From: an uncultured Pseudomonadales bacterium | Lineage (GTDB): Bacteria > Patescibacteriota > Microgenomatia > UBA1400 > PJMF01 | Length of the DNA stretch: 64,000 nt | Direction of reading: 5' to 3' | NCBI GenBank assembly: GCA_964645645.1 | Contig: CAZYBC010000001.1 | Location: 6,064-70,063 of the forward strand | Shown: piece by piece, positions 1 through 64,000 of the stretch | Layout: every line of letters begins with the position of its first letter | How positions within the stretch are numbered: position 1 is the stretch's first letter | Notes under the pieces: generated by a model | Database searches by the model: none | What the model was told of the DNA's origin: nothing | The model's input: only the letters and a program-made list of their open reading frames with translations | Position numbers and translations under genes: made by a program

Positions 1-1907
1 ATTTCATCGTTGTCTGCTTCATTTAGAGATTGCTCAAACTTGGAAATACGCCCAGCCAGTGAAGCAAGACCATCTTCGTCAATCGTTCGTAATGCCGCTT
101 TTTCAAGTAAAGACTTGAATGATACAAAAGGCTGGCGTTCTAAGGTTCTTGAGTCAGTCTTAATACTCTCCGTCACTCCCACAGCATCAAAAATCACGAA
201 TCTATTTTTGTATTCAGCGTCAGGTGTTACTGCTTTTAAGTCATCTTCGCCAATTGTGCGAGTACCACGACCCTTCATCTGTTCAAAGTACACCCGAGAC
301 TTAACATCACGCATGAAGATAAGACATTCTAGAGGCTTGATATCAGTACCAGTCGAAATCATGTCCACTGTAACTGCAATGCGAGGGAAATATGAGTTGC
401 GGAAACTCTGAATCAACTCCTCTACATTTTCGCCCGTTCGATAAGTAATCTTTTTAGCAAAGTCATTGCCCTTGCCAAACACCTCACGCACAATATGCAC
501 GATCTCCTCTGCATGGTTGTCGTCTTTAGCAAAAATTAAAGTTTTAGGTACAGTCTCACGGTCAGGGTAAATATCAGGCAACCAGTTTTTGAAGACTTTA
601 ATAACTGTTCTTATCTGGTCTGGTGCTACCACACTTCTATCAAGCTGGCTGGCTTCGTAAGTTAGTGCCTCGTCCAACTTCTCCCATCTGACTTTGCGAG
701 TCTCACGATTGCGCACATCAACAAATGTACCCTCATCAATGGTATTGCCCTCTTCACCAATTTGGGTCTTAATGCGATACACATCGTAGCCAACATTGAT
801 TCCATCGGCGACCGCTCGTTCATGCGAGTACTCCATGATGAGATTGCTGTTAAAGAATCCAATGGTCTGTTTTGATGGTGTGGCAGTCAATCCGATTAAA
901 TGAGCATCGAAGTATTCAAGAACTTGTCGCCATAAATTGTAGATGGAGCGGTGACACTCATCAGTCACAATAAAATCAAATGCTTCGATGGGAAGTTGAG
1001 GATTATATTCGACAGGCACTTTGTCTTCGTATGTGAACTCAGGAGCGTTGTCAAATTGAGATGTTTCCTCAAGTGACTCATCAAACTCTGGGTTCCCAGA
1101 AAGAATTGAGTACATGCGTTGAATAGTTCCAATACAAACTTTACTTACTGGATCAATGCTTGGGCTTTTAAGGTGTTGAACATTGTATAGCTCGGTAAAC
1201 TTACGACCATCATCAGGGATAGTAAACTTTTGAAACTCTTTGAGTGTTTGTCTGCCTAGATTTCCTCGGTCAACTAAGAATAAAACTCGTTTGGCTTTAC
1301 CAAACTTGAGCAAGCGGTAAATGAACGAAACAGCGGTGAATGTTTTTCCACTTCCCGTAGCCATTTGAAGTAATGCCCGAGGATCATCTTTAGCAAGCGA
1401 CCTTTCTAAATTAGTGACTGCCTCAATTTGGCAACCACGAAGACCATACACATTGAGTTCTGGATAATTTTGTAAACGCTTGCGCAGTGTTTCTTCTTCC
1501 TGCAACCACTCCTGTATTGTCTCTGGTTTGTGAAAGGCAAACAATCGCCTCGATCTTGGTTGTGGGTCTCGTTCGTCTCTAAAAAAAGTTTCTGATCCAG
1601 TGCTTTCGTATGCAAAAGGGAGATGTTCATCAACTTTTGGTAAGTTGGCATCCGTGCTTGTTATGTACTTGCCTGATTGTTCTGCGACACCGCTAAGAGT
1701 CGTACCAGCAGGCTTTGCTTCAACCACACCCACTGCTTTGCGATCAACAAACAGCATGTAATCGGCGGGACCTTTTTGTGTTGGGAACTCGCGAACAGCA
1801 ACCCCAAGTTTCGCCCCTAGATTTAATCTAGAACGATCTTGTATATCCCATCCTGCTTGAATGAGCAATTTATCAATGTCTTGTCGAGCCTTTTCTTCTG
1901 GTGTCAT
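1..1907 (-). CDS. hsdR: Type I restriction enzyme R subunit (HsdR-like). It has an N-terminal PD-(D/E)xK nuclease domain followed by a DEAD/SF2 helicase. The 3' end runs off the window.
   Basis: Manual translation of the minus strand from ATG at 1907 gives an uninterrupted ORF of more than 630 aa. The N-terminus (MTPEEKARQDIDKLLIQAGW...DYMLFVD...VVEAKP) matches HsdR_N/PD-ExK. Helicase motifs are present: QMATGSGKTFT (Walker A), VTDECHRS (DEAD), LTATP and QMKGRGTR. The ORF track omits it because there is no in-window stop. Confidence 0.75.
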   Translation of the reverse strand, partial: MTPEEKARQDIDKLLIQAGWDIQDRSRLNLGAKLGVAVREFPTQKGPADYMLFVDRKAVGVVEAKPAGTTLSGVAEQSGKYITSTDANLPKVDEHLPFAYESTGSETFFRDERDPQPRSRRLFAFHKPETIQEWLQEEETLRKRLQNYPELNVYGLRGCQIEAVTNLERSLAKDDPRALLQMATGSGKTFTAVSFIYRLLKFGKAKRVLFLVDRGNLGRQTLKEFQKFTIPDDGRKFTELYNVQHLKSPSIDPVSKVCIGTIQRMYSILSGNPEFDESLEETSQFDNAPEFTYEDKVPVEYNPQLPIEAFDFIVTDECHRSIYNLWRQVLEYFDAHLIGLTATPSKQTIGFFNSNLIMEYSHERAVADGINVGYDVYRIKTQIGEEGNTIDEGTFVDVRNRETRKVRWEKLDEALTYEASQLDRSVVAPDQIRTVIKVFKNWLPDIYPDRETVPKTLIFAKDDNHAEEIVHIVREVFGKGNDFAKKITYRTGENVEELIQSFRNSYFPRIAVTVDMISTGTDIKPLECLIFMRDVKSRVYFEQMKGRGTRTIGEDDLKAVTPDAEYKNRFVIFDAVGVTESIKTDSRTLERQPFVSFKSLLEKAALRTIDEDGLASLAGRISKFEQSLNEADNDE

Positions 1908-2123
1908 ACATATTTTTCCCTATGGATTGCTTAGGATTTTGTAAGAACAATTATACCAGTGAACACTCGATTAGCGGAACGCAATGTGAAGAATAAAAAA
2001 GTTGATGACTAGCAGATTTAACCTTAAAACAGAGTGAGTATTGTGAGGGTCACCCAATTATAAATAGAAACCATTGAGCCAGTTTTAAGGTTAGTAGAAA
2101 GTTTCAGAGAGCATGAAAACCAG

Positions 2124-2984
2124 TTAATAGTGCTGGTATCCACCATCGTCCTCTTCCTCATCTGTAAGTCTGCCCGATAAGAAATCTGGCAACCATTTCT
2201 GCACTGTACCCATTGTCCAGAACTTCAACCACTCAAACTTCTTCTCGTCTTTGTTTTCCTCAATCCATTCCATGAAGTCTATAATCTGCTTTGGAGTACG
2301 CCCTGCCAAGAACATCGCCCTCGTATAGTTTAAAGCTGTTTTTAGCTCACTACCCCTACGATCCGTACCACTAATTCGTTTATAAGCCATCAATACTTGG
2401 TTGTACTGTATCCGTGGAAACCTTTTGATATTAGGGTTTTTCTTTTTAGGAATCTGCAAATGATTCCCTTTAGTATTAACACTATTATTATTTGTATTAC
2501 TTATATTAAGAGTATTAGTATATATATTATATGGAAGAGTTAGCGATTCTTGATCGGGGACTTTAGAGACTTTTACTAGATTTTTACCGAGTAAATCAAT
2601 GTTTTTTAAATCATCTTCATTGTGAAGATTTTTCTTCATTGTAAACAATTTTCTTACCTGTTCATCGGTGAGTAGCTTTGGGGGAACAGTTAGTTGAAGT
2701 GTAACTTCTCTGCCACTGTGCTTCTTTTTAACCAATCCCAAATCTTCCAGCTGTTTGATTATCTTTCCAAAGTGTTGCTTTGTGATACCAAGGTGGTGTG
2801 CCAATTTAGAACTTACAAGATTTTCTAAGCCAAAGGTGTAATCAAGGAGAATCAACCTTGTATAAGCCCTTAGAAGGGGTGCTTCATCTTGCAGGAGTAG
2901 TAGTATAGCAACAGGTAAACTTATATTCTCAATTGATACACCTTGAGTTGTGTCTGCATGTAGTAATTGTGATTGTTCGGTCAT
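2124..2984 (-). CDS. Winged-HTH DNA-binding protein. It may be a replication or regulatory protein of the integrated element.
   Basis: 286-aa ORF. The N-terminal segment LAHHLGITKQHFGKIIKQLEDLGLVKK resembles a MarR/wHTH fold. The C-terminal domain is unknown. The gene lies inside the G+C-richer segment and overlaps the next ORF (ATGA junction). Confidence 0.5.
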   Translation of the reverse strand: MTEQSQLLHADTTQGVSIENISLPVAILLLLQDEAPLLRAYTRLILLDYTFGLENLVSSKLAHHLGITKQHFGKIIKQLEDLGLVKKKHSGREVTLQLTVPPKLLTDEQVRKLFTMKKNLHNEDDLKNIDLLGKNLVKVSKVPDQESLTLPYNIYTNTLNISNTNNNSVNTKGNHLQIPKKKNPNIKRFPRIQYNQVLMAYKRISGTDRRGSELKTALNYTRAMFLAGRTPKQIIDFMEWIEENKDEKKFEWLKFWTMGTVQKWLPDFLSGRLTDEEEDDGGYQHY

Positions 2985-3436
2985 GAGGTTGCTCCTTCTG
3001 TGTTGGTATCTTGTGATAATTCACTAATTTCATTCTTAATTCTGTGAAGCTCCGCATCTACATCAAATGGTTTAACCCCTTGAATGTCGCGACCAAACTC
3101 TTCTTTACAGTGGATTGAATTAGTGGCTACCCACATTACAAATTGAAGATCTTTCCAGTCAATTTCAAAACCTGCTTGTTGGCGTGCATATATTCTGTAC
3201 AACTGCTTTGCGATCACGGTTGAAGTAATCAAAGAGATGTAAGTCTGAAATGCCCTTATTTGGTCTCTCAAATAGCGACTCTTTTTCATCATTCTGTATA
3301 GCGTTGCTCTTGAAACACCAGATTGCAAACAGGCAATTCTAATAGAAAGCCCCGACCTTAAATATGGCTCTAATTTTGAGACCATTAGGTCTGCTTGTTC
3401 TTTCGTAAATGGTTGATTTCCCTTTTTTCGGTTCAT
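2981..3436 (-). CDS. HTH-domain protein (resolvase/terminase-small-subunit-like HTH).
   Basis: 151-aa ORF. LSIRIACLQSGVSRATLYRMMKK is a classical helix-turn-helix. Confidence 0.5.
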   Translation of the reverse strand: MNRKKGNQPFTKEQADLMVSKLEPYLRSGLSIRIACLQSGVSRATLYRMMKKSRYLRDQIRAFQTYISLITSTVIAKQLYRIYARQQAGFEIDWKDLQFVMWVATNSIHCKEEFGRDIQGVKPFDVDAELHRIKNEISELSQDTNTEGATS

Positions 3437-3497
3437 GTCGATATACTAGCAATTGATGGCTATTGACAGTCTCTCAAATGAGTGTTAAATTGTCAAT

Positions 3498-3812
3498 ATG
3501 AACGAAAATGTAGAAGACAAAATCCGATCACTATCGCTTCCTCAGCTTGAGATCCTAATGGTCATGGCGAAATCAAATGAGCCAGTTTCTACCAGCAGAG
3601 AGATCATGCAGACCACAGGAACAAGCTCTTATACTTTTGGTGCAATCATCTCTCCACTCAGAAGACATAAAGTAGACGGTCAAAGCCTTATAGTCCAAGC
3701 TGGTAAAGATGGCGCAAATGGGGTCAGATGGCAAATAAATGAGAAGCTTGTAAGCAAGCAAGACTTACTAATTTTATTAAATAGCATGGGGGTGCAAATC
3801 GAAGAAAACTAA
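3498..3812 (+). CDS. Small hypothetical protein, possibly a winged HTH.
   Basis: 104-aa ORF transcribed divergently from the HTH gene. No recognisable catalytic motifs. Confidence 0.4.
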   Translation: MNENVEDKIRSLSLPQLEILMVMAKSNEPVSTSREIMQTTGTSSYTFGAIISPLRRHKVDGQSLIVQAGKDGANGVRWQINEKLVSKQDLLILLNSMGVQIEEN

Positions 3813-4078
3813 ACTCAACTCAACACAAGTAAACAAAATTAAGTAATGACGACTTTGCTCGGTCACAAGTAGACCCAGCTTTATATCAAGAAATGACAGT
3901 AGACGATTTAGGTATAAAGTTGGGTTTTTTTGATGCAAAAAAGACATGAGTAATAAAAAAGATAATAAAAAACTAGATGAGGGTCTGCACCAATGGTTCG
4001 AACTGGTATTGGCACACATCCAGCATAAACAAGTAGTACAAAACACAACAAAAAAAGTTGTAAGTGAAAGGAAAGAAT

Positions 4079-4261
4079 ATGCCAAAAGTGTTAATCAAAG
4101 AAATTAGAGGCTACATCGGAGCAAAAGAATACTTTTGCCCCAATTGTGGTGAAGAATTAGGATTGAACGCACACATTGACCATCTGTTAATGGACAGTGA
4201 CCTTGAAAAGATTCAGGCGTACTTTCTCTACTGCAATCGGTGCGGAGAAAAGATCGAGTGA
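4079..4261 (+). CDS. Small zinc-ribbon protein (two CxxC pairs).
   Basis: CPNCGEE...CNRCGEK. The ATG at 4079 is preceded by GAAAGGAAAG (Shine-Dalgarno). The ORF track starts earlier, at GTG 4064. Confidence 0.45.
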   Translation: MPKVLIKEIRGYIGAKEYFCPNCGEELGLNAHIDHLLMDSDLEKIQAYFLYCNRCGEKIE

Positions 4262-4422
4262 AACCTTTTGAAGTTGAGCCAAATCAAACCTGAAAATAAA
4301 ATATAGGTATATAAAAAAAGAGGCTGTGTCCGTCTAAAGAAACAACCTCTTTTACATTACAAACAGCGTTTCCGCCGTTAGTGAATATAATATCACACAC
4401 GACGGAGCCTAGAAAGGAAGCT

Positions 4423-4926
4423 ATGACAACGGGCTTTGTATCCGTCGGAAGACGCCATTTAGAAATTGACCCCACAGATGTGGCAGTTAGAGATTACTTC
4501 GGAGTATCCCAACTATTCCGCTACTCCCTCGCTTTTTCCGAAAAAGCATACGACCAAACATTGATACTTGTTCCAGGGCATGATTGGGTACTTCATCCAG
4601 ATATAGCGGTACCTGACGACTTGAACCCCAACCTTAGAGGACAAGACTTGAACCTACAAGATCAAACTCAGTGGTTTTCCAGCATTGCAGATCAGATTCG
4701 TGAGTATTGCCCTGCTGAATCTGAATTATTTTTCCATTCTGGGAAATGGTTTGACCAGCTATTCACCTATCTCAGTCAACCAGATCCGATTTCAGGAAGT
4801 CCAACCTGTTATACCTTCCACACGCCAATGCGAGATCAACATTTAAGAATAGGAAAACAGTTGGCGTTCTATAAGTCGATGGTCGGGCAATTACCCTCAG
4901 TAAAAAATGAAAGGAGGGCTAAATGA
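4423..4926 (+). CDS. Hypothetical protein translationally coupled to the serine recombinase. It could be an accessory or directionality factor.
   Basis: ATG at 4423 is preceded by GAAAGGAAG. Its stop overlaps the recombinase start (ATGA at 4923-4926). Confidence 0.5.
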   Translation: MTTGFVSVGRRHLEIDPTDVAVRDYFGVSQLFRYSLAFSEKAYDQTLILVPGHDWVLHPDIAVPDDLNPNLRGQDLNLQDQTQWFSSIADQIREYCPAESELFFHSGKWFDQLFTYLSQPDPISGSPTCYTFHTPMRDQHLRIGKQLAFYKSMVGQLPSVKNERRAK

Positions 4927-6491
4927 ACAACAACGGAGCTAATACCGCCTATGCATACTGTCGAGTAAGTACAGACCGCCAAGCCAAAGAAGGATTTTCA
5001 CTTGAACAACAAAAGAAGTCCTGTGAACAACTCGCCAAAAGTCATTCAATTAAAATACTCGATTTTTATATCGATCGAGGAGAAACCGCCACTGCCTCGA
5101 ACCGCAAACAGTTTATGCAGATGTTAGAAGACTGTGAGCGCAAAGAAGTGAAGTACATCTTGGTATATCATACCGACCGATTTGCAAGAAATAGCCTAGA
5201 CCACCTCGTAATTAAGGACAGGTTAGCAAAACTTAACATTGCACTTCTGTCAGTCACCCAACCAATGATTGACTCATCTCCAGAGGGTAAGTTGCTCGAC
5301 ACTATGATGGCTTCCATCAACCAATTTTACAGTGACGATCTATCTAGAAAAACAATGCGTGGCATGTATGGTCGCTGGGAAAAGGGCTGGTGGGTATCTG
5401 GTGCACCACACGGCTATATGAATATTAATAAAGAAAATAGAATCACTAAAACATCTTTTACAGTCGAGAAGCAAAAGTACCTAGACTCGCTAGGTCGACC
5501 AATTATGCCAATTGAACAAGACCCTTTCGTAGCACCTTACATCAAGCAAGCATTTGAATTGTACGCCACAAATAACTACTCATATTTTAATCTGGGTCAA
5601 TACTTATTTGAAAAAGGACTAAAGACAGCAAATGGTAAACCCTTAGCCCACAGCACCATTCACCAGATCATAACGAACAGTTTTTATTTTGGAAAAATGC
5701 GCTGGAACAATGAAGAGAGGATGGGAAAACATGAACCACTTATTGATGAGGCACTTTTCAAACACTGTCAATTGATCGCAGCTCAAAAAAGGCACTTCAT
5801 CATTCGTCAACGCAAACATGACTTCTTACTGCGTGGTGTAGTTTTCTGCAATAGGTGTGGTCTGCGGTATACGGCCGAGTGGCACAAAATAAACTCTACT
5901 AGCTCAGACAAAATAGCCTATTACCACTGTGCTAAACGCCAGCCATGTAAATCCCCTTATGTAGAGATGGAAGAACTTGAATCTCTAGTTGAGAAACAAC
6001 TGCGTAAAGTTAAGTTCACCGATGAGTTCATCCAATTACTCAGTGACAAGGTAAAAGAGTACTTAGAGAATCAAGGATCCCGTAATAGTGAGGTGGAACA
6101 AATTCTAGTTAAACGCCGAGCAGAACTCAAAAAACAGAAAAGTGAGTTACTGTCTTACTTGGTTAACAAAGTGATTGATAAGGATGACTTTGCCGAGAAA
6201 AAAGCCGAGATTGAGAATGAAATTGAAGGTATCAATGAAGAGGTTGGTAAGCTAGATCGAACCAGCAATTTCGATTTTGACCTACTAGAGGAGGTACTAA
6301 AGTTAACTATGGACATTCCAGCCACCTACAATGACGCACCTCCAGAGCTCAAGAGACAGTATTTGAAGTTCTTCTATAATAAGGTGAAAGTGGACAACAA
6401 AAAAATTATAGCAGTTGAATTTTCTGATTTATTACTTGAGCTAATTTCTTTTAAGCGTCTTATAATAATCAGTAGAAGGCTCCCCGGGTAG
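4923..6491 (+). CDS. Large serine recombinase (resolvase/invertase catalytic domain, recombinase domain and zinc ribbon).
   Basis: YAYCRVSTDRQ catalytic serine motif. Length 522 aa. A C-terminal Cys cluster (CNRCG...YHCAKRQPC) is present. A strong SD (AAAGGAGGG) precedes the start. The stop TAG at 6489-6491 lies inside the 3' end of tRNA-Asn. Confidence 0.85.
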   Translation: MNNNGANTAYAYCRVSTDRQAKEGFSLEQQKKSCEQLAKSHSIKILDFYIDRGETATASNRKQFMQMLEDCERKEVKYILVYHTDRFARNSLDHLVIKDRLAKLNIALLSVTQPMIDSSPEGKLLDTMMASINQFYSDDLSRKTMRGMYGRWEKGWWVSGAPHGYMNINKENRITKTSFTVEKQKYLDSLGRPIMPIEQDPFVAPYIKQAFELYATNNYSYFNLGQYLFEKGLKTANGKPLAHSTIHQIITNSFYFGKMRWNNEERMGKHEPLIDEALFKHCQLIAAQKRHFIIRQRKHDFLLRGVVFCNRCGLRYTAEWHKINSTSSDKIAYYHCAKRQPCKSPYVEMEELESLVEKQLRKVKFTDEFIQLLSDKVKEYLENQGSRNSEVEQILVKRRAELKKQKSELLSYLVNKVIDKDDFAEKKAEIENEIEGINEEVGKLDRTSNFDFDLLEEVLKLTMDIPATYNDAPPELKRQYLKFFYNKVKVDNKKIIAVEFSDLLLELISFKRLIIISRRLPG

Positions 6492-6551
6492 GACTCGAAC
6501 CTACAACCTTGAAGTTAACAGCTTCCTGCTCTGCCATTGAGCTACCGAGGA
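6480..6551 (-). tRNA. tRNA-Asn (anticodon GTT).
   Basis: Hand-folded cloverleaf. Acceptor TCCTCGG/CCGGGGA, D-arm GCTC-AATGGCA-GAGC, anticodon loop CTGTTAA (U33, GUU, A37), T-arm GTAGG-TTCGAGT-CCTAC, discriminator G. The acceptor and anticodon loop match the E. coli tRNA-Asn pattern. Confidence 0.85.
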
Positions 6552-6603
6552 TTATTAAAGAACAGACCAAATTATACCAGTCAATTTTTCAAAATACCAG
6601 TCA

Positions 6604-7299
6604 TTAATCCCAACTTTTTTGGCTATCGCCAGTGATCGGAATTTTTTCCCCTAAAAATTTTGGTTTGGCATGGAAAAGGATATCTTTAAAGGCTTTAATT
6701 TTAGCGAAAAATTCGCGGAAGTTGTTATATTGTTGGCCATAATAAATGCGCTTGTCTGCGCTTATCCCCACAGCTTTAATGCCTAAACTATTAGCCAAGT
6801 ATAAGCTTCTATTTAAATGGAAATTTTGGCTAACAATAATTAAAGATTCCACATCAAAGATATAATCTGCTCGATAAACGCTATCGTAAGTGTCAAAGCC
6901 GGCGTGATCCATAAAAATATCTTCGGCTTTAACGCCTTTTTCTAAAAGGTAATTTTTAATGGTATTAACTTCATCATAATTTTTGCGGCCATGATCGCCA
7001 CTGATTAAAATCTTTTTTACTTTAGCGTTTTGATATAACTCAATAGCCGTGTCAGCACGATCTTGCATAATTGGACTTAACTTACCATTGTCATAAACTA
7101 AAGAACCTAAGAGCAGCGCAGTTTGCGCAGCCGGCACGGTTTTAGAATCAGCATAAATCTGGGCTTGCGTAGATTGATCAAGATAAAAATTAATTAAAAA
7201 TGGAATTGTGCCCAGCAAAAACATAAGAACTGTTAAACTTAAAAACAGCTTCTTTTTAGCTTGCAAAATTTGTTTAAAAATCGCTTTTACCTTTTTCAT
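6604..7299 (-). CDS. SanA/YdcF (DUF218) family membrane protein.
   Basis: N-terminal TM segment. KKILISGDHGRKNYDEVNTIKNYLLEKGV...DHAGFDT is typical of DUF218. Confidence 0.6.
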   Translation of the reverse strand: MKKVKAIFKQILQAKKKLFLSLTVLMFLLGTIPFLINFYLDQSTQAQIYADSKTVPAAQTALLLGSLVYDNGKLSPIMQDRADTAIELYQNAKVKKILISGDHGRKNYDEVNTIKNYLLEKGVKAEDIFMDHAGFDTYDSVYRADYIFDVESLIIVSQNFHLNRSLYLANSLGIKAVGISADKRIYYGQQYNNFREFFAKIKAFKDILFHAKPKFLGEKIPITGDSQKSWD

Positions 7300-8391
7300 T
7301 TACTCTAAAAAGTCTTGGAGTTTTTTACGGCGGCTAGGGTGTTTGAGTTTGCGTAAGGCTTTAGCTTCAATCTGACGAATCCGTTCACGGGTAACGCCAA
7401 ATTTACGGCCAACTTCTTCTAGGGTCATACTTTTATTGCCCATCAAGCCAAAACGCATTCTCAGCACAGCAGCTTCGCGGTCTGAAAGGGCTGATAAAAC
7501 CTCTTCCACATTTTCCCGCAACATTTGTTTGCTGGTGGAATCGTAAGGACTAATTTGCTTATCATCAGCAATAAAGTCACCTAAAATGCTATCATCTTCG
7601 CCATCACCAACTGGAGTTTCCAAAGAAGTGGTATTTTGAGAAATCTTAAGAATTTCGCGAACTTTATCAGGTTCAAGCTCCATTTTTTCGCCAATTTCTT
7701 CTGGAGTAGGTTCTCGGCCTAAATCTTGCATTAATCTTCTGGCTGTTCTCATCAATTTATTGATGGTTTCAACCATATGAACTGGAATACGGATTGTCCG
7801 GGCTTGATCAGCAATAGAACGAGTAATAGCTTGACGAATCCACCAGGTGGCGTAAGTAGAAAATTTAAAACCTTTGGTCCAATCATATTTTTCTACGGCT
7901 CTAATTAAACCTTTATTACCTTCTTGAATTAAATCAAGGAAAGTTAAACCACGGCCAATGTATTTTTTAGCAATAGACACCACTAATCTTAAGTTAGCAT
8001 CAATTAATTTTTTCTTGGCTTTTTCACTACCAGCCTCTACTTCTTGAGCTAACCGAATTTCTTCTTCACGACTTAACAGTGGAATCCGGCCAATCTCCTT
8101 GAGATACATGCGGACAGGATCAGAAACCCCAACACTACCTAGTGAAGATAAAACATCTAATTCTTGTTGAAGATTGTCGCTTTCTTCTTCTTTAGTACTG
8201 GAAACTGATTCAAAGATATCAACTCCAGCAGTCATGATATCATTGTAAAAATCGTCTAATTCTTCTAAATAAAGTTCTGGCTCAACAAAAGTGTCCAACA
8301 CATCTTCTTGAGTTACAAAACCCTGACTTTTAGCTTTTTTGAGCAAACTTTTAATATCTTCTGCTAAAGCCTTAGGAAGTTTTTTTGCCAT
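7300..8391 (-). CDS. rpoD: RNA polymerase sigma-70 factor RpoD.
   Basis: Region 2 is [49 protein letters not shown]. Region 4 is [28 protein letters not shown]. Confidence 0.92.
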
Positions 8392-8580
8392 AATACATAT
8401 TCTCTAATTGAAGTTAATTGATAAATTACGTTTTATTTCCAGCGATTAGCTGCGAATGCCTTTAGGCTTAATAGATTGAACGTAATTTTTTAAAAAACAA
8501 AAACAATGCCGATTTTCATCGGATTCTATAATTATAATGGAAAATAGAAGATTTGTTAAGCTTAATTTACAATTGCTAAT

Positions 8581-9360
8581 TTAAGCATTAACCAATGGCC
8601 AATCTAAAGTAGGGGTTAAAAAAGTAGCTTTTCTTTTACCTACTACCACCATATATTCAAACATGGCTGCTTTGGCTCCATCAGCGGTTTTAATTGTCCA
8701 GCCATCTTCTGCCTGATAAATTTGATCACTGCCAGCCACAATTTGACATTCCACACACAAGACCATGCCTTCTTGTAAAGCTGGACCGGTATGAGGTTTA
8801 CCATAAGAAGGAATAGCTGGATCATCATGTAAGGTGCGACCAATACCATGACCAACAAATTCTTTTACGGTTTCAAAATTATCTTTGCGAGCAGTCTTAG
8901 ACATTAAACTAGATAAATCACCTATATAATTACCAACTACTGCCTTAAAAGCCGCCTTTTGAACAGCTTCCCGGCTGGTTTTAAGTAAACGCAAATCTGC
9001 ATTACTTACTGCTCCCACCCCCACTGTAAAACAATGATCTGTATATAGGCCCTGATAAATAATCCCAAAGTCCACCTTTACTAAATCTCCATTTTTAAAA
9101 GGAGTTTCATTAGGTATACCATGCAAAACCGTATCATTGACACTAATACAAGTGGCATACTGATAACGATTATTTTTAGGACCAACTCCCATAAAGCTAG
9201 GTTTAACTTGATATTCAGCACATAAATTTTGCGCCAACAGTTCAATTTGCATGGGAGTAACACCTACTTCAATGGACTCACGAAGTTCTCCTAAAATTTT
9301 GGCTGATAGTTTGCCAGCTTCTTTGTATTGGACTAGAGTTTTTTCATCTTTAATAATCAT
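8581..9360 (-). CDS. map: Methionine aminopeptidase type I.
   Basis: DLVKVDFGIIYQGLYTDHCFTVGVG and the metal-ligand His/Glu pattern. 259 aa. Confidence 0.9.
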   Translation of the reverse strand: MIIKDEKTLVQYKEAGKLSAKILGELRESIEVGVTPMQIELLAQNLCAEYQVKPSFMGVGPKNNRYQYATCISVNDTVLHGIPNETPFKNGDLVKVDFGIIYQGLYTDHCFTVGVGAVSNADLRLLKTSREAVQKAAFKAVVGNYIGDLSSLMSKTARKDNFETVKEFVGHGIGRTLHDDPAIPSYGKPHTGPALQEGMVLCVECQIVAGSDQIYQAEDGWTIKTADGAKAAMFEYMVVVGKRKATFLTPTLDWPLVNA

Positions 9361-9411
9361 TGTAGTTCCTCAGCTGACCATCTAAATGACTTTTGCTGAT
9401 CTGCCTATATT

Positions 9412-10635
9412 TTAAACCTTAAACTGCCCATTTTGATAAATAATTTTTTCACTGCCATCGGCCAAAATAGCGGTGACTGTACGATCAGTGGTTTGAACAA
9501 TGTCAGTGTGTTCGGCTGAATCATTAAAACCTAATTTGGCCCAGGTTCTTTTGCTTACTTGGCTTGCATCGCCACGATAACAGTCATGATATGACATCCC
9601 AATCGCTAAGTGCATATTGCCAAATTTACCACCCATATTTTCATCAAATAAGGTTTCAGCCATTGGATGAGTAATCCGGCTCATCCGGCCATCGGTCAAG
9701 CTAAACTCACCTAATTTATTAGCATTGGGCGTTTTTAACATCGCTTGTAAAAATTGATCGCCTTTTTTAGCCTGAGCCTTAACGACCACACCTTCTTCAA
9801 AAACTAAATCAATATCTTCAATCAAATTGCCATAACGATACAGTGGTTCATTAAAATGGATATGACCTTCTGTACCACGCCAATCTGGTGACGTAAAAAT
9901 TTCAAAACTAGGAATATTCCGTCCACCGCCGCCATTCCAAACACGATCAGCCCCAATTTTTAACCAGATATCAGTGCCTTCACCAACCACATGAAGTTTG
10001 TCGATTTTTAAATCATTTAAAGTTTGCCGAATTTTATGTTGTTCTTGACTAATTGTTTGCCATTGAGCAATTGGATCAGCCACATCTAAATAACAGGCCA
10101 AAATAATTTGTTGCCAATATTCCTCTAAGCTCAAACCCACTTCCTTGGCCTTAGCCAAAGTGGCCCACATGGCAATCGTCCAGGTAAATTTACCCTCATT
10201 TTCTTTTTTGGTCAGCCAATCACGATAGGCTTTTTTACTATTACGCGCTTGTAAAATACGATTGGGATCAACGTCTTTTAATTCAAAAGGATCAACCTCA
10301 GCAATAATAACAATTTGATGATCAATTAAATTGGCTTTAGCTTGAAGATATTTTTTAGGAAAAAAAGTTAATTGATCATTATCAGCAAAATCATAAAAAT
10401 CTTTATCAAACTGAGTTGGTAAAAGTTGCAAAATAGGATGAGCGCCGGCTCTTAAAACCTCCTTGTGTAATTCTTTAGCTAAAGGCTTAGCTACATCTGG
10501 GACCACAATATTAACCACTTCTTTTGGCTTTACCCCAGCTCCAGAATTAAGCGCATAATTAACCAACACTTTAGCATATTGATTTAAAATTTCAGCTGAA
10601 GGTTGGTAATTTGTAGAATTTTGCGTAATAGACAT
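9412..10635 (-). CDS. Aminopeptidase, M29 family (AmpS/PepS-like).
   Basis: 407 aa. The N-terminal region and overall length fit thermophilic-metalloprotease M29 family members. Confidence 0.7.
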   Translation of the reverse strand: MSITQNSTNYQPSAEILNQYAKVLVNYALNSGAGVKPKEVVNIVVPDVAKPLAKELHKEVLRAGAHPILQLLPTQFDKDFYDFADNDQLTFFPKKYLQAKANLIDHQIVIIAEVDPFELKDVDPNRILQARNSKKAYRDWLTKKENEGKFTWTIAMWATLAKAKEVGLSLEEYWQQIILACYLDVADPIAQWQTISQEQHKIRQTLNDLKIDKLHVVGEGTDIWLKIGADRVWNGGGGRNIPSFEIFTSPDWRGTEGHIHFNEPLYRYGNLIEDIDLVFEEGVVVKAQAKKGDQFLQAMLKTPNANKLGEFSLTDGRMSRITHPMAETLFDENMGGKFGNMHLAIGMSYHDCYRGDASQVSKRTWAKLGFNDSAEHTDIVQTTDRTVTAILADGSEKIIYQNGQFKV

Positions 10636-10697
10636 AAATATTTTCTAAAACCGACTTGGGCTAGCCAGCCGATTGATTTATAAATATAATCAACTTT

Positions 10698-11306
10698 ATG
10701 CAAGAACCAATTATTTATCAGCCTACCTCAGAATTACAACTTAGCCAACATATTTTTCGCACTCCCATTGACGGGCTTTATTATATAACGATTGACAAAA
10801 AAAATGACGAACGGGGTTTTTTTAGCCAAATTATTGAATTACAAGAATTAGAAGCAATTATTGGTCAACCTTTTACAGTAAAACAATTTAACTATTCTAA
10901 AAGCCAAACTAATGTGGTGCGTGGTTTGCACGCTGAAGGTTGGAATAAATTAGTGACAGTCACTCACGGAACCGCTTTTAGCGCTTTGGCTGATATTAGA
11001 CCTCAGTCTGCTACTTTTAAACAAGTTGTTTATTTTAAATTAGGTTTTGACCTTAATCCTGATCTTGGCTTTGCTCTTTATATTAGCCAAGGCATCGCCA
11101 ATTCAATTTGTGCCTTAGAAGGGCCTGTAGAATATCTTTATTTAGTGGATAAACTGTATAGCGAACGCAGCCAAAAAGATAATGCGGCCCTATCAATTTT
11201 TGATCCAGAATTAAATATTCAATGGCCCATTGCCAAAGAACAAATGATCATCTCACAACGAGATACTCAACCTAAAAAATTAAGCGAAATGTTAGCGGAA
11301 AAATAA
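10698..11306 (+). CDS. dTDP-4-dehydrorhamnose 3,5-epimerase-like cupin (RmlC family).
   Basis: DERGFF...VRGLHAEGW...KLV.VTHG...DIRP.S.TF are RmlC signature segments. The second catalytic His region is diverged (ANSICALEG). Confidence 0.6.
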   Translation: MQEPIIYQPTSELQLSQHIFRTPIDGLYYITIDKKNDERGFFSQIIELQELEAIIGQPFTVKQFNYSKSQTNVVRGLHAEGWNKLVTVTHGTAFSALADIRPQSATFKQVVYFKLGFDLNPDLGFALYISQGIANSICALEGPVEYLYLVDKLYSERSQKDNAALSIFDPELNIQWPIAKEQMIISQRDTQPKKLSEMLAEK

Positions 11307-11318
11307 CTTGATTGTTTT

Positions 11319-11885
11319 TTAGCTAAATTCTTCGTTGCTCTCCATGTCTTTTTCAATCAAATCTCTAAGATAAACAGAGCGAGGAATTTTTTTATTTTTA
11401 GCAATCCAATCTAAATAGTTTTGATGTCTAGGTGAAATGAAAAAGTTAAAACGAGTATCTTGTTGTTCAGCGGCATAATCAATAGCAGTGGAAAGCACTT
11501 CAATTAAATTAGCTTCTGAATATTCAATCAACTGTAATTTATCATTGACGATACCTTCTACAAAACTAGGACGAAAATCTTTTAAATAAAGAGCAATGAC
11601 TGGTTTATTAAGCTGTAAAGATCTTTCCATGATATAACCCATAGATAAACTATTCATGGAAACTTCAAGAACAATTAAATCAGCTTTTTTAATATATTCG
11701 ATAGTTTTTTTATAATGATCAACTCGACTTTCATGAGAACCATTATAAAACTTTTCTCGGTATTCAAGACTAGTTATTCCTCTTAAATGACTATGACCTA
11801 GTCTTTCAATCTCTTTATAAATGGCGTCGTAATATTTACCGAACTCTTTAATGCCTCGTCCGGATTGATCAAAATAAATTTTCAT
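11319..11885 (-). CDS. Nucleoside 2-deoxyribosyltransferase-like domain fused to a C-terminal ribbon-helix-helix (RHH) DNA-binding domain.
   Basis: ADLIVLEVS...GYIMERSLQLNKPVIAL matches the NDT/Rcl-like fold, with a Glu in the GY.ME motif. The C-terminal RFNFFISPRHQNYLDWIAKNKKIPRSVYLRDLIEKDM has a beta-alpha-alpha RHH pattern. The start was chosen at MKIYF (ATG 11885). The ORF track extends to 11918. Confidence 0.5.
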   Translation of the reverse strand: MKIYFDQSGRGIKEFGKYYDAIYKEIERLGHSHLRGITSLEYREKFYNGSHESRVDHYKKTIEYIKKADLIVLEVSMNSLSMGYIMERSLQLNKPVIALYLKDFRPSFVEGIVNDKLQLIEYSEANLIEVLSTAIDYAAEQQDTRFNFFISPRHQNYLDWIAKNKKIPRSVYLRDLIEKDMESNEEFS

Positions 11886-11939
11886 AATTAAAATTATATT
11901 ATATACCAACCGAGGCAAAGACTAAACCTTAAATTTATC

Positions 11940-11960
11940 AATTCTACAATTTGTAGAATT
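11940..11960. promoter_or_regulatory. Perfect 21-bp palindrome (candidate operator) in a divergent promoter region.
   Basis: AATTCTACAA-T-TTGTAGAATT. Located between the NDT-RHH fusion gene (minus strand) and the ribA-like gene (plus strand). Confidence 0.5.
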
Positions 11961-12046
11961 AATAATAATTTATTACTTTTGAAGCCTAGACTAAAAAATG
12001 TTATAATTTTTTACGAAAAAAATAACATTATTAAGATTATTTTATT

Positions 12047-12676
12047 ATGCGTACTAATTTTAAAAAAACCACTACTATCAATTTGGACACTCCTCATGGC
12101 AGATTTTTAGTTCATTTATATGAAGATCCTAGCTCTAAAGATAAAGATGATCCTTTTATTGTTAAACATCATCTAGCTTTAACTATGGGGGAAGTCAACA
12201 ATAAAGCAAATGTTTTAGTAAGAGTTCAATCTAAATGTTTATTAAATGAAACTTTTGGTGACTTAGAATGCGATTGTGGTCAACAATTGCATCATGCCAT
12301 GGAATTAATCGCTCAAAAAGGTGAAGGCATCATCGTCTACTTAATGCAGGATGGCAAAGGCATCGGCTTGGCTAATAAAATTAAAGCCATTAAAGTTTGT
12401 CAAGAAAAAGGGATGGATATGTATGATGCTTTTATTGATCTTGGCTTTAAACCTGATGAAAGAAGTTACGATGTCGTGGCTGATATTTTGGAAGACTTAG
12501 GGGTGCAATCTCCTATTCAATTAATGACCAATAGCCCAGATAAAATTCAACAATTAGCAGAATGTGGTATTCAAGCCAATCGCGTGGCTATTGAAATGCC
12601 AGTTACTGACTATAATCGTAAATCATTGACTTACAAAAAAAATAAAATGGGGCATTTACTCCACGAAATTATTTAG
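12047..12676 (+). CDS. ribA: GTP cyclohydrolase II (RibA) homolog, standalone.
   Basis: RVQSKCLLNETFGDLECDCGQQL (zinc-binding C..C.C) and LMQDGKGIGLANKIKA...LMTNSP are clearly alignable to RibA. The Arg of the conserved EGRNIGL motif is replaced by Lys. Confidence 0.7.
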   Translation: MRTNFKKTTTINLDTPHGRFLVHLYEDPSSKDKDDPFIVKHHLALTMGEVNNKANVLVRVQSKCLLNETFGDLECDCGQQLHHAMELIAQKGEGIIVYLMQDGKGIGLANKIKAIKVCQEKGMDMYDAFIDLGFKPDERSYDVVADILEDLGVQSPIQLMTNSPDKIQQLAECGIQANRVAIEMPVTDYNRKSLTYKKNKMGHLLHEII

Positions 12677-15600
12677 TTGACTGGTTTAAAAACTCCAAAT
12701 TTCTAATTTCTGTCATAACTTGAATAATCAGCTCTTTTAATAAAGAGACATCTTCATCTTTTAATTCAAATTGAGCTTGCTTAATTTTATCAGTCTCTTT
12801 TTTAGCTTCCACAAATTCAAAAACTCCATATTTTACTGTCGGCAAAAATGATTTATCTAAATCAGCTAATAATTTATAAAACAATAGCTGGCGCTTATAC
12901 TGCCCTCTAATTTCTTCGGGTAAAGCTAATTCTCTGGCACTGTATTGATCAATGCCTACTTTGCCATCAATCTGATTAGCGGATTTTGCTGACCCAGTTT
13001 TATAATCAATAACTTTAACAATTTTTTTCTCTTCATCCACCCAATCAATTCTATCAATTCGGCCATTTAAACGAATATCGTTTAGCATCACGTTATGACC
13101 GCTTTTTCCAAAAGCACGTTCAATGAACATGGGCTGAGCAATGGGCTGAATTTGTTCGGTAAAATATTGATAATATTTATTTAACATCACTTGTCCATGT
13201 TTTAATCTTTTTTCTAATTCACTAGGGCTAAGAATTTCTTTTTTTAAAGCTTGTTCAAAATTAGCCAAAAAAGTTTCTACACTAATCGGTAATTCTTGAT
13301 TTAATAAAGGTCGATATAAACTTTCTAAAGCAGCATGGACCGCTGTCCCAAAAGCCATTACGGCTGGTTTAGATTTAGGAACTCGTAATAAAAAATTTTC
13401 TGTAAATTCTTGCGGATCACGTAAATAAGAATTTAAAGCTGTCACTGATAAAGAAAAATTTTTGACTAAATGGCTAAAAAAAGCTTGCTGATCTGCTTGA
13501 ACTGTCTCTGCCAAAACTTGCGAACTAACTGGTTGTAATAAAACTGGCAAAAATGATTCTGCTTGTTGTTCTATGGTTGGATTTTTTAATTCCTCAAAAT
13601 TAGTCAGTTCATGTAAAAACAAACTACTAATTTTGGCCTTACTCTGATTATTGCCCACTTCAATCAAACTTTTAGGATAGCTAATCATTAATTGTTTTTT
13701 GGCCCTAGTTAAAGCCACATAAAATAACCGTCGCTCATCATCATTTTTTTCTTTTAAATCGCCACTCGTAAAACTTAAAATTTTATCAGGCAAAGGAATA
13801 ATTTCTTTATTACTCTTATTACCCCATTTTTTATCCATCACTTGATATAAGAAAACATAATCCCATTCTCTACCTTTTGCTTTATGAACCGTGGCTAAAG
13901 TAACTCGATTATCAATAACATTAAAATCTTCGGCCTGAATAATCATTCCGTGTTCCTGCATCGTATCAATTGCTTGAATAAAATCAGCTAATTTAAAAGC
14001 CTGATTTTGATAAACTAAATTCTTAATCTGACTATAAAGTGCATTTAAAGACAACAATAAAAGAGTTTTTTGTTGATGCTGCAAAACCCAATCTAAATAG
14101 CCAGAATCTTTTAAAACTTGTTCAAACCATTGCGTAAAAGGTACTTGAAAATCAAGCTGACTCCATTGAGTTAATTTTTGCAAAACCTCAGCAACACTTT
14201 GCCATTCTGCCTTAGTGATTTGCAACTCTAGCTTTTTTTCTTCAATATTTAGCAAAGCTTGATCATAACCAGCTTCAATCAAATCATAAATACTGACATC
14301 TAACTTGCCAGCTAAACGACCTAACTTCATAATTAATAAACTATCTAAATGCAACCATTGATATTGTAAAAGTTGATAAAACAAGCCTTTTTCTTCAACA
14401 TTGCGAATAGCTAAAATAGTTTTAAATAAATGTAAAAGCTGGATTATTTCTTCATTAGTTAAAACATTATTGCCCCCATTCACTTCAAAAGGAATTTGCC
14501 ATTTGGCTAAAATATTAGCTAAATCAACCATATCCGCATTATCACGATAAAGGATAGCCACTTTATCAGCCTTTACGCCTTTAGCTAATAAAGTCTTAAC
14601 TTGATCAGCGACAAATAAAGCCTCTACCATTTGCGAAGGAGCGGCATAAAGTTGTACTTGCGTCTTAACTAAACTAACACTTTGCAAAGGTTCTTGAGAT
14701 TGCACTAAATCACTAATTTGTTTTTTAGCTTGAGAATCAATTTTATCTAAATTGACTAAATTATGGCTAATAAGTTGATGAGCTTGATTATAAATTTCTT
14801 GCGGACAACGATAACCTGTTTCTAAATAAACATGTTTAGCTTGAGGATAAAGATCAAAAAAACCCAACATATTTTCCACTGAAGCACCTTGAAACCGATA
14901 AATAGCTTGATGTGGATCACCCACTACACAAACATTAGCCTGATCCTGCCAATAATTAGCTAATAATTGCAAAATTTTATTTTGCGCATTATTAGTATCT
15001 TGATATTCATCTACCAAAAAATAATGAATGTTTTCTTGATAATCTCTTAATAAAATTTCATGTTGCTCAAAAGCTGATACCACAAAATTAATCATGTCAT
15101 CAAAATCAAATCTGTTTAATCGCTGCAAGTTTTGTTGATAAGAAGCATAAATTTGATAAAGCTCTTGGTTTTTAATTACCTTCTGGGTTTGTTTAGTAAT
15201 TTTAACTTTTTTACCTTTTGGATTAGCTTGTAATTCAGCCAAATAAGCTGATTCATCTTTGATTAATTGTTCATAAACTGCCAAACTAATTCCTTCTCGT
15301 TTTAAATCTGAAACCGCAGTAATAATCTTTTTTAAGAACATGTAAGGATCATTTAAGGGGCGTAATTTCAGTAAATCTAATTTATCAATAATTGTTCGAA
15401 ATAATTCATAGCGCTCTAAATCCGTAATTGCCTGACTATCATGAGCCAAAGAAAAATATTCTGGATTATCTTGAATAACTTCTTGAGCAAAACCATGAAA
15501 AGTGCTAATCCTAACGTAATAGGCAGCTTGACCAATCAGCTTAATCAAACGCTCCCGCATATTTTGAGCAGCGGATTGAGTAAAAGTTAAAGCCAAAATA

Positions 15601-15785
15601 GAACTAGGATTTGTATCAGTTTTTTTGAGAATATTAGCAATTCTCATGGTTAAAACTTGAGTTTTACCAGTCCCCGGACCAGCACTGACCAACATTGGCC
15701 CTTCAATTTGATCAACAGCCTTTTGCTGAGCAGGATTAAGTTGTTGATAATTTTGCTCAAATTCAGTTTGCAATTGTTTTAACAT
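12669..15785 (-). CDS. UvrD/PcrA-family ATP-dependent helicase fused to a C-terminal PD-(D/E)xK (RecB-like) nuclease domain.
   Basis: N-terminus AGPGTGKTQVLTMRIANIL (Walker A, UvrD motif I). 1038 aa. The C-terminus RIDRIDWVDEEKKIVKVIDYKTG matches the RecB-family nuclease motif. Confidence 0.8.
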   Translation of the reverse strand: MLKQLQTEFEQNYQQLNPAQQKAVDQIEGPMLVSAGPGTGKTQVLTMRIANILKKTDTNPSSILALTFTQSAAQNMRERLIKLIGQAAYYVRISTFHGFAQEVIQDNPEYFSLAHDSQAITDLERYELFRTIIDKLDLLKLRPLNDPYMFLKKIITAVSDLKREGISLAVYEQLIKDESAYLAELQANPKGKKVKITKQTQKVIKNQELYQIYASYQQNLQRLNRFDFDDMINFVVSAFEQHEILLRDYQENIHYFLVDEYQDTNNAQNKILQLLANYWQDQANVCVVGDPHQAIYRFQGASVENMLGFFDLYPQAKHVYLETGYRCPQEIYNQAHQLISHNLVNLDKIDSQAKKQISDLVQSQEPLQSVSLVKTQVQLYAAPSQMVEALFVADQVKTLLAKGVKADKVAILYRDNADMVDLANILAKWQIPFEVNGGNNVLTNEEIIQLLHLFKTILAIRNVEEKGLFYQLLQYQWLHLDSLLIMKLGRLAGKLDVSIYDLIEAGYDQALLNIEEKKLELQITKAEWQSVAEVLQKLTQWSQLDFQVPFTQWFEQVLKDSGYLDWVLQHQQKTLLLLSLNALYSQIKNLVYQNQAFKLADFIQAIDTMQEHGMIIQAEDFNVIDNRVTLATVHKAKGREWDYVFLYQVMDKKWGNKSNKEIIPLPDKILSFTSGDLKEKNDDERRLFYVALTRAKKQLMISYPKSLIEVGNNQSKAKISSLFLHELTNFEELKNPTIEQQAESFLPVLLQPVSSQVLAETVQADQQAFFSHLVKNFSLSVTALNSYLRDPQEFTENFLLRVPKSKPAVMAFGTAVHAALESLYRPLLNQELPISVETFLANFEQALKKEILSPSELEKRLKHGQVMLNKYYQYFTEQIQPIAQPMFIERAFGKSGHNVMLNDIRLNGRIDRIDWVDEEKKIVKVIDYKTGSAKSANQIDGKVGIDQYSARELALPEEIRGQYKRQLLFYKLLADLDKSFLPTVKYGVFEFVEAKKETDKIKQAQFELKDEDVSLLKELIIQVMTEIRNLEFLNQSTK

Positions 15786-15792
15786 AAAAATC

Positions 15793-16869
15793 TTAATCTA
15801 GACTTAATAAACCAGATTCTTTAAAAATCTGCGCTACTTCTGCAGAATTATTAGTTAACACCAAGCGAGATCTCAATTCAGCTGCACCAGCAATCCCTTT
15901 AATATACCAAGCTAAATGTTTGCGCATTGGTAAAAAACTATTTTTTTCATAACCGGCATTTAATTGTTCAAACAGTTGAGCATGCTCTAACGCCACCTTG
16001 GCTCTTTCTGCCACAGTTACTTGTTGACGAATAGCTTCTGGCTGAAAAACCCAAGGATTACCCCAACTGGCCCGACCAATCATCGCGCCATCTAAATGAT
16101 AGTCCGCTACTTTTGTCAAAGCTTCTTCTCTAGATTTTAGATCACCATTGCCAATAAATTTAATATTAGCTGACTGAACTAGCTGAGCGGCTTGACCAAT
16201 GGCTTCCCAATCAGCCATTCCAGTATAAGCTTGTTTGAAAGTTCTACCATGTAAAGTGATCACGGCTGGTTGTTTTTCTATCAACTTAGGCAACCATGTT
16301 TCCAAAATGTCTTTTTCATAACCAAGCCGAGTTTTAACACTAACGGGAATAGCTCGATGTTGTTGATATTGAGCTGGTAGCTGAGCTTGGACTCTTTCTA
16401 CCCAAATTCTCATTCTAGGTTTTAAATCTGGACAATCTGCCACAGTTTTACCATTGGCCCAATCACGCACGCCATCTTGAACAGCCTGAATAATTTCTTG
16501 AGCTAAATCTGGAGTTTTAATTAAACCAGCTCCTCCGCCATGACCAGCTACTTTGGGAGCAGGGCAACCCATATTAATATCTACTCCATCAAAACCAAGT
16601 TGGCAAACTAAAATAGTGGCTTGATAAAAACAAGCTGGAGTTTTACCAAATAACTGAGCCACTAACGGACGTTCCACTTCTTGATAATCAAAAGTTCTTA
16701 ATAAAGCCTTGGCACCACTGCACAAACCTTCCACATTCACAAATTCAGTAAACATTACCGCTGGCTGACCATATTTTTTACAAATTTGGCGAAAGCTATT
16801 ATCTGCCACTCCATCCATAGGCGCTAAAACAAGTAAAGGTTGAGGGCTTTGATACCAAGGTGTAATCAT
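15793..16869 (-). CDS. dus: tRNA-dihydrouridine synthase.
   Basis: LAPMDGVADNSFRQICKKYG...FDGVDINMGCPAPKVAGHGGGAGL is the Dus catalytic-Cys signature. Confidence 0.88.
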   Translation of the reverse strand: MITPWYQSPQPLLVLAPMDGVADNSFRQICKKYGQPAVMFTEFVNVEGLCSGAKALLRTFDYQEVERPLVAQLFGKTPACFYQATILVCQLGFDGVDINMGCPAPKVAGHGGGAGLIKTPDLAQEIIQAVQDGVRDWANGKTVADCPDLKPRMRIWVERVQAQLPAQYQQHRAIPVSVKTRLGYEKDILETWLPKLIEKQPAVITLHGRTFKQAYTGMADWEAIGQAAQLVQSANIKFIGNGDLKSREEALTKVADYHLDGAMIGRASWGNPWVFQPEAIRQQVTVAERAKVALEHAQLFEQLNAGYEKNSFLPMRKHLAWYIKGIAGAAELRSRLVLTNNSAEVAQIFKESGLLSLD

Positions 16870-16880
16870 CTTATGCTATT

Positions 16881-16956
16881 AGACTTACTGCGAAATAAAA
16901 TTTCGTAGCGAAAAATTGATATTTAAGAGCGAAAAGGTTTGTTTCGCAGTAAGTCT
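16881..16956. repeat. MITE/REP-like hairpin repeat, copy A (76 bp), with 15-bp perfect terminal inverted repeats.
   Basis: AGACTTACTGCGAAA...TTTCGCAGTAAGTCT. Internal GCGAAAA subrepeats are present. The copy is intergenic between dus and the C39-like gene. Confidence 0.85.
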
Positions 16957-16963
16957 ATTATAA

Positions 16964-18859
16964 CTAATTCTGTAAATTTTCTGGCTTGAGAAATTCCTGT
17001 AGCTGATTAAAAGCCAAATCTGTCATCAAATTTTGGCCAGTTTTTAATAAAGCTAACAAATAATTTTGATATTGAGTTAAATTTGCTTCAGTTAAATGCT
17101 GCGCATAGCAAGCAATTTTATCCAAACGTTGATAAAAATAATATTTTTTTAACTTTTGAGTGAAAAAGAAATTTTTTAATACTCTCCGCCATAAAGATAA
17201 ATCTTGATCATTAGTTAACCAATCAGTAATCTGACAAGGATTTTCAGTTTCTGGATCTACCGGGAGAAAAGTGACTGAATTTAACTCCGCTGCTTGGGCT
17301 GGCTGATATGCTAAATTAAAAGCTAAATTTGCACCAAGCCCTTCAAAATTAAATTCTGATACTTGAGCCTGTTGATTATATAGAAAAGCTTGAAAAATAA
17401 AGTTCGCTGGCTGAGTAAAAGCTTCATCAAGCTGAAAAATTAATTGATAATTTCCGGCTAAAGGTTTAGCAAAATAATGATGATGATTAGGAGCAGGCTG
17501 AATTTCACCATCATTAGCTTGTATTTGATCAGCTAAAATAAACCCTGGTACTTCCAGCCCCCGCTCATCTAGCACTGTTAAATTATATTGGTGTGGATAA
17601 ACCAATACCCAATAACTCAAATCTGTTTGACTAGGAGTAAATATCCGAGCTGATTGTAAAGGGCGTTGATGTTGAGACAACAAATTATAATCATAAGCCG
17701 GGTCTTTAATTAATAAATCTTGAGTTTGATATTGATAACCATCAATTAAGAAAAAATGCCCACTAATTGCCCCAATCACTGGCTGAGCTTTTTTAATTTG
17801 ACTAATAATTTTTTGTAAATCAGTATTATTTTTTATATCTTGATAACTAAATTCTAATTTGGGTAAAAAGAATCTTTCATTTTTATTGCTATAAGCTAGA
17901 CTAATTTCCTTGGCCAACCGAGTTGCTGCTACCCAATTAAGAAAACCATCCACTGAATAGCCATCAGCTTGAGCCACTAACCATTGATTTAAAACTGCTG
18001 GAGTTAAATTTTCACCACTCCCTGGCATTTTATCAAGACCATAATGGCGCATTAACATCACTAAACTGGTTAATGCACAACCCCAACGACTAATGGTAGG
18101 AGCAGCACTAGACCAAGTAGTAGCTCGATCATAAGTATCATTGGCCCAACTAGAATTAGTTTGTTTTGAAATCGGAACATTGAGATCTAAACCATTTAAA
18201 AGAGTAACCTTAACTTTAAAAAATTGAATGATTGTTTTAGGCGATAAACCTGTACCAGCCTCCAACATAATTTTTCCTCCTGGTTGAAAAAAATTCCATC
18301 GATCATAAAAAGTAAAAAGCAATTGATTATTAAGCCAAATTTGATGGCATCCAGATTGAAAAATAATTTTTAGATAATAAGATTGTCCATTTATCAAACC
18401 AGTTGGCACTGTCACACTTTGGCGAACATCATAATCAACTTTATGAGTTAATTCAAAAAAATCATTTAACCAATGAATTGCATAATAATTACCATCATCA
18501 ATCCTGCCCCACACAAAATTACGATCAATACCTGATATTGGTTTAAACCAAATTTCATAAATATAGCCAGGCCAAAGATCATTCCAGTATTGGTCTTTAG
18601 GTAACAAACTTGTATGGCTAAACATCCCTATGACATTAGCTTGCACAAAAGGATTCAACCCATCTGAGCCTAGCTGCCACATCCCTAATTGACCAGTATT
18701 AATTTGCCATTTATTTAAACCTGAAGCAAAATCATCCTCAAAAACTACTTGGGCTGGCTGTAAATTAACTGCGCCAGCAAAAACTTGCTTGATCCAATAT
18801 TTACAGAAAAAAATTAGACCAAGTAATAAAATGAGTAAATTACGCAATAAAATTAACAT
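16964..18859 (-). CDS. Membrane-anchored protein with a LamG/jelly-roll-like region and a Peptidase_C39_2-like cysteine peptidase domain.
   Basis: N-terminal TM segment. RWGCALTSLVMLMRHYGL (catalytic Cys context) and a downstream GHFFLIDGY (His). 631 aa. Confidence 0.5.
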   Translation of the reverse strand: MLILLRNLLILLLGLIFFCKYWIKQVFAGAVNLQPAQVVFEDDFASGLNKWQINTGQLGMWQLGSDGLNPFVQANVIGMFSHTSLLPKDQYWNDLWPGYIYEIWFKPISGIDRNFVWGRIDDGNYYAIHWLNDFFELTHKVDYDVRQSVTVPTGLINGQSYYLKIIFQSGCHQIWLNNQLLFTFYDRWNFFQPGGKIMLEAGTGLSPKTIIQFFKVKVTLLNGLDLNVPISKQTNSSWANDTYDRATTWSSAAPTISRWGCALTSLVMLMRHYGLDKMPGSGENLTPAVLNQWLVAQADGYSVDGFLNWVAATRLAKEISLAYSNKNERFFLPKLEFSYQDIKNNTDLQKIISQIKKAQPVIGAISGHFFLIDGYQYQTQDLLIKDPAYDYNLLSQHQRPLQSARIFTPSQTDLSYWVLVYPHQYNLTVLDERGLEVPGFILADQIQANDGEIQPAPNHHHYFAKPLAGNYQLIFQLDEAFTQPANFIFQAFLYNQQAQVSEFNFEGLGANLAFNLAYQPAQAAELNSVTFLPVDPETENPCQITDWLTNDQDLSLWRRVLKNFFFTQKLKKYYFYQRLDKIACYAQHLTEANLTQYQNYLLALLKTGQNLMTDLAFNQLQEFLKPENLQN

Positions 18860-18956
18860 TAAATCTTATTAAACTCAGTAAACTGACTTGCTAGCTGACA
18901 TTTCAACATCTGAACCTTTAAAGTTAGAAAAGTAAAAACCAGCTATAATAAAGCCA

Positions 18957-19880
18957 ATGACTACAGATGTAATTATCACTACCTATAACGAATCAGACAA
19001 TATTGTTGCCTTATTAAAACATCTCAAACGTCAACACACACCAGCTCAACAAATCATCATTGTGGATAATTGCTCACAAGATAAAACAGCACAATTAATT
19101 TTAGAATTTGCCCAAAAAAATCCTCAACTAAAGATTCAGTTAATCAGCCAAAAAACTACCCGCAGTCAAGCTAGAAATCTAGCTATCCAAAAATCACAAG
19201 CTGATTTAATTGCCATCACTGATGCTGGTTGCTTGCCTCATTCAGATTGGTTAACTAAATTAGTCAATTGCTATCAGCAACAAAGTAAAAAACTCAAAGA
19301 TAAAAATATTGTGATTGCTGGCTTTTACCAAGGTTTAGCTAAAACTGCTTTTGAACAGGCAGTTATTCCTTACGCTTTAGTAATGCCAGATCGCTTAAAT
19401 TTAACTACATTTTTACCAGCTACTCGTTCCCTGTTGTTGCCAAAAAAAGTTTGGCAAACTCTGGGCGGTTTTAATGAAAAGTTAAATTTCAGTGAAGATT
19501 ATGAATTTGCCCAAAGATTAGTTAAACAACAAATTAAAATTGTGGTTGAACCAACAGCTATTGTCGATTGGTTACCAAGAAAAAATTTCTTGCAATTTCT
19601 AAACATGATTTTTAATTTTGCCAAAAGTGATATGTTAGCTAAAACTTATCGACCAAAAGTGGCTTTAATTTTTTTACGTTATTTGCTGGGAATAGCTTTG
19701 TTTTTTTATCAACCTTATTTAGGGTTAACAGTAATTTTACTTTACTTAATGTGGGCCATTAAAAAAAATTATCGTTATGCCAAACAAGCTTGGTTTTATT
19801 TACCACTCTTACAAATCGGCGCTGATTGGGCAGTAATGAGCGGAACTATAACTGGAGGTGTAGAAAGTTGGCTGAAATGA
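18957..19880 (+). CDS. Glycosyltransferase family 2.
   Basis: DVIITTYNESDNIVALL...IIIVDNCSQDKT plus a C-terminal membrane segment. Confidence 0.8.
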   Translation: MTTDVIITTYNESDNIVALLKHLKRQHTPAQQIIIVDNCSQDKTAQLILEFAQKNPQLKIQLISQKTTRSQARNLAIQKSQADLIAITDAGCLPHSDWLTKLVNCYQQQSKKLKDKNIVIAGFYQGLAKTAFEQAVIPYALVMPDRLNLTTFLPATRSLLLPKKVWQTLGGFNEKLNFSEDYEFAQRLVKQQIKIVVEPTAIVDWLPRKNFLQFLNMIFNFAKSDMLAKTYRPKVALIFLRYLLGIALFFYQPYLGLTVILLYLMWAIKKNYRYAKQAWFYLPLLQIGADWAVMSGTITGGVESWLK

Positions 19881-20944
19881 AAATTGTTCACCTAGCTCAA
19901 TTCTATTATCCTCATCTTGGCGGAGTGGAACAACATCTTAATCAGATTAATCAACTTTTAAGTCCAGAGCATCGTGTAACAGTGATCACTCGTCAGCATC
20001 AAAAAAATTTGCCTTTACAAGAAAAAATCGAACAAGTAAATGTATTACGTTTGCCAGTTGATGAGGCCAATAATCCTAAATGGCTGTATAAATTACAACT
20101 TTGGCGAGCGCTGTGGCGATATAAAAAAGTTTTGCAACAAGCTGACATCATTCAAGTTCATGATGTCTTTTTTTGGTTATTACCTTTTTTACCATTCTTA
20201 AAGCGACAAAAAATTTTTATCACTTTTCATGGTTATGAAGGTCATTGTTTACCCAATAAACGCCAAATTTTTTGGCACAAATTAGCCGCTTGGTATTGTC
20301 ACAAAAATCTTTGTATTGGTGATTTTCACCAAAAATGGTACGGGATTAAAGCTGATGCCATTAGTTATGGAGCTGTGGCTGATATTAAGTCACCCCCCAG
20401 TCAATTTGCAAATAATCAGCCACTTAAAATTATTTTTCTGGGTAGATTGGATTACGATACCGGACTAATGACTTATCTAAAAGCTATTCACTTAGCTCAA
20501 AGCCAGCAATTAAAAATTAAACTCGATATTTATGGCGATGGACCATTAATGGCCAAAGCTCAAGATTACGTAAAAACTAATCAGCTACCTGTAAAATTTT
20601 ATGGTTTTATCAAAAATGCCTCCAGCAAACTGCCCAATTATCACTTAACTTTTGCTAGCCAATACTTAAGCATTTTAGAAAGTTTAGCTTATCACATTCC
20701 AGTTATTGCTGTTTACCATAATCAATTAAAAAAAGATTATTTAGCTATGACTCCTTTTGTAAGTTGGATTGAAATTGTAAATGATCAGAACGAAGTTTTT
20801 GATAGACTCAAAAAAATAGCTAAAAACTTAAGCAAAAAAAATCAAACCTTTATTCAACAATTAAAAACTGCTCAACTTTGGGCACAACAACAAAACTGGC
20901 AAAAATTAGCGGAAACATATTTACAACTTTGGGGCCAAACTTGA
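19877..20944 (+). CDS. Glycosyltransferase, GT-B fold (GT1/GT4-like).
   Basis: MKIVHLAQFYYPHLGGVEQHL is the N-terminal GT-B signature. ATG 19877 overlaps the upstream stop (ATGA). Confidence 0.75.
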   Translation: MKIVHLAQFYYPHLGGVEQHLNQINQLLSPEHRVTVITRQHQKNLPLQEKIEQVNVLRLPVDEANNPKWLYKLQLWRALWRYKKVLQQADIIQVHDVFFWLLPFLPFLKRQKIFITFHGYEGHCLPNKRQIFWHKLAAWYCHKNLCIGDFHQKWYGIKADAISYGAVADIKSPPSQFANNQPLKIIFLGRLDYDTGLMTYLKAIHLAQSQQLKIKLDIYGDGPLMAKAQDYVKTNQLPVKFYGFIKNASSKLPNYHLTFASQYLSILESLAYHIPVIAVYHNQLKKDYLAMTPFVSWIEIVNDQNEVFDRLKKIAKNLSKKNQTFIQQLKTAQLWAQQQNWQKLAETYLQLWGQT

Positions 20945-21018
20945 GTTTTCTTAGGCAAAATTTAGCGAGCAAAATTTTTTCTATTTCATAATCAAAAAAT
21001 TAGCAATATAATGCTTTT

Positions 21019-21957
21019 ATGTTAGGTAATCCTACTGAATTTAAATCACAATTTTTTAAGCCTATTGATTTACTTTCACAATCCAACCAAATTCAAACAA
21101 AAGAAACTTCCACACTTGAACATAAACTTAATATAACTACTCTAGATTTGCCTGAAGAAATTAAAGAAGCACTGGTTAAACCTGAATTAGCTGGAATTAA
21201 AGTAAGAGATTTAGGTTACGAAGTTATTCCTCCTCAAGGAAATATTGTGGATACTTTTCCTGAAGAATTAAGAGAGTCTTTACAGATTTGTTTACCTATT
21301 TTTATAAGGTATATAAAAAAAATTCTTTTTACTGATAAATTTATAAGACATGAAAGAGAATCAAAAGCCCAAACTCCACGTCAAATTTTAGAAAAATTAT
21401 TAAAAAAACGTTTTTTTGCTGACAAGGAAACAGAACAAATAAGAGAACAAGATACACAAATTTCTCGTCGTGATTGGAGAAAATTACAAACAACAGAAGT
21501 TCAAAAATTTTTGGAAAATAACCGTATCTCTCTTAATAGTCTATCTACAGTAACAACTGCTCTAAAAATATTAAATGATAAACTACAAACTTTTGATTAT
21601 CCAGATATTGAAATAATAGCTAATTTGATTAATGAAAACAGCCAAACTTTAGTCCAAGAACTTATTGGTTATGCTGACCCAATGACAGAAGTAAAGATAT
21701 CAGCTAAAAAAATTGCTTTAGAATTAGGCCTCCCAATAAATAAATTAGATCAAACAGAATTACTAGAAGAACTCGCTAAATATAATTATTTTCCAGATTC
21801 AGATGGCATGTTTACTCGTAAAGAAGAAATGGAAAATCCTAGCACAGGCTATGACACTTTAACCCTAGAACAAAAACTTGATGTAGTTAATAGAACAACC
21901 CAACTCTGTATCCAAATTTTAAGTCTTTTTGGCTATGAAGCGCTGAAGGTTACTTAA
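21019..21957 (+). CDS. Hypothetical protein.
   Basis: 312-aa ORF with coding-like composition. No recognisable motifs. Confidence 0.5.
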   Translation: MLGNPTEFKSQFFKPIDLLSQSNQIQTKETSTLEHKLNITTLDLPEEIKEALVKPELAGIKVRDLGYEVIPPQGNIVDTFPEELRESLQICLPIFIRYIKKILFTDKFIRHERESKAQTPRQILEKLLKKRFFADKETEQIREQDTQISRRDWRKLQTTEVQKFLENNRISLNSLSTVTTALKILNDKLQTFDYPDIEIIANLINENSQTLVQELIGYADPMTEVKISAKKIALELGLPINKLDQTELLEELAKYNYFPDSDGMFTRKEEMENPSTGYDTLTLEQKLDVVNRTTQLCIQILSLFGYEALKVT

Positions 21958-21995
21958 TAAAAAACGCTCCCGTTTTTGAACGGTGTTTCAGTTGC

Positions 21996-22083
21996 TGGCG
22001 GAAGTGACAGGATTCGAACCTGCGAAGCCCTTTCGGACTCTGGTTTTCAAGACCAGTGCAATTGACCGCTATGCGACACTTCC
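21996..22083 (-). tRNA. tRNA-Ser (anticodon TGA), CCA encoded.
   Basis: Type II tRNA. Acceptor GGAAGTG/CACTTCC, anticodon stem CTGGT/ACCAG with loop CTTGAAA, long variable arm, T-arm GCAGG-TTCGAAT-CCTGT, then G-CCA. Confidence 0.85.
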
Positions 22084-22160
22084 TTATTTTTAACTTTAAT
22101 ACTGTATTTTAACATTTTAGCTGGTTTCAAGCAGAGTAAAATTCGTGTATATTATTATTA

Positions 22161-22817
22161 ATGATTGAGCCAACTTCTTCATCCAGCGATTATCTTCAGA
22201 ATCCTAATGCTGAACAAACAACTCAGCCAGCTAATACAGCCGTGGATTCTACAGCTACTCAGCCTAATCCTTACTTGCCTCCTGATTATCAAATGCAAGA
22301 ATCTTTAGTTGCTCCAGGCATGATGAAACCATTACCAGAAGAAGAAATTCTGGTTTGGCAAGCGCCTAGCCGACCATTTAAAAAACAAAAACGTAAATTT
22401 TTTAGCACCATTATTGTTATCGGTTTACTAGTTTCTTTAATTTTTTTCTTTGCCGGACAAGGTTTATTACCAACTGCCGTGATTGGCGCCGTAATTTTTT
22501 TGGTTTATGTGCTCTATACTATCCCACCTCAATTAATTACTCATAAAATTACTACCTATGGTATTAGAGTAGAAGACTCTCTCTATTATTGGGAAGAATT
22601 AGGCCGCTTTTGGTTTGAAACAAAACATCAACAACGAATCTTACTAATTGAAACAGTGCGCTTTCCAGGTAGAGTTACTTTGCTTTTAGGAGATCAAACC
22701 GAAGATACCTTAAAAATGATTTTATCTGAAGTGCTACTTAATAAAAGACCACCACTGACTTTTTTTGAAAAAGCCGCTAAGTGGCTGGGCAAAAAAGTTC
22801 CCTTAGATTTTGAATAA
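22161..22817 (+). CDS. Hypothetical membrane protein (two TM helices, PH-like C-terminal region).
   Basis: 218-aa ORF with a hydrophobic segment FFSTIIVIGLLVSLIFFFAG...AVIGAVIFLVYVLY. Confidence 0.5.
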   Translation: MIEPTSSSSDYLQNPNAEQTTQPANTAVDSTATQPNPYLPPDYQMQESLVAPGMMKPLPEEEILVWQAPSRPFKKQKRKFFSTIIVIGLLVSLIFFFAGQGLLPTAVIGAVIFLVYVLYTIPPQLITHKITTYGIRVEDSLYYWEELGRFWFETKHQQRILLIETVRFPGRVTLLLGDQTEDTLKMILSEVLLNKRPPLTFFEKAAKWLGKKVPLDFE

Positions 22818-22824
22818 AAAATTG

Positions 22825-23475
22825 TTAATTTAAGCTCTGTAATTTTTGAAAAGCTGTATATAATTCTTTTTTTACCACAGATGTATTTATCTCTAAAGAA
22901 TGTTTTTCAAATAATTGCTGTAACTGATGATGTTGCTGAGAATGATTTTGCCAATAGCTAGGACTAATTTGCAGTACTTTTAATAATAAATCTCCAGGGT
23001 ATAAGTCACCTTCAACCAAAATATTTTTGTCTAAAATTTCCAAAGCAATCGGTATAATAATGTCTAAAGCCAAACTTTGGCCAATTAATAAACGTAATTG
23101 TTCGATACTTAAATTTCTCAATGGAATTTTGCCACAAGCTTTAATTTTATTAATTAATTCTGATTCAAAATCAAATTTTTCCCAATCCGATCCCAATAAT
23201 TGTTCTAAAGTTTTAAAACGCTCATCATTGGGAGGATTCTTAACATTTATGAATCTAGATTCTAACGTTCCCAATGAATGAGGAGCCAATAAATTTTTTA
23301 GCTCTTGCTCATCAATGATTTTTTGTTCATCCTGACCGGTTTGATAATTTCTTAGCCAATACTGATATTGGCCATTACCTAAATAACGTAAACCCCACTC
23401 ATCTTCTTGATGACGAGTATAAAACTCTACACCTGGCTGTTGCAGACGATTTAAAAAGGAGTTAAGGGTTAACAT
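22825..23475 (-). CDS. Hypothetical protein.
   Basis: 216-aa ORF with no recognisable motif. Confidence 0.45.
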   Translation of the reverse strand: MLTLNSFLNRLQQPGVEFYTRHQEDEWGLRYLGNGQYQYWLRNYQTGQDEQKIIDEQELKNLLAPHSLGTLESRFINVKNPPNDERFKTLEQLLGSDWEKFDFESELINKIKACGKIPLRNLSIEQLRLLIGQSLALDIIIPIALEILDKNILVEGDLYPGDLLLKVLQISPSYWQNHSQQHHQLQQLFEKHSLEINTSVVKKELYTAFQKLQSLN

Positions 23476-23478
23476 ACC

Positions 23479-24009
23479 TTATTTATACAACACTTTTGCC
23501 AATTCTGTTTGCAGAAATTCTGTACTCTTGCCCCATTTTAAGTATTGAGTTAAATCTTTTAAATCAACAAATAATTGATGTTTAACATCGCCATAATCAG
23601 GATCTACAATAAATTTATCTTGCTTAGCAATTTTAGTTAAAAACCTCACTTGCGTTTCACGATATTGCCAACCTTGTTGATAATGATAAACTTCCTGAAA
23701 AAAGAATGGTTCAATAAAATTCTCATCTACAACAATAGCCGACTCTTCGTAAACTTCACGTTTTAATGTATCAATGAAATTTTCACCTTCTTCCATACCT
23801 CCACCAGGCAACATCCATTCTTGATCAGCCTTAGCCACAAGTAAAAGTTGATTTTGAGAGTTAAGCACTAACCCAGAAACTTGTTTAATATGATGGTTAT
23901 TAAGTTCAGTAAAAGAAGAAGTTAAATAAAGGTCAAAACGGTATAAGTCATTATTAACTTGAACTTCTTGTTGAAGGGAAGGTAGGTGGTTAAATGGTAT
24001 GTTTTTCAC
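23479..24009 (-). CDS. NUDIX hydrolase.
   Basis: Nudix box: LPGGGMEEGENFIDTLKREVYEESAIVV. Confidence 0.8.
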   Translation of the reverse strand: MKNIPFNHLPSLQQEVQVNNDLYRFDLYLTSSFTELNNHHIKQVSGLVLNSQNQLLLVAKADQEWMLPGGGMEEGENFIDTLKREVYEESAIVVDENFIEPFFFQEVYHYQQGWQYRETQVRFLTKIAKQDKFIVDPDYGDVKHQLFVDLKDLTQYLKWGKSTEFLQTELAKVLYK

Positions 24010-24092
24010 TTTGTTTTAAATAATTATCTAAATAATATGACAAGTTCAATTGTTAGAAAAAATTTTTTAAAACAATCTCTTTTAATATCTAA

Positions 24093-24581
24093 CTAAATCT
24101 CTTGCGTAAAAACAGTCACTCGCTCATGTTTACGATTAAGAGTATCTATAAAACCAAGAGTTACAGAATCAGCAGAAGCTTCAACCGTATAAACTCCTTG
24201 AACACTTATTCCAAGTTTAGCCCCTGCCATATCATTTTTAACTTTAGCAAGAACTTTTTCAATAGAATCTGGATCAAAATTTTCTACTGCATAGAAACCA
24301 TAATGAGCTAATCTAGCAAGATTCATTGTTTCAGTAATTTTACCAGCTTCTGTTAATGAAGCGATGTGAAATCCCATCCCCATCCCAACTTCAACAAAAT
24401 TGCTAGGGACAGCTTCATTCATTAAAACTTTAATATATTTACCTCCTGATAAAGCTTTAACTCCATCTATAAAATGTTTGCCTTTATTGTGCAAAAATCT
24501 AATCAATCCATTCATTTGTTCTTCATCTTTGGTATTGTCATGAAGTAATTCAACATAAGGTGGTTTAATCTTCTCGGACAT
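24093..24581 (-). CDS. Hypothetical protein.
   Basis: 162-aa ORF. Confidence 0.45.
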   Translation of the reverse strand: MSEKIKPPYVELLHDNTKDEEQMNGLIRFLHNKGKHFIDGVKALSGGKYIKVLMNEAVPSNFVEVGMGMGFHIASLTEAGKITETMNLARLAHYGFYAVENFDPDSIEKVLAKVKNDMAGAKLGISVQGVYTVEASADSVTLGFIDTLNRKHERVTVFTQEI

Positions 24582-24614
24582 TTCTCCTTTAAAATTGGGT
24601 TAAATAAAACTTTG

Positions 24615-24688
24615 TCGGGCTGACAGGACTCGAACCTGCGACCTCTCGCACCCCATGCGAACGCTCTAGCCATCTGAGCTACAGCCCG
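24615..24688 (-). tRNA. tRNA-Pro (anticodon GGG).
   Basis: Acceptor CGGGCTG/CAGCCCG, D-arm GCTC-AGATGGCTA-GAGC, anticodon stem TTCGC/GCGAG with loop ATGGGGT (U33, GGG, G37), T-arm GCAGG-TTCGAGT-CCTGT, discriminator A. Confidence 0.8.
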
Positions 24689-24930
24689 TTTAAATCTGAA
24701 CTATTAATCTGCCCGTTGGCAACAAAGTTATTTTACACCATTTGTCGCAAATTAAAGATATAAGAAAATAATTGTAACCACTTTCTTAATTGTCAGTTAA
24801 ACCGTCAGCTAAAAGCTTAAACTAAATTTAACATTCAAAAATATTATAAATTAGTGGTTCTCAATCACCTGTAACTGTACTATATTTAGAAAAAACCCTA
24901 AAAAAGTACAAAGCAGTTAAAAAAGGATTT

Positions 24931-25980
24931 ATGAACAAAAAACCTCAAGAAAAACAAGAAAAAACCGATAAAGTAACCCCAGTAGTTGATACTGGCCGTT
25001 CTCAGGCTGTTAGTATCGCTATGCAACAAATTGAAAAACAATTTGGTAAAGGTTCAATCATGAGGATGGGTGAATCTTTACGTGATATGCCTAAAATTCC
25101 AGTGGTTTCTACTGGTTCTTTAGCTCTTAACTTAGCTTTAGGCGTGGGTGGTTATCCTAAGGGAAGAATCATTGAAATTTATGGTCCTGAAGCTTCTGGT
25201 AAAACTACTTTATGTTTACATGCTATTGCTGAAATTCAAAAAAATGGTGGCACTGCTGCTTTTATTGATGTAGAACATGCGCTTGATCCAGTTAGAGCAG
25301 AAAAAATTGGCGTTGATTTAGAAAATCTCTTAATTTCTCAGCCAGACTATGGTGAACAAGCCTTAGAAATTGCTGAAACTTTAATTAGATCCGGTGGAGT
25401 TGATATTTTAATTATCGACTCAGTTGCCGCCTTAGTCCCTAAATCTGAGATAGAAGGTGAAATGGGAGCTTCACAAATGGGCGTTCAAGCTCGTTTAATG
25501 TCACAAGCCATGAGAAAACTTACTGCGGCAATTAATAAAACTAAAACTTTGGTAGTTTTTACCAATCAAATCCGTAATAAAATTGGCGTCATGTTTGGTA
25601 GCCCTGAAACTACCACTGGTGGTAATGCCCTAAAATTCTATGCCTCCGTGCGTTTAGATGTTAGAAAAATAGGCAATATCCAAGAAGGCGAAAACGTCAT
25701 TGGCAGTCGCCATCGCGTTAAAGTCAAAAAAAATAAAGTAGCCCCTCCTTTTAAAATGGCTGAGTTCGACATGGATATTAATGGTATTTCTAGAGTTGGA
25801 GATGTGGTTGATATTGGAGTTGAGAAAAAAGTTTTAGAGAAAGCTGGAAGTTTTTACAAATATCATGGCGAAGTTTTAGCTCAAGGTAGAGAAGCTACTA
25901 AAGATGTTCTTAAAGAAAATGAAAAATTAATGAAAGAAATAGAAAAAGAGATTTGGCAAAAAATCCAAGAAACTATGTAA
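24931..25980 (+). CDS. recA: Recombinase RecA.
   Basis: [17 protein letters not shown] (Walker A), LIIDSVAAL, and conserved loop L1/L2 regions. 349 aa. The start is preceded by the SD AAAAAGGA. Confidence 0.95.
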
Positions 25981-26270
25981 TCTCTATTTGCGTAATTAAT
26001 ATGCAAATAAATTAACATTGAAAAATCAAGTTATTTTTTAATAACCAGATCTTTTTCTAAAATTGACTAAGTCAAGATAAAAAGTTATAATAATTTACTT
26101 TTGAAACAGAGTCTAATAACTAGCAAAAGTCAAGAACAATAAATGAAATTAGCATTAGTAAATACAAATAAAATCTTTTATTCTTCTAGGGGTCGAGCTA
26201 AATAAGTCTTTCTTATTTATTACTCCACTCTTTTTATTGATTTAAGCTCAACGTGTTTCAAAGGGACAGT

Positions 26271-26307
26271 AGACTTACTGCGAAATAAAATTTCGTAGCG
26301 TAAGTCT
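26271..26307. repeat. MITE/REP-like repeat, copy B (37 bp, internally deleted).
   Basis: The first 30 nt are identical to copy A and are joined to the last 7 nt (TAAGTCT). Located between recA and rny. Confidence 0.8.
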
Positions 26308-26336
26308 AATTATCTAAACTGTTTAAGAAAGGCATT

Positions 26337-27947
26337 ATGTCATTTTTTGGAAATTTATCAAATCTTTTTAACGCGGATAGTGTTAAAAACGCTCCAGAAC
26401 AAAAACCAGAATTAAGTAAAAAAATCTTTGCTAAGAAAAAAGTTCTAACTAAAAAACCAGCTAAAGCTGCTCCTGGATTAAACCCTAATCAGATTAAGCA
26501 ACTTAAAGATCAGGCTATCAGAGAAGCTCAAATTGAAGCTGATGCTCAAGTAAGAGAAGCCAAAGCCAAGGCTAGAGAAATCATTGTTGAGGCTAAAGAC
26601 GAAGCTTTAGCAATTCGCTCTGATTCTGAAAAAAAAGCTAGAGAACTAGAACAACAATTAGTCAAACAACAAACTATTCTCGAAGGCAAACTAGATAGAT
26701 TGGACAACCGTTTCAACCAAATGGATGAAAAGGAAAAAAATCTTTCTAAACAACGCGAAGAATTAAATAAAATTAAAGAAGAATTAGAAAAACAAAAGGC
26801 TAAAACTCTCAAGAAACTTGAAGAAGTTTCTTCCATGACTAAAGATGAAGCCAAAACTGTTTTATTTGATGGTTTAGAAAAAAAACTTCGTAAAGAAATG
26901 GCACAAGTTATCCGCCAAACTCAAGAAGAAGCAAAAAGTGAAGCTGATTTAAGAGCTAAAGAAATTTTAATTGATGCCATGAAACATGGGGCAACTGATT
27001 ATGTTGCTGAATACACTGTTTCTACAGTGGAATTACCTAGTGAAGAAGTCAAAGGTAAAATCATTGGTAAATCAGGTCGCAATATTCACACCTTTGAAAA
27101 AGTTACTGGTGTAGATGTCGATCTTGATTCTTCTGTGACTGAAGTTAAATTGTCTTGTTTTGATCCAATCAGAAGAGAAATTGCTAAAGTTTCTATGGAA
27201 AGATTAATTAAAGATGGTCGTATTCAACCAGCAAGAATTGAAGAAGTTGTAGAAAAAGTCAAAGCTGAAATTGATAAAACTATTTTTGAAGCTGGTCGTT
27301 ATCTTTGCCACGAGGTTGGTGTTTATAACATTCCTCATGGTTTAATGAAAATTTTAGGTCGTTTTAAATATCGTTTCTCTTATGGTCAAAATATGATTTC
27401 TCACACTTTAGAAGAAACTAAATTGGGGATTAAATTAGCACATGAATTAGGTGTTGACGTTAATGTTGTCAAATTAGGTTGTTTATTGCATGATGTGGGT
27501 AAAGTTTCTGAAGAAACAGAAGGTAGCCACGTTGAATTAGGTGTCAAAATTGCTAAGCAATATAGCATGCCAAAAGAAGTGATTGATTGTATCGCTCAAC
27601 ACCATGAGGATGTGCCTTTTTCTGGCTTAGAACAAATTGTTGTTTACATTGCCGATGCTATTTCTGGAGCTAGACCAGGTGCTCGCTATGAAAACTTAGA
27701 TGAGTATGTTAAACGTCTAGAAACTTTAGAAGAAATTGCCACTGCTCATAAAGAAGTTAAAGAAGCTTTTGCTATTCAAGCTGGTCGTGAATTAAGAGTT
27801 ATCTTAACACCAGAACAATCTAAAGAAGATGATGTTACTGCCATTTCTTTAAAAATCAAAGATGAGGTGCAAGAAAAAGTCACTTTCCCTGGGACTGTAA
27901 AAATTACAGTTATTCGTGAAACTCGAGCAACCAGTGAGGCTAAATAA
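26337..27947 (+). CDS. rny: Ribonuclease Y (coiled-coil, KH and HD domains).
   Basis: KH domain: GKIIGKSGRNI. HD domain: LLHDVGK...HH. 536 aa with an N-terminal TM/coiled-coil. Confidence 0.9.
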   Translation: MSFFGNLSNLFNADSVKNAPEQKPELSKKIFAKKKVLTKKPAKAAPGLNPNQIKQLKDQAIREAQIEADAQVREAKAKAREIIVEAKDEALAIRSDSEKKARELEQQLVKQQTILEGKLDRLDNRFNQMDEKEKNLSKQREELNKIKEELEKQKAKTLKKLEEVSSMTKDEAKTVLFDGLEKKLRKEMAQVIRQTQEEAKSEADLRAKEILIDAMKHGATDYVAEYTVSTVELPSEEVKGKIIGKSGRNIHTFEKVTGVDVDLDSSVTEVKLSCFDPIRREIAKVSMERLIKDGRIQPARIEEVVEKVKAEIDKTIFEAGRYLCHEVGVYNIPHGLMKILGRFKYRFSYGQNMISHTLEETKLGIKLAHELGVDVNVVKLGCLLHDVGKVSEETEGSHVELGVKIAKQYSMPKEVIDCIAQHHEDVPFSGLEQIVVYIADAISGARPGARYENLDEYVKRLETLEEIATAHKEVKEAFAIQAGRELRVILTPEQSKEDDVTAISLKIKDEVQEKVTFPGTVKITVIRETRATSEAK

Positions 27948-27960
27948 TAATTATTAATCT

Positions 27961-27996
27961 AACTAGTAATGAGGGTGTTTTCCCTTATTACTAGTT
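27961..27996 (+). other. Long stem-loop between rny and secG.
   Basis: AACTAGTAATGAGGG-TGTTTT-CCCTTATTACTAGTT is a 15-bp stem with one G.T pair. No T-run follows it. Confidence 0.5.
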
Positions 27997-28020
27997 AGTA
28001 AAAACTTATATAATAGAATC

Positions 28021-28239
28021 ATGAAAAATATTTTTTCAGTTTTACAAATTGTGCTTTCAGTAATCTTGGTCATTTTTATTTTGATGCAAGCTCAAGGTTC
28101 TGGTTTAGGAACAACTTGGAATGGCGGCGGTGAGACTTATCATACTCGCAGAGGTTTAGAAAAAGTTATTTTTTACGCCACAATTGTGGGGATTGCCCTC
28201 TTTGCAATAGTGTCAATTTTAGCGGCAATCAATCAATAA
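28021..28239 (+). CDS. secG: Preprotein translocase subunit SecG.
   Basis: 72 aa, two TM helices, MQAQGSGLG...GGGE...RRGLEK matches the SecG pattern. Confidence 0.75.
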   Translation: MKNIFSVLQIVLSVILVIFILMQAQGSGLGTTWNGGGETYHTRRGLEKVIFYATIVGIALFAIVSILAAINQ

Positions 28240-28243
28240 AAAA

Positions 28244-29662
28244 ATGCGCAAGCTTTATTGGTATTTTACTGCCTACTTAAAAAAACATGGTTGGATTTTT
28301 ATTGTTTCCTTAATTCTAGCGTTGGTTTTTTTCTGGTTTACTATTCCTTTTATTGTCAATAAACTCAGTATCAGCCAAAAAAAATATATTGGCTTAATTG
28401 GTGAATATACTCTTGATAACTTACCTCTTGAAGTGACTTCATTATTAAGTTCTGGTTTAACCAAAGTTAAAGAAGACGGTAGTGTAGTGCCAATGCTGTC
28501 TCAACGTTGGGCAATTGAGGATGATGGCACTACTTATCGATTTATTATTAAAAAAGATTTGCTCTGGCAAGATGGTAAAGAATTTAAGCCCGAAGATGTC
28601 GTTTATAACTTTACTGATGTAGAAACTATCGCAACACCTAATGATGTAATTTTTAAATTACCAGCTAGTTTTTCTCCATTTCCTAGTGTAGTTTCAGCTC
28701 CATTATTAAGAGATGGCACTCAACAATATCTTTTATTTTTCAAAAGACCAACTTTAATTGGAATTGGAAAAAATAAAATTATTAGCTATAAAAAACAAGG
28801 TAAAAATATTAAAGAAATTACAATAGACACACCTGATAAGCGTCTAATTTTCCGTTTTTATCTCACTGAACAAGAATCTCTCCTAGCTTTAGCTAAAGGT
28901 GAAATAGATATTTTAGATAAAATTCATGATATCAGTTTGGTAGAAAATTGGCCTAACATTGCTATTGATCATCAAATTAATCATGATCAGTACTTAGCTT
29001 TGTTTTTTAATAATACTCATCCCAATCTTACTAAAAATATCCGTCAAGCAATGGCTTACGCTATAGAAAAACCAGCTGATAAAACTCGTGCTTTAGGTCC
29101 AATTAGCCCTGATTCTTGGGCTTATTTACCAGGAGGCAAATCCTACGATAAAGATTTGACTAGAGCCACTGATAGAATTTTAGAAAACTTGCCTAGTCAA
29201 ATAATGGATTTTACTTTAACCACGACTTCCCTATTTACTCAAGAAGCTGAAGCGATTAAACAACAATTAGAAGAATTGTTTACTCTAGCGCAAAGTGAGT
29301 GTCAAACTAGTAAAAAAGTAGAAAACAAAGAATTGTGTGATAACTTAAATGGCAAAATTAATATTAAAATTAACAACTTCCCAGATACTAATGATTATCA
29401 ACTGCTGTTAATTGGCCAAGAATCTCCACTTGATCCTGATCAATATTTTTTGTGGCATTCTGATCAACCTACTAATTTTACTCACTACAAAAACACAAGA
29501 ATTGATAGTTTGCTAGAAAAAGGCCGTCAGGAAACTGATCAAAAAGAAAGAACTACTATTTATCAAGAATTCCAACAGTTTTTGCTTGAAGATCCTCCAG
29601 CAGTATTTTTAAATTATTTAGACAGCTATAAACTAACAAGAAAAAGTCTTAAAGTCTTCTAA
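28244..29662 (+). CDS. Membrane-anchored solute-binding-protein family 5-like protein.
   Basis: N-terminal TM segment. LSQRWAIEDDGTTYRFIIKKDLLWQDGKEFKPEDVVYNF resembles SBP_bac_5 (Dpp/Opp-type). Confidence 0.5.
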   Translation: MRKLYWYFTAYLKKHGWIFIVSLILALVFFWFTIPFIVNKLSISQKKYIGLIGEYTLDNLPLEVTSLLSSGLTKVKEDGSVVPMLSQRWAIEDDGTTYRFIIKKDLLWQDGKEFKPEDVVYNFTDVETIATPNDVIFKLPASFSPFPSVVSAPLLRDGTQQYLLFFKRPTLIGIGKNKIISYKKQGKNIKEITIDTPDKRLIFRFYLTEQESLLALAKGEIDILDKIHDISLVENWPNIAIDHQINHDQYLALFFNNTHPNLTKNIRQAMAYAIEKPADKTRALGPISPDSWAYLPGGKSYDKDLTRATDRILENLPSQIMDFTLTTTSLFTQEAEAIKQQLEELFTLAQSECQTSKKVENKELCDNLNGKINIKINNFPDTNDYQLLLIGQESPLDPDQYFLWHSDQPTNFTHYKNTRIDSLLEKGRQETDQKERTTIYQEFQQFLLEDPPAVFLNYLDSYKLTRKSLKVF

Positions 29663-30695
29663 GCTTTTTTCTACATAATTCAAATAAATGTGTTAACCAA
29701 AAACTCCAATTAACAGGTACGTCTTGAGCTGGTAAATAGAAAACTTCTTCACCGCCAAAACCTTTTTTGAAAACGGTTACACCTGCAAAACGATGATTTT
29801 TTTTGTTGGGAGGAGCAATTCCCCAAAAATTATAACGCAAACATCCTCGTTTTTTAGCTTCATTAATTGCCGCCCACTGACAAGCATAAGCTCCTGGTAA
29901 ATGATCATTAGCCGGAGTAGAGATACCATAATGATAGGCAGCCTGTTGATTATAAAAAATTACAAAAGCACTAGCTAATAATTTACCTTGATAAAAACTA
30001 GAAAAAAGTAAAGCCTTATTATGGCTAGCAAATTCTTTAAATTGCTCAAATAAAAAATTATAGCTAAAAGGCACAAAATGATGCTTTTGAGCTAATTGGA
30101 CTTGATATTGATAAAATTCTTTAATAGCCTTGGGGTCAGTCGTTGTTTTAACTTCTACACCTAATTTTTCTGCTTTTCTAATTTCATAGCGAGTGTTTTT
30201 ACGCATTTGAGCTAACAGTTGTTCTTGGCTTAAACTTAGATCTAATTGTAAAGTTAAATCTGCAGTTAAATGAATTGGTGACTGTACAGCCCCAAGTTTT
30301 TTAACCAAACTTTCTAAAGGTTGAGAAGCCAAAGCCTGAGGGCGAAAACGAATTAAATTACAATGTTCTTGTTTAGCCAAACTTACTAATTGATTAAAAA
30401 TTTCTTTTAGTTGTTCAATACCAATTTTTTCCCAATCTAATAATGGCCCACCGGCAATTGTTAAATAATCACCTCGTTTTGCCACTTCTTTAATTAATAA
30501 AGCTGCGCCAATTTGTTTTTTTGGTTGATTCTGATAAATAGCTAAAGGAAAAACTTTTTTACCAATTTTTTGTTGAAACACTCCCCAATGCCAAGATTGT
30601 AAAAAGTCAGCTTCTTTTCTGGACGTTAGATATTTTTCCCAATTTTTCTGGTCTACTATTTGAATTAAACTGATATTAGACATAAAAACTTTCAA
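29649..30695 (-). CDS. FemAB-family aminoacyltransferase (peptidoglycan cross-bridge formation).
   Basis: 348 aa. The N-terminal WEKYL..........FLQSWHWG pattern and overall length match FemAB. Confidence 0.65.
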   Translation of the reverse strand: MKVFMSNISLIQIVDQKNWEKYLTSRKEADFLQSWHWGVFQQKIGKKVFPLAIYQNQPKKQIGAALLIKEVAKRGDYLTIAGGPLLDWEKIGIEQLKEIFNQLVSLAKQEHCNLIRFRPQALASQPLESLVKKLGAVQSPIHLTADLTLQLDLSLSQEQLLAQMRKNTRYEIRKAEKLGVEVKTTTDPKAIKEFYQYQVQLAQKHHFVPFSYNFLFEQFKEFASHNKALLFSSFYQGKLLASAFVIFYNQQAAYHYGISTPANDHLPGAYACQWAAINEAKKRGCLRYNFWGIAPPNKKNHRFAGVTVFKKGFGGEEVFYLPAQDVPVNWSFWLTHLFELCRKKLRRL

Positions 30696-31875
30696 TTAAC
30701 TGACAAATTTTTTCAGCTTTAGCTGGAGTAATTTCTTGATGAGTAGGTAAATTAATAATTGTTTTAGCTAATTTTTCGGCTTGAGGGCAACTACCAGCTT
30801 GATAAACGCTATGACAAACGCTGCTACCACAATCCACGGCACTACGATACCAACGATCCGCTAAATAAACATGATTTTTAGCCAAAAAATCTAATAAGAT
30901 TTTAGGATTAGCTACTGCAAAAGCAAAGCGCAAATTACTACCATAAGCTAAATCTTTTGGTTTAGTAAGCAAGGTTAATTGAGGAATATTTTGAAGAGTT
31001 TGCCAATAAATTTGAGCTATTTGTTGACGATGTTTTAGTTGCTGATGAACAGTTTGTAATCTTTGACTAATTAAAGGAATCAAAAAATCTGGCAATGGCC
31101 AATAATGTTGATTAAAGGTATATAAAGCATTCTTAAACCACTGAATTTTTTTCAAAAATAAATGTAATAATTTACCTAGACCAATTGCATAACTTGCTCT
31201 AATGAAACAAGTTAAAATTGGATAAGTAGCAATTTTCCAAAGTTCTAAATTAGATAAATATTGCGATGTTAAATTAATTTTTTTAAGTGGCGATTTTTTT
31301 AAAATTACAGCTCCGCCACTTACTGTATCCAAAATTTTATCTCTTCCAAAAGATAATAAAATAGCATCTGCATAAGTACCTAATTTTTGTTCATCCCAAT
31401 CTTTACCGCCAAAACTTTGTGCTAAATCCTCAATTAGTAATAAATTGTTTTTCAAGCAAAATTGTTTAAATTGTTTTGTTGCTAAACTACTTCCCAAACT
31501 ATATTGTAAAATTAAAGCCTTAGCTTGATGTTTTTTTTGTAATTGCTGGATATGAGTTAAATCAGCTTCTAAACTATCAGCCTGCAAATCAAAATACACT
31601 GTTTTAGCACCAACTCTTTTGATTGCTTCTTCTAAAGCAAAACAAGCAAAAGCTTGAGTTAAAACCACATCATCAGCCCCAATGTTATAACTTAACAGAA
31701 TATACTCTAAAGCATCTCTGCCTTTAGCTAATAGAATTGCTTCTCCACCAAAACGTTGAGTTAGCTGATTAAGCAGCTTTACTTTATTGTGTGGCCGGAA
31801 TTGTAATTTTGCTTGCAATGTTTTCCAAGCAAAAGACCAAGTGTAATTAGAACCTAAACTATTAAAAATTATCAT
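30676..31875 (-). CDS. DegT/DnrJ/EryC1/StrS-family PLP-dependent aminotransferase.
   Basis: 399 aa. AKGRDALEYIL...DDVVLTQAFACFALEEAIKRVGAK fold signature. Confidence 0.7.
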   Translation of the reverse strand: MIIFNSLGSNYTWSFAWKTLQAKLQFRPHNKVKLLNQLTQRFGGEAILLAKGRDALEYILLSYNIGADDVVLTQAFACFALEEAIKRVGAKTVYFDLQADSLEADLTHIQQLQKKHQAKALILQYSLGSSLATKQFKQFCLKNNLLLIEDLAQSFGGKDWDEQKLGTYADAILLSFGRDKILDTVSGGAVILKKSPLKKINLTSQYLSNLELWKIATYPILTCFIRASYAIGLGKLLHLFLKKIQWFKNALYTFNQHYWPLPDFLIPLISQRLQTVHQQLKHRQQIAQIYWQTLQNIPQLTLLTKPKDLAYGSNLRFAFAVANPKILLDFLAKNHVYLADRWYRSAVDCGSSVCHSVYQAGSCPQAEKLAKTIINLPTHQEITPAKAEKICQLIESFYV

Positions 31876-33355
31876 GAGTTACCTTTGCTAAACTAAGTAA
31901 AAATTTATTAATTTTTTTGGACATTCGTCCTTCAATTAAAATAGCTGTTTTAGCTGGAGATTTAGCCAAAACCTGCATTGCTTTTTCTTGATTTTGACTT
32001 AAACGCTTATTAAAAATCTTTTTAAAAACTTCTAAACCATCATTGCCTAAATAATAAACTTGATCTACAAAAGCTGTTGCTGCTTGAGCCAAATCTTGAT
32101 GAAGCTGATTGCTCTGCTCACCTAAATCAATCATGCCATTAGTTAATAAAACAGTTTGATAATTTAACTGTTTAAAATGTTTTAAAATTGCTAAAGCCGC
32201 TTTAAAACCTTTGGGGTTACTACTATAGCTATCATCAATCAGCAAAGCTTGTTGTGCATTTTGTCTTAACTGTACAAAACGTTCTGGAATAACTAAATTT
32301 TCTACTGCTTTAATAAATTGAGTGGATGAAATATTCAATGCTTGGCCAACTTTGATTGCTAAAGCTAATGCTTGTAAATATTGTTTACCTAATAAAGGAG
32401 TTTTAACAATTTTTCCCTGCCAATTAAAACTTAAATAAGCCCGACTATCTAAATGACCAACTAAATCTTTTTGACTATAAGCAATGGGCTGCCTAGCACC
32501 ACCCAACTGGCAGATTTTTAAAACTTGAGGGTCATCGGCATTAGCATAAACTTTGTTTTTATCCTTTACAGCCTTAACTAATTCAGCTTTAGCTTGCAAA
32601 ATAGCGTCAACACTCCCAAATAAGGCTAAATGTTGCGGAGTAAAACCAGTCACAATTGCTAAATCTGGAATAAAATGTTTAGCTAAACGAGCAATTTCTC
32701 CTCGACCATAAGCAGCATATTCTAAAATCATAATTTCTTCACCATGATACAAATTAGCAATGGCTTTAGGAAAACTTAAAAAATTATTAAAAGATTTGGG
32801 GGTAACAAAAACTGAATATCTAGTTTTTAAAACTTCTGCCAAAATAAATTTGCTGGTAGTTTTACCATAACTGCCAGTAATTCCAATAATTAAGGGATGA
32901 TGCTGTTTTAATAATTTTTTTGCTCGCCATAAATAATAAGTGGCAACTAATAATCTGCCTAAAGCTGAAGGCAAACTCGCTACAAATAATAAAAGAGGTA
33001 ATAACTGATACCAAACCAAAGCAGTAATTAAAACTATAAGCCAATTATTAAAATCACTTTGCAAAACTTGCCAAGCAATTAAATCATAAACAAAAAATTT
33101 TATAATGAAAAAAAATCCCAAAACACTTAAAGAGCGCCAAGTTAATTTTGGTCTTTTTAAACCATGATAACTTAGATCTTGAAGACTAGGCCAATATTTA
33201 CGCAATTCTCGTTGCGCTTCTTCAGTTTTTAAAAAAGCTCTTAAACGATCTACCCGATATTCTTTTTGTTGAATAATAGATAAACAACGTAAACTTCGCC
33301 ACAGATAAAGTAAGTTATAAAATAAAAAAATAATTAGAATTACTAAAGTATTCAT
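31862..33355 (-). CDS. murF: UDP-N-acetylmuramoyl-tripeptide--D-alanyl-D-alanine ligase (Mur ligase family) with an N-terminal membrane extension.
   Basis: IIGITGSYGKTTSKFIL (P-loop) and Mur ligase middle and C-terminal domains. 497 aa. Confidence 0.75.
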   Translation of the reverse strand: MNTLVILIIFLFYNLLYLWRSLRCLSIIQQKEYRVDRLRAFLKTEEAQRELRKYWPSLQDLSYHGLKRPKLTWRSLSVLGFFFIIKFFVYDLIAWQVLQSDFNNWLIVLITALVWYQLLPLLLFVASLPSALGRLLVATYYLWRAKKLLKQHHPLIIGITGSYGKTTSKFILAEVLKTRYSVFVTPKSFNNFLSFPKAIANLYHGEEIMILEYAAYGRGEIARLAKHFIPDLAIVTGFTPQHLALFGSVDAILQAKAELVKAVKDKNKVYANADDPQVLKICQLGGARQPIAYSQKDLVGHLDSRAYLSFNWQGKIVKTPLLGKQYLQALALAIKVGQALNISSTQFIKAVENLVIPERFVQLRQNAQQALLIDDSYSSNPKGFKAALAILKHFKQLNYQTVLLTNGMIDLGEQSNQLHQDLAQAATAFVDQVYYLGNDGLEVFKKIFNKRLSQNQEKAMQVLAKSPAKTAILIEGRMSKKINKFLLSLAKVTHDNF

Positions 33356-34047
33356 TAAATAAAACTTTCAATTAAATTAGCTACTTGTTCTGGATGTGTA
33401 AACTGAGGAGAATGCTTAGCAGACGCTAGAATTTCCAAACGACTGTGAGCAATTTGTTGATGATAAAAATGTCCCATCCATAAAGGAGTATAAGTATCTC
33501 GTTGACCCCAAATCAATAAAGTGGGACAGCTAATTTTAGACAGATCAGTTTTTACTTCATCAGCTAGTACATTTCTCATTGTTAGCTTCATATTAGGAGA
33601 AGCAACAAAATAATCTTGTTCCCTAGCCAATTTATAAAGAAGCCGCTTTGCTAAAGCTTGATTGGTAAAAATTTTACCGATCTTAGCTAAATAATAAAAA
33701 ATTTGTCTTTTTAGCACTGGCCAAGGTCGATTATTTCTAATACCTGCTGCCCCAATCAAAATTAACTTAGCTACTTTTTCTGGATACAAACTAGTAAAAC
33801 GGCTGGCTAATTGGCCACCAAAAGAATGCCCTAATAAAATCACCTTTTCTTTAGGCAACTGCGTTTTTAACCAATTAACATAATCAGTTAAAGTCCAAAC
33901 GTCACTTAAAGGAGTAGACAAACCAGGGATAGCCAAAAAATGAGTATCAATTTGTTTAGCTTTTAGTAAAGTGCGCAACTTTTGCCATTTAACTTCATTC
34001 TCAGCATCAATTGCCCAACCATGTAAAATGTAGATACTAGTTTTCAT
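33355..34047 (-). CDS. Alpha/beta hydrolase.
   Basis: GHSFGG nucleophile elbow (GxSxG). 230 aa. Confidence 0.7.
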   Translation of the reverse strand: MKTSIYILHGWAIDAENEVKWQKLRTLLKAKQIDTHFLAIPGLSTPLSDVWTLTDYVNWLKTQLPKEKVILLGHSFGGQLASRFTSLYPEKVAKLILIGAAGIRNNRPWPVLKRQIFYYLAKIGKIFTNQALAKRLLYKLAREQDYFVASPNMKLTMRNVLADEVKTDLSKISCPTLLIWGQRDTYTPLWMGHFYHQQIAHSRLEILASAKHSPQFTHPEQVANLIESFI

Positions 34048-34096
34048 AGATTTTTCTAGTTATATTATCAAGCAGAAAGAGATAAAGCTCAAGCTC

Positions 34097-35587
34097 ATGA
34101 AAAAACAGCTCGTGATTGTTTTTAGTCTTATTATTATCAGTTTAACTTTAAGCTGTCTGAGTTTATTTCTACCTCTATATTTATATACTAAAGATTTAAT
34201 TATCCACAGCCAAAATTGGCAACAAACTTTTTTTCAAAACGACAATAAAGAAAATTTAGCACCAATAATTCTTCAAGATCTAAAATCATTAACAAAACAA
34301 CTTAATTATTTAAAAACTGTTCATCAAATTTTTGGCGGTGATAGCCAAGCCCAATTAGCTATTCAACAACTTTATGATCATTTGACTCAATTACAAACTT
34401 TATTAGATTATTTTTTTTCAGACCAAAAATCCATTTTAGCAGTTTTACAAAATAGCCAAGAAATTAGAGCCACGGGTGGCTTTATGGGCTCTTATGCCCG
34501 AATTGACTTAGAAAATGGACAACTTAAAAACCTAGTTTTTAATGATATTTATGAAGCTGATGGCCATTTTAATGCTTATCAAACACCACCTCCAGGAATC
34601 AAAGAATATTTAGCCAATGGTCAAAGCTGGCGCTTACCAGATAGTAATTGGTCACCAGATTTTCCAACTAGTAGCCAAAAAATTTTACAATTTTTTGCTG
34701 ATTGTAATGAAAAAAATGTTCATAATTTATTAGCTGTTAATCTAAATTTGATGGAAGAATTATTAAAAATTACTGGGCCAATCTACCTTCCTGATTATCA
34801 AATCAATGTAACAGCGGAAAATTTTGCTCAAGTAGCGAGAAGTGAACGCAGCGAATTTTTTCCTGGTACTCAACAAAAAAAATTCTTTTTTACTTTATTT
34901 TTTAATCAATTAAAATTCAAATTAGCTAAACTCAATAAAGACCAGCAACTCGCTGTTATTAATTTAATTATCAAACAAATTGAAAATAAAAATTTACAAT
35001 TTTATTCATCAAACTCACAAATTCAAGAAATTCTGTCTAAGTATCAATTAACTGGGGCCATGACTCAAATTTCTGAGGCTAATTATTTATTTTTAGTAGA
35101 ATCAAATGTGGGCATTAATAAAGCCAACGCTAAAATCGAACGCAACGTTCAACTCAAACTTAATGGTCAACAACTAGACGTTATTATTAATTTTTCTAAT
35201 CAAAATACTGTTCCACCTAAACAAATGGTTATTAATCGCTTTATTTCTAAAGCTGATAATTTAAGCTATGTCAATTATTTTAGAGTCATTTTACCGGCTG
35301 ACGCTTTTTTAAATCAAGCTATGATAGATCAACAAATCGTTACTGACCTCGATGAAAATTTAATTACTAACAGCCAAGGACAACTGTTTAAGCAATATGG
35401 TTTTTTAGTTGTGGTCAGTGAACAAACAAAAAATTCTGTTAATCTAAAAATCACTTATCCAGAAATTAAAACTCAACTTTTTATTCAAAAACAAGCTGGA
35501 TTACCAGCCACTGATTATCAATTACAAACTCCTTGGCAACAACTTGAATTTTCCCTAACTAAGGATAAACTGATACAATTGCAATAA
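34097..35587 (+). CDS. DUF4012-domain membrane-anchored protein.
   Basis: N-terminal TM segment. QNSQEIRATGGFMGSYARIDLENGQLKNLVFNDIY is the DUF4012 hallmark. Confidence 0.65.
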   Translation: MKKQLVIVFSLIIISLTLSCLSLFLPLYLYTKDLIIHSQNWQQTFFQNDNKENLAPIILQDLKSLTKQLNYLKTVHQIFGGDSQAQLAIQQLYDHLTQLQTLLDYFFSDQKSILAVLQNSQEIRATGGFMGSYARIDLENGQLKNLVFNDIYEADGHFNAYQTPPPGIKEYLANGQSWRLPDSNWSPDFPTSSQKILQFFADCNEKNVHNLLAVNLNLMEELLKITGPIYLPDYQINVTAENFAQVARSERSEFFPGTQQKKFFFTLFFNQLKFKLAKLNKDQQLAVINLIIKQIENKNLQFYSSNSQIQEILSKYQLTGAMTQISEANYLFLVESNVGINKANAKIERNVQLKLNGQQLDVIINFSNQNTVPPKQMVINRFISKADNLSYVNYFRVILPADAFLNQAMIDQQIVTDLDENLITNSQGQLFKQYGFLVVVSEQTKNSVNLKITYPEIKTQLFIQKQAGLPATDYQLQTPWQQLEFSLTKDKLIQLQ

Positions 35588-35590
35588 CCC

Positions 35591-36685
35591 ATGACTAATA
35601 TTGATCAAACCACTCTCAACCATCTAATTAAAAAAGCGGAAAGCCTTATTGAAGACGGTCTTTTAATGGAAAAAGTTGAACAACATAAGATTTTACAAGC
35701 ACAAACCCTCGCCCCAGATTTTTGGCAAAAAGTTGATAGCAAACAAATTATGCAAAAAATTGCTCATTTGGAAGATGAGATTGCTCAAATTAAAGAATTA
35801 CAAAAATTACATGATGATATTTTAGCTTTTGAAGAACTTAAAACCCAACTAAATGAAACTGAATTACAAAGTTTAGAATTAGAATTAAGTAAAAACTGTA
35901 CACAGCTAAAAAGATTACTTAAAACTAGAGAATTAAAACAATACTTAGCTGGTAAATTTGATACTAAAGGAGCAATTTTATCAATTCATTCTGGACAAGG
36001 TGGGACTGAAGCCATGGATTGGGCAGAAATTTTATCCAGAATGTATATTCGTTTTTTTGAAAAAAAAGACTGGCCTTATCGCTTTGTTAGTGAATCACGG
36101 GGTGAAGAAGCTGGCATTAAAGAAGTTGTTTTTGAGATTAATGTTCCTTATGCTTATGGTTATCTAAAAAAAGAACAAGGTACTCACCGTTTAGTCAGAC
36201 TCAGCCCTTTTAATGCGGATAGTCTTCGTCAAACCTCCTTTGCTTTAGTAGAAGTTTTACCTTTAATTGATGATGATACTAGCGTAGAAATTAAAGACAG
36301 TGATCTGGCTTGGAATTTTACCAGAGCCGGTGGTGCGGGTGGTCAAAGTGTTAACAAACTCAATACGGCTGTGGAATTAACTCATTTACCCACGGGAATT
36401 GTCGTCAACTGCCGTGAAGAACGTAAACAATCACAAAATAAAGAACGAGCCTTGCAGATTTTGAAAGCTAAATTAGCCGCTTTACAAGAAGAACAACAAG
36501 CTGCTGAATTAGCTCAGGCAAAAGGCAAATATACTCCAGCTAGTTGGGGAACCCAAATTAGAAACTATGTACTTCATCCCTATCAATTAGTAAAAGATAC
36601 TCGCACTAAAATTGAAACTGCCGATACTCAAGGAGTACTGGCTGGAGATTTAGATCAATTTATTGAAGCAGAAATTAAACTTTAG
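35591..36685 (+). CDS. prfB: Peptide chain release factor 2. The ORF is continuous with no programmed +1 frameshift.
   Basis: SPF tripeptide (RF2-specific) and GGQ motif (GGAGGQSVNK). Confidence 0.9.
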   Translation: MTNIDQTTLNHLIKKAESLIEDGLLMEKVEQHKILQAQTLAPDFWQKVDSKQIMQKIAHLEDEIAQIKELQKLHDDILAFEELKTQLNETELQSLELELSKNCTQLKRLLKTRELKQYLAGKFDTKGAILSIHSGQGGTEAMDWAEILSRMYIRFFEKKDWPYRFVSESRGEEAGIKEVVFEINVPYAYGYLKKEQGTHRLVRLSPFNADSLRQTSFALVEVLPLIDDDTSVEIKDSDLAWNFTRAGGAGGQSVNKLNTAVELTHLPTGIVVNCREERKQSQNKERALQILKAKLAALQEEQQAAELAQAKGKYTPASWGTQIRNYVLHPYQLVKDTRTKIETADTQGVLAGDLDQFIEAEIKL

Positions 36686-36761
36686 TTAATTTTTATTACC
36701 TTTGCACAATTTATAGCAGTTTGCATTAGCCAGCCACTAAATTTTTTAGTATGATAAATAT

Positions 36762-37340
36762 ATGCAAAAATTAGATTTATCTAACACTCCTAATTTTGAT
36801 AATAACCAAGCTGGTCTTGACGAATCAGCTCAATTCAGTCAAAATCTAAATTCGTCAGTTAATACTGATTCTATTAATCAATCTGGATCTGCAACTATGA
36901 ACCAATCTCAAAAAACTCTCATGATTATTGCTTTAAGTTTAGCTGTTATAGCTGGAACTGCAACTGGTTATGGAGCATACAGATTAAAAAACAAAAACAC
37001 AATTAGTGGCGGAAAAAATTCAATTCAAAAAGTAGCAACTGATAATATTAAAAATGGTGATATTTTTGGTGTTCATGATGAAAAAACTTTTGCAGATAAT
37101 GCTCAAGGCTATTTAGCTAAGGGTGGAGTTGATGGAGAAGGTTCTCACCAATTATTAAGAGCTGGTGGAGTAAGCCAAACTGTTTATTTAACTTCTTCCG
37201 TTACTGATTTAGATAAATTTGTAGGAATGGAAGTCAAGGTTTCTGGTGAAACTTTTAAAGGTCAAAAAGCTGGTTGGTTAATGGATGTTGGCCGTGTAGA
37301 GATTATTAATACTCAGGCCGAAGCTCCAATTGAAGAATAA
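36762..37340 (+). CDS. Hypothetical membrane-anchored protein.
   Basis: 192-aa ORF with a TM segment LMIIALSLAVIAGTATGYGAY. Confidence 0.5.
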   Translation: MQKLDLSNTPNFDNNQAGLDESAQFSQNLNSSVNTDSINQSGSATMNQSQKTLMIIALSLAVIAGTATGYGAYRLKNKNTISGGKNSIQKVATDNIKNGDIFGVHDEKTFADNAQGYLAKGGVDGEGSHQLLRAGGVSQTVYLTSSVTDLDKFVGMEVKVSGETFKGQKAGWLMDVGRVEIINTQAEAPIEE

Positions 37341-37421
37341 TTGATTTTTATTAAAAAACTATTTACAAATTAATAGCAAAATCAAACTTGCTAGTAGTTA
37401 AAAAGAAATGGTTTAATAAAC

Positions 37422-38354
37422 TTGCCTATGTTGAAATTTTCTAATGTTAGTAAAATTTTTGGAAACACGACTGCCCTTGATAATCTTAATTTTGGAGTAG
37501 ATGATCACGACTTTCTTTTAATTACTGGGCCATCTGGGAGCGGTAAAACTACTCTAATGAAATTATTAATTAGAGAATATTTACCTACCAAAGGTGAAAT
37601 TTACTATTTAGGCAATCCTTTAAATAAACTTCCTCGTAGACAAATCCCTCAGCATCGCCGACAAATTGGCGTAGTTTTTCAAGATTATAAATTGTTACCA
37701 GATTATAATATTTGGGAAAATATTGCTTTACCCCTTTATATTGCTAATAAAAGTGAAACCGAAATTGAACAACGGGTAACTGATTTACTAAAATTAGTCA
37801 AATTAACTGATAAAGCTTTGGCCTTTCCTAGTCAGCTTTCTGGCGGAGAAGCCCAACGAATTAGTATTGCTCGTTCTTTAGCAACTGGCCCTAAATTAAT
37901 TTTTGCCGATGAACCAACCGGTAATCTTGACCCAGCCATTAGTCTTGAAATCGCAGAACTATTACAAAAAATTAATCAATTAGGGACTACAGTTTTACTT
38001 GCTACCCATGATCAAGTAATTTTAGACTACCTTAAAAAAACTAGAAAAATTCGTTTAGAAAAAGGCAAATTAGTAGAAGATACACAACCCAAAATAAAAG
38101 TTGAAGAAATTAAACTTGATGATAAACCGCTAGAAAAAAAAGCGGTAGATAAAAAACCTGAACCTAAAAAAAATATTGAGAATAAAGCTGAAACCAAAAA
38201 AATAATTACTACTAAAGAAAACGAAGCTAAAAAACCAATCAATGAACCAGATAAAAAAATAAAAACTGATAAAGAAGAACCTAAGAAAAAAACTAGAGCT
38301 TTTTTAGGTTTTAATAAACTTAGACAACTCTTTGGGAAGAAAAAATCATTATGA
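37422..38354 (+). CDS. ftsE: Cell-division ABC ATPase FtsE with a roughly 90-aa Lys/Glu-rich C-terminal extension.
   Basis: GPSGSGKTT (Walker A), LSGGEAQRISIARSL (signature), ILFADEPTGNLD (Walker B). Residues 220-310 are low-complexity K/E-rich. Confidence 0.85.
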   Translation: MPMLKFSNVSKIFGNTTALDNLNFGVDDHDFLLITGPSGSGKTTLMKLLIREYLPTKGEIYYLGNPLNKLPRRQIPQHRRQIGVVFQDYKLLPDYNIWENIALPLYIANKSETEIEQRVTDLLKLVKLTDKALAFPSQLSGGEAQRISIARSLATGPKLIFADEPTGNLDPAISLEIAELLQKINQLGTTVLLATHDQVILDYLKKTRKIRLEKGKLVEDTQPKIKVEEIKLDDKPLEKKAVDKKPEPKKNIENKAETKKIITTKENEAKKPINEPDKKIKTDKEEPKKKTRAFLGFNKLRQLFGKKKSL

Positions 38355-39220
38355 AAGCGCTAAAAACTTCTCTGATTAATATTCGACGAGCTCCTTATCA
38401 AGCTTTTATTGCTATTGTAATGATGACCTTAACCTTTTTTGTTAGTTATTGTCTTTCAATTACTTTAGTAGGGGCTGATCAAATTTTAAAATTTTTTGAA
38501 TCAAGACCTCAAGTAATAGGCTTCTTCCAAATTACCAGCAACCAGACTACGATTGATAATTTTGTTAAAGAAATTAAAACCAAACCTTTTGTCGCTGAAG
38601 TTAAAGTAGTTAGCAAAAATGAAGCTCTAGAATTATATAAAAAAGAAAATCAAGATAATCCGCTACTTTTAGAATTAGTCACGGCTGACATTTTACCAGC
38701 TAGTATAGAAGTCTCAGCTACTGATATTACTCACTTGCCAGATGTTAAAAGTTACCTTGATCAATCAACAGATATCGAAGAAGTAGTTTTACAGCGAGAT
38801 ATTATAGATACCTTAATAAATTGGACAAATTCTATTAGAACCATTGGTTTAGCCATTATTACTGTTTTAGGCATTACCTCTTTCTTTATTGTTACTATTG
38901 TCATTGGTTTTAAAGCTGCTAATCATAAAACAGCCATTGGCATTATGAGTTTAATTGGCGCCACTCCTAGCTATATTGTTATGCCGTTTATGTATGAAGG
39001 CGCAATTTATGCTATGTTAGGTTCTATCTTTGGTTGGCTAGCTATGTATTTGACCTTACTATATACCTCACCTTGGTTACAAAATTTCTTAGGAAATATT
39101 ATTACTTTTCCTCTGCCCAGTGAAATATTTTTAATGCAATTAGGCATTGGCACAGCCACTGGGATCTTCTTTGGTTCTTTAGCTAGCTTAACCGCAGTAA
39201 AAAGAATGATCAAAAAATGA
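38351..39220 (+). CDS. ftsX: Cell-division permease FtsX.
   Basis: Translationally coupled to ftsE (ATGA). An extracellular domain is followed by four TM helices. Confidence 0.8.
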   Translation: MKALKTSLINIRRAPYQAFIAIVMMTLTFFVSYCLSITLVGADQILKFFESRPQVIGFFQITSNQTTIDNFVKEIKTKPFVAEVKVVSKNEALELYKKENQDNPLLLELVTADILPASIEVSATDITHLPDVKSYLDQSTDIEEVVLQRDIIDTLINWTNSIRTIGLAIITVLGITSFFIVTIVIGFKAANHKTAIGIMSLIGATPSYIVMPFMYEGAIYAMLGSIFGWLAMYLTLLYTSPWLQNFLGNIITFPLPSEIFLMQLGIGTATGIFFGSLASLTAVKRMIKK

Positions 39221-40440
39221 GTTTTAAAAAACTAAAAAGTAAACTAGCAATTTTAATCCTAGGACTATTTTTAAGTCTTTTTGATTTTAATGGGTTAAAG
39301 CCTCAATTAGTTTATGCACAAAGTTGCGAAGAAATTCAATGTAATGATAAAGAAAAACTCCTAGAATGTAATCAAGAAAAACAACATTGCTGGGAAGAAA
39401 AAATTTCTCAAACTCAACAAGCCCAAGTAAGTTTAAAAAATACCATTAATATTCTTAATGGCAAAATTAGTTTACAAACTCTCCAAATTGAACAAACCAT
39501 TGCCGAAATTGATCAACTTAACCAAGAAATTACAGAACTATCCCAACGCATTCATGGTTTAAGTTTGTCTTTAGACCGCCTCAGCAGTATTTTAATTGAA
39601 AGAATTCAAGCTACTTATAAACAAAAACAAACCGCTCCTTTATTAGCACTCTTTGCTCAACAATCATTTAATGATTTCGTCACTGAACTTAAATATTTAA
39701 AACTTGCTCAAAATCAAACTGTTTATGCCATGCAACAAGCAGAAACTCAACGCTTAGAATATGATGAACAAAAAACCATTAAAGAAAATAAACAAACTGA
39801 ATTAGAAGCTAAAGAAAATAAATTAAAGCAACAACAAACGCAACTCACTCAACAAAAAGCTGATCAACAGTTTTTACTCACTCAAACCAAAAACAGTGAA
39901 AGTCGCTACCAAGAAGAACTAGCCAAAACTTTAGCAGAGATTCAAGCTATCCAATCGATTATTGCTGGCAATGGCAATGAAAATAAAATCAGAGATGTTA
40001 ATGAAGGAGAAAAAATTGCTAGCATTATAGCCGGAGCCTCAGCTTGTTCTACTGGCACACATTTACACTTTGAAATTGTAAAGGATAAATCTCATACTAA
40101 TCCAGCTAATTTGCTAAAAAATGTTGATGTTACTTGGTATAACAGTCCTGATGGGCCATTTGGCTTTTCAGGTGATTGGAGTTGGCCTATTAACAATCCA
40201 GCTATTGTCACTCAAGGTTATGGCATGACTAGTTTTGCAAGAACCGGCTTTTATGGTGGTGGGCCTCATACTGGGATTGATATGCTTAGTAAATCTCAAA
40301 GTGATTTAAGCATTGTGGCTGTTAAAGGAGGAGAACTTTATCGTGGTAGTATTGCTTGTGGTGGAGGGATGCTCAGATATGTTAAAGTAAAGCATAAAGA
40401 TAGTGACTATAGTACTTATTATTTGCACGTTAATTATTAA
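39217..40440 (+). CDS. Coiled-coil M23-family peptidase (EnvC-like partner of FtsEX).
   Basis: Long N-terminal coiled coil. C-terminal M23 motifs HTGIDM and YLHVNY. Confidence 0.75.
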   Translation: MSFKKLKSKLAILILGLFLSLFDFNGLKPQLVYAQSCEEIQCNDKEKLLECNQEKQHCWEEKISQTQQAQVSLKNTINILNGKISLQTLQIEQTIAEIDQLNQEITELSQRIHGLSLSLDRLSSILIERIQATYKQKQTAPLLALFAQQSFNDFVTELKYLKLAQNQTVYAMQQAETQRLEYDEQKTIKENKQTELEAKENKLKQQQTQLTQQKADQQFLLTQTKNSESRYQEELAKTLAEIQAIQSIIAGNGNENKIRDVNEGEKIASIIAGASACSTGTHLHFEIVKDKSHTNPANLLKNVDVTWYNSPDGPFGFSGDWSWPINNPAIVTQGYGMTSFARTGFYGGGPHTGIDMLSKSQSDLSIVAVKGGELYRGSIACGGGMLRYVKVKHKDSDYSTYYLHVNY

Positions 40441-40454
40441 CTTAGAAGAGCAAT

Positions 40455-40757
40455 ATGACTCAAAAACCACAATATTTAGATCAAGCCTTTAAAGAAGAAC
40501 TAGATAAAATGCTAGTTACTTTTATTCAAAAACATAAAGATTATGGTAAAGGTAACATTTTAGATACTGGCGAACTAGGGATTATTTTTCGCGTTAATGA
40601 TAAAGTTAACCGACTAAAAAACTTATTAAGTAAAGACCAAGATCCCGCCAATGAATCAATTAATGATACCTGGATGGATATTGCTGTTTATGGCATCATT
40701 GCCTTATTACTGCGCAATGGTAAATTTGATAAATTAAATTTAGACCCTAAAAAATAA
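40455..40757 (+). CDS. Small hypothetical protein, possibly MazG-like all-alpha NTP pyrophosphohydrolase.
   Basis: 100-aa ORF. KHKDYGKGNI...RVNDKVNRLKNLL loosely resembles the MazG-like fold. Confidence 0.4.
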   Translation: MTQKPQYLDQAFKEELDKMLVTFIQKHKDYGKGNILDTGELGIIFRVNDKVNRLKNLLSKDQDPANESINDTWMDIAVYGIIALLLRNGKFDKLNLDPKK

Positions 40758-40778
40758 ATATTAAAACTAAAAACAAAA

Positions 40779-40804
40779 AGCCGGCTAGTGAGCCGGCTTT
40801 TTTA
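40779..40804. terminator. Bidirectional intrinsic terminator between convergent genes.
   Basis: AGCCGGC-TAGTGA-GCCGGCT is a perfect 7-bp GC stem flanked by an A-run upstream and a T-run downstream. Confidence 0.7.
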
Positions 40805-40819
40805 ATTTAAATTCTAAAA

Positions 40820-41449
40820 CTATTCAGCTTTTTCTAATCTTGCTAAAAGTTTATTGTAAATCAAATAATAAGTTAATGAAGCTACTGGAGCGGTAATCAA
40901 TAAGCCAATCCCCAAAGCAAACATTCCTGATAAGGAAAATAAGGCGATCAATAAATAAAGAACAAATAATTTCCATTTAATACCCTCAGTCATCTTAGCA
41001 CTCATATCCATGGCTTCTTTAGCTTTCACTCCTTTGTCAACAATTAACAATAAAGTAAACATATATTTAATTGTCCAGATAATTCCAGGGACAATTAACA
41101 AGAAATAACCAAGACAAATCACTAAAGCCACTCTAATACTTCCCCAAATATATTTCCATAAATCATGGTAAGTAGAAAAAATTAAGTCTAAATTTACTTC
41201 TTTACCGCGAGATAAATAAATTAAAGCCTTTACCAATCCCATACTCAATACCATGCTAGCTATCCACATAACTACGTTAAAAATAAAATAAAGAAAAGCT
41301 GAATCTTCTAGTAAAACTGAAACTGCTGATATTAGAGCAGAAAACATAAAAGAAGCTGAAAATAAACCATAAATTATAGCCCATTTTTTCTTAAAAATTT
41401 CCCAGCTTTCTTTAATGGTACTGGAAAAACCCAATTCTGGCATCGACAT
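40820..41449 (-). CDS. Polytopic membrane protein (DUF975-like).
   Basis: Start chosen at MSMPELG. The ORF track extends to 41623. Multiple TM helices. Confidence 0.5.
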   Translation of the reverse strand: MSMPELGFSSTIKESWEIFKKKWAIIYGLFSASFMFSALISAVSVLLEDSAFLYFIFNVVMWIASMVLSMGLVKALIYLSRGKEVNLDLIFSTYHDLWKYIWGSIRVALVICLGYFLLIVPGIIWTIKYMFTLLLIVDKGVKAKEAMDMSAKMTEGIKWKLFVLYLLIALFSLSGMFALGIGLLITAPVASLTYYLIYNKLLARLEKAE

Positions 41450-41637
41450 GTTGTCCTTTGCTATTTTATAAAATAAAAGCATTAACTTGCTTTCTTTTTT
41501 TATTATATATGAAAAAGAATAATAATTTCCAGATGTTATTCTCAGCATTTTTTTGTATAATTGAAAAGTTAAACCTAAACTTCTCAAAAAGTTAACTAAA
41601 AATTTGTTACAATAGCCAAGCAAATTAAAATTTTAAT

Positions 41638-41672
41638 AGACTTACTGCGAAATAAAATTTCGTAGTAAGTCT
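41638..41672. repeat. MITE/REP-like repeat, copy C (35 bp minimal hairpin).
   Basis: AGACTTACTGCGAAAT-AAA-ATTTCGTAGTAAGTCT is a 16-bp stem with one G.T pair. It lies 8 bp upstream of tRNA-Ser(GCT). Confidence 0.8.
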
Positions 41673-41680
41673 AATATTAA

Positions 41681-41768
41681 GGAAGCGTCGCATAGTGGCC
41701 AATTGCACAGGTTTGCTAAACCTGAGTCCTTTTGGGCTTCGTGGGTTCGAATCCCACCGCTTCCGCCA
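41681..41768 (+). tRNA. tRNA-Ser (anticodon GCT), CCA encoded.
   Basis: Acceptor GGAAGCG/CGCTTCC, anticodon stem CAGGT/ACCTG with loop TTGCTAA, long variable arm, T-arm GTGGG-TTCGAAT-CCCAC, then G-CCA. Confidence 0.85.
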
Positions 41769-41770
41769 AT

Positions 41771-41800
41771 AAAAAAACTACCGAAAGGTAGTTTTTTTTT
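41771..41800 (+). terminator. Intrinsic terminator after tRNA-Ser(GCT).
   Basis: AAACTACC-GAAA-GGTAGTTT hairpin followed by a T9 run. Confidence 0.75.
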
Positions 41801-41831
41801 GGCAAAAAATGGGTGGATGATAAGACGCTAA

Positions 41832-42812
41832 TTATAAAATTGCGTTAAATAAATACCCCATAAACATTATGGCTAAGATTGTTATTCCAAAAAAAGCAAA
41901 AAGTAATTGCTTTTTCATAAGTTTTGCTAACATTAAACCCTCTGGAATAGAAATTGTGACGGTTGCAGTCATAAAGGCAAGTGCTGTCCCCATCGGAACA
42001 CCTTTATTAATTATTGCCTCAACAATCGGGATTACGCCTACAGAATTAGCATAAAGCGGCGCCCCAATTATTACTGCCATTGGTACTACCCACCATTCTT
42101 TACTAGACAAATATTTTATTACCAAAATTTCTGGCACTAAGCCATGAATTAAAGCCCCAATTCCCACCCCTAATACAACATAAGGAAAAACTTTTTTAGT
42201 AATTCCCCAAGCTTCGTTAGTCCAATGTTTAAATAAATCCTTAAATGGAACTGTGGCATTTTCATATTCTGCTTCAATTTGTTTTTTAGATTTAAATTTT
42301 AAAAATTCTGGCTGAATATATTTTTCCATCTTTAATTTTTGAATGACCATACCACCGATTACACTAGCTAATATTCCCACCAAATTATATAAAAGAGTAT
42401 TTTTTAGTCCAAAAATAGCCGGAAATAAATAAAGTGATGATTCATTAACTAATGGCGAACTAATTAAAAAAGTAAAAGTTACACCTAATGGGATGCCTGC
42501 TGAAAGAAAACCAATAAAAAGTGGAATAGACGAACAAGAACAAAAAGGAGTAACAACACCTAATAATGCAGCTAGCAAATAATCAAAACCATACCAATTT
42601 CTTTTAGTTAAAATATCTCTCACTTTCTCTATCGGAAAATAATAACGAGTCATAGCCATAATATAATTAATAACAATCAGCAGTAAACTAATTTTGATAA
42701 GATCGTAAACAAAAAAATTAACTCCATTACCTAAGTATGATCCTTCTTTAATTCCCAACCATTGATATGTGGCCAAATCGGCAAACTGTTGAATAGGAGT
42801 AAAGATACTCAT
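41832..42812 (-). CDS. Predicted permease (DUF318-type).
   Basis: 326 aa, polytopic, with a conserved FCSCSSIPL motif. Confidence 0.6.
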   Translation of the reverse strand: MSIFTPIQQFADLATYQWLGIKEGSYLGNGVNFFVYDLIKISLLLIVINYIMAMTRYYFPIEKVRDILTKRNWYGFDYLLAALLGVVTPFCSCSSIPLFIGFLSAGIPLGVTFTFLISSPLVNESSLYLFPAIFGLKNTLLYNLVGILASVIGGMVIQKLKMEKYIQPEFLKFKSKKQIEAEYENATVPFKDLFKHWTNEAWGITKKVFPYVVLGVGIGALIHGLVPEILVIKYLSSKEWWVVPMAVIIGAPLYANSVGVIPIVEAIINKGVPMGTALAFMTATVTISIPEGLMLAKLMKKQLLFAFFGITILAIMFMGYLFNAIL

Positions 42813-42815
42813 AAT

Positions 42816-43070
42816 TTATTCTTTTACTAATTGAGTAATTATTGTTTTAAGTTTATTTAAATCACGATTAAAACCAACCATGGCAATTTTATCATTAATA
42901 ACTAGAACTGGACTGCTCATCGCGCCTAATTCAATAATCCTTTTAGTGCCATCTGTACCGGTTAAATATTCTACCTCTACTTTAATACCTATCTCTGCGA
43001 CAATTTTTTGAACAGCTTCGTGTAGTTGAGAACAAGTGGGGCAACCAGAACCTAATACTTGAATTTTCAT
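42816..43070 (-). CDS. Thioredoxin-fold redox-active disulfide protein (CPTC motif).
   Basis: MKIQVLGSGCPTCSQL. 84 aa. This is the usual partner of DUF318 permeases. Confidence 0.7.
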   Translation of the reverse strand: MKIQVLGSGCPTCSQLHEAVQKIVAEIGIKVEVEYLTGTDGTKRIIELGAMSSPVLVINDKIAMVGFNRDLNKLKTIITQLVKE

Positions 43071-43075
43071 AAATT

Positions 43076-44152
43076 TTATCTTTCTAAATACCTTTTTAAT
43101 ATTTTTTCTCTTTCCTGCTGAAAAAGTTGTGCATATTTTTTAATAATTGGATTGCTTGCAAAAGTTACTGAGTCTAATAACTTATGACCAACCTCAGCTA
43201 TTAAAGCTATCATCGTCATTTGATTATCAGTCAACTTATCTGAACCAATGTTACTCCAAGCTGGATCTGCTGTAAAAAATTTTTCAACTGGCCCTAGATT
43301 TTTATCTTGATCTTTTTGTGGCAACCATTCTTGAATGGCTAAACGAGTAAACTTTAATTTCAAAGCTATTAACTCAGCCTTTAGATCAGCAGATCCCTCT
43401 TTTGGCATTCTTTCTAACCAATGTCCCAATTCATGAATTAATACTCCTATTACTTTTGGGTAATCAAATACTTTTCTATTTTGACCATTAGCGTCAAGCT
43501 GTATAAATAGTGAACCAAAAGCACTAACTAAAATTTCAATAATTCCACCATTATTATAATCAATCATGGCTCCAGCATTATCAAGGTTTCCACTACCTGA
43601 AAAACTATCCACTAATTTAATCTTGGCTGGTAAAAAATTGGATAGAATTCCTAAATCAATTAGAATTTCATCAGTAGAAAAATCAAGTTCTAATTCTTTA
43701 ACAGTTTCTGATTCACATATAATTTGGCAATTTTTATTTACTAGCGAAGTAGATTCACTTTCTTTATCGAGCTCTACTGAAGAAGAACTATCTATACCAT
43801 TGATCAGTAAATCATAGGCAGTCCGAGTTTGTAAAACAAAACTCAAATTACTGTTACTTATTTGAGTTTGTAAAGCATCCATATATTGAGAAATATTGCA
43901 CAACATTTTAGCTAATTGTAAATGTTCATAAAGCACTAAAGCACAGTTCCTATAATTAGCCGGTAAGGCTTGCTGCAATTGTTCTAAAGTCAAATCTGCC
44001 ATTTCTTCTGGAGTATAAGCTGATTTTTTAGTTTCAATTCCACAACCAGCTAAAACAGCCGTAGCAGCTGAACCTAAAAACAAAGTCCAGATTAATTTTA
44101 ATAATTGCCTTCTAGTTATTTTTTTAGGCTCAACAGTATTAGCTTCTTTCAT
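43076..44152 (-). CDS. Lipoprotein with an HExxH zinc-metallopeptidase motif.
   Basis: LAGCG lipobox and VLIHELGHWLERMP. Confidence 0.5.
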   Translation of the reverse strand: MKEANTVEPKKITRRQLLKLIWTLFLGSAATAVLAGCGIETKKSAYTPEEMADLTLEQLQQALPANYRNCALVLYEHLQLAKMLCNISQYMDALQTQISNSNLSFVLQTRTAYDLLINGIDSSSSVELDKESESTSLVNKNCQIICESETVKELELDFSTDEILIDLGILSNFLPAKIKLVDSFSGSGNLDNAGAMIDYNNGGIIEILVSAFGSLFIQLDANGQNRKVFDYPKVIGVLIHELGHWLERMPKEGSADLKAELIALKLKFTRLAIQEWLPQKDQDKNLGPVEKFFTADPAWSNIGSDKLTDNQMTMIALIAEVGHKLLDSVTFASNPIIKKYAQLFQQEREKILKRYLER

Positions 44153-44261
44153 CTTATCTATTAAATAACTTTTTAAAAAGGTCTGTCAAAAGGGAAATAC
44201 ATTTAATAATATTCTGTTATATAATAGATATGTTTCTGCCCAAATCCCAAAAGGGAAACAA

Positions 44262-45329
44262 ATGACCAGAACTTTTAGTATCATTATTATTTTTCATAAT
44301 GAACAAGCTGGCTTAAAAAATTGCCTCCTATCTGTTTTAAAACAAAATTACCCTCAAAATAAATATCAAATAATTTTAGTAAATGATTCTTCTAAAGATA
44401 ATTCTGTTAAAACTATTCAAACTCTGCTTCAAGAACCAAATATTTCATTAATTAACTCCGATAAACCTTTAGGTATTTCTACTGCTAGAAATCTTGCTAT
44501 TAAAAAGGCCAAAGGAGAAATTTTATTTTTTATAGATGCTCATATCTATTTACAAAGAAATACTCTTTCAATAATTAATCAAAAATTAAATCAATATCCT
44601 CAAATTTCTGGAGTCTGTGGACAATATTCTGCTAAAGAAAAAAATGACTATAATGTTATTAGAGATTTACGAAGAATAATCAATTTTAAAAAAGCCGAGC
44701 AAGATTTTATTATTGATTTAGAAAATTTTACTACTTTTTCTATAGCCGTAGGCGCATATAAAAAAGAAGTTTTTAAAAATAATTTTTTCCCAGATCATTT
44801 TGAAAATAGTGCTGGAGAAGATGTTTATGTGCAATTAAAAGCTCATCATAATGGACACAAATTTCTTTATACCTCAGATATATCTGCATATCATGACGCA
44901 AAATTAAGTTTAAAAAAATTATTGACTAAATTAACTCAAGAGATAAAAGGCACTATTAATATAATTATTCATTCTATTGAAAATAATGATCACTTTAACT
45001 TACCTTTCTTGGAACATTTTTTAGATTATCCAATTTTAATTTATGTATTTTTAATTTCCTTTTTATTAACTAAAAATATTTATTTAGGAATAATTTTTTT
45101 ATTAGCCTTTATCATTAGATACAGTAAAACTGTACAAGCAATAAAAATTAAACCACAGTTTTTTATTCAATATTTAATTTTTTTAATTATTAAAGATTTT
45201 TTACAATTTATTGCTTTAACAACTCTATTATTCAATAAAAATGCAAAAATCTTTAACTATCTAATTACTATTAAAAAAAATCAATTAAAAAATTATTTTA
45301 AAATCTTACCATGTGTAAGTAGAAGATAA
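44262..45329 (+). CDS. Glycosyltransferase family 2 with a C-terminal membrane domain.
   Basis: FSIIIIFHNEQAGL...IILVNDSSKDNS...FIDAH. Confidence 0.75.
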   Translation: MTRTFSIIIIFHNEQAGLKNCLLSVLKQNYPQNKYQIILVNDSSKDNSVKTIQTLLQEPNISLINSDKPLGISTARNLAIKKAKGEILFFIDAHIYLQRNTLSIINQKLNQYPQISGVCGQYSAKEKNDYNVIRDLRRIINFKKAEQDFIIDLENFTTFSIAVGAYKKEVFKNNFFPDHFENSAGEDVYVQLKAHHNGHKFLYTSDISAYHDAKLSLKKLLTKLTQEIKGTINIIIHSIENNDHFNLPFLEHFLDYPILIYVFLISFLLTKNIYLGIIFLLAFIIRYSKTVQAIKIKPQFFIQYLIFLIIKDFLQFIALTTLLFNKNAKIFNYLITIKKNQLKNYFKILPCVSRR

Positions 45330-45339
45330 ATAAAAAAAT

Positions 45340-46506
45340 ATGTTAAAGAAAAAAATAGACTATACTAATCCTGGACATCTTAAACTTTGTATTCTTTCAG
45401 AAGGAATTAATGTCCAAGCAATTAAAACTTACCAAAAAATTCAATTTGCAGAAAATACTTATCAGTATGGCAATGGTAATAAATTAGATGAAATTAAATC
45501 AAAATATCCGGCCTATCTAATTTTAGCTGATGAAACTAATGTTGGGCTTAATTATAATAAAACTTCTCCTTGGTCATTAACTTATCAAGATAAAACTAAA
45601 AAATTATTATTAACTTATCAAGATAAAATTATTACAGAAGCTTGGCTTTCTCCACAACCTAATTTTTATTGTAAAAAATTAAGTAATGGTCAAGATATTA
45701 CCAGTGTTTTAGGCCTTTATGGTCTCCATTGCTTAACCTTTTTTGTCAGAGGTTGGTGTATGTTTATTAATAAAAATCAAGCCTGCCAATTTTGTTCTTT
45801 AGGTTTAGCCAGAAAAGAAGTTGGTAAAAAGAATGTTTTAACAACCACCCCACAATTAGCTAAAGAAGCATTAAAGATTGCTTTAGCTAGTGATAAAAAC
45901 ATTGTTGAATATATCAACTATAGTTCTGGTACTTATCCAGATTTTGATAAAGGTATAGAAGACCAATATTTAATCTTAAAAGAAATTAAAGATATTCTAC
46001 CTAAAGATAAATATATTAAACAACACATGTTAACTTTCCCTCCAGCTAATAAAAAATGGATTGAAAAATTATTCGAAGCTGGTTTAGGAAGCTTAAATTA
46101 TTCACTAGAAATCTTTGACCGTGATTTGTTTGCTAAAATTTGTCCAGGAAAAAATAATTTTTTTGGTTATGATCGTTTTATTCAATCATTTAAAGAAGCT
46201 GTTGAGATTTTTGGCAAAGGAAAAATGTATGTTAATTTTGTTGGAGGACTAGAACCTTTAGAATCTTTATTAACTGGCATTAATTATTTTGCTGACTTGG
46301 GTATCGCGTCTTCAATTAATGTCTTTCATCCAGATAAAGGCACTCCATTAGAAAATCATCCTAAACCTTCAATTGAATATTTATTTGCCATGGTAGAAGA
46401 AATGCATCGTATTTATAAAAAGCATCATTTCACTTGTATTTATCCAAAAGGAGGAACTAGAAATTCTTTAGATACTGAGGTTTGGAAAGGATATTTTGCT
46501 AACTAA
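45340..46506 (+). CDS. Hypothetical protein with a Cys cluster (Cx8Cx8Cx2C), possibly radical-SAM-like.
   Basis: CLTFFVRGWCMFINKNQACQFC, and a later VGGLEPL that resembles a GGEP motif. The spacing is non-canonical. Confidence 0.45.
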   Translation: MLKKKIDYTNPGHLKLCILSEGINVQAIKTYQKIQFAENTYQYGNGNKLDEIKSKYPAYLILADETNVGLNYNKTSPWSLTYQDKTKKLLLTYQDKIITEAWLSPQPNFYCKKLSNGQDITSVLGLYGLHCLTFFVRGWCMFINKNQACQFCSLGLARKEVGKKNVLTTTPQLAKEALKIALASDKNIVEYINYSSGTYPDFDKGIEDQYLILKEIKDILPKDKYIKQHMLTFPPANKKWIEKLFEAGLGSLNYSLEIFDRDLFAKICPGKNNFFGYDRFIQSFKEAVEIFGKGKMYVNFVGGLEPLESLLTGINYFADLGIASSINVFHPDKGTPLENHPKPSIEYLFAMVEEMHRIYKKHHFTCIYPKGGTRNSLDTEVWKGYFAN

Positions 46507-47497
46507 TCAACAAATTATTAACCAGCTAAAGAATAGAATAAACTCTTTAAAAAAAATTCAATTAAATGATTATTATGATCAATTACAAAAAAAAATTCCT
46601 TTAGAAGAATTAATTTTTAAAATTATTACTTCTTCCAAATTTAGAAAATGGGCAATTAATCAAGAAGTTAAAGATAAAATAAAAGAAGCAATTAAATTAA
46701 ATATAGAAAAAAATGAACCGATAAAAATTTCCTTTACTTTTGGTGGTTATAAGTTATGGAGAATTCCTTCTTATCCATTGGCAGATTGGGCAGAATTTTT
46801 TGCCTTACTTTTTTATTATGATTGGTTAAAATTAATCACCATTTTTTATAAACCAGGTATAATTTTTAATTTTTATTCTGATGATGTAATTGTTAACCAA
46901 ATAAACAATGTTCCAAATTCAGACATCAAAAAATATATTAGTTCTTTTGAAGAATTACTTGATTTCATTAACTCAAAAATAATGAGAAACTTTAAATTTA
47001 AACTTATCAGAATTAAAAATATTTACTCATCGTTAGAATTCAATCAAGAGTTATTAAAAAATCTAAATCAAATCAAAGAATTAAAACTTCAACCTACAAA
47101 TAATGAACTAAAAGCTACTCAATTAAATTATAAATTTAATAATCAAAATCTTGTTGATCAAAAAAAACGATTTTTATTATTACAATCATTTGAACTGCAT
47201 GCAGCTTATAGAAATTTAAGTAAAAGAAAACAGATCTGTAAAACCACTGATCAAATTATTGTTTATGCTGATCATTTTCCTACGGCAATTGGATTAGGGA
47301 CTACTAAGGATTCTATTACTAAATTTTGGATTGGCACTGGTATAATTCAAGCTAATCAAAAAAATATTCAATATACAATTTATTCACCAGTAACTTATAA
47401 AGAAAAAGTTAATTTTATAACTGAAATCAAAACAAATTTAATTAATTTAAAAAATCCAAATTTTTCTAAATTATTAATTTTAAGAAAGGAAAAATAA
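46496..47497 (+). CDS. Hypothetical protein.
   Basis: 333-aa ORF overlapping the upstream gene, extremely AT-rich. Confidence 0.45.
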   Translation: MLTNQQIINQLKNRINSLKKIQLNDYYDQLQKKIPLEELIFKIITSSKFRKWAINQEVKDKIKEAIKLNIEKNEPIKISFTFGGYKLWRIPSYPLADWAEFFALLFYYDWLKLITIFYKPGIIFNFYSDDVIVNQINNVPNSDIKKYISSFEELLDFINSKIMRNFKFKLIRIKNIYSSLEFNQELLKNLNQIKELKLQPTNNELKATQLNYKFNNQNLVDQKKRFLLLQSFELHAAYRNLSKRKQICKTTDQIIVYADHFPTAIGLGTTKDSITKFWIGTGIIQANQKNIQYTIYSPVTYKEKVNFITEIKTNLINLKNPNFSKLLILRKEK

Positions 47498-47499
47498 AT

Positions 47500-47685
47500 A
47501 TGAAAACTATAGAAGATGGCAAAAATGCTTATATTCATCAATCTGATGGATTACTAGAATGGGTTAAACAACAAGCTAAACAAAGAAGGCAAGCTAGACA
47601 AGAACGAAAAAAAAGACAAGCCGAAAGAGATGAAGCGAACCAAACTAAAGAAAGAGCAAAAGCTCAACATCATAAAATAGATTAA
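47500..47685 (+). CDS. Small highly basic protein.
   Basis: 61 aa with a KRQ-rich C-terminus, followed by a terminator. Confidence 0.4.
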   Translation: MKTIEDGKNAYIHQSDGLLEWVKQQAKQRRQARQERKKRQAERDEANQTKERAKAQHHKID

Positions 47686-47732
47686 GAATTTTTCAAAGTA
47701 TCTATACTTAGATGCTGATCTCTCTAGCTATC

Positions 47733-47762
47733 AAAAGCGCCAATACATTTGGCGCTTTTTTG
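47733..47762 (+). terminator. Intrinsic terminator.
   Basis: AGCGCC-AATACATTT-GGCGCT followed by T6. Confidence 0.7.
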
Positions 47763-47900
47763 TGCTATAATATTTAGTCTCGGCCACATTCCACGTATTG
47801 AGAGAAAAGGTATCAAATTTCAAGTTTCCTCTTAATCTTATTTATCAAAGCTTTGCTTTGAAATTATTGTTATTGGTTAACCCCAAACAAGGAGGTCAAA

Positions 47901-49187
47901 ATGCTATTTAATCTAAGCACAACCTACCGGTCTAAGAGTAACTTTTATGAACACAATCTAAAATATATTAAGTGGTTGGAGTTAGCTGGTTCATTGATGT
48001 TTTTAATCCCAGTTTGGGTAAATTTTGAATTGCGTTATCTCAATTTAGCTCAATTAGCTATCATTGAAGCGGCAATTTCATTTACTCAATTAATTTTAGA
48101 ATTACCTACTGGCGCTTTAGCGGATTTATTAGGTAGAAAAAAAACTATTACTTTTGGCTATTTATTGCATGCCACTGGTTTTTTATTTTTCTGGTCTGCC
48201 AAAACTTTTAATGGTTTTTTATTTAGTTCACTGTTTTTTGGCTTTGGTGAAGCATTAATTAGTGGCGCTAAAGAAGCTTTAGTATTTGATACATTAAAAC
48301 AAGCTCATCAAGAAAAAACTTTTACCAAATTAATGAACTTTTTACAAAAGCGGTTTTATTGGGGAATGGCAATTGCTACTTTAATTGGTGGATTAACTTA
48401 TCAAATTAATATTCATTTGCCACTTTTCTTAAATATTTTAGCAATTTTAACTTGCGCCTATTTTGCTTCTCAATTACGTGAACCAATTTTGGATAGTGAA
48501 AAATTTACTTTAGCTATTTATCTTAAACAAACTAAGCAAGGTTTTAGTGAATTATTTAAAACACCTAAATCTCGTCGCATTTCTTTTTACTACATTTTAT
48601 TAGCCGCAGTGAGTTGGCCAATGGTAATTAGTTTAAAAAATATTGCCATGAGTAAAGTGGGTTTAACGGAATTACAAATTGGTTTAATTTTACCAGTGAT
48701 GAATTTATTAAATGTTTACTTTTTTCATTTTATGTTAAAAAAGCAAGCCTTTAAAAATTTGCCTGCAACTTTTATTGCTTTAGCTTTGGTAGCTGGTCTA
48801 AGTTGGTTGGGGTTAGCAGCTAACTTTTCTATTTTCATGGTTTTAATCGTAGCCTTTACCTTGTCATTTATTTCTAGTTGCCGCTGGAATGTTATTGGGG
48901 AATTAACTAATAGTTGTTATTCTAGTAAAAATCGAGCCACTGCTATTTCTACTTTAAGCATGATTATTGGCTTAAGTTATGGCAGCGTGATGATTTTATT
49001 TAGTATTTTCAGTAATTCAACAATTAATCCTGTGATTTTAATTGCTTTATTTATGGCCGGTTTAGCTGGCATAGTTTTACTACCTTTAGCAATTAATTTA
49101 AGCAATAACTTAGCTAACAAAAAAATCAATTTTGAACCTCAAATAGAAAATCCTTTAGAAAAAAGTATTAGCCTTACTGCAAAATAA
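47901..49187 (+). CDS. MFS transporter.
   Basis: TGALADLLGRKKTI (MFS motif A), 12 predicted TM segments, and a strong SD (AAGGAGG) upstream. Confidence 0.75.
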   Translation: MLFNLSTTYRSKSNFYEHNLKYIKWLELAGSLMFLIPVWVNFELRYLNLAQLAIIEAAISFTQLILELPTGALADLLGRKKTITFGYLLHATGFLFFWSAKTFNGFLFSSLFFGFGEALISGAKEALVFDTLKQAHQEKTFTKLMNFLQKRFYWGMAIATLIGGLTYQINIHLPLFLNILAILTCAYFASQLREPILDSEKFTLAIYLKQTKQGFSELFKTPKSRRISFYYILLAAVSWPMVISLKNIAMSKVGLTELQIGLILPVMNLLNVYFFHFMLKKQAFKNLPATFIALALVAGLSWLGLAANFSIFMVLIVAFTLSFISSCRWNVIGELTNSCYSSKNRATAISTLSMIIGLSYGSVMILFSIFSNSTINPVILIALFMAGLAGIVLLPLAINLSNNLANKKINFEPQIENPLEKSISLTAK

Positions 49188-49388
49188 AATTTCGTAGCGA
49201 AGAATTGATATTTAAGAGCGAAAAGGTTTGTTTTCGAACGAAGTAGTAGCTGTGCTACTTCGAGCGAGAAAACAACCTTTACAGCCTTAAATAGCAATTC
49301 TGTAGCCGAAAGGCTTATTTTACAGTAAGGCTATTTAACAACAAGGCCTTAATAGCCTTGCTACAAAATTTTATTTCTCAGTAAGTCT
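49170..49388. repeat. MITE/REP-like repeat, copy D (219 bp composite).
   Basis: The first 64 nt are about 95% identical to copy A. The right end, GCTACAAAATTTTATTTCTCAGTAAGTCT, is the inverted left TIR. Inside is a nested element with AGCCTTACTG/CAGTAAGGCT ends and a long nested palindrome (CGAAGTAGTAGC-TGTG-CTACTTCG). Confidence 0.8.
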
Positions 49389-49439
49389 AACATTTCTGTT
49401 ATGATAATTAAGAATCAAAAATAGAGAAAGAAAGGACAG

Positions 49440-49673
49440 ATGAAAAAAATCGTCACCAGTCAATTTGTTGTTTTATTAATTGGCACCATTTTTGCTTGGT
49501 CTAATTTTGGCTATGAACTTTATAGCTATTTAAATAACAAGCCATGCGAATTAGGTTGTTCTGCTTCTCCTGCCGTGGTTAATCCTTTTTATACCCCTTG
49601 TTTTTATGGCGCTTTATTCTTTCTTACTGCCTTTGTGCATAGTGTGTTGTTATTAAAAAAAGTTAAAAAATAA
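49440..49673 (+). CDS. Small Cys-containing membrane protein.
   Basis: 77-aa ORF with two hydrophobic segments and four Cys. Confidence 0.4.
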   Translation: MKKIVTSQFVVLLIGTIFAWSNFGYELYSYLNNKPCELGCSASPAVVNPFYTPCFYGALFFLTAFVHSVLLLKKVKK

Positions 49674-49693
49674 CTTTACTACCTAAAAATTAT

Positions 49694-50731
49694 ATGGCGA
49701 AAAAAAAAGTTTTATTAGGTATGAGTGGCGGAGTTGATAGCTCTGTAACAGCGGCCATTTTATTAAAACAAGGCTTTGAAGTTATTGGCGCAACTTTTCA
49801 GCTACAAGAAAAACAGACCAGTACTAATGATGCTGCTAAAGTGGCTGAACAATTAGGAATTGAGCATCTTTTTTTAGATTTAAAAAATCAATTTAAAGAT
49901 CGCGTTATTGATTATTTTATTAATAGTTATCTTCATGGTGAAACACCAAATCCTTGCACCACTTGTAATCGCTTCATTAAATTTGACGCTTTGTTGAATA
50001 AAGCTTTAGCCATGGGGATTGATTACATTGCCACTGGTCATTATGCCAGAGTGGAATTTGATGAAAACAAACAAAGATACTTACTAAAAAAATCTTTGGC
50101 TGGGGGCAAAGATCAATCTTATGTTTTATATGCTTTAACACAAGCTCAATTAGCCAGAGTAATTTTTCCTTTAGGTAATTTTACCAAACCAGCCATTCGT
50201 GCTAAAGCTAAAGAGTTAGGCCTTAGTGTAGCTGATAAACCAGATAGTCAAGAAATTTGTTTTATTCCTGATAATAATTATCGCCACTTTATTCAAAGCC
50301 AAAATACAAGCAAAATTAAACCAGGCAATTTTGTTGATCAAAACGGCAAAATTTTAGGTCAACATACTGGCATTACTAATTACACCATTGGTCAAAGAAC
50401 TGGTTTAGGGATTGCTTTAGGTTATCCAATTTACGTTACTAAAATTGATCCAGTCAAAAATGAAGTAGTGCTCGGCACTAATCAACAGCTCTTTACTACC
50501 ACTCTTTATGCTAAAGATTTAAATTTTATTGCTATTAAAAAATTAGAAGAACCTTTAAAAATTAAAGCCAAAATCCGTTCTAGCGCTTTAGCAGAATCAG
50601 CCACTATTTACCCAGCTGACAATGAGCAAATTAAATTAGTTTTTGATCAAGCTCAACGCGCCATTACTCCTGGGCAAGCTGTGGTTTTTTATGATGACGA
50701 TGTGGTAATTGGCGGTGGAAAAATAATCTAA
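49694..50731 (+). CDS. mnmA: tRNA-specific 2-thiouridylase MnmA.
   Basis: LLGMSGGVDSSV (PP-loop) and a catalytic Cys in PCTTCN. Confidence 0.9.
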   Translation: MAKKKVLLGMSGGVDSSVTAAILLKQGFEVIGATFQLQEKQTSTNDAAKVAEQLGIEHLFLDLKNQFKDRVIDYFINSYLHGETPNPCTTCNRFIKFDALLNKALAMGIDYIATGHYARVEFDENKQRYLLKKSLAGGKDQSYVLYALTQAQLARVIFPLGNFTKPAIRAKAKELGLSVADKPDSQEICFIPDNNYRHFIQSQNTSKIKPGNFVDQNGKILGQHTGITNYTIGQRTGLGIALGYPIYVTKIDPVKNEVVLGTNQQLFTTTLYAKDLNFIAIKKLEEPLKIKAKIRSSALAESATIYPADNEQIKLVFDQAQRAITPGQAVVFYDDDVVIGGGKII

Positions 50732-50749
50732 ATGTTATAATGAACATCT

Positions 50750-52459
50750 ATGCTAAAAAAAATCTTAGCTCTTTTAATTGCTTTAACTAGCTTCAATTTA
50801 TTCTTTTACAAAAACAATCAAAATTACTTAGGCACTATCGCTTTTGTAATTCTAGTTTTAACCACTCAAGCTTTTTTATGGATCGCTTTTTATCAAAAAG
50901 ATAAAAAAGAAATTAAACATAAGTTTGCTTTAGTAACGAGTGGTTTAACAATCGTTACTAGTATTTTTTCCTTGTTTAGAGCTAGTGAAGTAGATCAATT
51001 TTTACTTAGTAGTCTTACTTTAGTTTTAACTTTAATTAGTACTTATTTATTAACAATCTCTTATTCAATTTTTGGGGCAATTAGTGAACTTTTTTATGTG
51101 CCTAAACAACTAGTGGCAAACTGGTTAGATAATTTTTTTACCATGATTCCTAGTTTACCTAGACAAACTAAAAAGCTATTCAGTTTAAATAAAGTTTTAC
51201 CTCAACAAAAATCTCCTTCTAAAAATACAGTTTTTTCTTTAATTAGGGGAGCTGTCATTACCCTGCCTATCATCTTAGTCATTACCTATTTGTTAGCTCA
51301 GGCTGATCCGGTTTTTTCAAAATTAGTTAATGAAATTTTAAATATTAAAATTAATTTACCTGACTTTTTATCCAATATTCCAGAAAGATTTATTCATTCT
51401 TTAATTTTACTTTTGTTATTAATTCCAATTGCCATGCTGAAAATTGAACAGCCTTTTATTTCACCGCTTAAACATGAAAAATTTGCTAAATATAAAAATG
51501 AGCTTTCCGTTTTAGTATTAAGTTTAGTGGCAGTTTTAGCTGTCTTTTTAGCTATTCAATTCCGTTATTTATTTGCCAATGTAGCAGAAACTCAATTACA
51601 CCAATTTGGCATTAATACTTATTCAGAATATGTTCGTAAAGGTTTTGTGGAAATGCTGATAGTTTCAGTAATTGTCTATTTAGTATCTGCAAGTAGTTTT
51701 GTGGTTTATCGTTCTTTAAATCAAAGTAAAAATTGGTTAAGAAGATTTAACTTTTTATTATTAGCAGAAATGTTAATTTTTATTATTTCAATTTTCCGCC
51801 GGGTGCTGCTTTATCAAAATTATCATGGTTTAACTAGAGTTAGAATTTATGGTTCGATGTTTTTAATAATGCTAATTGGTCTAACTATTACCTTAGCTCT
51901 TAGACAAATCAAAAAACAATTTTCTAATTGGTATCTTTATGAAATAGGGATTGTGATTGGCACTATGTTGCTTAGTGTTTTCCTAAAAACAGATCGCTTA
52001 ATTGCAACTACTTTTCCCCCACATGTAAATAATGAAATCGATTATATTTATATTTCTCGCTTATCTGCGGATGGGGTTGATGGTTGGATTAAGGCTTACC
52101 AAGATGCCAAACAATCTATGGAAGAAATTCAGCAAGATGGTGGAACACGACTTACTGTTTACACCTATCTTTCCATCAGCCAACTCAAAGAAAAATACAC
52201 ATTTTTAATCAAACATTATGGTTCTAAAGAAGATAAAGCCTTATTGAACTATTCGGTTGATGATAAATATAACTTTACTAAATTTAACTTTAGCGAGTGG
52301 CAGGCTTATCAACAATTAAAAAACAATCTTAGCTATAATGAATTAATGGAAACTTACCAAAAGTTAGATGACATATATTATTCATTACCCAAAGAAGAAA
52401 GCAGTAAAAGTTTTGACCGATCTTTAAATTCACCATTAATGGAAGCAATAGAAAGATAA
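50750..52459 (+). CDS. Hypothetical polytopic membrane protein.
   Basis: 569-aa ORF with many TM segments. Confidence 0.5.
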   Translation: MLKKILALLIALTSFNLFFYKNNQNYLGTIAFVILVLTTQAFLWIAFYQKDKKEIKHKFALVTSGLTIVTSIFSLFRASEVDQFLLSSLTLVLTLISTYLLTISYSIFGAISELFYVPKQLVANWLDNFFTMIPSLPRQTKKLFSLNKVLPQQKSPSKNTVFSLIRGAVITLPIILVITYLLAQADPVFSKLVNEILNIKINLPDFLSNIPERFIHSLILLLLLIPIAMLKIEQPFISPLKHEKFAKYKNELSVLVLSLVAVLAVFLAIQFRYLFANVAETQLHQFGINTYSEYVRKGFVEMLIVSVIVYLVSASSFVVYRSLNQSKNWLRRFNFLLLAEMLIFIISIFRRVLLYQNYHGLTRVRIYGSMFLIMLIGLTITLALRQIKKQFSNWYLYEIGIVIGTMLLSVFLKTDRLIATTFPPHVNNEIDYIYISRLSADGVDGWIKAYQDAKQSMEEIQQDGGTRLTVYTYLSISQLKEKYTFLIKHYGSKEDKALLNYSVDDKYNFTKFNFSEWQAYQQLKNNLSYNELMETYQKLDDIYYSLPKEESSKSFDRSLNSPLMEAIER

Positions 52460-52469
52460 GAAAGGACTA

Positions 52470-53060
52470 ATGAAAAAAATTATTTTATCTTTGGCATTAT
52501 TAGCCACTGGGGCAGTATTATTAGCTGGTTGTGGTAAAGCTCAACCCACTCCTTCTGTCTCAACTGGGACCAAAGTAAAATTTGAAAAAGAAGTAGCTTT
52601 GAATGAAGAAGCTATGGTTGAATTTCAGATGATGGAAGGTAGCGAAAAAACTACTGGTAAAGCCACTTTTAAAGCCAAAGAATTTGGAGAAAAAGCTAAG
52701 ATGGGTGAAACCCAACCAATTGCTGGTCAAACTTTTTATTATTTAGTTTATGACTTTAAAGCTGATGCTACTAATTCCACAACTGCTACACCAAGCTTAT
52801 TTTTAGACCCAGCTGCTCCTCAAGTAGTTATGTTAGAAGCTAACACTATGCCAGAATTAGGCGGCATGATTAGCGGTGCTTATAATTCTAATTTACAAGA
52901 AGAAATGGGCTTGCAAGCTTTTGAATTGGTAAAAATGAATCAAGCTGATTGGGTGAGCACAGTTGCCACTTGGTACACCACTAAAGTAGAAAAACCAGTA
53001 GTGGCTTTACAATACAACGATGCCAGTGGAAGCAAAAAATATATTAAAATTAATTACTAA
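52470..53060 (+). CDS. Hypothetical lipoprotein.
   Basis: LAGCG lipobox. 196 aa. Confidence 0.5.
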   Translation: MKKIILSLALLATGAVLLAGCGKAQPTPSVSTGTKVKFEKEVALNEEAMVEFQMMEGSEKTTGKATFKAKEFGEKAKMGETQPIAGQTFYYLVYDFKADATNSTTATPSLFLDPAAPQVVMLEANTMPELGGMISGAYNSNLQEEMGLQAFELVKMNQADWVSTVATWYTTKVEKPVVALQYNDASGSKKYIKINY

Positions 53061-53071
53061 ATTAATTTAAG

Positions 53072-54205
53072 ATGCTAACTAAATTCTGGTCAAAATTAAT
53101 CTTTATTGTTATTTTATTAAGTGGGCTTTTTTTAAAGCCCACTTTGGTTTTAGCTCAAGATTCCGAAATACCAGAAACCGAAACTTTACAAGGTAAAATT
53201 TTAAAAATCAGTGAAGAAGGTAAGGAAACTATTAATGACCAGCTAGTAGATTACCAGATTTATGAAGTCTTAATTACTCAAGGTAGTTTAAAAGGCCAAA
53301 CTATTCAGCTTAAACATTCAGCTGCTAGCAGTGGTTTAATGGCCACTAATTTTCAAACTTACCAAGCTAATGACAAAATTAGCATCCAACTTGCTTATGA
53401 TTGGCAAGGTCAGCCAATTTATAATATTTTAGGTAAAATAAAAATTTACGGTCTAATCAATTTAGCCATTTTATTTTTAATTGTGGTGTTATTAATTGGC
53501 AGATGGTGGGGGGCACTCGCCACGGCTGGATTGATTTTTTCTTTTGTGGTAATTTTTAAAGTGGTCATTCCTTTATTAATGAAAGGCGTTGATCCAATTT
53601 TAACTACTGTCATTGGTTCAATATTAATTATTCCTGCTACTTTTTATATCTCTCATGGTTTTAATGCTAAAACTCACACCAGCGTTATTAGCACCTTTAT
53701 TAGTTTAATTATTACTAGCTTACTATCAATTTACTTTATTAATCAAACTTATCTCACCGGCTATGCCAGCGAGGATGTTAATTTTTTGCAAGTAGAAATA
53801 GGTGACGTAATTAATATCAAAAACTTATTATTAGCGGGAATGATGATTAGTGCGCTAGGTATTTTGGATGATATTACCATTGGCCAAGCTTCTACGGTAG
53901 AACAACTAAAAAAAGCTAATCCAAAAATGAAAAAACTAGCGCTTTTTAAACAAGCCATGCATGTAGGCCAAGATCATATTTCTTCCATGGTCAACACACT
54001 TATCTTAGTTTACGCTGGAGCCAATCTTCCTTTGCTCTTATTATTTTCTGATAGCCAACGTCATTTTGGAGAAATCATTGAATTAGAAATGGTGGCTCAA
54101 GAAATCGTCAAAATGCTGGTGGGGAGTATTGGACTCGTTTTAGCTGCTCCGTTAGCTACCGGAATTGCTGTTATAATGTTCCAACCAAAAGAAGTGAAAA
54201 AATAA
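53072..54205 (+). CDS. YibE/F-family membrane protein.
   Basis: Signal sequence and extracellular domain followed by multiple TM helices. Overall architecture is that of YibE/F. Confidence 0.55.
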   Translation: MLTKFWSKLIFIVILLSGLFLKPTLVLAQDSEIPETETLQGKILKISEEGKETINDQLVDYQIYEVLITQGSLKGQTIQLKHSAASSGLMATNFQTYQANDKISIQLAYDWQGQPIYNILGKIKIYGLINLAILFLIVVLLIGRWWGALATAGLIFSFVVIFKVVIPLLMKGVDPILTTVIGSILIIPATFYISHGFNAKTHTSVISTFISLIITSLLSIYFINQTYLTGYASEDVNFLQVEIGDVINIKNLLLAGMMISALGILDDITIGQASTVEQLKKANPKMKKLALFKQAMHVGQDHISSMVNTLILVYAGANLPLLLLFSDSQRHFGEIIELEMVAQEIVKMLVGSIGLVLAAPLATGIAVIMFQPKEVKK

Positions 54206-54209
54206 ACCT

Positions 54210-54602
54210 ATGTTAAAAAAATCTCTATTTTTAATTTTAGTTAGTGCTGTGTTTTTAACTGGCTGTACAGCCAAGCCTCAGCCAAACAATAATTTACCTT
54301 TACCAACTCCAACCGTTACCCAAGCTGAAGTCAGCCCCACTTACACTTTTGTTGCTGAAACAGACGGCCAAACTGCCGCTGACTTATTACAAGCTAACTT
54401 AACTTTAGAAACTAAAGATTACGGTGAAGCTGGCTTATTTATCACTGCCATTAATGGCTTAGCTGGTGATAATCAAAACTACTGGGCTTTCTATCTTAAT
54501 GATCAGTATGCCCAAACTGGAATTAGCCAAACTGTCCTTAAAAAAGGTGATAAAATTACCCTTGTCTATGAAAAGATTGTCTTCGATCAATTATCAGAAT
54601 AG
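54210..54602 (+). CDS. DUF4430-domain lipoprotein.
   Basis: LTGCT lipobox. C-terminal ...WAFYLNDQYAQTG...LKKGDKITLVY. Confidence 0.55.
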   Translation: MLKKSLFLILVSAVFLTGCTAKPQPNNNLPLPTPTVTQAEVSPTYTFVAETDGQTAADLLQANLTLETKDYGEAGLFITAINGLAGDNQNYWAFYLNDQYAQTGISQTVLKKGDKITLVYEKIVFDQLSE

Positions 54603-54624
54603 CTTCGCTAATTTAGCAGTTTTT

Positions 54625-55059
54625 GTGTCTCGCTTAGGCTTATTACCAGCTAATATTAGTCCTTTGGGAAGTTTAGGTTTTTTCTCTAATAACCTAGTTT
54701 TATTTATCTTAAATATTATTATTTTTGATTGGCTAGTGGGTGGTTTTTATCCTAATTGTTGGGTCACCTACTTAGGCTTTTTGATGTATCCATTAATGAG
54801 TCATTTAGCCAAAAAAAATCTCAAAAAACAAATTGTTTTTTTGCCGCTCGCCTCTTTGTTGTTTTTCTTTGTTTCTAATTTGGGAGTTTGGTTCTATTGG
54901 TATCCTCACACTCTCACTGGCCTAATTCGCTGTTACCTATTAGCGCTCCCTTTTTATCAACGTACTTTAATGGGTGATCTAGTATTTGGCTATACCTACT
55001 TAGCACTAAAAGAAGGTTTAAAACGCTGGAATATTAATCATCTATTAGCTCGTAATTAA
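54625..55059 (+). CDS. Small polytopic membrane protein. The start is uncertain.
   Basis: GTG 54625 is the first plausible start after the upstream stop. Four or five TM helices. It may be an ECF-type substrate-capture component, given the DUF4430 neighbour. Confidence 0.35.
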   Translation: MSRLGLLPANISPLGSLGFFSNNLVLFILNIIIFDWLVGGFYPNCWVTYLGFLMYPLMSHLAKKNLKKQIVFLPLASLLFFFVSNLGVWFYWYPHTLTGLIRCYLLALPFYQRTLMGDLVFGYTYLALKEGLKRWNINHLLARN

Positions 55060-55061
55060 GC

Positions 55062-55805
55062 ATGGTCAGTCAAAAAAATTTTTACAATCTTTTTCATCAC
55101 AAAAACAAAAAGTTTAATAAAGTTATCAAACGACCTAATTTTACTTACTATTATCATTTAGAAATTTTGCACCATTGGTTTAAAAATTTTACAAATTTAC
55201 GTGTTTTAGATGTAGGCTGTGGAGTTGCCCCAATCTCTTTATATTTAGCCAATCAGCAAGCTAAAGTCACCGCCATTGATATCTCTACCCGCGCCATTAA
55301 ACTCGCCCAACAAGCTGCTAAAGATTTAGGTTTAAAACTTACCCTCAAAGCCGAACAACTTCACACTGGCCAACAACAAAATGATTTATTAATTTGTTCG
55401 GAAGTGCTAGAACATATTGCTCACGAAAGTGATTTTCTCAAAAAATTAAATTCTCAACTCAAAAAAACTGGCCTATTATATTTATCTGTACCCAGCGATC
55501 AAAACTGTTTGTTTAAATTAGGATTACTTAATAAATTTGATCAACAAGTAGGACACTTACGCCGGTATAATACTGAGAATATTCAAAAACTTTTAACCAA
55601 ACATGGGTTTAGAATTTTGACCTTAAAAAAAGCAGAAAGCCCCTTAAGAAATTTATTATTTATCAGCCCGCTAGGATTTTTAATCAAATTTATTCGCGGC
55701 CCGCTAATTAAAATTTTTCATTGGCTAGATGAATGTTTAATTCCACTGCTTGGTTATTGTAATATTATTGTCATAGCTAGAAAGAAAACATCATGCAACC
55801 CTTAG
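55062..55805 (+). CDS. Class I SAM-dependent methyltransferase.
   Basis: VLDVGCGVAPISLYLA is the SAM-binding motif I. Confidence 0.75.
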   Translation: MVSQKNFYNLFHHKNKKFNKVIKRPNFTYYYHLEILHHWFKNFTNLRVLDVGCGVAPISLYLANQQAKVTAIDISTRAIKLAQQAAKDLGLKLTLKAEQLHTGQQQNDLLICSEVLEHIAHESDFLKKLNSQLKKTGLLYLSVPSDQNCLFKLGLLNKFDQQVGHLRRYNTENIQKLLTKHGFRILTLKKAESPLRNLLFISPLGFLIKFIRGPLIKIFHWLDECLIPLLGYCNIIVIARKKTSCNP

Positions 55806-56266
55806 CCCCTAACAGAAGAATGCGCCCCGGCACTAAAGCCTTAATTGTGCACCAAAACAAAATTTTAGTGGTTCACGAAAAAGTTAATTATAACGGCCAA
55901 CCCGTAATAATCACTGACTTTCCCGGTGGCGGAATTGAATTTGGTGAAAACCTCATAGACGCTCTCAAAAGAGAAGTTTACGAAGAAACCTGCTTAGAAG
56001 TTGAAGTCCAAAAAGTCGTTGGCGCATGGGCCTTTGTTTTAGGCGATACCGAAAAAGATGACCCTAATCGCGAAAAAGTTCATATCGTTTGTATTGGCTA
56101 TCAATGCAAATTAATTGGCGAACCCAAAATTGATCTCAGCAAAAATCCCGCTCCAGAAAATATTGTGGAAGCCCGGTGGTATAGCAAAGAAGAATTGTTA
56201 AGCGACCCCGCGTTGTTAAGAAATTCCCCAGGGATGATTCAGGCGGTGGAAAACATAGAATTGTAA
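55793..56266 (+). CDS. NUDIX hydrolase.
   Basis: Nudix box: FPGGGIEFGENLIDALKREVYEETCLEV. Confidence 0.8.
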   Translation: MQPLAPNRRMRPGTKALIVHQNKILVVHEKVNYNGQPVIITDFPGGGIEFGENLIDALKREVYEETCLEVEVQKVVGAWAFVLGDTEKDDPNREKVHIVCIGYQCKLIGEPKIDLSKNPAPENIVEARWYSKEELLSDPALLRNSPGMIQAVENIEL

Positions 56267-56361
56267 ATCAGGCTTATTAAACCTACCCAGTGATTTCAAC
56301 TTTTCGCCAGGTTTTTAAAGAAAAATTTGTTATAATTAAGATCTAATTTGATAAATTTTAA

Positions 56362-56446
56362 GGAAGTGTCGCATAGTGGTCGATTGCACACGCCTGGAAA
56401 GCGTGAGCTCGCAAGGGCTTCGTGGGTTCGAATCCCACCACTTCCG
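56362..56446 (+). tRNA. tRNA-Ser (anticodon GGA).
   Basis: Acceptor GGAAGTG/CACTTCC, anticodon stem CACGC/GCGTG with loop CTGGAAA, long variable arm, T-arm GTGGG-TTCGAAT-CCCAC, discriminator G. CCA is not encoded. Confidence 0.8.
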
Positions 56447-56454
56447 CAGTTACA

Positions 56455-56484
56455 AAAAGGTCAAGCGCAAGCTTGATTTTTTTG
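56455..56484 (+). terminator. Intrinsic terminator after tRNA-Ser(GGA).
   Basis: TCAAGC-GCAA-GCTTGA hairpin with a GNRA loop, followed by T7. Confidence 0.7.
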
Positions 56485-56683
56485 TAACTGTTGGTGGTGG
56501 ATGATGAAAAGCCAAGGTGCGCGTTATTCAGCCTAATAGTGCACATGAGGAGTCAATCCTTTAGAAACTAAACGAAACGACGAGGCGCACTATGCTGAAT
56601 AATGTGAGGAAGCGCAAGCGAAGACAGGTGTATAATTGTAGCGATTAGCGGAAATTATACTGTCTAAGCGAGCAAACTCACTC

Positions 56684-56698
56684 TCCCACCACTTCCGC
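56684..56698 (+). repeat. Direct repeat of the tRNA-Ser(GGA) 3' end (15/15 bp identical to 56433-56447).
   Basis: TCCCACCACTTCCGC occurs at the tRNA 3' end and again 236 bp downstream. The second copy continues with CAATAAAAAA, as found after tRNA-Ser(GCT). Confidence 0.8.
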
Positions 56699-56736
56699 CA
56701 ATAAAAAAGTATTTAGCCCGCCCTAGTAAAGGAAAT

Positions 56737-57021
56737 ATGTCAAATAATTGGAAAGAATCTACAACTGGCCAATTTAATGAAACAGAATTAGCCCGTTTAC
56801 AAACTGGAACTGCTGAAGAATTAACTACAGCTTTTATGTCTTCTGCTGACAATGTTATCCTTAGAGCTCTTTATGAATTAATGACTCATGGTGAAGATGA
56901 AAAATTAAACGCAATAATAAACAATCCTGCTATTAAAAATAGAATTGAAAGAGCTTGTGTAGGTTTTGGCCCTGATATGATTATTCTTCTTAGTTTGATG
57001 AGCAGATTTGGGCTGCATTAA
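56737..57021 (+). CDS. Hypothetical protein.
   Basis: 94-aa ORF. Confidence 0.4.
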   Translation: MSNNWKESTTGQFNETELARLQTGTAEELTTAFMSSADNVILRALYELMTHGEDEKLNAIINNPAIKNRIERACVGFGPDMIILLSLMSRFGLH

Positions 57022-57024
57022 TAA

Positions 57025-57642
57025 CTAAATTTCAACTATCTTTGCTCTGTCATCGCTTATAAGCACAGCTTGATCATTGGTTAAAGTCACCACTTCAAAA
57101 CCCTTGTCTTTCATTTCGGCTGTTGTATCTTTTATTCTCTGAGCATATTTGGCTTCATGGGCGTGGGGAATAATAACTTTATCGAAAAAATTTAAGCCCT
57201 GATAATCAGTTAAAGCTGGAGCCTCATTAGGATCATCAAATCTTTTCGCTCCTTCAATAGTGGGACAACAAATAATTGAACCGGCACTAGAGCCAACATA
57301 GATGAGACCGTGGTCAACTAATTTTTTGATGACTTTATCAAAACCACTTTTCTTAACCCAATCTAGTAAATAAAAAGTATTACCACCTGCAACCAACACC
57401 AAATCAACCTCAGATAATTGTTGTTCTAATGACGTTTCTGAAGCTAACTTTAGATCTATGTCCACCACTTCAAAACCCATGGCCACCAATTTTTCACGAT
57501 CTACTTCCATAAAACCTTTATCTTGGTAAGGATCTGCCGCCGTGGGGATAAAAGCCGCCTTTAGTGGTGATTTGTTGGGTAACAACTCTTTAATAAGATC
57601 TAAAGTAACTGCGGCAAAAGAGGCTAAAAAAAGTTTTTTCAT
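57025..57642 (-). CDS. Peptidase S51 (dipeptidase E-like).
   Basis: VAGGNTFYLL...YVGSSAGSIICCP matches the S51 Ser/His context. Confidence 0.75.
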   Translation of the reverse strand: MKKLFLASFAAVTLDLIKELLPNKSPLKAAFIPTAADPYQDKGFMEVDREKLVAMGFEVVDIDLKLASETSLEQQLSEVDLVLVAGGNTFYLLDWVKKSGFDKVIKKLVDHGLIYVGSSAGSIICCPTIEGAKRFDDPNEAPALTDYQGLNFFDKVIIPHAHEAKYAQRIKDTTAEMKDKGFEVVTLTNDQAVLISDDRAKIVEI

Positions 57643-57866
57643 ATTGTTGATAAGGTAGATTATATGCTAGAAATCAGTAGTTAAAGGGGATAAGATGAAA
57701 AAATGGAATTTAAAATTTTGTGATTACCTAGGGATGAATTGTCCCTAAGTAGTAATAACTAATCATTAAACTATTAAGCAATACTTAATAGTTCAAAATC
57801 GCGAGTAAAAAACTTTTTTTTAGCCTGTCCCATTTGCCCAATTTTTCTATATAATACCTTGGGTAA

Positions 57867-57969
57867 GCATTCATAGTTCAATAGGATAGAATAGGGTTTT
57901 GACTAAGGACATAATCTATTTATGATTTTAGTTAAGCCTCAGCTGGCAGTTCGAATCTGCCTGAATGCA
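57867..57969 (+). other. Non-canonical tRNA-like element, possibly a pseudo-tRNA or att remnant.
   Basis: Canonical T-arm GGCAG-TTCGAAT-CTGCC followed by TGAATGC + A. A perfect 7-nt complement, GCATTCA, lies 95 nt upstream. The D-arm and anticodon arm cannot be folded canonically. The total is 103 nt. Confidence 0.4.
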
Positions 57970-58037
57970 CAATACTTAAGCAACATACAATTTACTCATA
58001 TGTTCTAGTAAAAAACCGCTTAAAATCTTACATTAAA

Positions 58038-59630
58038 ATGACAAAAATATTAAAAACACCAACTTCAAACACTAGCAAAGAACAAGAACGTGCCGAATTG
58101 CACCGAACTATCTGGCAAATTGCCAATGATCTACGTGGGAGTGTTGATGGTTGGGATTTTAAATCATATGTATTAGGAATGCTTTTTTACCGCTTTATTA
58201 GTGAAAATCTAACTAACTATATTAATGATGACGAACGCCGTTCTGGAAGCTTAAACTTTGACTATGCAAAACTTACAGACAAAGAAGCAGAATTTGGTCG
58301 GACCGATACTGTAAAAGAAAAAGGCTTCTATATTTTACCCAGCGAATTGTTTGTTAACGTCTGCAAGAAAGCCAAAAACGACAAAAATCTTAATGAGACA
58401 CTAGCAAAAATTTTTGCGAACATTGAAAATTCAGCTAAAGGTTCAACAAGCGAAGATGATCTCAAAGGTTTATTTGCTGACTTAGACGTTAACTCAAGTA
58501 AACTTGGCAATACTGTTGAACACCGCAATCAAAAACTGGTTAAGATTATTGAGGCAGTCAGCAATCTTCGCCTTGGCAATTACTCAGACCATACCATTGA
58601 TGCTTTTGGAGACGCTTACGAATTTTTAATGACCATGTATGCCTCTAATGCTGGTAAATCTGGAGGTGAATTTTATACACCTCAAGAAGTAAGTGAATTA
58701 CTGGCAGAAATTACTACCGTTGGTAAAAAAGAAGTCAATAAAGTTTATGACCCGGCTTGTGGCTCTGGTTCTCTGCTTCTTAAATTTGCCAAAGTGCTTG
58801 GTAAAGAAAATGTCCGCCAAGGATTTTTTGGCCAAGAAATTAATCTCACTACTTACAACTTATGTCGCATCAACATGTTTTTGCACGACATTAATTACAA
58901 TAATTTTGATATTGCCCTTGGCGATACTTTGCTTGAACCAAAACATTGGGATGATGAACCATTTGATGCAATTGTATCCAATCCTCCCTATTCAATTAAA
59001 TGGGAAGGAGATGCTAATCCGCTTCTTATCAATGATCCCCGCTTCTCACCGGCTGGAGTACTCGCCCCAAAAGGCAAGGCTGATTTAGCTTTTACCATGC
59101 ACATGCTTTCCTGGTTATCTACCGGTGGTACAGCCGCAATTGTTGAATTCCCAGGAGTTCTTTACCGCGGAGGAGCTGAACAAAAAATTAGAAAATATCT
59201 TCTTGAAAATAACTATGTCGATACAGTCATTCAATTGCCACCAGATTTGTTTTTTGGGACTACAATTGCAACTTGTGTCATTGTCCTTAAAAAAAGCAAA
59301 AAAGATAATAAAACTTTGTTTATTGACGCTTCAAAAGAATTTATCAGAAATGGCAATAAAAATAAATTAAGCGAAACAAACCGTCAAAAAATTTTAGAAG
59401 CCTTTATGGCTCGTCAAGATAGCAAATATTTTGCCAAATTAGTGGATAACAAAGCAATTGCAGAGAATGAGTACAACATCTCGGTTTCTAGCTATGTGGA
59501 ACAGGAAGATACACGAGAAGTAATTGATATTACCAAGTTGAATGCTGAGATAAAGCAGATTGTGGCTAGACAACAAGAGCTAAGGTTAGCGATTGATGGA
59601 ATAGTAAAGGATATTGAAGGAAAAGATTAA
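58038..59630 (+). CDS. hsdM: Type I restriction-modification N6-adenine DNA methyltransferase subunit M.
   Basis: HsdM N-terminal domain, the SAM motif DPACGSGSLL, and the catalytic NPPY (IVSNPPYSIKW). Confidence 0.9.
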   Translation: MTKILKTPTSNTSKEQERAELHRTIWQIANDLRGSVDGWDFKSYVLGMLFYRFISENLTNYINDDERRSGSLNFDYAKLTDKEAEFGRTDTVKEKGFYILPSELFVNVCKKAKNDKNLNETLAKIFANIENSAKGSTSEDDLKGLFADLDVNSSKLGNTVEHRNQKLVKIIEAVSNLRLGNYSDHTIDAFGDAYEFLMTMYASNAGKSGGEFYTPQEVSELLAEITTVGKKEVNKVYDPACGSGSLLLKFAKVLGKENVRQGFFGQEINLTTYNLCRINMFLHDINYNNFDIALGDTLLEPKHWDDEPFDAIVSNPPYSIKWEGDANPLLINDPRFSPAGVLAPKGKADLAFTMHMLSWLSTGGTAAIVEFPGVLYRGGAEQKIRKYLLENNYVDTVIQLPPDLFFGTTIATCVIVLKKSKKDNKTLFIDASKEFIRNGNKNKLSETNRQKILEAFMARQDSKYFAKLVDNKAIAENEYNISVSSYVEQEDTREVIDITKLNAEIKQIVARQQELRLAIDGIVKDIEGKD

Positions 59631-59635
59631 AAACT

Positions 59636-61921
59636 ATGGAAATCAAAAGTATAAAAGAAATAAAAAACATTGGCATATTTGCAAATTTTGCAAATGGAGC
59701 AACTTTTCGCTTTGATGAAAAGATTACTTTTATTTATGGATTAAATACTTTTGGAAAGACTACACTTACGGATATTTTTCAATCTTTAAAAGACAATAAC
59801 TCAAATATAATAAATTCAAGAAGAACAATCCCCACACAACAAGGAAATCAAAAAGTAGTAATCTCAATATTTGATCAAAATCCTCCTGAAAAAGATTTAA
59901 TATTTCAAAACAATAATTGGGGACAAAATAGCTTATCAGAACATCTTGAAGTTTTTGGAACAGAATTTATTCATAGGAATCTATTTACAGGGTTATCTAT
60001 TGAAAGAGAAAATAAGGAGAATTTTACAGATTTTATTTTAGGAGAAGAAGGAGCAAAAATCGCTGAAAATATAGAAAATGATAAAAAAATTCTCGGGGAA
60101 AAGACAAGAAATAAAATAAATAAATTACCAAGGTTCATTAAAGAAAAATCAGAAAAAGAAATTACAGATTTTTTAAAGTTGGATATTTCAAGTTTAGATA
60201 AAAACAAAATTGAAGCAGATTTATTTAAATTAAAAACCGAAAAACAGGAAGAAGAAAGAAGATTGAAAGAACCTCAAAAAATTCTTAATTTAGAAAATCC
60301 AATTAAAGTAGTAATTCCTGAATTTACAATTTTAGAGAATTTAGAAAAAATAAATGATTATCTACAAAAAAATTATTCAAATATTAAAGAAAAGTTTTTA
60401 AAACGTTTAAACGAACATATAAATGAAAATTCTCTAAATCAAGATATCGCTGAAAACTGGATAAAACAAGGTTTTCATAATACAAAAGATAAAAACGGTA
60501 ATTGCTTGTTTTGTGGTCAGCCTTTAGTAAATGCAAAATATATTATTAATCTTTACGATAAATATTTTGATGTAAATTATTCAAACTATATCACGGAAAT
60601 AGAAACAGGTCTTAAAACAGAATTTAAAAATATTGAAAGTGCTTATTTTAACTTTCAAATTAAATTTACAAATCAATTTACTAGTGCTTCAAAATTTAAA
60701 GAGCTTATTTTAGATCAGTCATTTCAGGAGATATTAAATAATTTTGAAAAAAAACTTAAATGTATTAGTGATGATTCATTGGAAAATCAAAGGAAAATGC
60801 TAATACAAGCTATTAAAAAGAAAGCTGAACAGAAAAACAAAAAACCTTATATTTCAATAGATAAAATTAGTTTTGATGAATTTAAAAATAATCTGCAATC
60901 CTATATTAAATACTTGGCAGAAATAAATGATTTAATTGAAGAAACAGAGGAAAATATAAATAGTTTTAAAGAACAATACAAAGACACTTCAAAAATAACA
61001 GGCAAAATAAATGAGTTAAAGAAAAATATTGAAATTTTAGAATATCAAAAAGCAAGAATAGATCAAAACAAAGATTGTGAAGTTTATTTACAGGAAATTA
61101 AAGATATTAAAATTTTAAGCAAAAAAATTGATGAAAATAGGAAAAATCTCGAAGATAATCAAGATGAGTATTTAAAAAAATATTTTGTAAAAATAAACGA
61201 ATTATTTAAAAAATTTGGAAGTCATAATTTCATACTTGATAAAGTACAAGAAAACTTAGGGAATAAACCAGTTTATACTCTAAAAGTTAAATTTCATAAT
61301 CAAGAAATTTCAAATGAACAAATGAAAACTGTTTTTAGTGAGTCAGATAGAAGAGCTTTGGCTTTATCAATATTTTGGGCAAAAATTGAACTAAAAAAAG
61401 AAGTAGAAAAGCAAAAAACAATTGTTGTTTTAGATGATCCGATTACTAGTTTTGATGATAATAGAACGATGAATTTTATTTATTATATTAAAGATAATCT
61501 GCAAGAACTAAAGCAAATAATTATTTTTACTCATTACAATAAATTTCTATCAGATTACAATAAATTCACACAAGAAAAACACAAAACATATAAAATAGTA
61601 AGTGGAGGGAAACTAGATAATTTTGATTTAGATACTTTTTTAAAGAGCGAGTATGTTCAAACACTTGAAAAAATAGAAAACTTTATTAATGGAAAATCTA
61701 AAATTGATCCTGCGATTTTTAGATCATTTATTGATGTTTTATATAAACCTATATTTTCTGGAATAACACCAAATAACATTATTAATGATTTATATACAAA
61801 ATGTTGTACATTTAATCACAATGGTTTTAATTATGAACAAGAAGAAGAGAATGTAAGAAATTTTGCAAAAGAAATGAAAGAAAAACTTTATTCTTTTGAA
61901 TATAGAAATAATTCCGATTAA
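59636..61921 (+). CDS. AAA_13-family ATPase (PrrC/RloC-like) inserted between hsdM and hsdS. Candidate anticodon-nuclease or abortive-infection ATPase.
   Basis: N-terminal Walker A GLNTFGKTT. A central CxxC (GNCLFCGQPL) sits within a predicted coiled-coil. Walker B TIVVLDDPITSFD and H-loop IIIFTHYNKF are present. 761 aa. It sits in the classic hsdM-x-hsdS position. Confidence 0.6.
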   Translation: MEIKSIKEIKNIGIFANFANGATFRFDEKITFIYGLNTFGKTTLTDIFQSLKDNNSNIINSRRTIPTQQGNQKVVISIFDQNPPEKDLIFQNNNWGQNSLSEHLEVFGTEFIHRNLFTGLSIERENKENFTDFILGEEGAKIAENIENDKKILGEKTRNKINKLPRFIKEKSEKEITDFLKLDISSLDKNKIEADLFKLKTEKQEEERRLKEPQKILNLENPIKVVIPEFTILENLEKINDYLQKNYSNIKEKFLKRLNEHINENSLNQDIAENWIKQGFHNTKDKNGNCLFCGQPLVNAKYIINLYDKYFDVNYSNYITEIETGLKTEFKNIESAYFNFQIKFTNQFTSASKFKELILDQSFQEILNNFEKKLKCISDDSLENQRKMLIQAIKKKAEQKNKKPYISIDKISFDEFKNNLQSYIKYLAEINDLIEETEENINSFKEQYKDTSKITGKINELKKNIEILEYQKARIDQNKDCEVYLQEIKDIKILSKKIDENRKNLEDNQDEYLKKYFVKINELFKKFGSHNFILDKVQENLGNKPVYTLKVKFHNQEISNEQMKTVFSESDRRALALSIFWAKIELKKEVEKQKTIVVLDDPITSFDDNRTMNFIYYIKDNLQELKQIIIFTHYNKFLSDYNKFTQEKHKTYKIVSGGKLDNFDLDTFLKSEYVQTLEKIENFINGKSKIDPAIFRSFIDVLYKPIFSGITPNNIINDLYTKCCTFNHNGFNYEQEEENVRNFAKEMKEKLYSFEYRNNSD

Positions 61922-61924
61922 ACT

Positions 61925-63154
61925 ATGCCAACTCACCAATCCAAAATCGACCGCCTCATTAGCGACCTTTGTCCCAACGGTGTTGAGTATAAAACCCTGG
62001 GTGAGATAGGAACTTTCGTTCGAGGTAGCGGTTTACAAAAAACTAACTTTACTGAAACTGGAGTAGGATGCATTCACTATGGTCAAATCTACACCTACTA
62101 CAAATTATTTACTAAAAAGACAAAATCTTTTGTATCTTCTGAGCTTGCAGATAAATTAAAAAAGGTTCAAAAAGGAAACCTTGTAATTGCTTGTACTAGT
62201 GAAAATGTTGAAGATGTATGTAAATCTATTGTTTGGCTTGGGGATAAAGATATAGTTACTGGTGGTCACTCAACTATTTTTAAACACAACGAGAACCCGT
62301 TATACGTTGCTTATTTTTTTCAATCTAAAAATTTTTTTGATCAGAAAACAAAATACGTTAAGGGTACCAAAGTAATAGAAATGTCAGCTAAAGACTTGGC
62401 TAAAATAAAAATCCCCCTTCCTCCCCTTCTAATTCAAGCCGAAATCGTCAAAATTCTTGATAATTTTACAGAGCTGGAAGCAGAGCTGGAAGCAGAGCTG
62501 GAAGCAAGGAAGAAGCAATATGAGTACTATCGAGCAAGCTTGTTTGGAGTTAAAGATGCTATTTATAAAAACTTAGGGGATGTGTGTTATATAACATCTG
62601 GGGGGACTCCATCTAAATTAAAAAAGGAATATTGGGATAGTGGGGATATTCCTTGGATAAAATCTGAATCATGTAAAAATCAACCTGTGTATTCAGCGAC
62701 AAACTTTATAGCCGCAGATGGTTTGAAGAACTCTGGTGCCAAACTATTAGATTCTGATACCACGTTAATGGCTCTTGTTGGTGCAACCATTTTTAAAACC
62801 GCATTTTTAGAATTTAAAGCCAGCACAAATCAAAATATTGCGAGTATTAAGTCAAAAGATAAATTAATATTGAAGGATAAGTTCATCTTTTATTATTTAA
62901 CTCAACTTTATTTCGATTTAAAAAATAAAATGAAAAATTATGGAATGCTCAATTTAACAACACTAAGATCATTTAAAATTCCCATACCACCAATTAAAGA
63001 ACAACAACGCATCGTTTCCATTCTCGATAAATTTGACGCCCTCGTTAACGATATCTCTATTGGCCTACCAGCCGAACTTAGTGCAAGACGACAACAATAC
63101 GAGTATTATCGAAATAAGCTGCTGACATTTAAACCATTAAAAAATTATGCCTAA
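61925..63154 (+). CDS. hsdS: Type I restriction-modification specificity subunit S, with two target-recognition domains.
   Basis: Two TRDs are separated by the conserved spacers LPPLLIQAEIVKILD...KKQYEYYR and LPAELSARRQQYEYYRNKLL. The central region contains the tandem ELEAELEAELEA. Confidence 0.88.
   Translation: MPTHQSKIDRLISDLCPNGVEYKTLGEIGTFVRGSGLQKTNFTETGVGCIHYGQIYTYYKLFTKKTKSFVSSELADKLKKVQKGNLVIACTSENVEDVCKSIVWLGDKDIVTGGHSTIFKHNENPLYVAYFFQSKNFFDQKTKYVKGTKVIEMSAKDLAKIKIPLPPLLIQAEIVKILDNFTELEAELEAELEARKKQYEYYRASLFGVKDAIYKNLGDVCYITSGGTPSKLKKEYWDSGDIPWIKSESCKNQPVYSATNFIAADGLKNSGAKLLDSDTTLMALVGATIFKTAFLEFKASTNQNIASIKSKDKLILKDKFIFYYLTQLYFDLKNKMKNYGMLNLTTLRSFKIPIPPIKEQQRIVSILDKFDALVNDISIGLPAELSARRQQYEYYRNKLLTFKPLKNYA
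62471..62506 (+). repeat. Perfect 12-bp tandem repeat x3 (GAGCTGGAAGCA) inside hsdS.
   Basis: Read directly from the sequence. It encodes (ELEA)3 in the central conserved spacer of HsdS. Confidence 0.95.
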
Positions 63155-63953
63155 AATAACCGTACAACAAACAGAAATTTCAATCCTTACTAAGCTCGGA
63201 AATGATTATATTTCTTTGACTGATATTGCAAAATATAAGAGTGATGATCCAACTGCAACAATTTCAAACTGGATGAGAAATCGTAATACTATCGAATATT
63301 TGGGCATCTGGGAGACCTTATATAATTCTGAGTTTAAACCCCTCGAATTCGAGGGGTTTAGAAAACAAGCAGGACTCAATGCTTTTACTATATCACCTCA
63401 AAAATGGATAGAAAAAACGAATGCAAAAGGAATCATCTCCAAATCAGGTCGCTATGGAGGCACCTATGCTCATAAAGATATTGCCTTAAAATTTGCTGCC
63501 TGGATTTCTATTGAATTTGAACTGTACTTTATAAAAGAATTTCAAAGACTTAAAGAGGCAGAGCAAAAACAGCTCGGTTGGTCGGCCAAACGTGAATTGG
63601 CTAAAATCAATTATCATATCCACACCGATGCCATCAAGAAAAATCTTATCCCACCAAAGCTTACTAAAGCTCAAATTAACTTTGTTTATGCCAACGAAGC
63701 CGACGTGCTTAACGTTGCTTTATTTGGCATAACTGCCAAACAATGGCGAGATATTAATGCTAATTTAAAAGGTAACATTCGCGACTACGCCAATATTCAT
63801 CAACTGATTTGTTTGTCTAACCTAGAAAATCTTAATGCCGTTTTTATTAACGATAAATTACCTCAAAGTGAACGTTTGGAAAAACTAAACAATATTGCCA
63901 TCGGCCAAATGAAAGTGTTACAAGAAATAGAAGGAAGAAAATTACTCAAATAA
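63147..63953 (+). CDS. KilA-N/Bro-N-like domain protein.
   Basis: N-terminal YISLTDIAKY...ISNWMRNRNTIEYLGIWE resembles the KilA-N domain. It overlaps the hsdS stop. Confidence 0.45.
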   Translation: MPKITVQQTEISILTKLGNDYISLTDIAKYKSDDPTATISNWMRNRNTIEYLGIWETLYNSEFKPLEFEGFRKQAGLNAFTISPQKWIEKTNAKGIISKSGRYGGTYAHKDIALKFAAWISIEFELYFIKEFQRLKEAEQKQLGWSAKRELAKINYHIHTDAIKKNLIPPKLTKAQINFVYANEADVLNVALFGITAKQWRDINANLKGNIRDYANIHQLICLSNLENLNAVFINDKLPQSERLEKLNNIAIGQMKVLQEIEGRKLLK

Positions 63954-64000
63954 CTATGTCAAATCAAATAACTTATTACAACTTGGTTGCACAAGGATCT

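What the first reader, a model, noticed from the sequence alone, without database searches (positions are those of the whole stretch)
1..6551. G+C-richer integrated element with a large serine recombinase abutting tRNA-Asn and carrying a type I restriction R subunit
- From the window start to the tRNA-Asn gene the DNA is visibly G+C-richer than the remaining ~58 kb.
- This segment encodes an HsdR-like nuclease-helicase (running off the window), two HTH proteins, a zinc-ribbon protein and a 522-aa large serine recombinase.
- The recombinase stop codon lies 12 bp inside the 3' end of an intact tRNA-Asn(GTT). This is the geometry of an element integrated at a tRNA 3' end.
- tRNA-targeting integrases are usually tyrosine recombinases, so a serine recombinase at a tRNA attachment site is less common.
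- The element appears to mobilise a restriction-modification module, whose hsdM and hsdS are presumably left of the window.
Basis: partly seen in the sequence, partly recalled or inferred. Interest (0 to 1): 0.6.

Follow-up and report, generated by a model that had tools for sequence, protein, structure and literature searches.

The report
Serine-recombinase defence island at tRNA-Asn
The left 6.5 kb of the window is the right-hand end of a mobile DNA island that a large serine recombinase inserted into the end of a tRNA-Asn gene; it carries a restriction enzyme gene and belongs to a large, apparently undescribed family of such islands in candidate-phyla-radiation bacteria.

Summary
Positions 1-6477 have 40.1% G+C against 32.3% for the rest, with a clear third-codon-position step. 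The 522-aa large serine recombinase (LSR, 4923-6491) stops 12 nt inside an intact tRNA-Asn(GTT) (6480-6551, minus strand). The truncated left gene is a type I HsdR-like nuclease-helicase.

- LSRs 76-93% identical sit in other contigs with the same core genes but different defence cargo and different host flanks.
- Among 60 more distant LSR loci whose sequence continues past the gene, 39 end in the antisense 3' end of a tRNA. It is Asn in the nearest clade and His, Glu and others further out.
- The family's C-terminal "WLPR" motif translates the antisense CCA and acceptor strand.
- A distant member shows the full signature: a 21-22-nt tRNA 3' repeat about 6 kb upstream.

Not shown: the window's own far att site, an empty site, and hsdM/hsdS. 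All lie off the window, and its source is not in the searchable collections. The crossover point is only bracketed, and the T-loop is the best guess.

It is an ordinary kind of element with an uncommon integrase choice, and a new family.

The parts
3..1907 (-). Cargo: N-terminal 635 aa of a type I HsdR-like nuclease-helicase. The gene continues beyond the left edge of the window.
   Evidence: Pfam HSDR_N, ResIII and Helicase_C. NCBIfam PRK11448 at 365 bits and EcoAI family at 213 bits, both below their full-length cut-offs. PADLOC REase_I. The nearest annotated homologues (55% identity, about 915 aa) are followed by hsdS and a class I SAM methyltransferase.
2020..2092 (.). Conserved non-coding module at the border between core genes and variable cargo. 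A 12-bp inverted repeat (TAACCTTAAAAC ... GTTTTAAGGTTA) brackets about 49 bp that contain TATAAT.
   Evidence: 86% identical to L001 and 76% to L002 although the flanking cargo differs. Found only in window, L001 and L002. The fold z-score is only -1.8 and there are no compensatory changes. Function not established.
2124..2984 (-). 286-aa protein with an N-terminal winged helix. Weak resemblance to phage replication-initiator O and DnaD-like loaders.
   Evidence: Pfam MarR and HTH_Crp_2 below cut-off. PHROG replication initiation O-like at E 1e-4. No homologue in the related loci.
2981..3436 (-). 151-aa HTH protein, a conserved core gene of the element family.
   Evidence: Homologues in L001, L002, L009 and L010. 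Weak matches to HTH_7 and to a small-terminase PHROG.
3498..3812 (+). 104-aa ORF of unknown function.
   Evidence: No family match and no homologue in related loci.
4064..4261 (+). 65-aa zinc-ribbon protein.
   Evidence: Zn_Ribbon_1 at 25.7 bits.
4381..4926 (+). DUF6884 protein, a conserved partner gene immediately upstream of the LSR.
   Evidence: Pfam DUF6884 at 33.4 bits. Same position in L001, L002, L004, L009 and L041.
4923..6491 (+). Large serine recombinase (integrase), 522 aa. Its last four codons and the stop are written in the antisense of the tRNA-Asn 3' end.
   Evidence: Three Pfam domains. PHROG integrase at E 4e-95. The catalytic domain resembles TP901-1 integrase and residues 229-496 resemble the A118 integrase C-terminal domains. 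The R14-V15-S16 catalytic motif is invariant in the family alignment.
6478..6500 (.). Junction (attR) region. This tRNA-like 3' segment is most likely supplied by the element. The crossover is somewhere in or just right of it.
   Evidence: Similarity to the L001 element, which has no tRNA, runs to 6500. 19 of the first 22 nt are identical and then 9 of the next 22. In the distant L063, the direct repeat ends in the T-loop. The window tRNA has a U4.G69 wobble.
6480..6551 (-). Intact tRNA-Asn(GTT), the integration target.
   Evidence: ARAGORN. Rfam tRNA at 63.9 bits. In L167, similarity to the window's host side stops exactly at the tRNA 3' end.

Best explanation
Window 1-about 6500 is the right-hand part of an integrative genomic island, probably 10-13 kb long, in a low-G+C bacterium of the Patescibacteria (candidate phyla radiation) type.

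Proposed mechanism.
- The island's own large serine recombinase inserted it into the 3' part of the tRNA-Asn(GTT) gene.
- The island carries a copy of the last roughly 20 nt of the tRNA: the acceptor 3' strand, the T-stem 3' strand and part of the T-loop.
- This copy overlaps the end of the recombinase gene, so insertion rebuilds a working tRNA.
- The displaced original 3' end should lie at the far, off-window junction.

Contents. Next to the recombinase lies a small conserved core: DUF6884, a 151-aa HTH protein and possible replication-initiator-like proteins. Beyond a conserved inverted-repeat module sits a variable defence cargo. Here the cargo is a type I restriction R subunit, probably followed by S and M genes.

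Shown: the gene content, the composition step, the tRNA overlap, recurrence of the same core with other cargo and other flanks, and recurrence of the overlap across the family.

Inferred: the crossover position, the far junction, present-day mobility, and a complete R-M system.
For: - Composition and GC3 step.
- LSR with all three domains and the catalytic serine.
- Stop codon 12 nt inside an intact tRNA-Asn.
- L001 (LSR 93% identical), L002 (76%) and L004 (77%) share DUF6884 and the LSR. L001 and L002 also share the 151-aa gene and the inverted-repeat module.
- Their cargo differs. L001 has a type III-like Res plus two methyltransferases. L002 has a 1531-aa helicase-nuclease plus SNase. Their host flanks also differ.
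- L004 is again at a tRNA-Asn, here split by a group I intron.
- Of 80 metagenome loci with related LSRs, 60 extend past the gene. Of these, 35 have an antisense tRNA overlapping or abutting the ORF end and 4 have a group I intron at or just beyond the LSR end, read as an intron-split tRNA-Asn.
- tRNA identity follows the LSR clade.
- The C-terminal WLPR(xDSN) motif is antisense CCA, acceptor and T-arm.
- Distant L063 has 21-22-nt direct repeats of the tRNA-Glu 3' end, each preceded by a terminator-like hairpin, about 6 kb upstream of the LSR-tRNA junction.
- 21 of 34 LSR-adjacent tRNAs have a G.U wobble in the acceptor stem, against 2 of 33 other tRNAs in the same loci. T stems are unaffected.
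- In L167, a relative that keeps SanA-tRNA-Asn, similarity ends exactly at the tRNA 3' end.
- L173 has three LSR genes in tandem ending at one tRNA-Asn.
Against: - No far att repeat could be examined for this locus.
- None was found within 8-10 kb in any of the roughly 9 Asn-clade loci.
- No empty site was recovered. The 98%-identical SanA contig L166 stops inside the tRNA, and L174 has lost the synteny.
- The window copy lacks several core genes of its nearest relatives: the 115-aa resolvase-like ORF, HTH_31, HTH_36 and the roughly 245-aa gene. It may be a reduced or immobile derivative.
- L001, L070 and L010 show the LSR with a tRNA-like tail but no tRNA, so targeting is not absolute.
- The crossover is not pinned. 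Junctions in L173 keep only 8 nt of tRNA-like sequence.
- The wobble statistic is confounded by tRNA type and by relatedness of the loci.
Confidence: 0.8

Rival explanations
1. A fixed remnant. The island was once inserted by the LSR but is now an immobile, partly decayed resident, and the recombinase is retained only by chance or for another role.
For: The window copy lacks the 115-aa resolvase-like ORF and three or four other core genes that L001, L002 and L004 keep. No att partner and no empty site were seen.
Against: The LSR ORF is full length with its catalytic motif and is 93% identical to the L001 LSR. All seven ORFs are intact. GC3 has not ameliorated toward the host.
Confidence: 0.15
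2. A prophage or phage satellite end rather than a plain genomic island. The weak small-terminase-like and replication-initiator-like proteins would point to a phage-dependent life cycle.
For: PHROG matches are weak: terminase small subunit at E 3e-5 for the 151-aa protein and replication initiation O/DnaD-like at E 1e-4 for the 286-aa protein. The L001 HTH_36 protein matches replication initiators at E 2e-12. Distant LSR relatives sit at the ends of IMG/VR proviruses next to tRNA-Pro.
Against: No capsid, portal, tail or large-terminase gene lies in the 6.5 kb here or in the 10 kb upstream of the LSR in L001 and L002, where the space is taken by defence genes. The matches are below any curated threshold.
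Confidence: 0.1
3. Chance juxtaposition. The recombinase gene merely happens to end next to a tRNA and the G+C difference reflects gene content.
For: Only that the far junction is unseen.
Against: The same overlap recurs in 39 of 60 informative related loci with matching tRNA-clade structure. The conserved C-terminal motif is antisense tRNA. The tetranucleotide z-score is 10.9.
Confidence: 0.01

Closest known systems
tRNA-integrating genomic islands of the Islander type (normally tyrosine integrases)
   Same: The integrase gene lies at the island edge next to an intact tRNA whose 3' part is rebuilt from island DNA. Composition is foreign and the island carries cargo genes. The distant member L063 shows the expected tRNA-fragment repeat.
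   Different: The integrase is a large serine recombinase. In 2014 the Islander authors stated that only tyrosine integrases were known to target tRNA genes (PMC4383910). The recombinase ORF itself runs into the tRNA.
Serine recombinases already reported at tRNA genes: the Ralstonia phage phiRSM1 recombinase at tRNA-Ser, eight mycobacterial AICE recombinases at tRNA-Leu (PMC3218068), and the LSR-bearing minority among the 937 Prochlorococcus integrative elements (tycheposons and cryptic elements; 10.1101/2020.12.28.424599)
   Same: A serine-family integrase with a tRNA gene as attachment site. Tycheposons also combine a tRNA site, replication-type genes and variable cargo.
   Different: The hosts differ: candidate-phyla-radiation bacteria here, against proteobacteria, actinobacteria and cyanobacteria. 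No sequence relationship was tested. No conjugation or capsid genes are present here. tRNA targeting here characterises a whole large LSR clade.
Characterised phage serine integrases (A118, TP901-1, Bxb1, phiC31)
   Same: Domain architecture, with the catalytic domain like TP901-1 and the recombinase and zinc-ribbon region like A118.
   Different: At most about 30% identity to any phage LSR in GenBank phage records. From general knowledge, not tested here, those enzymes mostly target protein-coding genes and share only a 2-bp core between attP and attB.
Mobile defence islands with exchangeable cargo (for example pipolins, PMC11551731)
   Same: A conserved mobility core plus a variable slot filled with restriction or other nuclease-helicase systems in different copies.
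   Different: No PolB and a different integrase family. The cargo border is marked by a conserved inverted-repeat module of unknown role.

Membership tests
Large serine recombinase (serine integrase) | N-terminal resolvase catalytic domain with the nucleophilic serine | tested here: met
   PF00239 at 108 bits. R14-V15-S16 and Q20 are invariant in a 26-sequence alignment. Matches the TP901-1 integrase catalytic domain at E 2e-15.
Large serine recombinase (serine integrase) | Recombinase domain followed by a zinc-ribbon domain (with coiled coil) | tested here: met
   PF07508 at 64.8 bits and PF13408 at 39.6 bits. Residues 229-496 align to the A118 integrase C-terminal region, 4KIS. The coiled coil was not analysed separately.
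Large serine recombinase (serine integrase) | Short attP and attB sites exchanged at a central dinucleotide, giving attL and attR | tested here: inconclusive
   Only the LSR-side junction is in the window. Comparison brackets the crossover to about 8-25 nt from the tRNA 3' end.
tRNA-integrated genomic island | Integrase gene next to an intact tRNA gene at one island end | tested here: met
tRNA-integrated genomic island | Direct repeat of the tRNA 3' fragment at the other island end | not testable with these tools
   The left end is off the window and the source contig was not found. It was not found within 10 kb in Asn-clade relatives. It is present in the distant members L063 and L054.
tRNA-integrated genomic island | Absence from the same site in related genomes (empty site) | tested here: inconclusive
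   L166 (98% SanA identity) ends inside the tRNA. L167 keeps SanA-tRNA-Asn but has other foreign-looking genes beyond it. L174 has no synteny.
tRNA-integrated genomic island | Composition differing from the host | tested here: met
   G+C, GC3 and tetranucleotide usage.
Type I restriction-modification system | HsdR with a PD-(D/E)xK nuclease region and an SF2 helicase motor | tested here: inconclusive
   HSDR_N (26.2 bits), ResIII and Helicase_C are present. The best NCBIfam models are type I R families, but at 365 bits against a 729 cut-off and 213 against 550, because only 635 aa are in the window.
Type I restriction-modification system | Adjacent hsdM and hsdS genes | not testable with these tools
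   Downstream of hsdR is off the window. The homologues H2 and H3 (55% identity) have S and M downstream.
Tycheposon or phage-satellite type element | Replication module and/or packaging genes together with a site-specific integrase at a tRNA | tested here: inconclusive
   Only weak PHROG matches (E 1e-4 to 3e-5) to replication-initiator and small-terminase families.

The most novel reading that the evidence does not exclude
A whole clade of large serine recombinases, centred on candidate-phyla-radiation bacteria, may have specialised on tRNA genes by writing a tRNA 3'-end mimic into the last codons of the recombinase gene itself.
- Integration and excision would then change what lies downstream of, or even within, the recombinase ORF.
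- They would also place the gene head-on against tRNA transcription. This could act as a built-in switch between the integrated and free states.
- The conserved inverted-repeat module would be a dedicated site for swapping defence cargo.
Probability: 0.15. Interest if true: 0.7.

Novelty: new variant of a known kind. Interest (0 to 1): 0.5.

Why it matters
Mobile elements of candidate-phyla-radiation bacteria are poorly known. The textbook view is that tRNA genes are targets of tyrosine integrases.

This locus is one member of a large family in which a serine integrase does that job. The family could serve three purposes:
- a marker for finding islands and defence systems in these tiny genomes;
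- a source of compact integrases with predictable, universally present target sites (tRNA genes);
- a case for studying how a recombinase that needs no homology still evolves to rebuild its target gene.

Tried and rejected
- Exact-protein look-ups of four window proteins found nothing, one of them first with a wrong coordinate. The source contig is not in the collection.
- The genome-collection scan with the LSR returned only the L004 contig again.
- A concatenated query, meant to recover the L001 Res protein and the L002 helicase so that those contigs could be walked leftwards, returned only 50-55% homologues.
- Searches for a second copy of the tRNA 3' end failed in the window and in all Asn-clade loci, at 14-24 nt with 1-5 mismatches.
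- Three Logan contigs end at the same place inside the tRNA (L002, L003, L173), and L166 ends in the anticodon loop. I first took these ends as crossover markers. I rejected that because the last 30 nt there are pure conserved tRNA, which breaks a k=31 assembly graph anyway.
- No contig showed a terminal overlap that would indicate a circular free form.
- GenBank phage records hold no LSR more than about 30% identical, so there is no characterised close relative.
- The inverted-repeat module is not supported as a structured RNA: z = -1.8 and no compensatory pairs.
- Rfam found only the tRNA in 1-12000.
Full report
**Observation**

The window is a low-G+C genome of about 32%.
- Positions 1-6477 have 40.1% G+C against 32.3% for 6552-64000.
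- None of 204 same-sized windows in the rest exceeds 35.9%.
- The tetranucleotide distance to the rest is 10.9 standard deviations above that of host windows.
- GC3 is 0.34-0.48 in the seven left ORFs against 0.13-0.32 in host ORFs.
- G+C alone shows a shoulder of 36.5% over the first host genes (6552-11000). The boundary is therefore sharp only in GC3 and k-mers.

- A minus-strand ORF from 1907 runs off the left edge (635 aa). It carries HSDR_N, ResIII and Helicase_C. Its best NCBIfam models are two type I R-subunit families, both below their cut-offs because the protein is truncated.
- A 286-aa protein has a weak winged-helix match.
- A 151-aa protein has a weak HTH match.
- A 104-aa ORF has no match.
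- A 65-aa protein is a zinc ribbon.
- A DUF6884 protein follows.
- The last gene is a 522-aa large serine recombinase (LSR) with Resolvase, Recombinase and Zn_ribbon_recom domains.

The catalytic domain of the LSR resembles TP901-1 integrase. Residues 229-496 resemble the A118 integrase C-terminal region.

tRNA-Asn(GTT) lies at 6480-6551 on the minus strand (Rfam, 63.9 bits; ARAGORN gives 6478-6551). The LSR stop codon TAG is at 6489-6491, 12 nt inside the tRNA.

**Close relatives**

The window's own proteins are not in the exact-match collection. Homologues of the LSR are. Named hits come from Woesebacteria, Daviesbacteria and other Microgenomates, so the host is of the candidate-phyla-radiation type. 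This is an inference from hit names.

Three close loci were fetched.
- L001 has an LSR 93% identical to the window's.
- L002 has one 76% identical.
- L004 has one 77% identical.

All three have DUF6884 directly upstream of the LSR. L001 and L002 also share the 151-aa gene and a roughly 105-bp non-coding block.

To the left of that block the content differs.
- L001 has a type III-like Res gene plus two N6/N4 methyltransferases.
- L002 has a 1531-aa AAA_11/AAA_12 helicase-nuclease plus a staphylococcal-nuclease homologue.
- The window has the HsdR-like gene.

To the right of the LSR the host genes also differ.
- L001 has inositol phosphatase and UDG.
- L004 has IMPDH and then sigma-70.
- The window has SanA and sigma-70.

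The same mobility core with different defence cargo and different neighbours is what a mobile island looks like.

**tRNA junction in the close relatives**

The last 30 nt of all these LSR genes are tRNA-like.
- L004 is again at a tRNA-Asn. ARAGORN miscalled it because a group I intron (Rfam, 94.8 bits) splits it inside the anticodon.
- L002 and L003 end inside the tRNA sequence.
- L001 has no tRNA. Its sequence matches the window's for 19 of the first 22 tRNA-like nucleotides and then for 9 of the next 22. It runs into the 3' end of a host gene 47 nt further on.

The simplest reading is that about 22 nt of tRNA 3' end travel with the element, and that L001 sits in a secondary site.

**The wider family**

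A scan of metagenome contigs with an alignment of 26 LSRs returned 80 loci. In 60 of them the sequence continues past the LSR.
- 35 have a tRNA on the opposite strand whose 3' end is overlapped by the LSR ORF. One of these is abutted 8 nt away rather than overlapped. The typical overlap is 10-70 nt.
- 4 more have a group I intron at or just beyond the LSR end, which I read as an intron-split tRNA-Asn by analogy with L004.

The tRNA tracks LSR similarity. It is Asn for most of the loci at 34-43% identity. It is His, Phe and Lys near 32%. It is Glu, Gln, Met, Val and Ala below 30%. Provirus contigs in IMG/VR with LSRs of 24-26% identity are likewise followed by an antisense tRNA, mostly Pro.

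The conserved C-terminal motif of the family, WLPR followed in many members by xDSN, is the translation of antisense CCA, acceptor strand and T-arm. The overlap in the window is therefore a family trait and not an accident.

**Far junction and crossover**

In the distant member L063 (tRNA-Glu) the first 21-22 nt of the tRNA 3' end recur at two positions.
- One copy lies about 6 kb upstream of the LSR-tRNA junction and a second lies 180 nt further.
- Each is preceded by a terminator-like hairpin.
- The identity stops in the T-loop.

L054 shows a shorter repeat of the same kind. This is the classical island signature.

In the Asn clade, none of about nine loci with 8-10 kb of upstream sequence has such a repeat. 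This fits elements longer than 10 kb. L001 and L002 already exceed 11.5 kb.

The nearest annotated homologues of the window's HsdR are 55% identical and about 915 aa. They are followed by hsdS and a class I SAM methyltransferase. If the window has the same arrangement, its element reaches 10-13 kb.

Other clues on the crossover disagree in detail.
- L013, L070 and the second LSR of L173 keep the tRNA register to about position 19.
- L010 keeps it to about position 29.
- The first LSR of L173 keeps only 8 nt.

I therefore give the crossover as 8-25 nt from the tRNA end, with the T-loop most likely.

An independent hint that the acceptor 3' strand is element-borne comes from wobble pairs.
- 21 of 34 distinct LSR-adjacent tRNAs have a G.U pair in the acceptor stem.
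- Only 2 of 33 other tRNAs in the same loci do.
- T stems show no excess.
- The window's tRNA has U4.G69.
- The comparison is confounded by tRNA type and by relatedness of the loci.

**Empty site**

The last protein search went to the host SanA-like gene next to the tRNA.
- A 98%-identical copy sits on a 1.3-kb contig that ends in the anticodon loop. It is uninformative.
- L167 (65% identical) keeps SanA-tRNA-Asn. Similarity to the window stops exactly at the tRNA 3' end. What follows there is a different set of unannotated genes and an unrelated LSR (23% identity) whose ORF also ends in TGGCTCCC-like sequence.
- L173 holds three LSR genes in one orientation within 21 kb. The last ends in the same tRNA-Asn sequence as the window.

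Both L167 and L173 suggest that this tRNA is a repeatedly used site. Neither is an empty site. L174 has lost the synteny.

**Core genes and life style**

The 286-aa protein and the HTH_36 protein of L001 resemble phage and plasmid replication initiators weakly. The 151-aa protein resembles small terminase subunits weakly. No structural phage gene is present here or in the 10 kb upstream of the LSR in L001 and L002. I read the element as a small integrative island that may replicate after excision. A satellite life style is possible but unsupported.

The block at 2020-2092 has a perfect 12-bp inverted repeat around a TATAAT. It lies just upstream of the first cargo gene in all three close loci. 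It could be an operator-promoter or a cargo-exchange site. It is not supported as an RNA structure.

**Comparison with what is known**

- In 2014 the Islander authors wrote that only tyrosine integrases were known to target tRNA genes (PMC4383910).
- Ghinet and colleagues called serine-recombinase integration into tRNA genes rare. They cited phiRSM1 and a group of mycobacterial elements at tRNA-Leu (PMC3218068).
- In the Prochlorococcus tycheposon study, 27 of 937 integrative elements (tycheposons and cryptic elements) carry an LSR (10.1101/2020.12.28.424599).
- I found no paper on such elements in Patescibacteria. The library is incomplete, so this is absence of evidence only.

**Verdict**

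The kind of element is known. Three things appear to be new:
- the use of a serine integrase that carries a tRNA-end mimic in its own last codons;
- the size of the family that does so;
- its defence cargo in candidate-phyla-radiation genomes.

Three things remain open: the far junction, an empty site, and the S and M genes.

Noticed in passing
L004 3928-4199; L008 2195-2428; L009 11522-11720; L035 4897-5110; L020 2816-3029: Group I introns (Rfam RF00028, 54-110 bits) lie at or just beyond the LSR end. In L004 the intron splits the tRNA-Asn gene, with an exon junction at CTGT|TAAC inside the anticodon. In L008, L009 and L035 the exons were not traced. The L020 intron lies about 330 nt beyond the LSR. 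ARAGORN misses or miscalls these genes.
   Followed up: partly
window 58038-63953: A second type I R-M cluster sits at the right edge: HsdM (58038-59630), an AAA_13 ATPase inserted between M and S (59636-61921), HsdS (61925-63154) and a KilA-N protein (63147-63953). The region has only 23-29% G+C. No hsdR is seen before the window ends.
   Followed up: partly
window 2020-2092 (also L001 4329-4401, L002 4912-4984): A conserved inverted-repeat module (AACCTTAAAAC ... GTTTTAAGGTT with TATAAT inside) lies exactly at the border between the conserved core and the variable defence cargo. Its role is unknown.
   Followed up: partly
L173 584-2230, 10001-11677, 19926-21383: Three large serine recombinase genes lie in the same orientation within 21 kb of one Logan contig. 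The last ends in the same tRNA-Asn antisense sequence as the window (...LWLPG*). The first two end in TGGCTCCC followed by non-tRNA sequence. This looks like a tandem array of elements at one tRNA.
   Followed up: partly
L001 9657-10004; L002 9657-10004; L004 1981-2328; L173 9556-10011: A small ORF (115-151 aa) with a degenerate resolvase catalytic domain sits between DUF6884 and the LSR in relatives. It lacks the RVS motif. It is absent from the window, where DUF6884 overlaps the LSR start directly. It may be an accessory or directionality factor.
   Followed up: partly
LSR-adjacent tRNAs in L006-L084 and window 6480-6551: Acceptor stems of tRNAs next to these LSRs carry G.U wobbles far more often than other tRNAs in the same loci (21 of 34 against 2 of 33). 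T stems do not. This is consistent with a host 5' strand paired to an element-borne 3' strand.
   Followed up: partly
L001 11557-11620; L070 11527-11600; L010 11488-11520: These LSR genes have a tRNA-like tail but no tRNA beyond it. They run straight into host genes: inositol phosphatase in L001 and a PMT_2 glycosyltransferase in L070. They are probably secondary integration sites.
   Followed up: partly
window 44000-48000: A stretch of 25-27% G+C encodes a family 2 glycosyltransferase, a radical SAM protein, a DIT1/PvcA-like protein and an MFS transporter. It may be another acquired or surface-related cluster.
   Followed up: no
L033 3909-4031: An Rfam LOOT RNA match (77 bits) turned up in one of the related metagenome loci. 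It is unrelated to the finding.
   Followed up: no

Follow-up and report, generated by a model that had tools for sequence, protein, structure and literature searches.

A variant GTP cyclohydrolase II and a DNPH1-like ribbon-helix-helix protein form a possible nucleotide-centred cassette in Microgenomates

We analysed a 64-kb stretch of DNA (hereafter the window) from a member of the Patescibacteria (Microgenomates) with a tiny genome, in whose chromosome a divergent gene pair lies between the genes for UvrD and RmlC. One gene, ORF B, encodes a GTP cyclohydrolase II homologue with two replaced active-site residues; the other, ORF A, encodes a protein that joins a DNPH1/Rcl-like nucleotide-binding domain to a probable C-terminal ribbon-helix-helix (RHH) domain, an architecture that we refer to as NDT-RHH. 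Because these two active-site residues are lost, a predicted sensor adjoins the enzyme and a viperin cassette occupies the same slot in sister genomes, the locus probably serves nucleotide modification rather than routine vitamin B2 synthesis. Our fuller reading of both genes, in which a variant cyclohydrolase and a nucleotide-sensing RHH pseudoenzyme make up a nucleotide-centred cassette, is tentative, and we put it at a little under an even chance.

Both genes of the pair are real and under purifying selection

ORF A and ORF B diverge around a 161-bp AT-rich spacer (Table 1), and ORF A is the only copy of its family that the family HMM detected within the window. In comparison with an 83%-identical relative (L006), ORF B has a dN/dS of 0.09 and ORF A one of 0.05, values that indicate purifying selection on both. 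ORF A starts at the ATG at 11885, because family alignments all open with MK[IV][YF]F (here MKIYF); the 199-aa version given in the original prediction, which opens with a TTG at 11918, is over-extended. ORF B shares 8 nt with the 3' end of the UvrD/AddA gene, which runs towards it. The divergent arrangement itself holds in the window but not as a conserved trait, as one relative carries the cyclohydrolase gene co-directionally, 8 nt upstream.

Riboflavin genes had been reported missing from the vicinity of ORF B, and this proved true of the whole 64 kb. None of the ~58 ORFs that we scanned with Pfam matched a RibB, RibD, RibH, RibE or RibF family at E ≤ 1e-5, and an Rfam search of the window found no FMN riboswitch. 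The FMN enzyme Dus is encoded two genes away from the pair.

Table 1. Features of the divergent locus, in window coordinates.
Feature	Position	Strand	Evidence
ORF A (NDT-RHH protein, 188 aa)	11319..11885	-	family HMM E 6e-78
Probable C-terminal ribbon-helix-helix of ORF A, ~aa 143-185	11331..11459	-	PF12651, PDB profile, model
DNPH1/Rcl-like nucleotide-binding domain of ORF A, ~aa 1-140	11466..11885	-	PDB match, Foldseek, AF2
Divergent AT-rich intergenic region	11886..12046	.	sequence; aligned to L006, L003
Perfect 21-bp palindrome AATTCTACAA-T-TTGTAGAATT, candidate operator only	11940..11960	.	
Promoter-like site for ORF B: TTGAAG, 17 nt, TGtTATAAT (extended -10)	11979..12007	+	consensus scan
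ORF B (GTP cyclohydrolase II homologue, 209 aa)	12047..12676	+	PF00925 E 1.6e-50
Lys104 codon AAA (E. coli Arg94 position)	12356..12358	+	2bz0 alignment
Ile115 codon ATT (E. coli Tyr105 position, deformylation 'switch' residue)	12389..12391	+	2bz0 alignment

ORF B has lost the switch tyrosine of GTP cyclohydrolase II

ORF B scores 171.4 bits against PF00925 (cut-off 23.3) and matches E. coli RibA 2bz0 with an E-value of 1.7e-34. It lies above the cut-off of the NCBIfam RibA subfamily NF001591 (179.5 against 148) and below that of the TIGR00505 equivalog_domain model (177.8 against 205.85). It shares the fold and family of E. coli RibA (2bz0/2bz1), conserving the C-terminal KMGHLL motif, the Zn-binding Cys54/65/67 triad (CX2GX7CXC) and the equivalents of Arg49, Gln70, Asp126 and Arg128; roles for the Zn triad, for Asp126 and for Arg128, the last in pyrophosphate release, have been described (PMC10366380). 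ORF B departs from the E. coli enzyme at His51 (Gln), Glu53 (Lys), Arg94 (Lys) and Tyr105 (Ile), as well as in its lack of rib neighbours and an FMN riboswitch across the 64 kb and in its sub-threshold equivalog score.

The Arg94 change had been spotted in the original prediction, where the conserved EGRNIGL motif was seen to read DGKGIGL, and alignment to 2bz0 confirmed it. The more telling change, overlooked at that stage, is the replacement of Tyr105 by Ile. All 113 non-clade homologues have Arg at the first position and Tyr at the second, and all six members of the window's clade have Lys and Ile. This Arg94Lys/Tyr105Ile clade is monophyletic with ordinary branch lengths in neighbour-joining trees, which are rough. 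Because both residues are replaced clade-wide, branch lengths are ordinary and dN/dS is as low as 0.09, the pattern argues for a specific functional change and against decay. The earlier idea of a stand-alone RibA-like enzyme with altered chemistry thus gains support from Tyr105Ile together with Arg94Lys, and from its residues we judge that the chemistry of ORF B is probably altered. Among the metagenome matches listed, we found only canonical RibA, at ≤ 49% identity, and no further clade members.

Spoonamore & Bandarian are said to have found in 2008 that a Tyr-to-Met homologue, SCO6655 of Streptomyces coelicolor, forms FAPy, and the resulting Tyr-switch rule reportedly goes back to Ren et al. 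(2005) as well. Like SCO6655-like FAPy-forming variants, ORF B lacks the switch Tyr and keeps the Zn site and Arg128. The switch position is Met in SCO6655 but Ile in ORF B, which has the additional Arg94Lys change and stands outside the Met/Leu class. The product predicted for ORF B is the formylated one made by archaeal GCH III (PMC9478397, PMC7288161), an enzyme of unrelated fold.

A second Tyr-less cyclohydrolase (Tyr105 to Met, in L012) is phylogenetically separate from the window clade, sits in the same UvrD-RmlC slot and adjoins the same NDT-RHH subtype as ORF B. Together with 35 others it makes up a widespread stand-alone Met/Leu/Val class (36/120 hits), to which the window clade does not belong. 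No rib genes were found in four contexts covering the Arg94Lys/Tyr105Ile clade and L012, and none were listed in three contexts of L012's Met/Leu-class relatives; the neighbour lists for all seven are gene-call Pfam tables (ORF lists for L012) and not targeted rib searches. The contexts are varied: the short contigs of L007 and L172, both clade cyclohydrolases, contain no NDT-RHH gene, a P-loop NTPase is translationally coupled to one clade member, which also faces a Nudix gene, and one Met-class Tyr-less enzyme lies amid NurA, HerA-like, Fic, RelA/SpoT and STAND genes. A search of 2.9 million viral contigs found no relatives of ORF A or ORF B, a result that is silent on defence either way.

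ORF A joins a DNPH1/Rcl-like fold without its nucleophile to a probable CopG-like RHH

The similarity of ORF A to the NDT/Rcl group, proposed at the outset, is weak at the Pfam level, where PF05014 matches 25/31 relatives (best 9e-8) but falls short of its cut-off for ORF A itself (E 0.012). It was upheld by residue-level alignment to PDB chains of DNPH1/Rcl (phmmer E 3e-7) and by Foldseek (E 6.6e-8, probability 1.00, TM up to 0.85 against DNPH1/Rcl); the AF2 model has a pLDDT of 88.7. ORF A keeps the phosphate loop (Ser8-x-Arg10-Gly11) and, as Tyr19, Glu74 and Ser79, the Tyr24-, Glu93- and Ser98-equivalents of DNPH1/Rcl. It differs from DNPH1/Rcl in having Ile85 at the position of the nucleophile Glu104 and Thr61 at that of Asp80, in its probable C-terminal RHH and in belonging to a bacterial, Microgenomates-restricted family. 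The nucleophile position is likewise occupied by Leu, Val or Ile in 111/120 close relatives. The original reading of this domain as an N-glycosidase is not supported, both the catalytic Glu and the Asp being missing; because they are gone, the residue pattern makes a ligand-binding pseudoenzyme more likely than an N-glycosidase.

At the C-terminus, several weak matches point the same way. PF12651 (RHH_3) matches 5/31 relatives, each individually weak (best E 0.0012), and the top four PDB matches to a C-terminal profile are all RHH proteins, two of them CopG chains, aligned in register at weak E-values of 0.03-0.76. The strand R-F-N-F-F is invariant, and the region also carries the motif P-R-S-V-Y-L-R-x-L-I-E. 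In the model an extended segment leads into two helices (152-164 and 169-183), with the strand unformed in the monomer (pLDDT 64). The predicted union of an NDT-type fold with an RHH is thereby supported as a DNPH1/Rcl fold with a probable CopG-like C-terminus, in an architecture that no database annotation contains.

In NikR, MetJ and PutA a small-molecule-binding (or enzyme) domain is joined to an RHH. ORF A aligns in register, at weak E-values, with the strand-helix-helix of CopG and would follow the same sensor-plus-RHH logic as regulators of the CopG, Arc/Mnt, MetJ, NikR and PutA kind; it differs from them in the C-terminal placement of the RHH, the DNPH1-type fold of the putative sensor and the invariance of the R-F-N-F-F strand across paralogues. 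We know of no description of a DNPH1-type fold with an RHH. A literature text search combining 'deoxyribosyltransferase' and 'ribbon-helix-helix' returned just unrelated phage and virus papers, and searches on the NDT-RHH fusion, RibA in Patescibacteria and SCO6655 returned nothing directly relevant.

NDT-RHH proteins form a large family whose subtypes follow their partner enzymes

The fusion is not rare. The family comprises ~1,900 clusters at 50% identity, is restricted to Microgenomates, occurs in multiple copies there and is unannotated, and most of its members have no relation to GTP cyclohydrolase. Copies group by the adjoining enzyme, which may be a SAM methyltransferase, a prokaryotic viperin with a kinase, a deaminase or a kinase. 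Most partners are ordinary class I methyltransferases and housekeeping-type enzymes, and one partner type has a weak Zeta_toxin match. A unit of PfkB, viperin and NDT-RHH occurs at two chromosomal positions, and its NDT-RHH sequences nonetheless cluster. The loci lie in conserved housekeeping synteny, and three close RibA-type relatives of ORF A (L013, L014, L008) have no cyclohydrolase neighbour. We considered tight spacing as evidence of coupling and rejected it: the median for NDT-RHH genes is 15 nt and that for background co-directional pairs 17 nt, so close spacing is no argument when background pairs are equally tight.

The nucleophile Glu (motif G-[YHQ]-E) is kept in 54/140 wider representatives (~39%), all in subtypes other than the window's and including those associated with viperin, deaminase and PfkB. 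A family-wide loss of the catalytic Glu, which we had entertained, was dropped on these counts, being true just for the subtype nearest the window. Because the Glu and the phosphate-loop Arg are nearly mutually exclusive (51 representatives with Glu only, 64 with Arg only, 3 with both), the alignments suggest two different modes within the family and not one shared mechanism.

Cassettes are exchanged as wholes at the UvrD-RmlC slot

In sister genomes the UvrD-RmlC slot is occupied by a cassette built around viperin or a methyltransferase, and each kind of cassette has an NDT-RHH type of its own. The viperin cassette consists of a PfkB kinase, a prokaryotic viperin (PADLOC pVip E 4.8e-53; PDB viperin 5vsl E 8e-23) and an NDT-RHH gene; no viperin homologue was found in the 64-kb window. 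Whichever genome is compared, the genes flanking the slot have 46-65% identity to those of the window, and the NDT-RHH proteins are 58-68% identical to the window's in RibA-type genomes and 42-50% in viperin- or methyltransferase-type genomes. Because the flanks are equally similar while NDT-RHH identity follows partner type, partner and NDT-RHH gene are exchanged together. An alternative with NDT-RHH fixed at the slot and partners swapped beside it was dropped, as these identities show whole-cassette replacement. The nucleotide-centred module of the original prediction is consistent with the tracking of NDT-RHH subtype with partner enzyme and with this mode of exchange.

The pVip-and-kinase systems of the sister genomes thus share with the window an identical slot and the order of an NTP-modifying enzyme and then an NDT-RHH gene. 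They differ in that the window has, instead of a radical SAM enzyme, a cyclohydrolase that bears no defence annotation, and in that the viperin-associated NDT-RHH subtype keeps the catalytic Glu, whereas the window's does not.

A proposed mechanism and its rivals

On our preferred reading, ORF B would have arisen by neofunctionalisation of a GTP cyclohydrolase II and would retain GTP binding, pyrophosphate release and opening of the imidazole ring. Because the deformylation-driving Tyr is lost, it would halt at 2-amino-5-formylamino-6-ribosylamino-4(3H)-pyrimidinone 5'-phosphate (FAPy/AFRPP), much as GTP cyclohydrolase III does. ORF A would act as a homodimeric DNA-binding protein with a 5'-phosphate clamp and a 3'-OH-binding Glu and no nucleophile; because clamp and Glu remain and the nucleophile is absent, it may bind, without cleaving, a nucleoside-5'-monophosphate-like ligand, for which GMP and the ORF B product, an N-ribosyl 5'-phosphate, are candidates. 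Its CopG/Arc-type RHH would control transcription from the common intergenic region, coupling ORF A to ORF B. An N-glycosidase cited in PMC11188291, COG3236 (DUF1768/YbiA), acts on riboflavin intermediates and so offers a precedent for a dedicated N-glycosidic-bond enzyme handling a RibA product; ORF A differs from it in having an unrelated fold, no such Pfam match and no nucleophile.

The two genes might instead be chance neighbours, ORF B being a horizontally acquired, unlinked first enzyme of riboflavin (or other pterin/flavin) synthesis and ORF A a generic local regulator; were ORF B to make FAPy, an ArfB/BrbF-type formamidase elsewhere would finish the step. Riboflavin genes are indeed present in, and exchanged among, some CPR bacteria (PMC11188291, PMC12455944), bacteria have a route to riboflavin that uses a FAPy formamidase (PMC9478397), and the genome needs flavins, given its Dus gene. 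NDT-RHH genes are also multi-copy and mostly beside other genes, the three RibA-type copies without a cyclohydrolase neighbour included. We nevertheless think this account unlikely in view of the clade-wide replacement of two invariant catalytic-site residues, the lack of a rib gene in the seven contexts examined and of an FMN riboswitch in the window, the two unrelated Tyr-less cyclohydrolases in the same slot with the same NDT-RHH subtype, and the cassette-wise exchange there. A second rival is an antiviral or conflict cassette resembling those of viperin. Here the action of ORF B on GTP would either drain the pool or yield a ring-opened antimetabolite derived from it, and expression would be gated by ORF A in response to a nucleotide, either what ORF B makes or a modified nucleotide of phage type, for instance the DNPH1 substrate 5hmdUMP. 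Exactly this slot houses the PfkB-viperin-NDT-RHH unit in sister genomes, its content is hypervariable even though the flanks are equally similar from genome to genome, the clade member coupled to a P-loop NTPase and facing a Nudix gene echoes the viperin-kinase pairing, a Met-class Tyr-less enzyme sits in the NurA-to-STAND neighbourhood described above, and NDT-like effectors are known from retron defence (PMC13276650). No credible PADLOC model matches ORF A or ORF B, however, most NDT-RHH partners are ordinary class I methyltransferases and housekeeping-type enzymes, the loci lie in conserved housekeeping synteny, and a cyclohydrolase effector has no experimental precedent in the PADLOC models or defence literature searched, so that we find a conflict role distinctly unlikely. 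A broader version, which we regard as an improbable speculation, would make Tyr-less GTP cyclohydrolase II an unrecognised class of nucleotide-based conflict effector, interchangeable with viperin at a Patescibacteria cassette hot spot and converting GTP into a ring-opened formamidopyrimidine nucleotide that acts through GTP depletion or as an antimetabolite. A DNPH1-like/RHH protein dedicated to each effector would respond to a nucleotide cue and thereby gate the system, and the NDT-RHH family as a whole would be a CPR-specific adaptor coupling nucleotide- or SAM-using enzymes to nucleotide sensing.

ORF A may, on another account, be active after all, an N-glycosidase with a non-canonical residue that cleaves or recycles a reactive ORF B product, much as the damage-control enzyme COG3236 acts on riboflavin intermediates; with its RHH it would be a PutA-like enzyme-regulator. 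This seems very improbable to us: Ile, Leu or Val fills the nucleophile position in 111/120 close relatives, the Asp80-equivalent is lost too, and the Glu and the phosphate-loop Arg almost never occur together (3 with both), even though the ~39% of family representatives that keep the nucleophile motif show that the family is not uniformly dead, ORF B is predicted to make an N-ribosyl 5'-phosphate, a compound of the DNPH1 substrate class, and N-glycosidases of riboflavin intermediates are known (cited in PMC11188291). The pair has also to be weighed as an addiction module of the toxin-antitoxin type, with ORF B a nucleotide-destroying toxin and ORF A its autoregulating RHH antitoxin. An RHH is the usual domain of a type II antitoxin, family members occur in several copies with cassettes exchanged between genomes, and one partner type has its weak Zeta_toxin match; but the RHH of ORF A, unlike that of RHH antitoxins, follows a 140-aa folded domain, methyltransferases and kinases, rather than known toxins, predominate among the partners, the window pair is divergent and forms no operon, neither protein matches a toxin-family, toxin-antitoxin or PADLOC model, and the loci lie in stable housekeeping synteny. 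An addiction module is accordingly the most far-fetched of these accounts, and we give it hardly any credence.

With the purifying-selected Arg94Lys/Tyr105Ile clade and the second, convergent Tyr-less lineage at the same locus, nature has run a clean experiment on the active site of GTP cyclohydrolase II. Such Tyr-less clades would widen the 'switch residue' idea and point to uses of FAPy nucleotides beyond riboflavin synthesis. The NDT-RHH proteins constitute an unannotated Microgenomates family combining a DNPH1-type pocket with an RHH, in Glu-kept and Glu-lost forms, that travels with partners including viperin. If they are nucleotide-sensing regulators or adaptors, they would give a handle on how nucleotide pools are monitored or manipulated in organisms unable to make nucleotides, and they may also reveal what governs the expression of viperin in CPR bacteria. 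The UvrD-RmlC slot is a tractable hot spot at which to compare exchanged cassettes.

The intergenic region and the search for an operator

We searched for an operator that the family might share. Palindromes upstream of 114 family genes revealed none in common, and neither k-mer enrichment upstream of family genes and operon heads against background nor inverted and direct half-site pairs at all spacings gave a signal that survived correction for multiple testing. Words of the 'TAGA' type are marginally enriched upstream of family genes, and nothing more. Within the spacer of the window, the 21-bp palindrome has just one counterpart in the 64 kb that is also perfect with arms ≥ 10 bp, so that two occur where 0.75 are expected from first-order Markov simulations; it is not kept in L006 or in a further relative (L003). 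The promoter-like site upstream of ORF B has 10/12 consensus matches plus the TG and is a consensus match only, 9 such sites occurring in 11200-12800 against 8.9 expected from shuffles; its TGTTATAAT is kept in L006.

A variant GTP cyclohydrolase II homologue

The GTP cyclohydrolase II homologue (ORF B) and the divergent NDT-RHH gene (ORF A) lie in the window, a low-GC (~33%) piece of a chromosome of the Patescibacteria/Microgenomates type. ORF B matches PF00925 (GTP_cyclohydro2, E 1.6e-50), scoring above the NCBIfam RibA subfamily cut-off and under the TIGR00505 equivalog cut-off. Aligned to E. coli RibA (PDB 2bz0, E 1.7e-34), it retains Arg49, the zinc ligands Cys54/65/67, Gln70, Asp126 and Arg128; in RibA the zinc site carries out ring opening and Arg128 has a role in pyrophosphate release (PMC10366380). 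The alignment confirmed the Arg94-to-Lys replacement in the EGRxIGL motif noted in the original prediction and revealed a second, Tyr105 to Ile. Among the homologues returned by a large search, Arg94 and Tyr105 were invariant in 113 of 113 sequences outside the clade, while Lys and Ile occupied these positions in all six members of the clade, ORF B and five close relatives (52–83% identity). These six enzymes are monophyletic and their root-to-tip distances are ordinary, and dN/dS against the 83% relative (L006) is 0.09, indicating strong purifying selection (0.20 for the adjoining RmlC gene), which argues that the double replacement is a specific, maintained change, not decay, and that ORF B is not an ordinary RibA. 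Tyr105 is reportedly required for formate release, and a natural Tyr-to-Met homologue, SCO6655, reportedly halts at the formylated ring-opened product of GTP, FAPy/AFRPP (Ren et al. 2005; Spoonamore & Bandarian 2008). A legend in one preprint uses 'catalytic tyrosines in RibA' for these residues. Archaeal GTP cyclohydrolase III also yields FAPy, whose entry into riboflavin synthesis requires a separate formamidase (PMC9478397).

ORF B had been described as standing alone, and Pfam scans covering virtually all ORFs in the 64 kb agree, detecting no RibB, RibD, RibH, RibE or RibF family member; Rfam detected no FMN riboswitch in the same 64 kb. The contexts of the clade likewise lack rib genes. 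The cyclohydrolase lies between NDT-RHH and a UvrD/AddA helicase-nuclease in the window, L006 and the 62% relative (L003), is overlapped by a downstream P-loop NTPase gene with Nudix and GIY-YIG genes divergent in L172/L173, and follows an ApbA-type reductase gene in L007.

Tyr-less enzymes occur in other neighbourhoods as well. A cluster common to contigs from Patescibacteria (L174, GCA_028865035.1) and Paenibacillus (L175) encodes SHMT, a class I/II aminotransferase and a Tyr-less (Met/Leu) stand-alone GTP cyclohydrolase II, with a HAD phosphatase near in each. Downstream of the cyclohydrolase, L174 has a TPP-dependent enzyme; the Paenibacillus contig stops at the cyclohydrolase gene. This looks like an unknown non-riboflavin pathway with a FAPy-type enzyme. 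On L176, a Tyr105-to-Met cyclohydrolase sits amid NurA, DUF87/HerA-like ATPase, Fic, RelA_SpoT, SMC-like ATPase and STAND NTPase genes, a defence-island-like setting.

Features of the window and of compared loci (L-numbers; coordinates are those of the window unless a locus is named)
Feature	Position	Strand	Length	Remarks
ORF A	11319-11885	-	188 aa	NDT-RHH; start ATG at 11885
AT-rich spacer	11886-12046		161 bp	ORF A and ORF B diverge from it
Perfect palindrome	11940-11960		21 bp	in the spacer
Promoter-like TTGAAG-17-TGtTATAAT	11979-12007			ahead of ORF B; kept in L006
ORF B	12047-12676	+	209 aa	GTP cyclohydrolase II homologue
PfkB kinase (or Nudix), viperin, Glu-retaining NDT-RHH	~2000-4600 per locus			UvrD/RmlC side; L034, L041, L044, L051, L058, L063, L067
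PfkB kinase (or Nudix), viperin, Glu-retaining NDT-RHH	~2000-4600 per locus			RecR side; L053, L055, L064, L076
MetK (S-adenosylmethionine synthetase)	L014 2214-3365			divergent, adjoins RibA-type NDT-RHH
SHMT/cyclohydrolase cluster	L174 984-8845; L175 1692-6588
Tyr105-to-Met cyclohydrolase region	L176 1508-12582
DUF6884 protein, large serine recombinase	4381-6551			Resolvase, Recombinase, Zn ribbon; abuts tRNA-Asn (6478-6551)
CdiI_3 immunity homologue	22825-24009			contact-dependent inhibition; E 5.5e-23; adjoins Nudix gene
DUF1599 protein	40455-40757			'nucleotide modification associated domain 1'
Low-GC island	44262-49187			25-27% GC in 44-48 kb; GT2 glycosyltransferase, 388-aa radical SAM protein, DIT1/PvcA-like protein, MFS transporter
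Class I methyltransferase overlapping Nudix gene	55062-56266			no NDT-RHH
Putative tRNA	57867-57969		103 nt	Rfam, 44.7 bits; not reported by ARAGORN
Type I restriction-modification hsdM/hsdS	58038-63953			separated by 761-aa AAA_13 ATPase (GC 23%); then KilA-N protein
Perfect palindrome TAAACCCCTCGAATTCGAGGGGTTTA	63335-63360		26 bp	within KilA-N gene

A DNPH1-type fold joined to a probable ribbon-helix-helix domain

The original prediction read ORF A as a 199-aa protein starting at TTG 11918, an over-extension, because more than 500 relatives all start MK[IV][YF]F. It also proposed an NDT/Rcl-like N-glycosidase fold fused to a ribbon-helix-helix (RHH). Pfam alone gave a weak match (PF05014, E 0.012); residues 4–128 aligned with solved DNPH1/Rcl chains (E 3e-7), and an AlphaFold model from 31 relatives (pLDDT 88.7) matched DNPH1/Rcl structures (Foldseek E 6.6e-8, probability 1.00, TM up to 0.85). 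ORF A keeps the DNPH1 phosphate loop (Ser8-x-Arg10-Gly11), the Tyr24 equivalent, Glu74 (equivalent to Glu93) and Ser79, whereas the nucleophile Glu104 is replaced by Ile85 and Asp80 by Thr61; 111 of 120 close relatives have Leu, Val or Ile in place of the nucleophile. The C-terminal 45 residues contain the invariant motifs R-F-N-F-F and P-R-S-V-Y-L-R-x-L-I and match Pfam RHH_3 in 5 of 31 relatives, and the top four PDB matches of their profile are all RHH proteins (CopG-family proteins, CopG itself and YiiF), in register but individually weak (E 0.03–0.76). The proposed fold stands, the matches are consistent with an RHH, and glycosidase activity is improbable. We read ORF A as a predicted nucleoside-5'-monophosphate-binding pseudoenzyme fused to a DNA-binding domain.

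The palindrome in the spacer is one of two perfect ones in 64 kb (0.75 expected), is degenerate in the 83% relative and is absent in the 62% relative. A search for an operator common to the NDT-RHH family found none.

Partner and NDT-RHH appear to be exchanged together

A block of M24 peptidase, M29 peptidase, RmlC-like, NDT-RHH, a variable slot, UvrD/AddA and Dus is kept in 14 loci. The slot holds a cyclohydrolase in the window, L003, L006 and L012, PfkB plus viperin in seven loci, HD plus methyltransferase in two, and other genes elsewhere. Proteins flanking it are 46–65% identical to those of the window, about equally across all slot types, but NDT-RHH identity is 58–68% in the cyclohydrolase group plus L013 and L014 and 42–50% in the viperin and methyltransferase groups. 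This split argues that the slot is a cassette exchange site at which partner and NDT-RHH are replaced jointly, and it is the best evidence in this analysis for a functional tie between ORF A and ORF B.

The L012 cyclohydrolase, co-directional and 8 nt upstream of NDT-RHH, is a separate lineage (Tyr105 to Met, Arg94 retained) equidistant from canonical RibAs and the window clade. It is one of a widespread group of stand-alone, ~195-aa enzymes whose switch residue is Met, Leu or Val (36 of 120 matches). Two independent Tyr-less cyclohydrolases beside one NDT-RHH subtype argue for selection on the predicted FAPy-type chemistry. Against coupling, L013, L014 and L008 carry this NDT-RHH subtype but lack a cyclohydrolase, and no NDT-RHH accompanies the clade enzyme on the short contigs of L007 and L172. 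Tight gene spacing was uninformative as evidence for coupling, since the genomes are compact.

The NDT-RHH family and its partners

Searched against 1.84 billion representatives, the NDT-RHH profile gave 1,896 matches at E <= 1e-3 and 198 at E <= 1e-30. At 90% identity its members fall into more than 525 clusters, drawn from Woese-, Pace-, Beckwith-, Collier- and Roizmanbacteria, all ~190 aa and all labelled 'hypothetical', bearing out the view that the fusion lacks a standard annotation. Genomes carry up to five copies inside 8 kb; the window has one. Immediately upstream of 134 family genes across 84 loci we found a class I SAM methyltransferase (36), another family member (30) or a radical SAM gene (11), the remainder including PfkB kinases, a cytidine-deaminase-type enzyme, P-loop kinases, Nudix and HD proteins. 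PADLOC identifies the radical SAM partner as a prokaryotic viperin (pVip 'associated with kinases', full-model match at E 4.8e-53), and its best PDB match is viperin 5vsl (E 8e-23); the literature searched gave no description of an NDT-RHH partner of viperin. In a rough NJ tree, members group by partner type; the PfkB, viperin and NDT-RHH unit recurs at two chromosomal positions in Microgenomates, adjoining either RecR or UvrD/RmlC, yet the NDT-RHH sequences from both positions fall into one group.

DNPH1 has both the nucleophile Glu and the phosphate-loop Arg, whereas in this family the two are almost mutually exclusive. Among 140 representatives (P0241–P0390) scored at window-protein positions 10 (Arg) and 85 (Glu), 51 have Glu without Arg, 64 are of the window type with Arg without Glu, 22 have neither and three have both. 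The split points to two functional classes that share an architecture. Because G-[YHQ]-E is retained in viperin-, deaminase-, PfkB- and one methyltransferase-associated subtypes and Glu is lost in others, the family may contain both active glycosidase-regulators and pure sensors, ORF A being of the predicted sensor kind. The MetK gene of L014 and the many methyltransferase and radical SAM partners raise the possibility that some members sense SAM-related nucleosides.

Competing explanations

The best-supported reading, which we hold tentatively at somewhat short of an even chance, is that of a cassette pairing a FAPy-forming cyclohydrolase with a nucleotide-binding RHH protein, its probable regulator; product, ligand and DNA binding are predicted. 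The two genes might instead be coincidental neighbours, with riboflavin genes elsewhere in the genome. Some CPR bacteria do have such genes (PMC11188291, PMC12455944), and the loci with one gene but not the other fit this account; joint replacement at the slot speaks for a tie, and we consider coincidence unlikely. Doubtful, and ranked next, is a cassette for antiviral defence or conflict, the counterpart of the viperin cassettes found in this slot; a further hint of it is a Met-class cyclohydrolase amid NurA, HerA, Fic, RelA/SpoT and STAND genes. Viral contigs yielded no relatives of ORF A or ORF B, and PADLOC has no model for either.

An atypical glycosidase (ORF A) handling the ORF B product is improbable, the nucleophile being Ile85, and a toxin-antitoxin-like pair is the most improbable of all. 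Each domain is already known; new are the Arg94Lys/Tyr105Ile clade, the recognition of the DNPH1-like/RHH architecture as that of a large CPR family whose subtypes are partner-specific, and the link of this family to viperin.

Other features of the window

The recombinase region probably marks where an integrated element has its edge; GC is 0.41–0.42 in 1–2000 and 4001–6000, 0.38 in 2001–4000 and ~0.32 elsewhere. The CdiI_3 homologue was seen without a CdiA toxin anywhere in the window. The low-GC island may be a small-molecule cluster of isonitrile or dityrosine type, and the 103-nt tRNA may be intron-containing or otherwise atypical. The methyltransferase and Nudix genes at 55–56 kb are of enzyme types that partner NDT-RHH elsewhere.

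Follow-up and report, generated by a model that had tools for sequence, protein, structure and literature searches.

A dispersed, TA-flanked hairpin repeat family, probably of the MITE type, in a Patescibacteria genome

We identified a near-identical hairpin, TAGACTTACTGCGAAAT-AAA-ATTTCGYAGTAAGTCTA, at four non-homologous intergenic sites of a 64-kb stretch of DNA (hereafter the window, meaning the whole stretch analyzed), where chance predicts none. The window belongs to a Patescibacteria (CPR) MAG of ~32% GC. Five elements of 37-165 nt, all without an ORF, occupy these sites. We consider it probable (roughly 0.6) that they form a family of non-autonomous, TA-flanked MITEs of the Correia/RUP kind that is mobilized in trans and transcribed together with the genes downstream. 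Genomes of Patescibacteria are small and gene-dense and are usually seen as poor in mobile DNA. A full-text literature search found no description of MITE- or REP-type repeats in this group, and the MITE/Correia-like family described here is apparently the first of its kind to be reported for it.

Results

An initial annotation of the window had noted a sequence recurring at four or more intergenic sites. A search with the 30-mer AGACTTACTGCGAAATAAAATTTCGTAGCG, allowing up to 3 mismatches, matched the plus strand at each of the sites named there (16881, 26271, 41638 and 49170) and the minus strand at 49359-49388, giving five matches in the window versus 0 across 100 dinucleotide-preserving shuffles. 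The 16-mer arm matched 8 times with 0.96 matches expected, and arm-loop identity between the five elements at the four unrelated loci was 94-100%. No further copy in the window emerged from mismatch searches or from a covariance model based on the hairpins. The inverted repeat proper is about 17 bp long (TAGACTTACTGCGAAAT) rather than ~30 bp as first described, the recurring 30-mer being composed of one arm, the loop and part of the other arm. At the four sites, which were read directly, similarity between copies ends abruptly at a left T and a right A, making the conserved unit one base longer at each end than originally noted. A repeat finder run on the window showed the flanks to be unrelated. 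Because similarity stops immediately beyond the bracketing T...A and the flanks share nothing, the elements are independent copies and not pieces of one larger duplicated segment, the counter-case that the initial annotation had raised.

Site D, which carries two of the elements, was reproduced by independent Logan assemblies (L035, 100% identity; L024, 98.3%) and is thus not an artifact of MAG assembly. Two independent Logan contigs end inside element D1, and L035 begins exactly one base past the start of a 31-mer common to A and D1 (49203-49233). These ends are explained by the behavior of a repeat in a k=31 assembly graph, with no need to invoke extra copies. Empty sites were absent from Logan contigs L024, L034 and L035, which represent the same strain or one that is 98-99% identical.

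Table 1. Positions of the five repeat elements, the rny promoter and the adjoining tRNA gene in the window
Feature	Position	Strand	Supporting data
Element A, medium form, 78 nt including flanking T/A	16880..16957	+	DNA fold -19 kcal/mol, z -6.95
Element B, short form, 39 nt, 2-nt CG bulge	26270..26308	+	Fold -9.8 kcal/mol, z -4.7
Element C, minimal form, 37 nt, 17-bp stem, AAA loop	41637..41673	+	DNA fold -13.4 kcal/mol, z -9.2
Element D1, long form, 165 nt, near-perfect long hairpin	49169..49333	+	Fold -46.3 kcal/mol, z -11.3
Element D2, short form, 37 nt, inverted orientation, decayed stem	49353..49389	-	Covariance-model score 41 bits; z +0.34
rny promoter, sigma-70-type, TTGACT-17-TATAAT	26063..26091	+	11/12 consensus matches; hexamers invariant in three-genome alignment
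tRNA-Ser(gct)	41681..41768	+	ARAGORN; Rfam tRNA model

The elements fall into length classes that share their ends (Table 1). Three of the size variants described earlier, the copies of 76 bp (16881-16956), 37 bp (26271-26307) and 35 bp (41638-41672), were found as described, while the supposed 219-bp copy resolved into a composite of D1, a 19-nt spacer and, on its right, D2. Copy A has terminal repeats (AGACTTACTGCGAAAT and GTTTCGCAGTAAGTCT) that are complementary at 15 of 16 positions, and it contains GCGAAA subrepeats, three of them direct and one inverted. Folding of the DNA, a check that had been proposed, gave strong structures for A, B, C and D1; D2, the one element oriented opposite to the other four, has no stable fold. 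Elements A, B, C and D1 have the 17-bp ends TAGACTTACTGCGAAAT and ATTTCGYAGTAAGTCTA, which in D2 are decayed. Element C reads TAGACTTACTGCGAAAT-AAA-ATTTCGTAGTAAGTCTA, its stem including one G.T pair and its loop measuring 3 nt, and B is a hairpin of the same type with the added bulge. Element A keeps both ends and has 41 extra internal nt relative to C. When D1 is compared with its own reverse complement, 136 of 176 aligned columns match, and its ends, TAGCCTT...AAGGCTA, carry paired changes from the consensus (A-T to C-G at position 4; G-C to A-T at position 13) that preserve complementarity. Across the family, the stem is zoned into conserved outer TAGACTT and inner GAAAT segments and a middle 5 bp that varies between subfamilies.

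Pairwise alignment showed that the short forms derive from the long form by internal deletion. Element A corresponds to D1 minus its center and right half, with TTTCG microhomology at the junction, and C corresponds to A with a further deletion between TTTCGTAG and TTTCGCAG; the breakpoint of B differs slightly from that of C.

A T...A pair brackets all five elements, an arrangement with a probability of ~2e-5 given base composition, and can be read as TA-GACTT...AAGTC-TA. This fits duplication of a TA target, which, as TA is its own reverse complement, would look the same as an inverted repeat 1 bp longer. The left flanks (GCTAT, GACAG, TTTAA, AGTAT and CTTAA) have no tetra- or pentanucleotide in common. 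Insertion of the IS200/IS605 type is characterized by a fixed 5' tetra- or pentanucleotide target, no inverted-repeat ends and no duplication; here the flanks differ and the inverted-repeat ends are clear.

Genes make up 90% of the window, and all elements lie in the remaining 10%, with D1 overlapping a coding end. Each copy is 7-50 nt from a downstream gene or tRNA start. Element A is situated between the stop of a Peptidase_C39_2 gene (16964, minus) and the dusB ATG (16869, minus), 10 nt from the latter; being on the plus strand between two minus-strand genes, it is antisense to local transcription. Element B is in the 5' UTR of rny, which encodes RNase Y, with 28 nt between its end and the ATG at 26337. 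The conserved rny promoter is ~180 nt upstream, which places B inside the transcribed leader. The best matches of this RNase Y are proteins annotated as Patescibacteria, Woesebacteria or Pacebacteria. Element C lies in the leader of tRNA-Ser(gct), stopping 7 nt short of the mature 5' end, and is preceded by promoter-like boxes (TGTTACAAT at 41605-41613; TTGTTA-16-TAAAAT at 41604-41631). An ORF for an MFS transporter (47901-49187) runs into D1, which encodes the last residues of its C-terminus (...EKSISLTAK*) together with the stop, a TAA in the first loop. D2 stops 50 nt short of a 77-aa ORF (ATG at 49440), which in turn precedes mnmA.

The rny leader as a whole (26092-26336, ~245 nt) comprises the promoter and several blocks conserved in the relatives L019, L021 and L023 (72-78% protein identity). 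In every case the ribosome-binding site is immediately preceded by a hairpin whose sequence varies, and the leader may thus be cis-regulatory.

We searched for a mobilizing enzyme and for relatives of the family in databases. As the initial annotation had stated, no cognate transposase is encoded in the window: a Pfam/NCBIfam scan of nearly all window ORFs of at least 80 aa detected neither a transposase nor a RAYT (Y1_Tnp) domain, four ORFs of the recA-rny syntenic block (DUF4012, prfA, ABC-transporter/FtsE-like and ftsX; 34097-39220) being annotated only through precomputed Pfam assignments of their syntenic counterparts. The sole recombinase in the window is a large serine recombinase of an island beside tRNA-Asn. 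No autonomous element or transposase with matching ends was found in the 64 kb of this genome plus ~100 kb of relatives. The pattern CTTACTGMRAAATAAAATTTYG matched 4 loci in GTDB (one genome per species) and 14 in JGI metagenomes, all of them chance matches in coding DNA without a hairpin; this pattern spanned the loop and so could not detect an autonomous IS having only the ends in common. Scans of viral contigs with the core and with both arm variants returned nothing or chance matches only. Rfam at gathering threshold recognized only tRNAs in the whole window, and a permissive scan of 49120-49440 gave 0 matches at E <=1. Two further classes of site were considered and rejected. TAGACT resembles a -10 box and the A junction forms a minus-strand TATAAT, but no matching -35 or scan call supports a promoter role, and the spacing and density of the copies do not fit a LexA/SOS box, an uptake signal sequence or a parS-type site.

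Comparison with relatives showed that two of the four sites are occupied in the window and empty in syntenic relatives. The gene order MFS, 77-aa ORF, mnmA, DUF4153 and onwards is the same in L022, whose MnmA is 65% identical, and the spacer between the MFS gene and the small ORF is there 73 nt long and devoid of an element. The MFS protein of L022 ends ...EKIIEQQIP* versus ...EKSISLTAK* in the window. At the right junction of site D, to the right of D2, TA followed by ACATTTCTGTTATGAT (ACATTTCTGTTATGATAATTAAG) aligns with TA followed by AAATCTGCTATGAT (AAATCTGCTATGATTAATAAG) in L022, the TA being part of the L022 stop codon. The left junction is not clean. The comparison has a look compatible with insertion at a TA. 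Around site A, synteny of the C39 and Dus genes is kept in L025 and L026 (GCA_030596295.1), with spacers of 66 and 94 nt that hold no element. Presence and absence at these orthologous sites lend moderate support to mobility, and only moderate because the relatives are distant (Dus 56-57%, MnmA 65%; overall 56-65% protein identity), such that an element scored as absent could also have been lost or have diverged beyond recognition.

Site B presents a different picture. A hairpin, TAAACTTGTAATGAAGTAAATTTCACTACAAGTCTAA, is found at the same position in L021 (RNase Y 74% identical) and a more diverged version, TAAAATTGTGGTAAT..ATTACTACAATTTTA, in L023 (72%); unrelated hairpins are found there in L019 (78%) and in L036 (Woesebacteria, 67%). 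The related hairpins in L021 and L023 could reflect inheritance and selection rather than insertion. L021, which is the same contig as L025, additionally contains a second exact copy of the arm TAGACTTGTAGTGAAAT, a 70-nt element (TAGACTTGCAACGGAAT...ATCGCTGCAAATCTA) and solo arms upstream of recA and prfA. In ~102 kb of relatives, 17 arm-like 17-mers (<=4 mismatches) were counted versus 4.4 expected, 7 of them in L021. The covariance model, designated R1, disclosed no extra copies in the window, L019, L022, L025 or L026.

Eight hairpins were compared pair by pair. Both sides had changed in 9 of 15 stem pairs, and 87.5% of cells were paired versus 75.7% in shuffles, a value that 0 of 500 shuffles reached; the set had been chosen as hairpins, so this figure carries ascertainment bias and is not unbiased evidence of selection. 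The middle 5 bp, ACTAC/GTAGT in the window, are exactly flipped in L021 (ACTAC to GTAGT). Copies inside one genome are near-identical, versus divergence between genomes.

Two sequences in L036 were recorded separately. Directly after its rny stop, a 64-nt TA-flanked inverted repeat (11609-11672; TAGAGTTATTA...TAATAATTCTA) gave a borderline covariance-model E of 0.004. A solo arm, TAGACTAAACGCGAAATAAA, lies at 8550-8569, 46 nt upstream of recA, and is identical to the window arm plus loop at 17 of 20 positions. Both may belong to the superfamily of the window elements, either as distant or as decayed members.

Discussion

A MITE-type family best accounts for the combination of short, palindromic, non-coding units with identical ends, TA at all five elements, deletion length classes, both orientations, restriction to spacers and gene ends, and absence from orthologous sites. 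We propose that the ancestral form was a DNA palindrome of ~165 nt, represented by D1, with the 17-bp inverted-repeat ends. The 78-, 39- and 37-nt forms, all of which keep both ends, would then have arisen when short direct repeats within this palindrome (TTTCG, TTTCGYAG) slipped. Copies would insert at a TA dinucleotide in AT-rich intergenic DNA, and the transposase that cuts and pastes them is presumably supplied in trans from another part of the genome; an enzyme of the TA-duplicating DDE kind, as in the IS630/Tc1-mariner group, would be the most likely candidate. In a genome that is 90% genic, surviving copies are left directly upstream of genes or on their last codons, and from this position we infer that transcripts carry them as RNA hairpins, within 5' UTRs, a tRNA leader and the spacers between cistrons. 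RNases specific for double-stranded RNA could process such hairpins, or the hairpins could affect mRNA stability.

The closest architectural parallel is the Correia element (CREE, also NEMIS) of Neisseria, the resemblance being one of architecture only. CREE ends begin TATAGTGG..., and the ends and core of the window elements, compared by direct reading rather than computed alignment, appear unlike them. The host phylum is also unrelated, and the shortest form in the window is a bare 17-bp stem-loop with no core. Like the window family, CREE is a non-coding palindrome with terminal inverted repeats and TA at both ends (PMC2649163; PMC10969869). It occurs in length classes of 153-157, 104-108 and 69-73 bp, is found mostly 5' of genes and transcribed with them as a hairpin, sometimes runs into the ends of coding sequences, is a substrate of RNase III and has no transposase of its own (PMC2649163; PMC10969869). 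The window family likewise shows internal-deletion length classes (165, 78 and 37-39 nt), a location 5' of genes where the hairpins would be co-transcribed, occasional overlap with coding ends and no transposase of its own. Effects demonstrated for CREE include promoter creation, IHF binding and cleavage by RNase III. RUP of Streptococcus pneumoniae and other IS630-derived MITEs are similar in their small size, terminal inverted repeats, TA flanks and intergenic clustering, and also in inserting beside one another, as D1 and D2 appear to have done (PMC10969869). They differ in that a parent IS is known for RUP; none was found for the window family in the 64-kb window and ~100 kb of relatives. 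The parent with ends matching RUP is IS630-Spn1.

Alternatively, the hairpins could be host-functional structures kept by selection or gene conversion, acting either as 5'-leader RNA hairpins that guide or block RNase III or RNase Y (for example in rny autoregulation) or as palindromic protein sites. In favor of such a role, every copy is close to a gene or tRNA start, and a hairpin occupies the position of B in the long conserved rny leader of five genomes, three of these hairpins being family-related with compensatory changes. The stem also combines a conserved outer 7 bp and loop-proximal 5 bp with a co-varying middle 5 bp. The G.T wobble of B and C is tolerated on the transcribed strand. 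However, the genes that would be served (dusB, rny, tRNA-Ser and the 77-aa ORF) are unrelated, orientation relative to transcription is mixed (A and D2 are antisense), and the arms are 3 to 131 nt apart, which does not suit a fixed operator. Moreover, orthologous sites A and D are empty in relatives, D1 overwrites a coding end, D2 is decaying and no Rfam family matches. We therefore regard a host function as an unlikely origin of the family.

A REP/REPIN-like element moved as single-stranded DNA by a RAYT (IS200/IS605-type Y1) encoded elsewhere, with the hairpin and GTAG/CTAC as recognition signal, is a still less probable alternative. The initial annotation had called the repeats MITE/REP-like; a dispersed, non-coding hairpin family with common ends and size variants was borne out, and the REP/RAYT flavor was not. 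The similarities are those of short imperfect extragenic palindromes, the short forms being 35-39 nt long, with arms that co-vary as REPIN biology predicts. GTAG is present in the right arm of the window copies and GTAG/CTAC in the L021 copies, where the exact flip of the middle segment looks as if the motif matters, and four of five copies share one absolute orientation, a bias that is not significant. In contrast to REP hairpins, GTAG lies inside the stem (positions 8-12 of 17) and the foot is TAGACTT, the 5' flanks have no common tetranucleotide (CTAT, ACAG, TTAA, GTAT, TTAA), and the window scan revealed no Y1_Tnp ORF and hence no RAYT. Invariant TA flanks and a 165-nt palindromic master form with a deletion series are more MITE-like.

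With similarly low odds, the hairpin might extend beyond selfish DNA and serve across the Patescibacteria clade as a signal that a protein recognizes in single-stranded DNA or RNA. What keeps this idea in consideration is the conservation of TAGACTT and GAAAT, a middle 5 bp that co-vary or flip, and a family hairpin at the rny-leader position in three lineages. These features would be in keeping with either a RAYT-like domesticated system or a signal that spreads to new genes, for hairpin-guided processing and autoregulation by an RNase (Y or III).

That the copies are intrinsic (rho-independent) terminators sharing sequence by coincidence is highly improbable. The hairpins are stable, and A and D1 come directly after or over an upstream stop codon, but no copy has a T-run on its 3' side, a terminator scan called none at any element, the stems are AT-rich, and in B and C the hairpin has a promoter on one side and its gene on the other; the earlier suggestion of a terminator role was not supported. 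Chance similarity, segmental duplication or a guide-RNA array (CRISPR or TIGR-like) has almost no prospect of being correct, despite units of 35-39 nt and the standing of Patescibacteria as known hosts of TIGR-Tas systems (PMC12045711), given the 0 shuffle matches, the unrelated flanks, and copies that are dispersed singletons rather than tandem arrays of 5-15 units. A TIGR array was rejected against its published description (PMC12045711), as the window has no tandem units, its stems are fully paired without UG...CCA box motifs, and it contains neither a Nop-domain (Tas) nor a Cas gene.

If a MITE-type family has been active recently, these hairpins would serve as a strain-typing marker and help to explain breaks in MAG contigs, of which there are two cases here. 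They would also be a source of regulatory and coding-end variation, as illustrated by the new C-terminus of the MFS transporter and by hairpins in the rny and tRNA leaders. Otherwise, the family represents an ordinary bacterial phenomenon.

Additional features of the window and its relatives

Several other regions attracted attention. Positions 1-6551 have a GC content of 0.39-0.40 versus ~0.32 elsewhere and are a probable integrated element. This region encodes a large serine recombinase (4923-6491; Resolvase, Recombinase and Zn_ribbon_recom domains) that overlaps the 3' end of tRNA-Asn (6478-6551, minus) by 14 nt, in addition to weak HTH/MarR-like ORFs and a DUF6884 protein. In L019, the segment between a tRNA and recA (578-8284) looks like an integrative element, with genes for a LexA-like repressor, HTH_17, an N6_N4 methyltransferase, a ResIII helicase and a 561-aa serine recombinase; L021 has no counterpart of this block at that position.

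The lowest GC of the window (0.258) occurs at 44001-48000. Genes for a family 2 glycosyltransferase, a radical SAM protein and a DIT1_PvcA-like protein lie in this stretch, possibly a surface-modification cluster that was acquired or is variable. The best matches of MnmA (49694-50731) are from Clostridia/Bacillota (55-58%) and not Patescibacteria, with the exception of one relative at 65%, which suggests horizontal acquisition or rarity of the gene in the clade. A CdiI_3 domain (contact-dependent inhibition immunity protein; E 5.5e-23) is encoded at 22825-23475 on the minus strand, with no obvious adjoining toxin gene identified.

A second tRNA-Ser 3' end, TCCCACCACTTCCGCCAATAAAAAA, is located at 56684-56708, 250 nt downstream of tRNA-Ser(gga), and is 96% identical to 41752-41776. 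Together with upstream GCGRAAATTATACTGTC..AGCGAGCAA it is also conserved at L022 1-60, and neither it nor the preceding ~200 nt matched Rfam; it could be an attachment-site remnant or an unrecognized tRNA-like RNA. Just upstream of type I R-M genes, a 103-nt tRNA on the plus strand (57867-57969) scored 44.7 bits with the Rfam tRNA model and was missed by ARAGORN. It appears to have an insert of ~30 nt after the anticodon stem, possibly an intron. The type I R-M region itself (58038-63953), in which hsdR is absent within the window, comprises hsdM (58038-59630), a gene for a 761-aa AAA_13 ATPase (59636-61921), hsdS (61925-63154) and, next to it, a gene for a KilA-N protein (63147-63953).

Follow-up and report, generated by a model that had tools for sequence, protein, structure and literature searches.

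The window, the whole 64-kb stretch of DNA that was analysed, is AT-rich (~32% G+C), and the proteins encoded in it have their best matches in metagenome-assembled genomes of Patescibacteria/'Pacebacteria'. In the right-hand part of the window, an MFS transporter gene (Pfam MFS_1, E = 6e-17) runs at its 3' end into a palindromic repeat, here called copy D, which is followed by a conserved gene of 77 amino acids that is syntenic in the related contig L001. The features of this locus, in the order of their position, are as follows.

47901..49187, plus strand: MFS transporter gene
49169..49198, plus strand: left terminal inverted repeat of D (L), found with nhmmer and a profile of the family ends (E = 2e-9)
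49169..49333: unit X, 165 nt, a complete hairpin with the variant tips TAGCC...GGCTA
49222..49280: central palindrome of X, with the loop TGTG at 49251-49254, the apical stem in every predicted fold
49315..49333, minus strand: inner right end of D (R1), which pairs with L inside X; its 19 nt are 95% complementary to 49169-49187
49334..49389: unit Y, 56 nt, read as a truncated right arm, of the canonical tip type, from a second copy
49360..49389, minus strand: outer right terminal inverted repeat of D (R2), canonical type (nhmmer E = 1.3e-8)
49440..49673, plus strand: gene of 77 amino acids downstream of D

The arrangement of these ends (L-R1-R2) indicates that D is a composite, in which a complete variant copy of the repeat, X, abuts a truncated canonical copy, Y. 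A preliminary description of this DNA had reported that the left 64 nt of D match another copy of the repeat (copy A, below) at about 95% and that the right 30 nt are the inverted terminal repeat, and both similarities are borne out: 61 of 64 positions (95%) agree on the left, and on the right, 49360-49389 carries the 30-nt family end TAGACTTACTGCGAAATAAAATTTCGTAGC in inverted form, identical at 28 of 30 positions to A and B and at 26 of 30 to the left end of D itself. R2 is likewise 93-94% complementary to the left ends of A and B, while the inner right end, TTATTTTACAGTAAGGCTA, is complementary to the left tip, TAGCCTTACTGCAAAATAA, at 18 of 19 positions. Compared with the canonical end TAGACTTACTGCGAAAT, position 4 (A to C) and position 13 (G to A) are altered on both arms of X, which is therefore a coherent unit with co-varying ends. 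X also aligns with its own reverse complement (75% over 170 columns, E = 1.6e-24), and the long palindrome with a TGTG loop that had been described earlier is indeed present, at 49222-49280 (AAAGGTTTGTTTTCG..CGAAGTAGTAGC-TGTG-CTACTTCG..GAAAACAACCTTT). The inner 26 nt of Y resemble the right arm of X by eye (AACAAC..GCCTTAATAGC), a resemblance to which a scored alignment of the arms gives only a weak score (17). The preliminary description had given D an extent of 219 bp (49170-49388) and had placed an element with variant ends inside it. Its view of D as a composite and its variant ends are retained, but the bounds become 49169-49389 (221 nt, with the terminal T and A), and the variant element is not nested, since X starts at the left terminus of D and contains the left 64 nt.

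Prediction of the secondary structure of D, a check that the preliminary description had suggested, yields a single long hairpin with a z-score of about -10. As DNA, D is predicted to form one long end-to-end hairpin of -53 kcal/mol (z = -10.4), and as RNA it reaches -86 kcal/mol (z = -10.2), with none of 200 shuffled D sequences folding as stably; X folded alone reaches -72 kcal/mol as RNA. The hairpin spans the stop codon of the MFS gene and extends into the spacer before the 77-aa gene, a probable operon spacer, and an effect of the predicted structure at the RNA level (processing, stability, or read-through) is plausible.

D belongs to a dispersed palindromic repeat that occurs at four loci within the window.

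16880-16957: copy A, 78 nt, between the gene of a C39-like peptidase and dus, both on the minus strand
26270-26308: copy B, 39 nt, a minimal hairpin in the recA-rny spacer
41637-41673: copy C, 37 nt, a minimal hairpin with a 17-bp stem, 7 nt upstream of tRNA-Ser(GCT)
49169-49389: copy D, 221 nt, the composite of X and Y and the largest of the four copies

Matches to the parts shared by the copies occur far above expectation, with five matches in the window to the 25-nt core CTTACTGNNAAATAAAATTTNGTAG (0.01 expected) and seven to the 11-nt tip TAGMCTTACTG (0.06 expected). A search of the whole window with the nhmmer profile of the 30-nt family ends finds eight ends, every one of them within loci A-D. 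The family end is a 30-nt terminal inverted repeat that carries a small palindrome of its own, and the near-identity of this end in A, B, and C (29-30 of 30 positions) suggests that the repeat has spread recently. Copy A consists of the equivalent of the left 64 nt of D fused straight to a 13-nt right tip, with terminal arms of 23 nt that are 91% complementary, and retains only the left arm of the central palindrome; copies B and C have kept only the tips and the small palindrome within the terminal repeat. Judged by their sequences, A, B, and C look like internal-deletion derivatives of a unit resembling D or X in which the tips were retained, and a full family unit of ~165-220 nt with 30-nt terminal inverted repeats is the best explanation of the family, whose copies span 37-221 nt.

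Several characteristics of these copies are those of a MITE. They are short (under ~500 bp) and have no coding capacity of their own, the only open reading frame of at least 40 amino acids in D (49139..49297, minus strand, TTG start) extending out of the repeat into the MFS gene. They have terminal inverted repeats (26 of 30 positions for the 30-nt ends of D, 18 of 19 for the 19-nt ends of X), and similar copies are dispersed over four loci in 64 kb. A different reading of the same copies is that they are REP-like elements moved by a RAYT (IS200/IS605-like) via single-stranded hairpins and without target duplication, D being a BIME-like cluster. Copies B and C (37-39 nt) are intergenic, perfect hairpins of the size of a REP, D groups several related arms side by side as REP/BIME systems with a RAYT do (PMC2817692), the compensatory changes on the two arms of X would suit an enzyme that recognises hairpins, and no direct repeats are seen besides an ambiguous TA. 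However, long (30-nt) true terminal inverted repeats around a unique, non-repeated interior of 100-160 nt are not the architecture of a REP, and the GTAG/GTGG 5' head is missing: the tips read TAGAC...GTCTA, with GTAG found only inside the stem (B and C). The density is also low (4 loci per 64 kb), and the open reading frames scanned in the window include no match to Y1_Tnp and no RAYT gene flanked by copies. Taken together, these features make a REP-like origin unlikely.

The junction between D and the MFS gene can be read directly from the end of the open reading frame, AAA AGT ATT / AGC CTT ACT GCA AAA TAA, which encodes KSI / SLTAK stop. The bases contributed by the repeat are 49170-49187, that is, 18 nt (15 coding nucleotides and the stop), or 19 nt if counted from 49169; the preliminary description had counted 17, whereas its attribution of SLTAK and the TAA to the element agrees with the present analysis. 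The five closest orthologs of the MFS protein (56-71% identity) end in EQQIP, EQQQP, EQQEP, ARQTP, and ERQGP, the DNA of the ortholog 3' ends reading GAA CAR CAR nnn CCN stop, and the protein of the window diverges from them precisely at the first base of the repeat. It had been proposed that the overlap would be coincidental if orthologs without the repeat ended in the same residues; none of the five ends in SLTAK, and the claim is not refuted. Translated in frame 2, the canonical family end gives RLTAK-stop and the D variant gives SLTAK-stop, so the tail is a property of the repeat. The derivation of SLTAK and the TAA from the element is thus well supported by comparison of the sequences, and the identical public-database entry for this protein of 428 amino acids (P0001) bears a repeat-derived tail. 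Because more distant MFS homologs terminate ~20 residues earlier, the C-terminal tail appears to be dispensable, and the effect on the protein is likely to be neutral, the tail being presumably cytoplasmic, variable, and missing in those homologs. D is probably selfish DNA that is near-neutral for the MFS protein.

The contig L001, whose MFS protein is 71% identical, shares the gene order of the window (MFS, 77-aa gene, mnmA, DUF4153) and provides an empty site for comparison. The spacer between the MFS and 77-aa genes is 73 nt in L001, without the repeat, versus 252 nt in the window. Filled and empty sites were compared by alignment to L001 after removal of the element. With the repeat excised, the window aligns with L001 on both flanks, homology restarting at CTGTTATGATAATTAAGA, 6 nt past the repeat, and the DNA of the 77-aa gene aligning from the ribosome-binding region onward; ~13-15 nt, corresponding to the native last codons and stop, have no counterpart in the window. 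The empty site in L001 and the ortholog ends support the earlier view that the element inserted into or next to the 3' end of a coding sequence, with the amendment that the insertion is imperfect: some 13-15 nt from the ancestral end of the gene, its native stop among them, are missing. This native end may have been lost by a deletion, either during insertion or between two adjacent insertions, or through subsequent decay of a remnant that no longer coded, and two adjacent insertions would also account for the X+Y structure. A reconstruction of the site that keeps one TA scores 187 against 182 in alignment with L001, a difference that rests on 4 nt (AACA) only and is not evidence.

The collinearity with L001 bears on two further explanations. 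Palindromic repeats are error-prone in assembly, and the DNA comes from an uncultured genome (P0001 is encoded on an 84.9-kb NCBI contig), so mis-assembly of the repeat might be thought to have produced the X+Y composite or the point at which it joins the MFS gene. Both flanks of D are, however, colinear with L001, the MFS reading frame stays open to a stop at a protein length like that of the orthologs, and X and Y differ at several positions, which is not what a simple duplicated read path would give; an artefact of this kind is very unlikely. It could also be supposed that D is an attC-like site of an integron, closing a gene cassette on its 3' side. Sites of the attC type, too, are imperfect palindromes of about this size, and they often lie over the stop of the cassette ORF; their core sites have the consensus RYYYAAC / GTTRRRY, to which the tips GCCTTAC / GTAAGGC bear a loose likeness. 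Yet the third base of GTAAGGC violates GTTRRRY, the copies form no array but are scattered at distances of 8-15 kb through a set of housekeeping genes (recA, rny, dus, tRNA-Ser), the window shows no gene for an integron integrase, and the MFS gene of L001 stands in the same chromosomal context without the element. An attC-like site is accordingly so improbable that it hardly deserves weight.

Presence and absence of the repeat at orthologous sites was also followed at other loci, in comparisons that are between species and involve diverged relatives. The nearest relatives have an MFS protein of 71% and a RecA of 88% identity, and their recA-rny and secG-SBP spacers are too diverged to be aligned with those of the window. 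In the relatives fetched around recA (RecA 88% and 86% identical), no counterpart of copy B was found in the recA-rny spacer of L005/L006, which was read directly, or in the L012 locus containing this spacer, which was scanned with the motifs and the profile. No member of the family was found in ~100 kb of DNA from relatives (L001-L003, L005, L006, and L009-L013).

The repeat was also sought beyond the close relatives. The 25-nt core has no match among metagenome contigs, neither the core nor either of two tip-gap-tip patterns has one among viral contigs, and blastn of D against plasmids and phages gives no match; a single match to the core in a genome contig (L004) was rejected as a chance match inside a Bacteroidetes coding region. 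A looser tip-loop-tip pattern recovered one true relative, a 43-nt hairpin in JGI metagenomes (L007/L008; TAGACTTACTGAAAAATAAGAAATATATTTCTCAGTAAGTCTA) whose 11-nt tips are those of the window (TAGACTTACTG) and whose interior is different. The L007 contig, with orthologs of 54-82% amino-acid identity to the window, carries this hairpin between secG and an SBP_bac_5 gene; the corresponding spacer measures 4 nt in the window, 35 nt in L005, and 65 nt in L012, all without the hairpin. L007 also holds, at 2196-2255, a further diverged hairpin that has only GACTTACT...AGTAAGTC in common with the family. Constant tips with differing interiors across diverged genomes are what would be expected of sequences recognised by a transposase. 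A broader proposal, that hairpins with TAGACTTACTG tips form a superfamily specific to Patescibacteria, with tips constant across genera, turnover of the interior, no recognisable transposase nearby, and either an unrecognised mobilising enzyme or domestication, is improbable on present evidence. If it were true and the hairpins had been domesticated, they might serve as RNase Y/III processing sites or as insulators between the transcripts of tightly packed genes, and the compensatory changes in the tips of X would reflect selection on pairing.

Copies A-D all have TA at both boundaries, and AT stands at both boundaries of one diverged hairpin of L007. The TA flanks are compatible with duplication of a TA target, as in RUP and the Correia elements (PMC2229807), but TA and AT are self-complementary, which makes a duplication indistinguishable from an extension of the inverted repeat, so the TA flanks are not proof of target duplication. 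No longer direct repeats were seen flanking the copies, and no longer element bounded by family ends was found in the window. Among the ~55 window ORFs scanned with Pfam there is no transposase (DDE or Y1), the sole recombinase being a large serine recombinase that adjoins tRNA-Asn.

Other roles for D were also considered. D has no match in Rfam, either at gathering thresholds over the whole window or at permissive E-values over 49100-49450, and a scan of 48900-49700 for promoter and intrinsic-terminator consensus sequences found none in or just after D. The sequence past the stem of D (ACATTTCTGTTATG) has no U-tract, and an intrinsic (Rho-independent) terminator was rejected on these grounds; an uptake sequence was rejected because the density of copies is far too low. 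A more general form of this idea is that the copies are non-mobile hairpins maintained by selection for a function (terminators or attenuators, RNase processing, mRNA stability, or protein binding), the overlap with the MFS stop being regulatory. The location of all copies in short spacers beside gene ends or starts, the extreme stability of the folds, and the conservation in two diverged genomes of the tips, though not of the interiors, would fit such a role. Against it, the orthologous spacers of relatives lack copies, nested deletions have given the copies sizes of between 37 and 221 nt, orientation relative to the neighbouring genes is inconsistent (A lies amid minus-strand genes, D amid plus-strand genes), and the stems lack both a U-tract and a counterpart in Rfam. 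Selection for function as the origin of the family is therefore considered quite unlikely, although copies that began as selfish DNA could also have a secondary function.

Comparison with known systems suggests that the closest analogues are the QMITEs of Coxiella, and that MITEs of the Correia/RUP type and, more loosely, the Rickettsia palindromic elements (RPEs) are further analogues of the repeat in D. The QMITEs belong to Coxiella burnetii. In that organism, QMITE1 and QMITE2 extend 1-50 bp into functional genes at their 3' ends with little change in protein length, and in enhC a QMITE supplies C-terminal residues (PMC5896051). Like the D family, QMITE1 and QMITE2 are short and non-coding, have terminal inverted repeats and a highly stable stem, and occur in both full-size and small deletion forms. 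They differ in having no sequence similarity to the D family and in belonging to a gammaproteobacterium as opposed to Patescibacteria, and also in number and flanks: QMITEs occur in ~50 copies per genome with variable direct repeats of 2-3 nt, whereas the D family has four copies in the window and always TA. The Correia elements (NEMIS) of Neisseria and the RUP elements of Streptococcus pneumoniae are MITEs of 100-160 nt with inverted ends of ~26 nt that insert at TA, the presumed mover of RUP is an IS630-type transposase acting in trans, and fusions of MITEs with ORFs have been reviewed (PMC2229807). They resemble the D family in forming a single end-to-end stem-loop in transcripts and in carrying stops in many frames. 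Their sequences are nevertheless unrelated, a TA duplication in the D family is a possible reading of its flanks, and no IS630-like partner, IHF site, or outward promoter was detected for the D family in the window. The RPEs share with D that they are palindromic repeats of a reduced genome that join coding sequences. RPEs are inserted within genes without disturbing the frame, and translation passes through them, while translation into the D element ends within 0-8 codons in every frame, and for this reason the D element can remodel only the extreme C-terminus of a protein.

The reading that best accommodates these observations is that the D family is a small, lineage-restricted, non-autonomous, MITE-like non-coding repeat in an AT-rich Patescibacteria (CPR) genome, and this is considered probable. 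In this scenario, a transposase encoded elsewhere in the genome would recognise the conserved tips and move the repeat in trans, possibly with duplication of a TA target at insertion. Two copies would have fused to give D, the complete variant X being joined to the right arm, Y, of a canonical copy, and the element would have inserted at the extreme 3' end of the MFS gene. The canonical terminal repeat holds stop codons in all three frames within its 30 nt, and because of these stops, five codons and the TAA of the repeat would have replaced the ancestral end, the gene now reading SLTAK and TAA instead of E-Q-Q-x-P-stop. The displaced native 3' end would have been lost by deletion at insertion, between neighbouring insertions, or through later decay.

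No new mechanism is involved, as this kind of element and its effect on gene ends are already well known in other bacteria, and related ORF fusions have been documented for Neisseria, Rickettsia, and enterobacterial repeats. A full-text search of a library of papers found none describing MITEs in Patescibacteria, and the D repeat family therefore appears to be undescribed. Patescibacteria (CPR) genomes are generally regarded as streamlined and very small. The family documents MITE-like repeats in such a genome and offers a clear example of a repeat that rewrites how a conserved gene ends, both its final codons and its stop, with the consequence for annotation that part of a public protein (P0001) is repeat-derived. 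The ends of the repeat could potentially be used as strain markers for this lineage.

The genes that abut the MFS_1 transporter gene on its upstream side form a group that is strongly AT-rich (G+C 25-27%) and comprises the following features:

44262-47685, the whole group
within 44262-47685, a glycosyltransferase
45340-46506, a radical SAM protein
46496-47497, a DIT1/PvcA-like protein
47500-47685, a 61-aa ORF

This group may represent a small cluster for biosynthesis or export, and the genes upstream of the MFS gene in L001, a syntenic relative locus that lacks the repeat, appear unlike those of the window.

Hairpins other than copies A-D of the repeat family were found in the window and in L007, a related metagenomic contig carrying a 43-nt hairpin whose 11-nt tips are identical to those of the family:

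L007 2196-2255, a second hairpin of 60 nt, with ends ATGACTTACT...AGTAAGTCAT
window 27958-28001, a stem-loop with a near-perfect 17-bp stem, CTAACTAGTAATGAGGG..CCCTTATTACTAGTTAG

The 60-nt hairpin has only an 8-nt core in common with the repeat family. In the flank of the 43-nt hairpin (L007 14200-14216), the sequence TAGACTTCTACAG partially repeats the element tip, and could be a remnant of another repeat copy or a footprint. The window stem-loop, located directly past the rny stop codon and ahead of secG, is not related to the repeat family; its probable role is as a terminator or a processing hairpin.

Integrated elements are suggested at the left end of the window and in L005, the closest recA relative:

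window 4923-6491, a large serine recombinase gene overlapping the end of the neighbouring tRNA-Asn
window 6478-6551, tRNA-Asn
L005 262-9693, a block directly upstream of recA

Left of the window recombinase gene, the G+C content is 38-42% (versus ~32% elsewhere), and ORFs without Pfam matches and a DUF6884 gene are present; the region 1-6551 is probably an element integrated at tRNA-Asn. The L005 block, which has no counterpart in the window, encodes a tyrosine integrase, a LexA-like repressor, a DNA methylase, a helicase-like protein and a large serine recombinase, and looks like an integrated mobile element.

Three further features of the window were recorded:

22825-23475, minus strand, an ORF matching CdiI_3, a domain of immunity to contact-dependent inhibition (E = 5.5e-23)
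58038-63953, a type I restriction-modification locus and a KilA-N domain gene
57867-57970, plus strand, a tRNA-Leu(TAG) gene whose anticodon loop is interrupted by a 27-nt intervening sequence

No obvious toxin gene was identified adjoining the CdiI_3 ORF. The restriction-modification locus, which starts just downstream of tRNA-Leu(TAG), is ordered hsdM, AAA_13 ATPase gene, hsdS, with the ATPase gene constituting an insertion that separates hsdM from hsdS, and the KilA-N domain gene comes after the locus; G+C content falls to 23% at 60-62 kb. The tRNA-Leu(TAG) gene was missed by ARAGORN (default settings) and scored 44.7 bits with the Rfam tRNA model (insert of 32 nt). Its intervening sequence lies at a non-canonical position (33/34); short introns such as this one are uncommon in bacteria.
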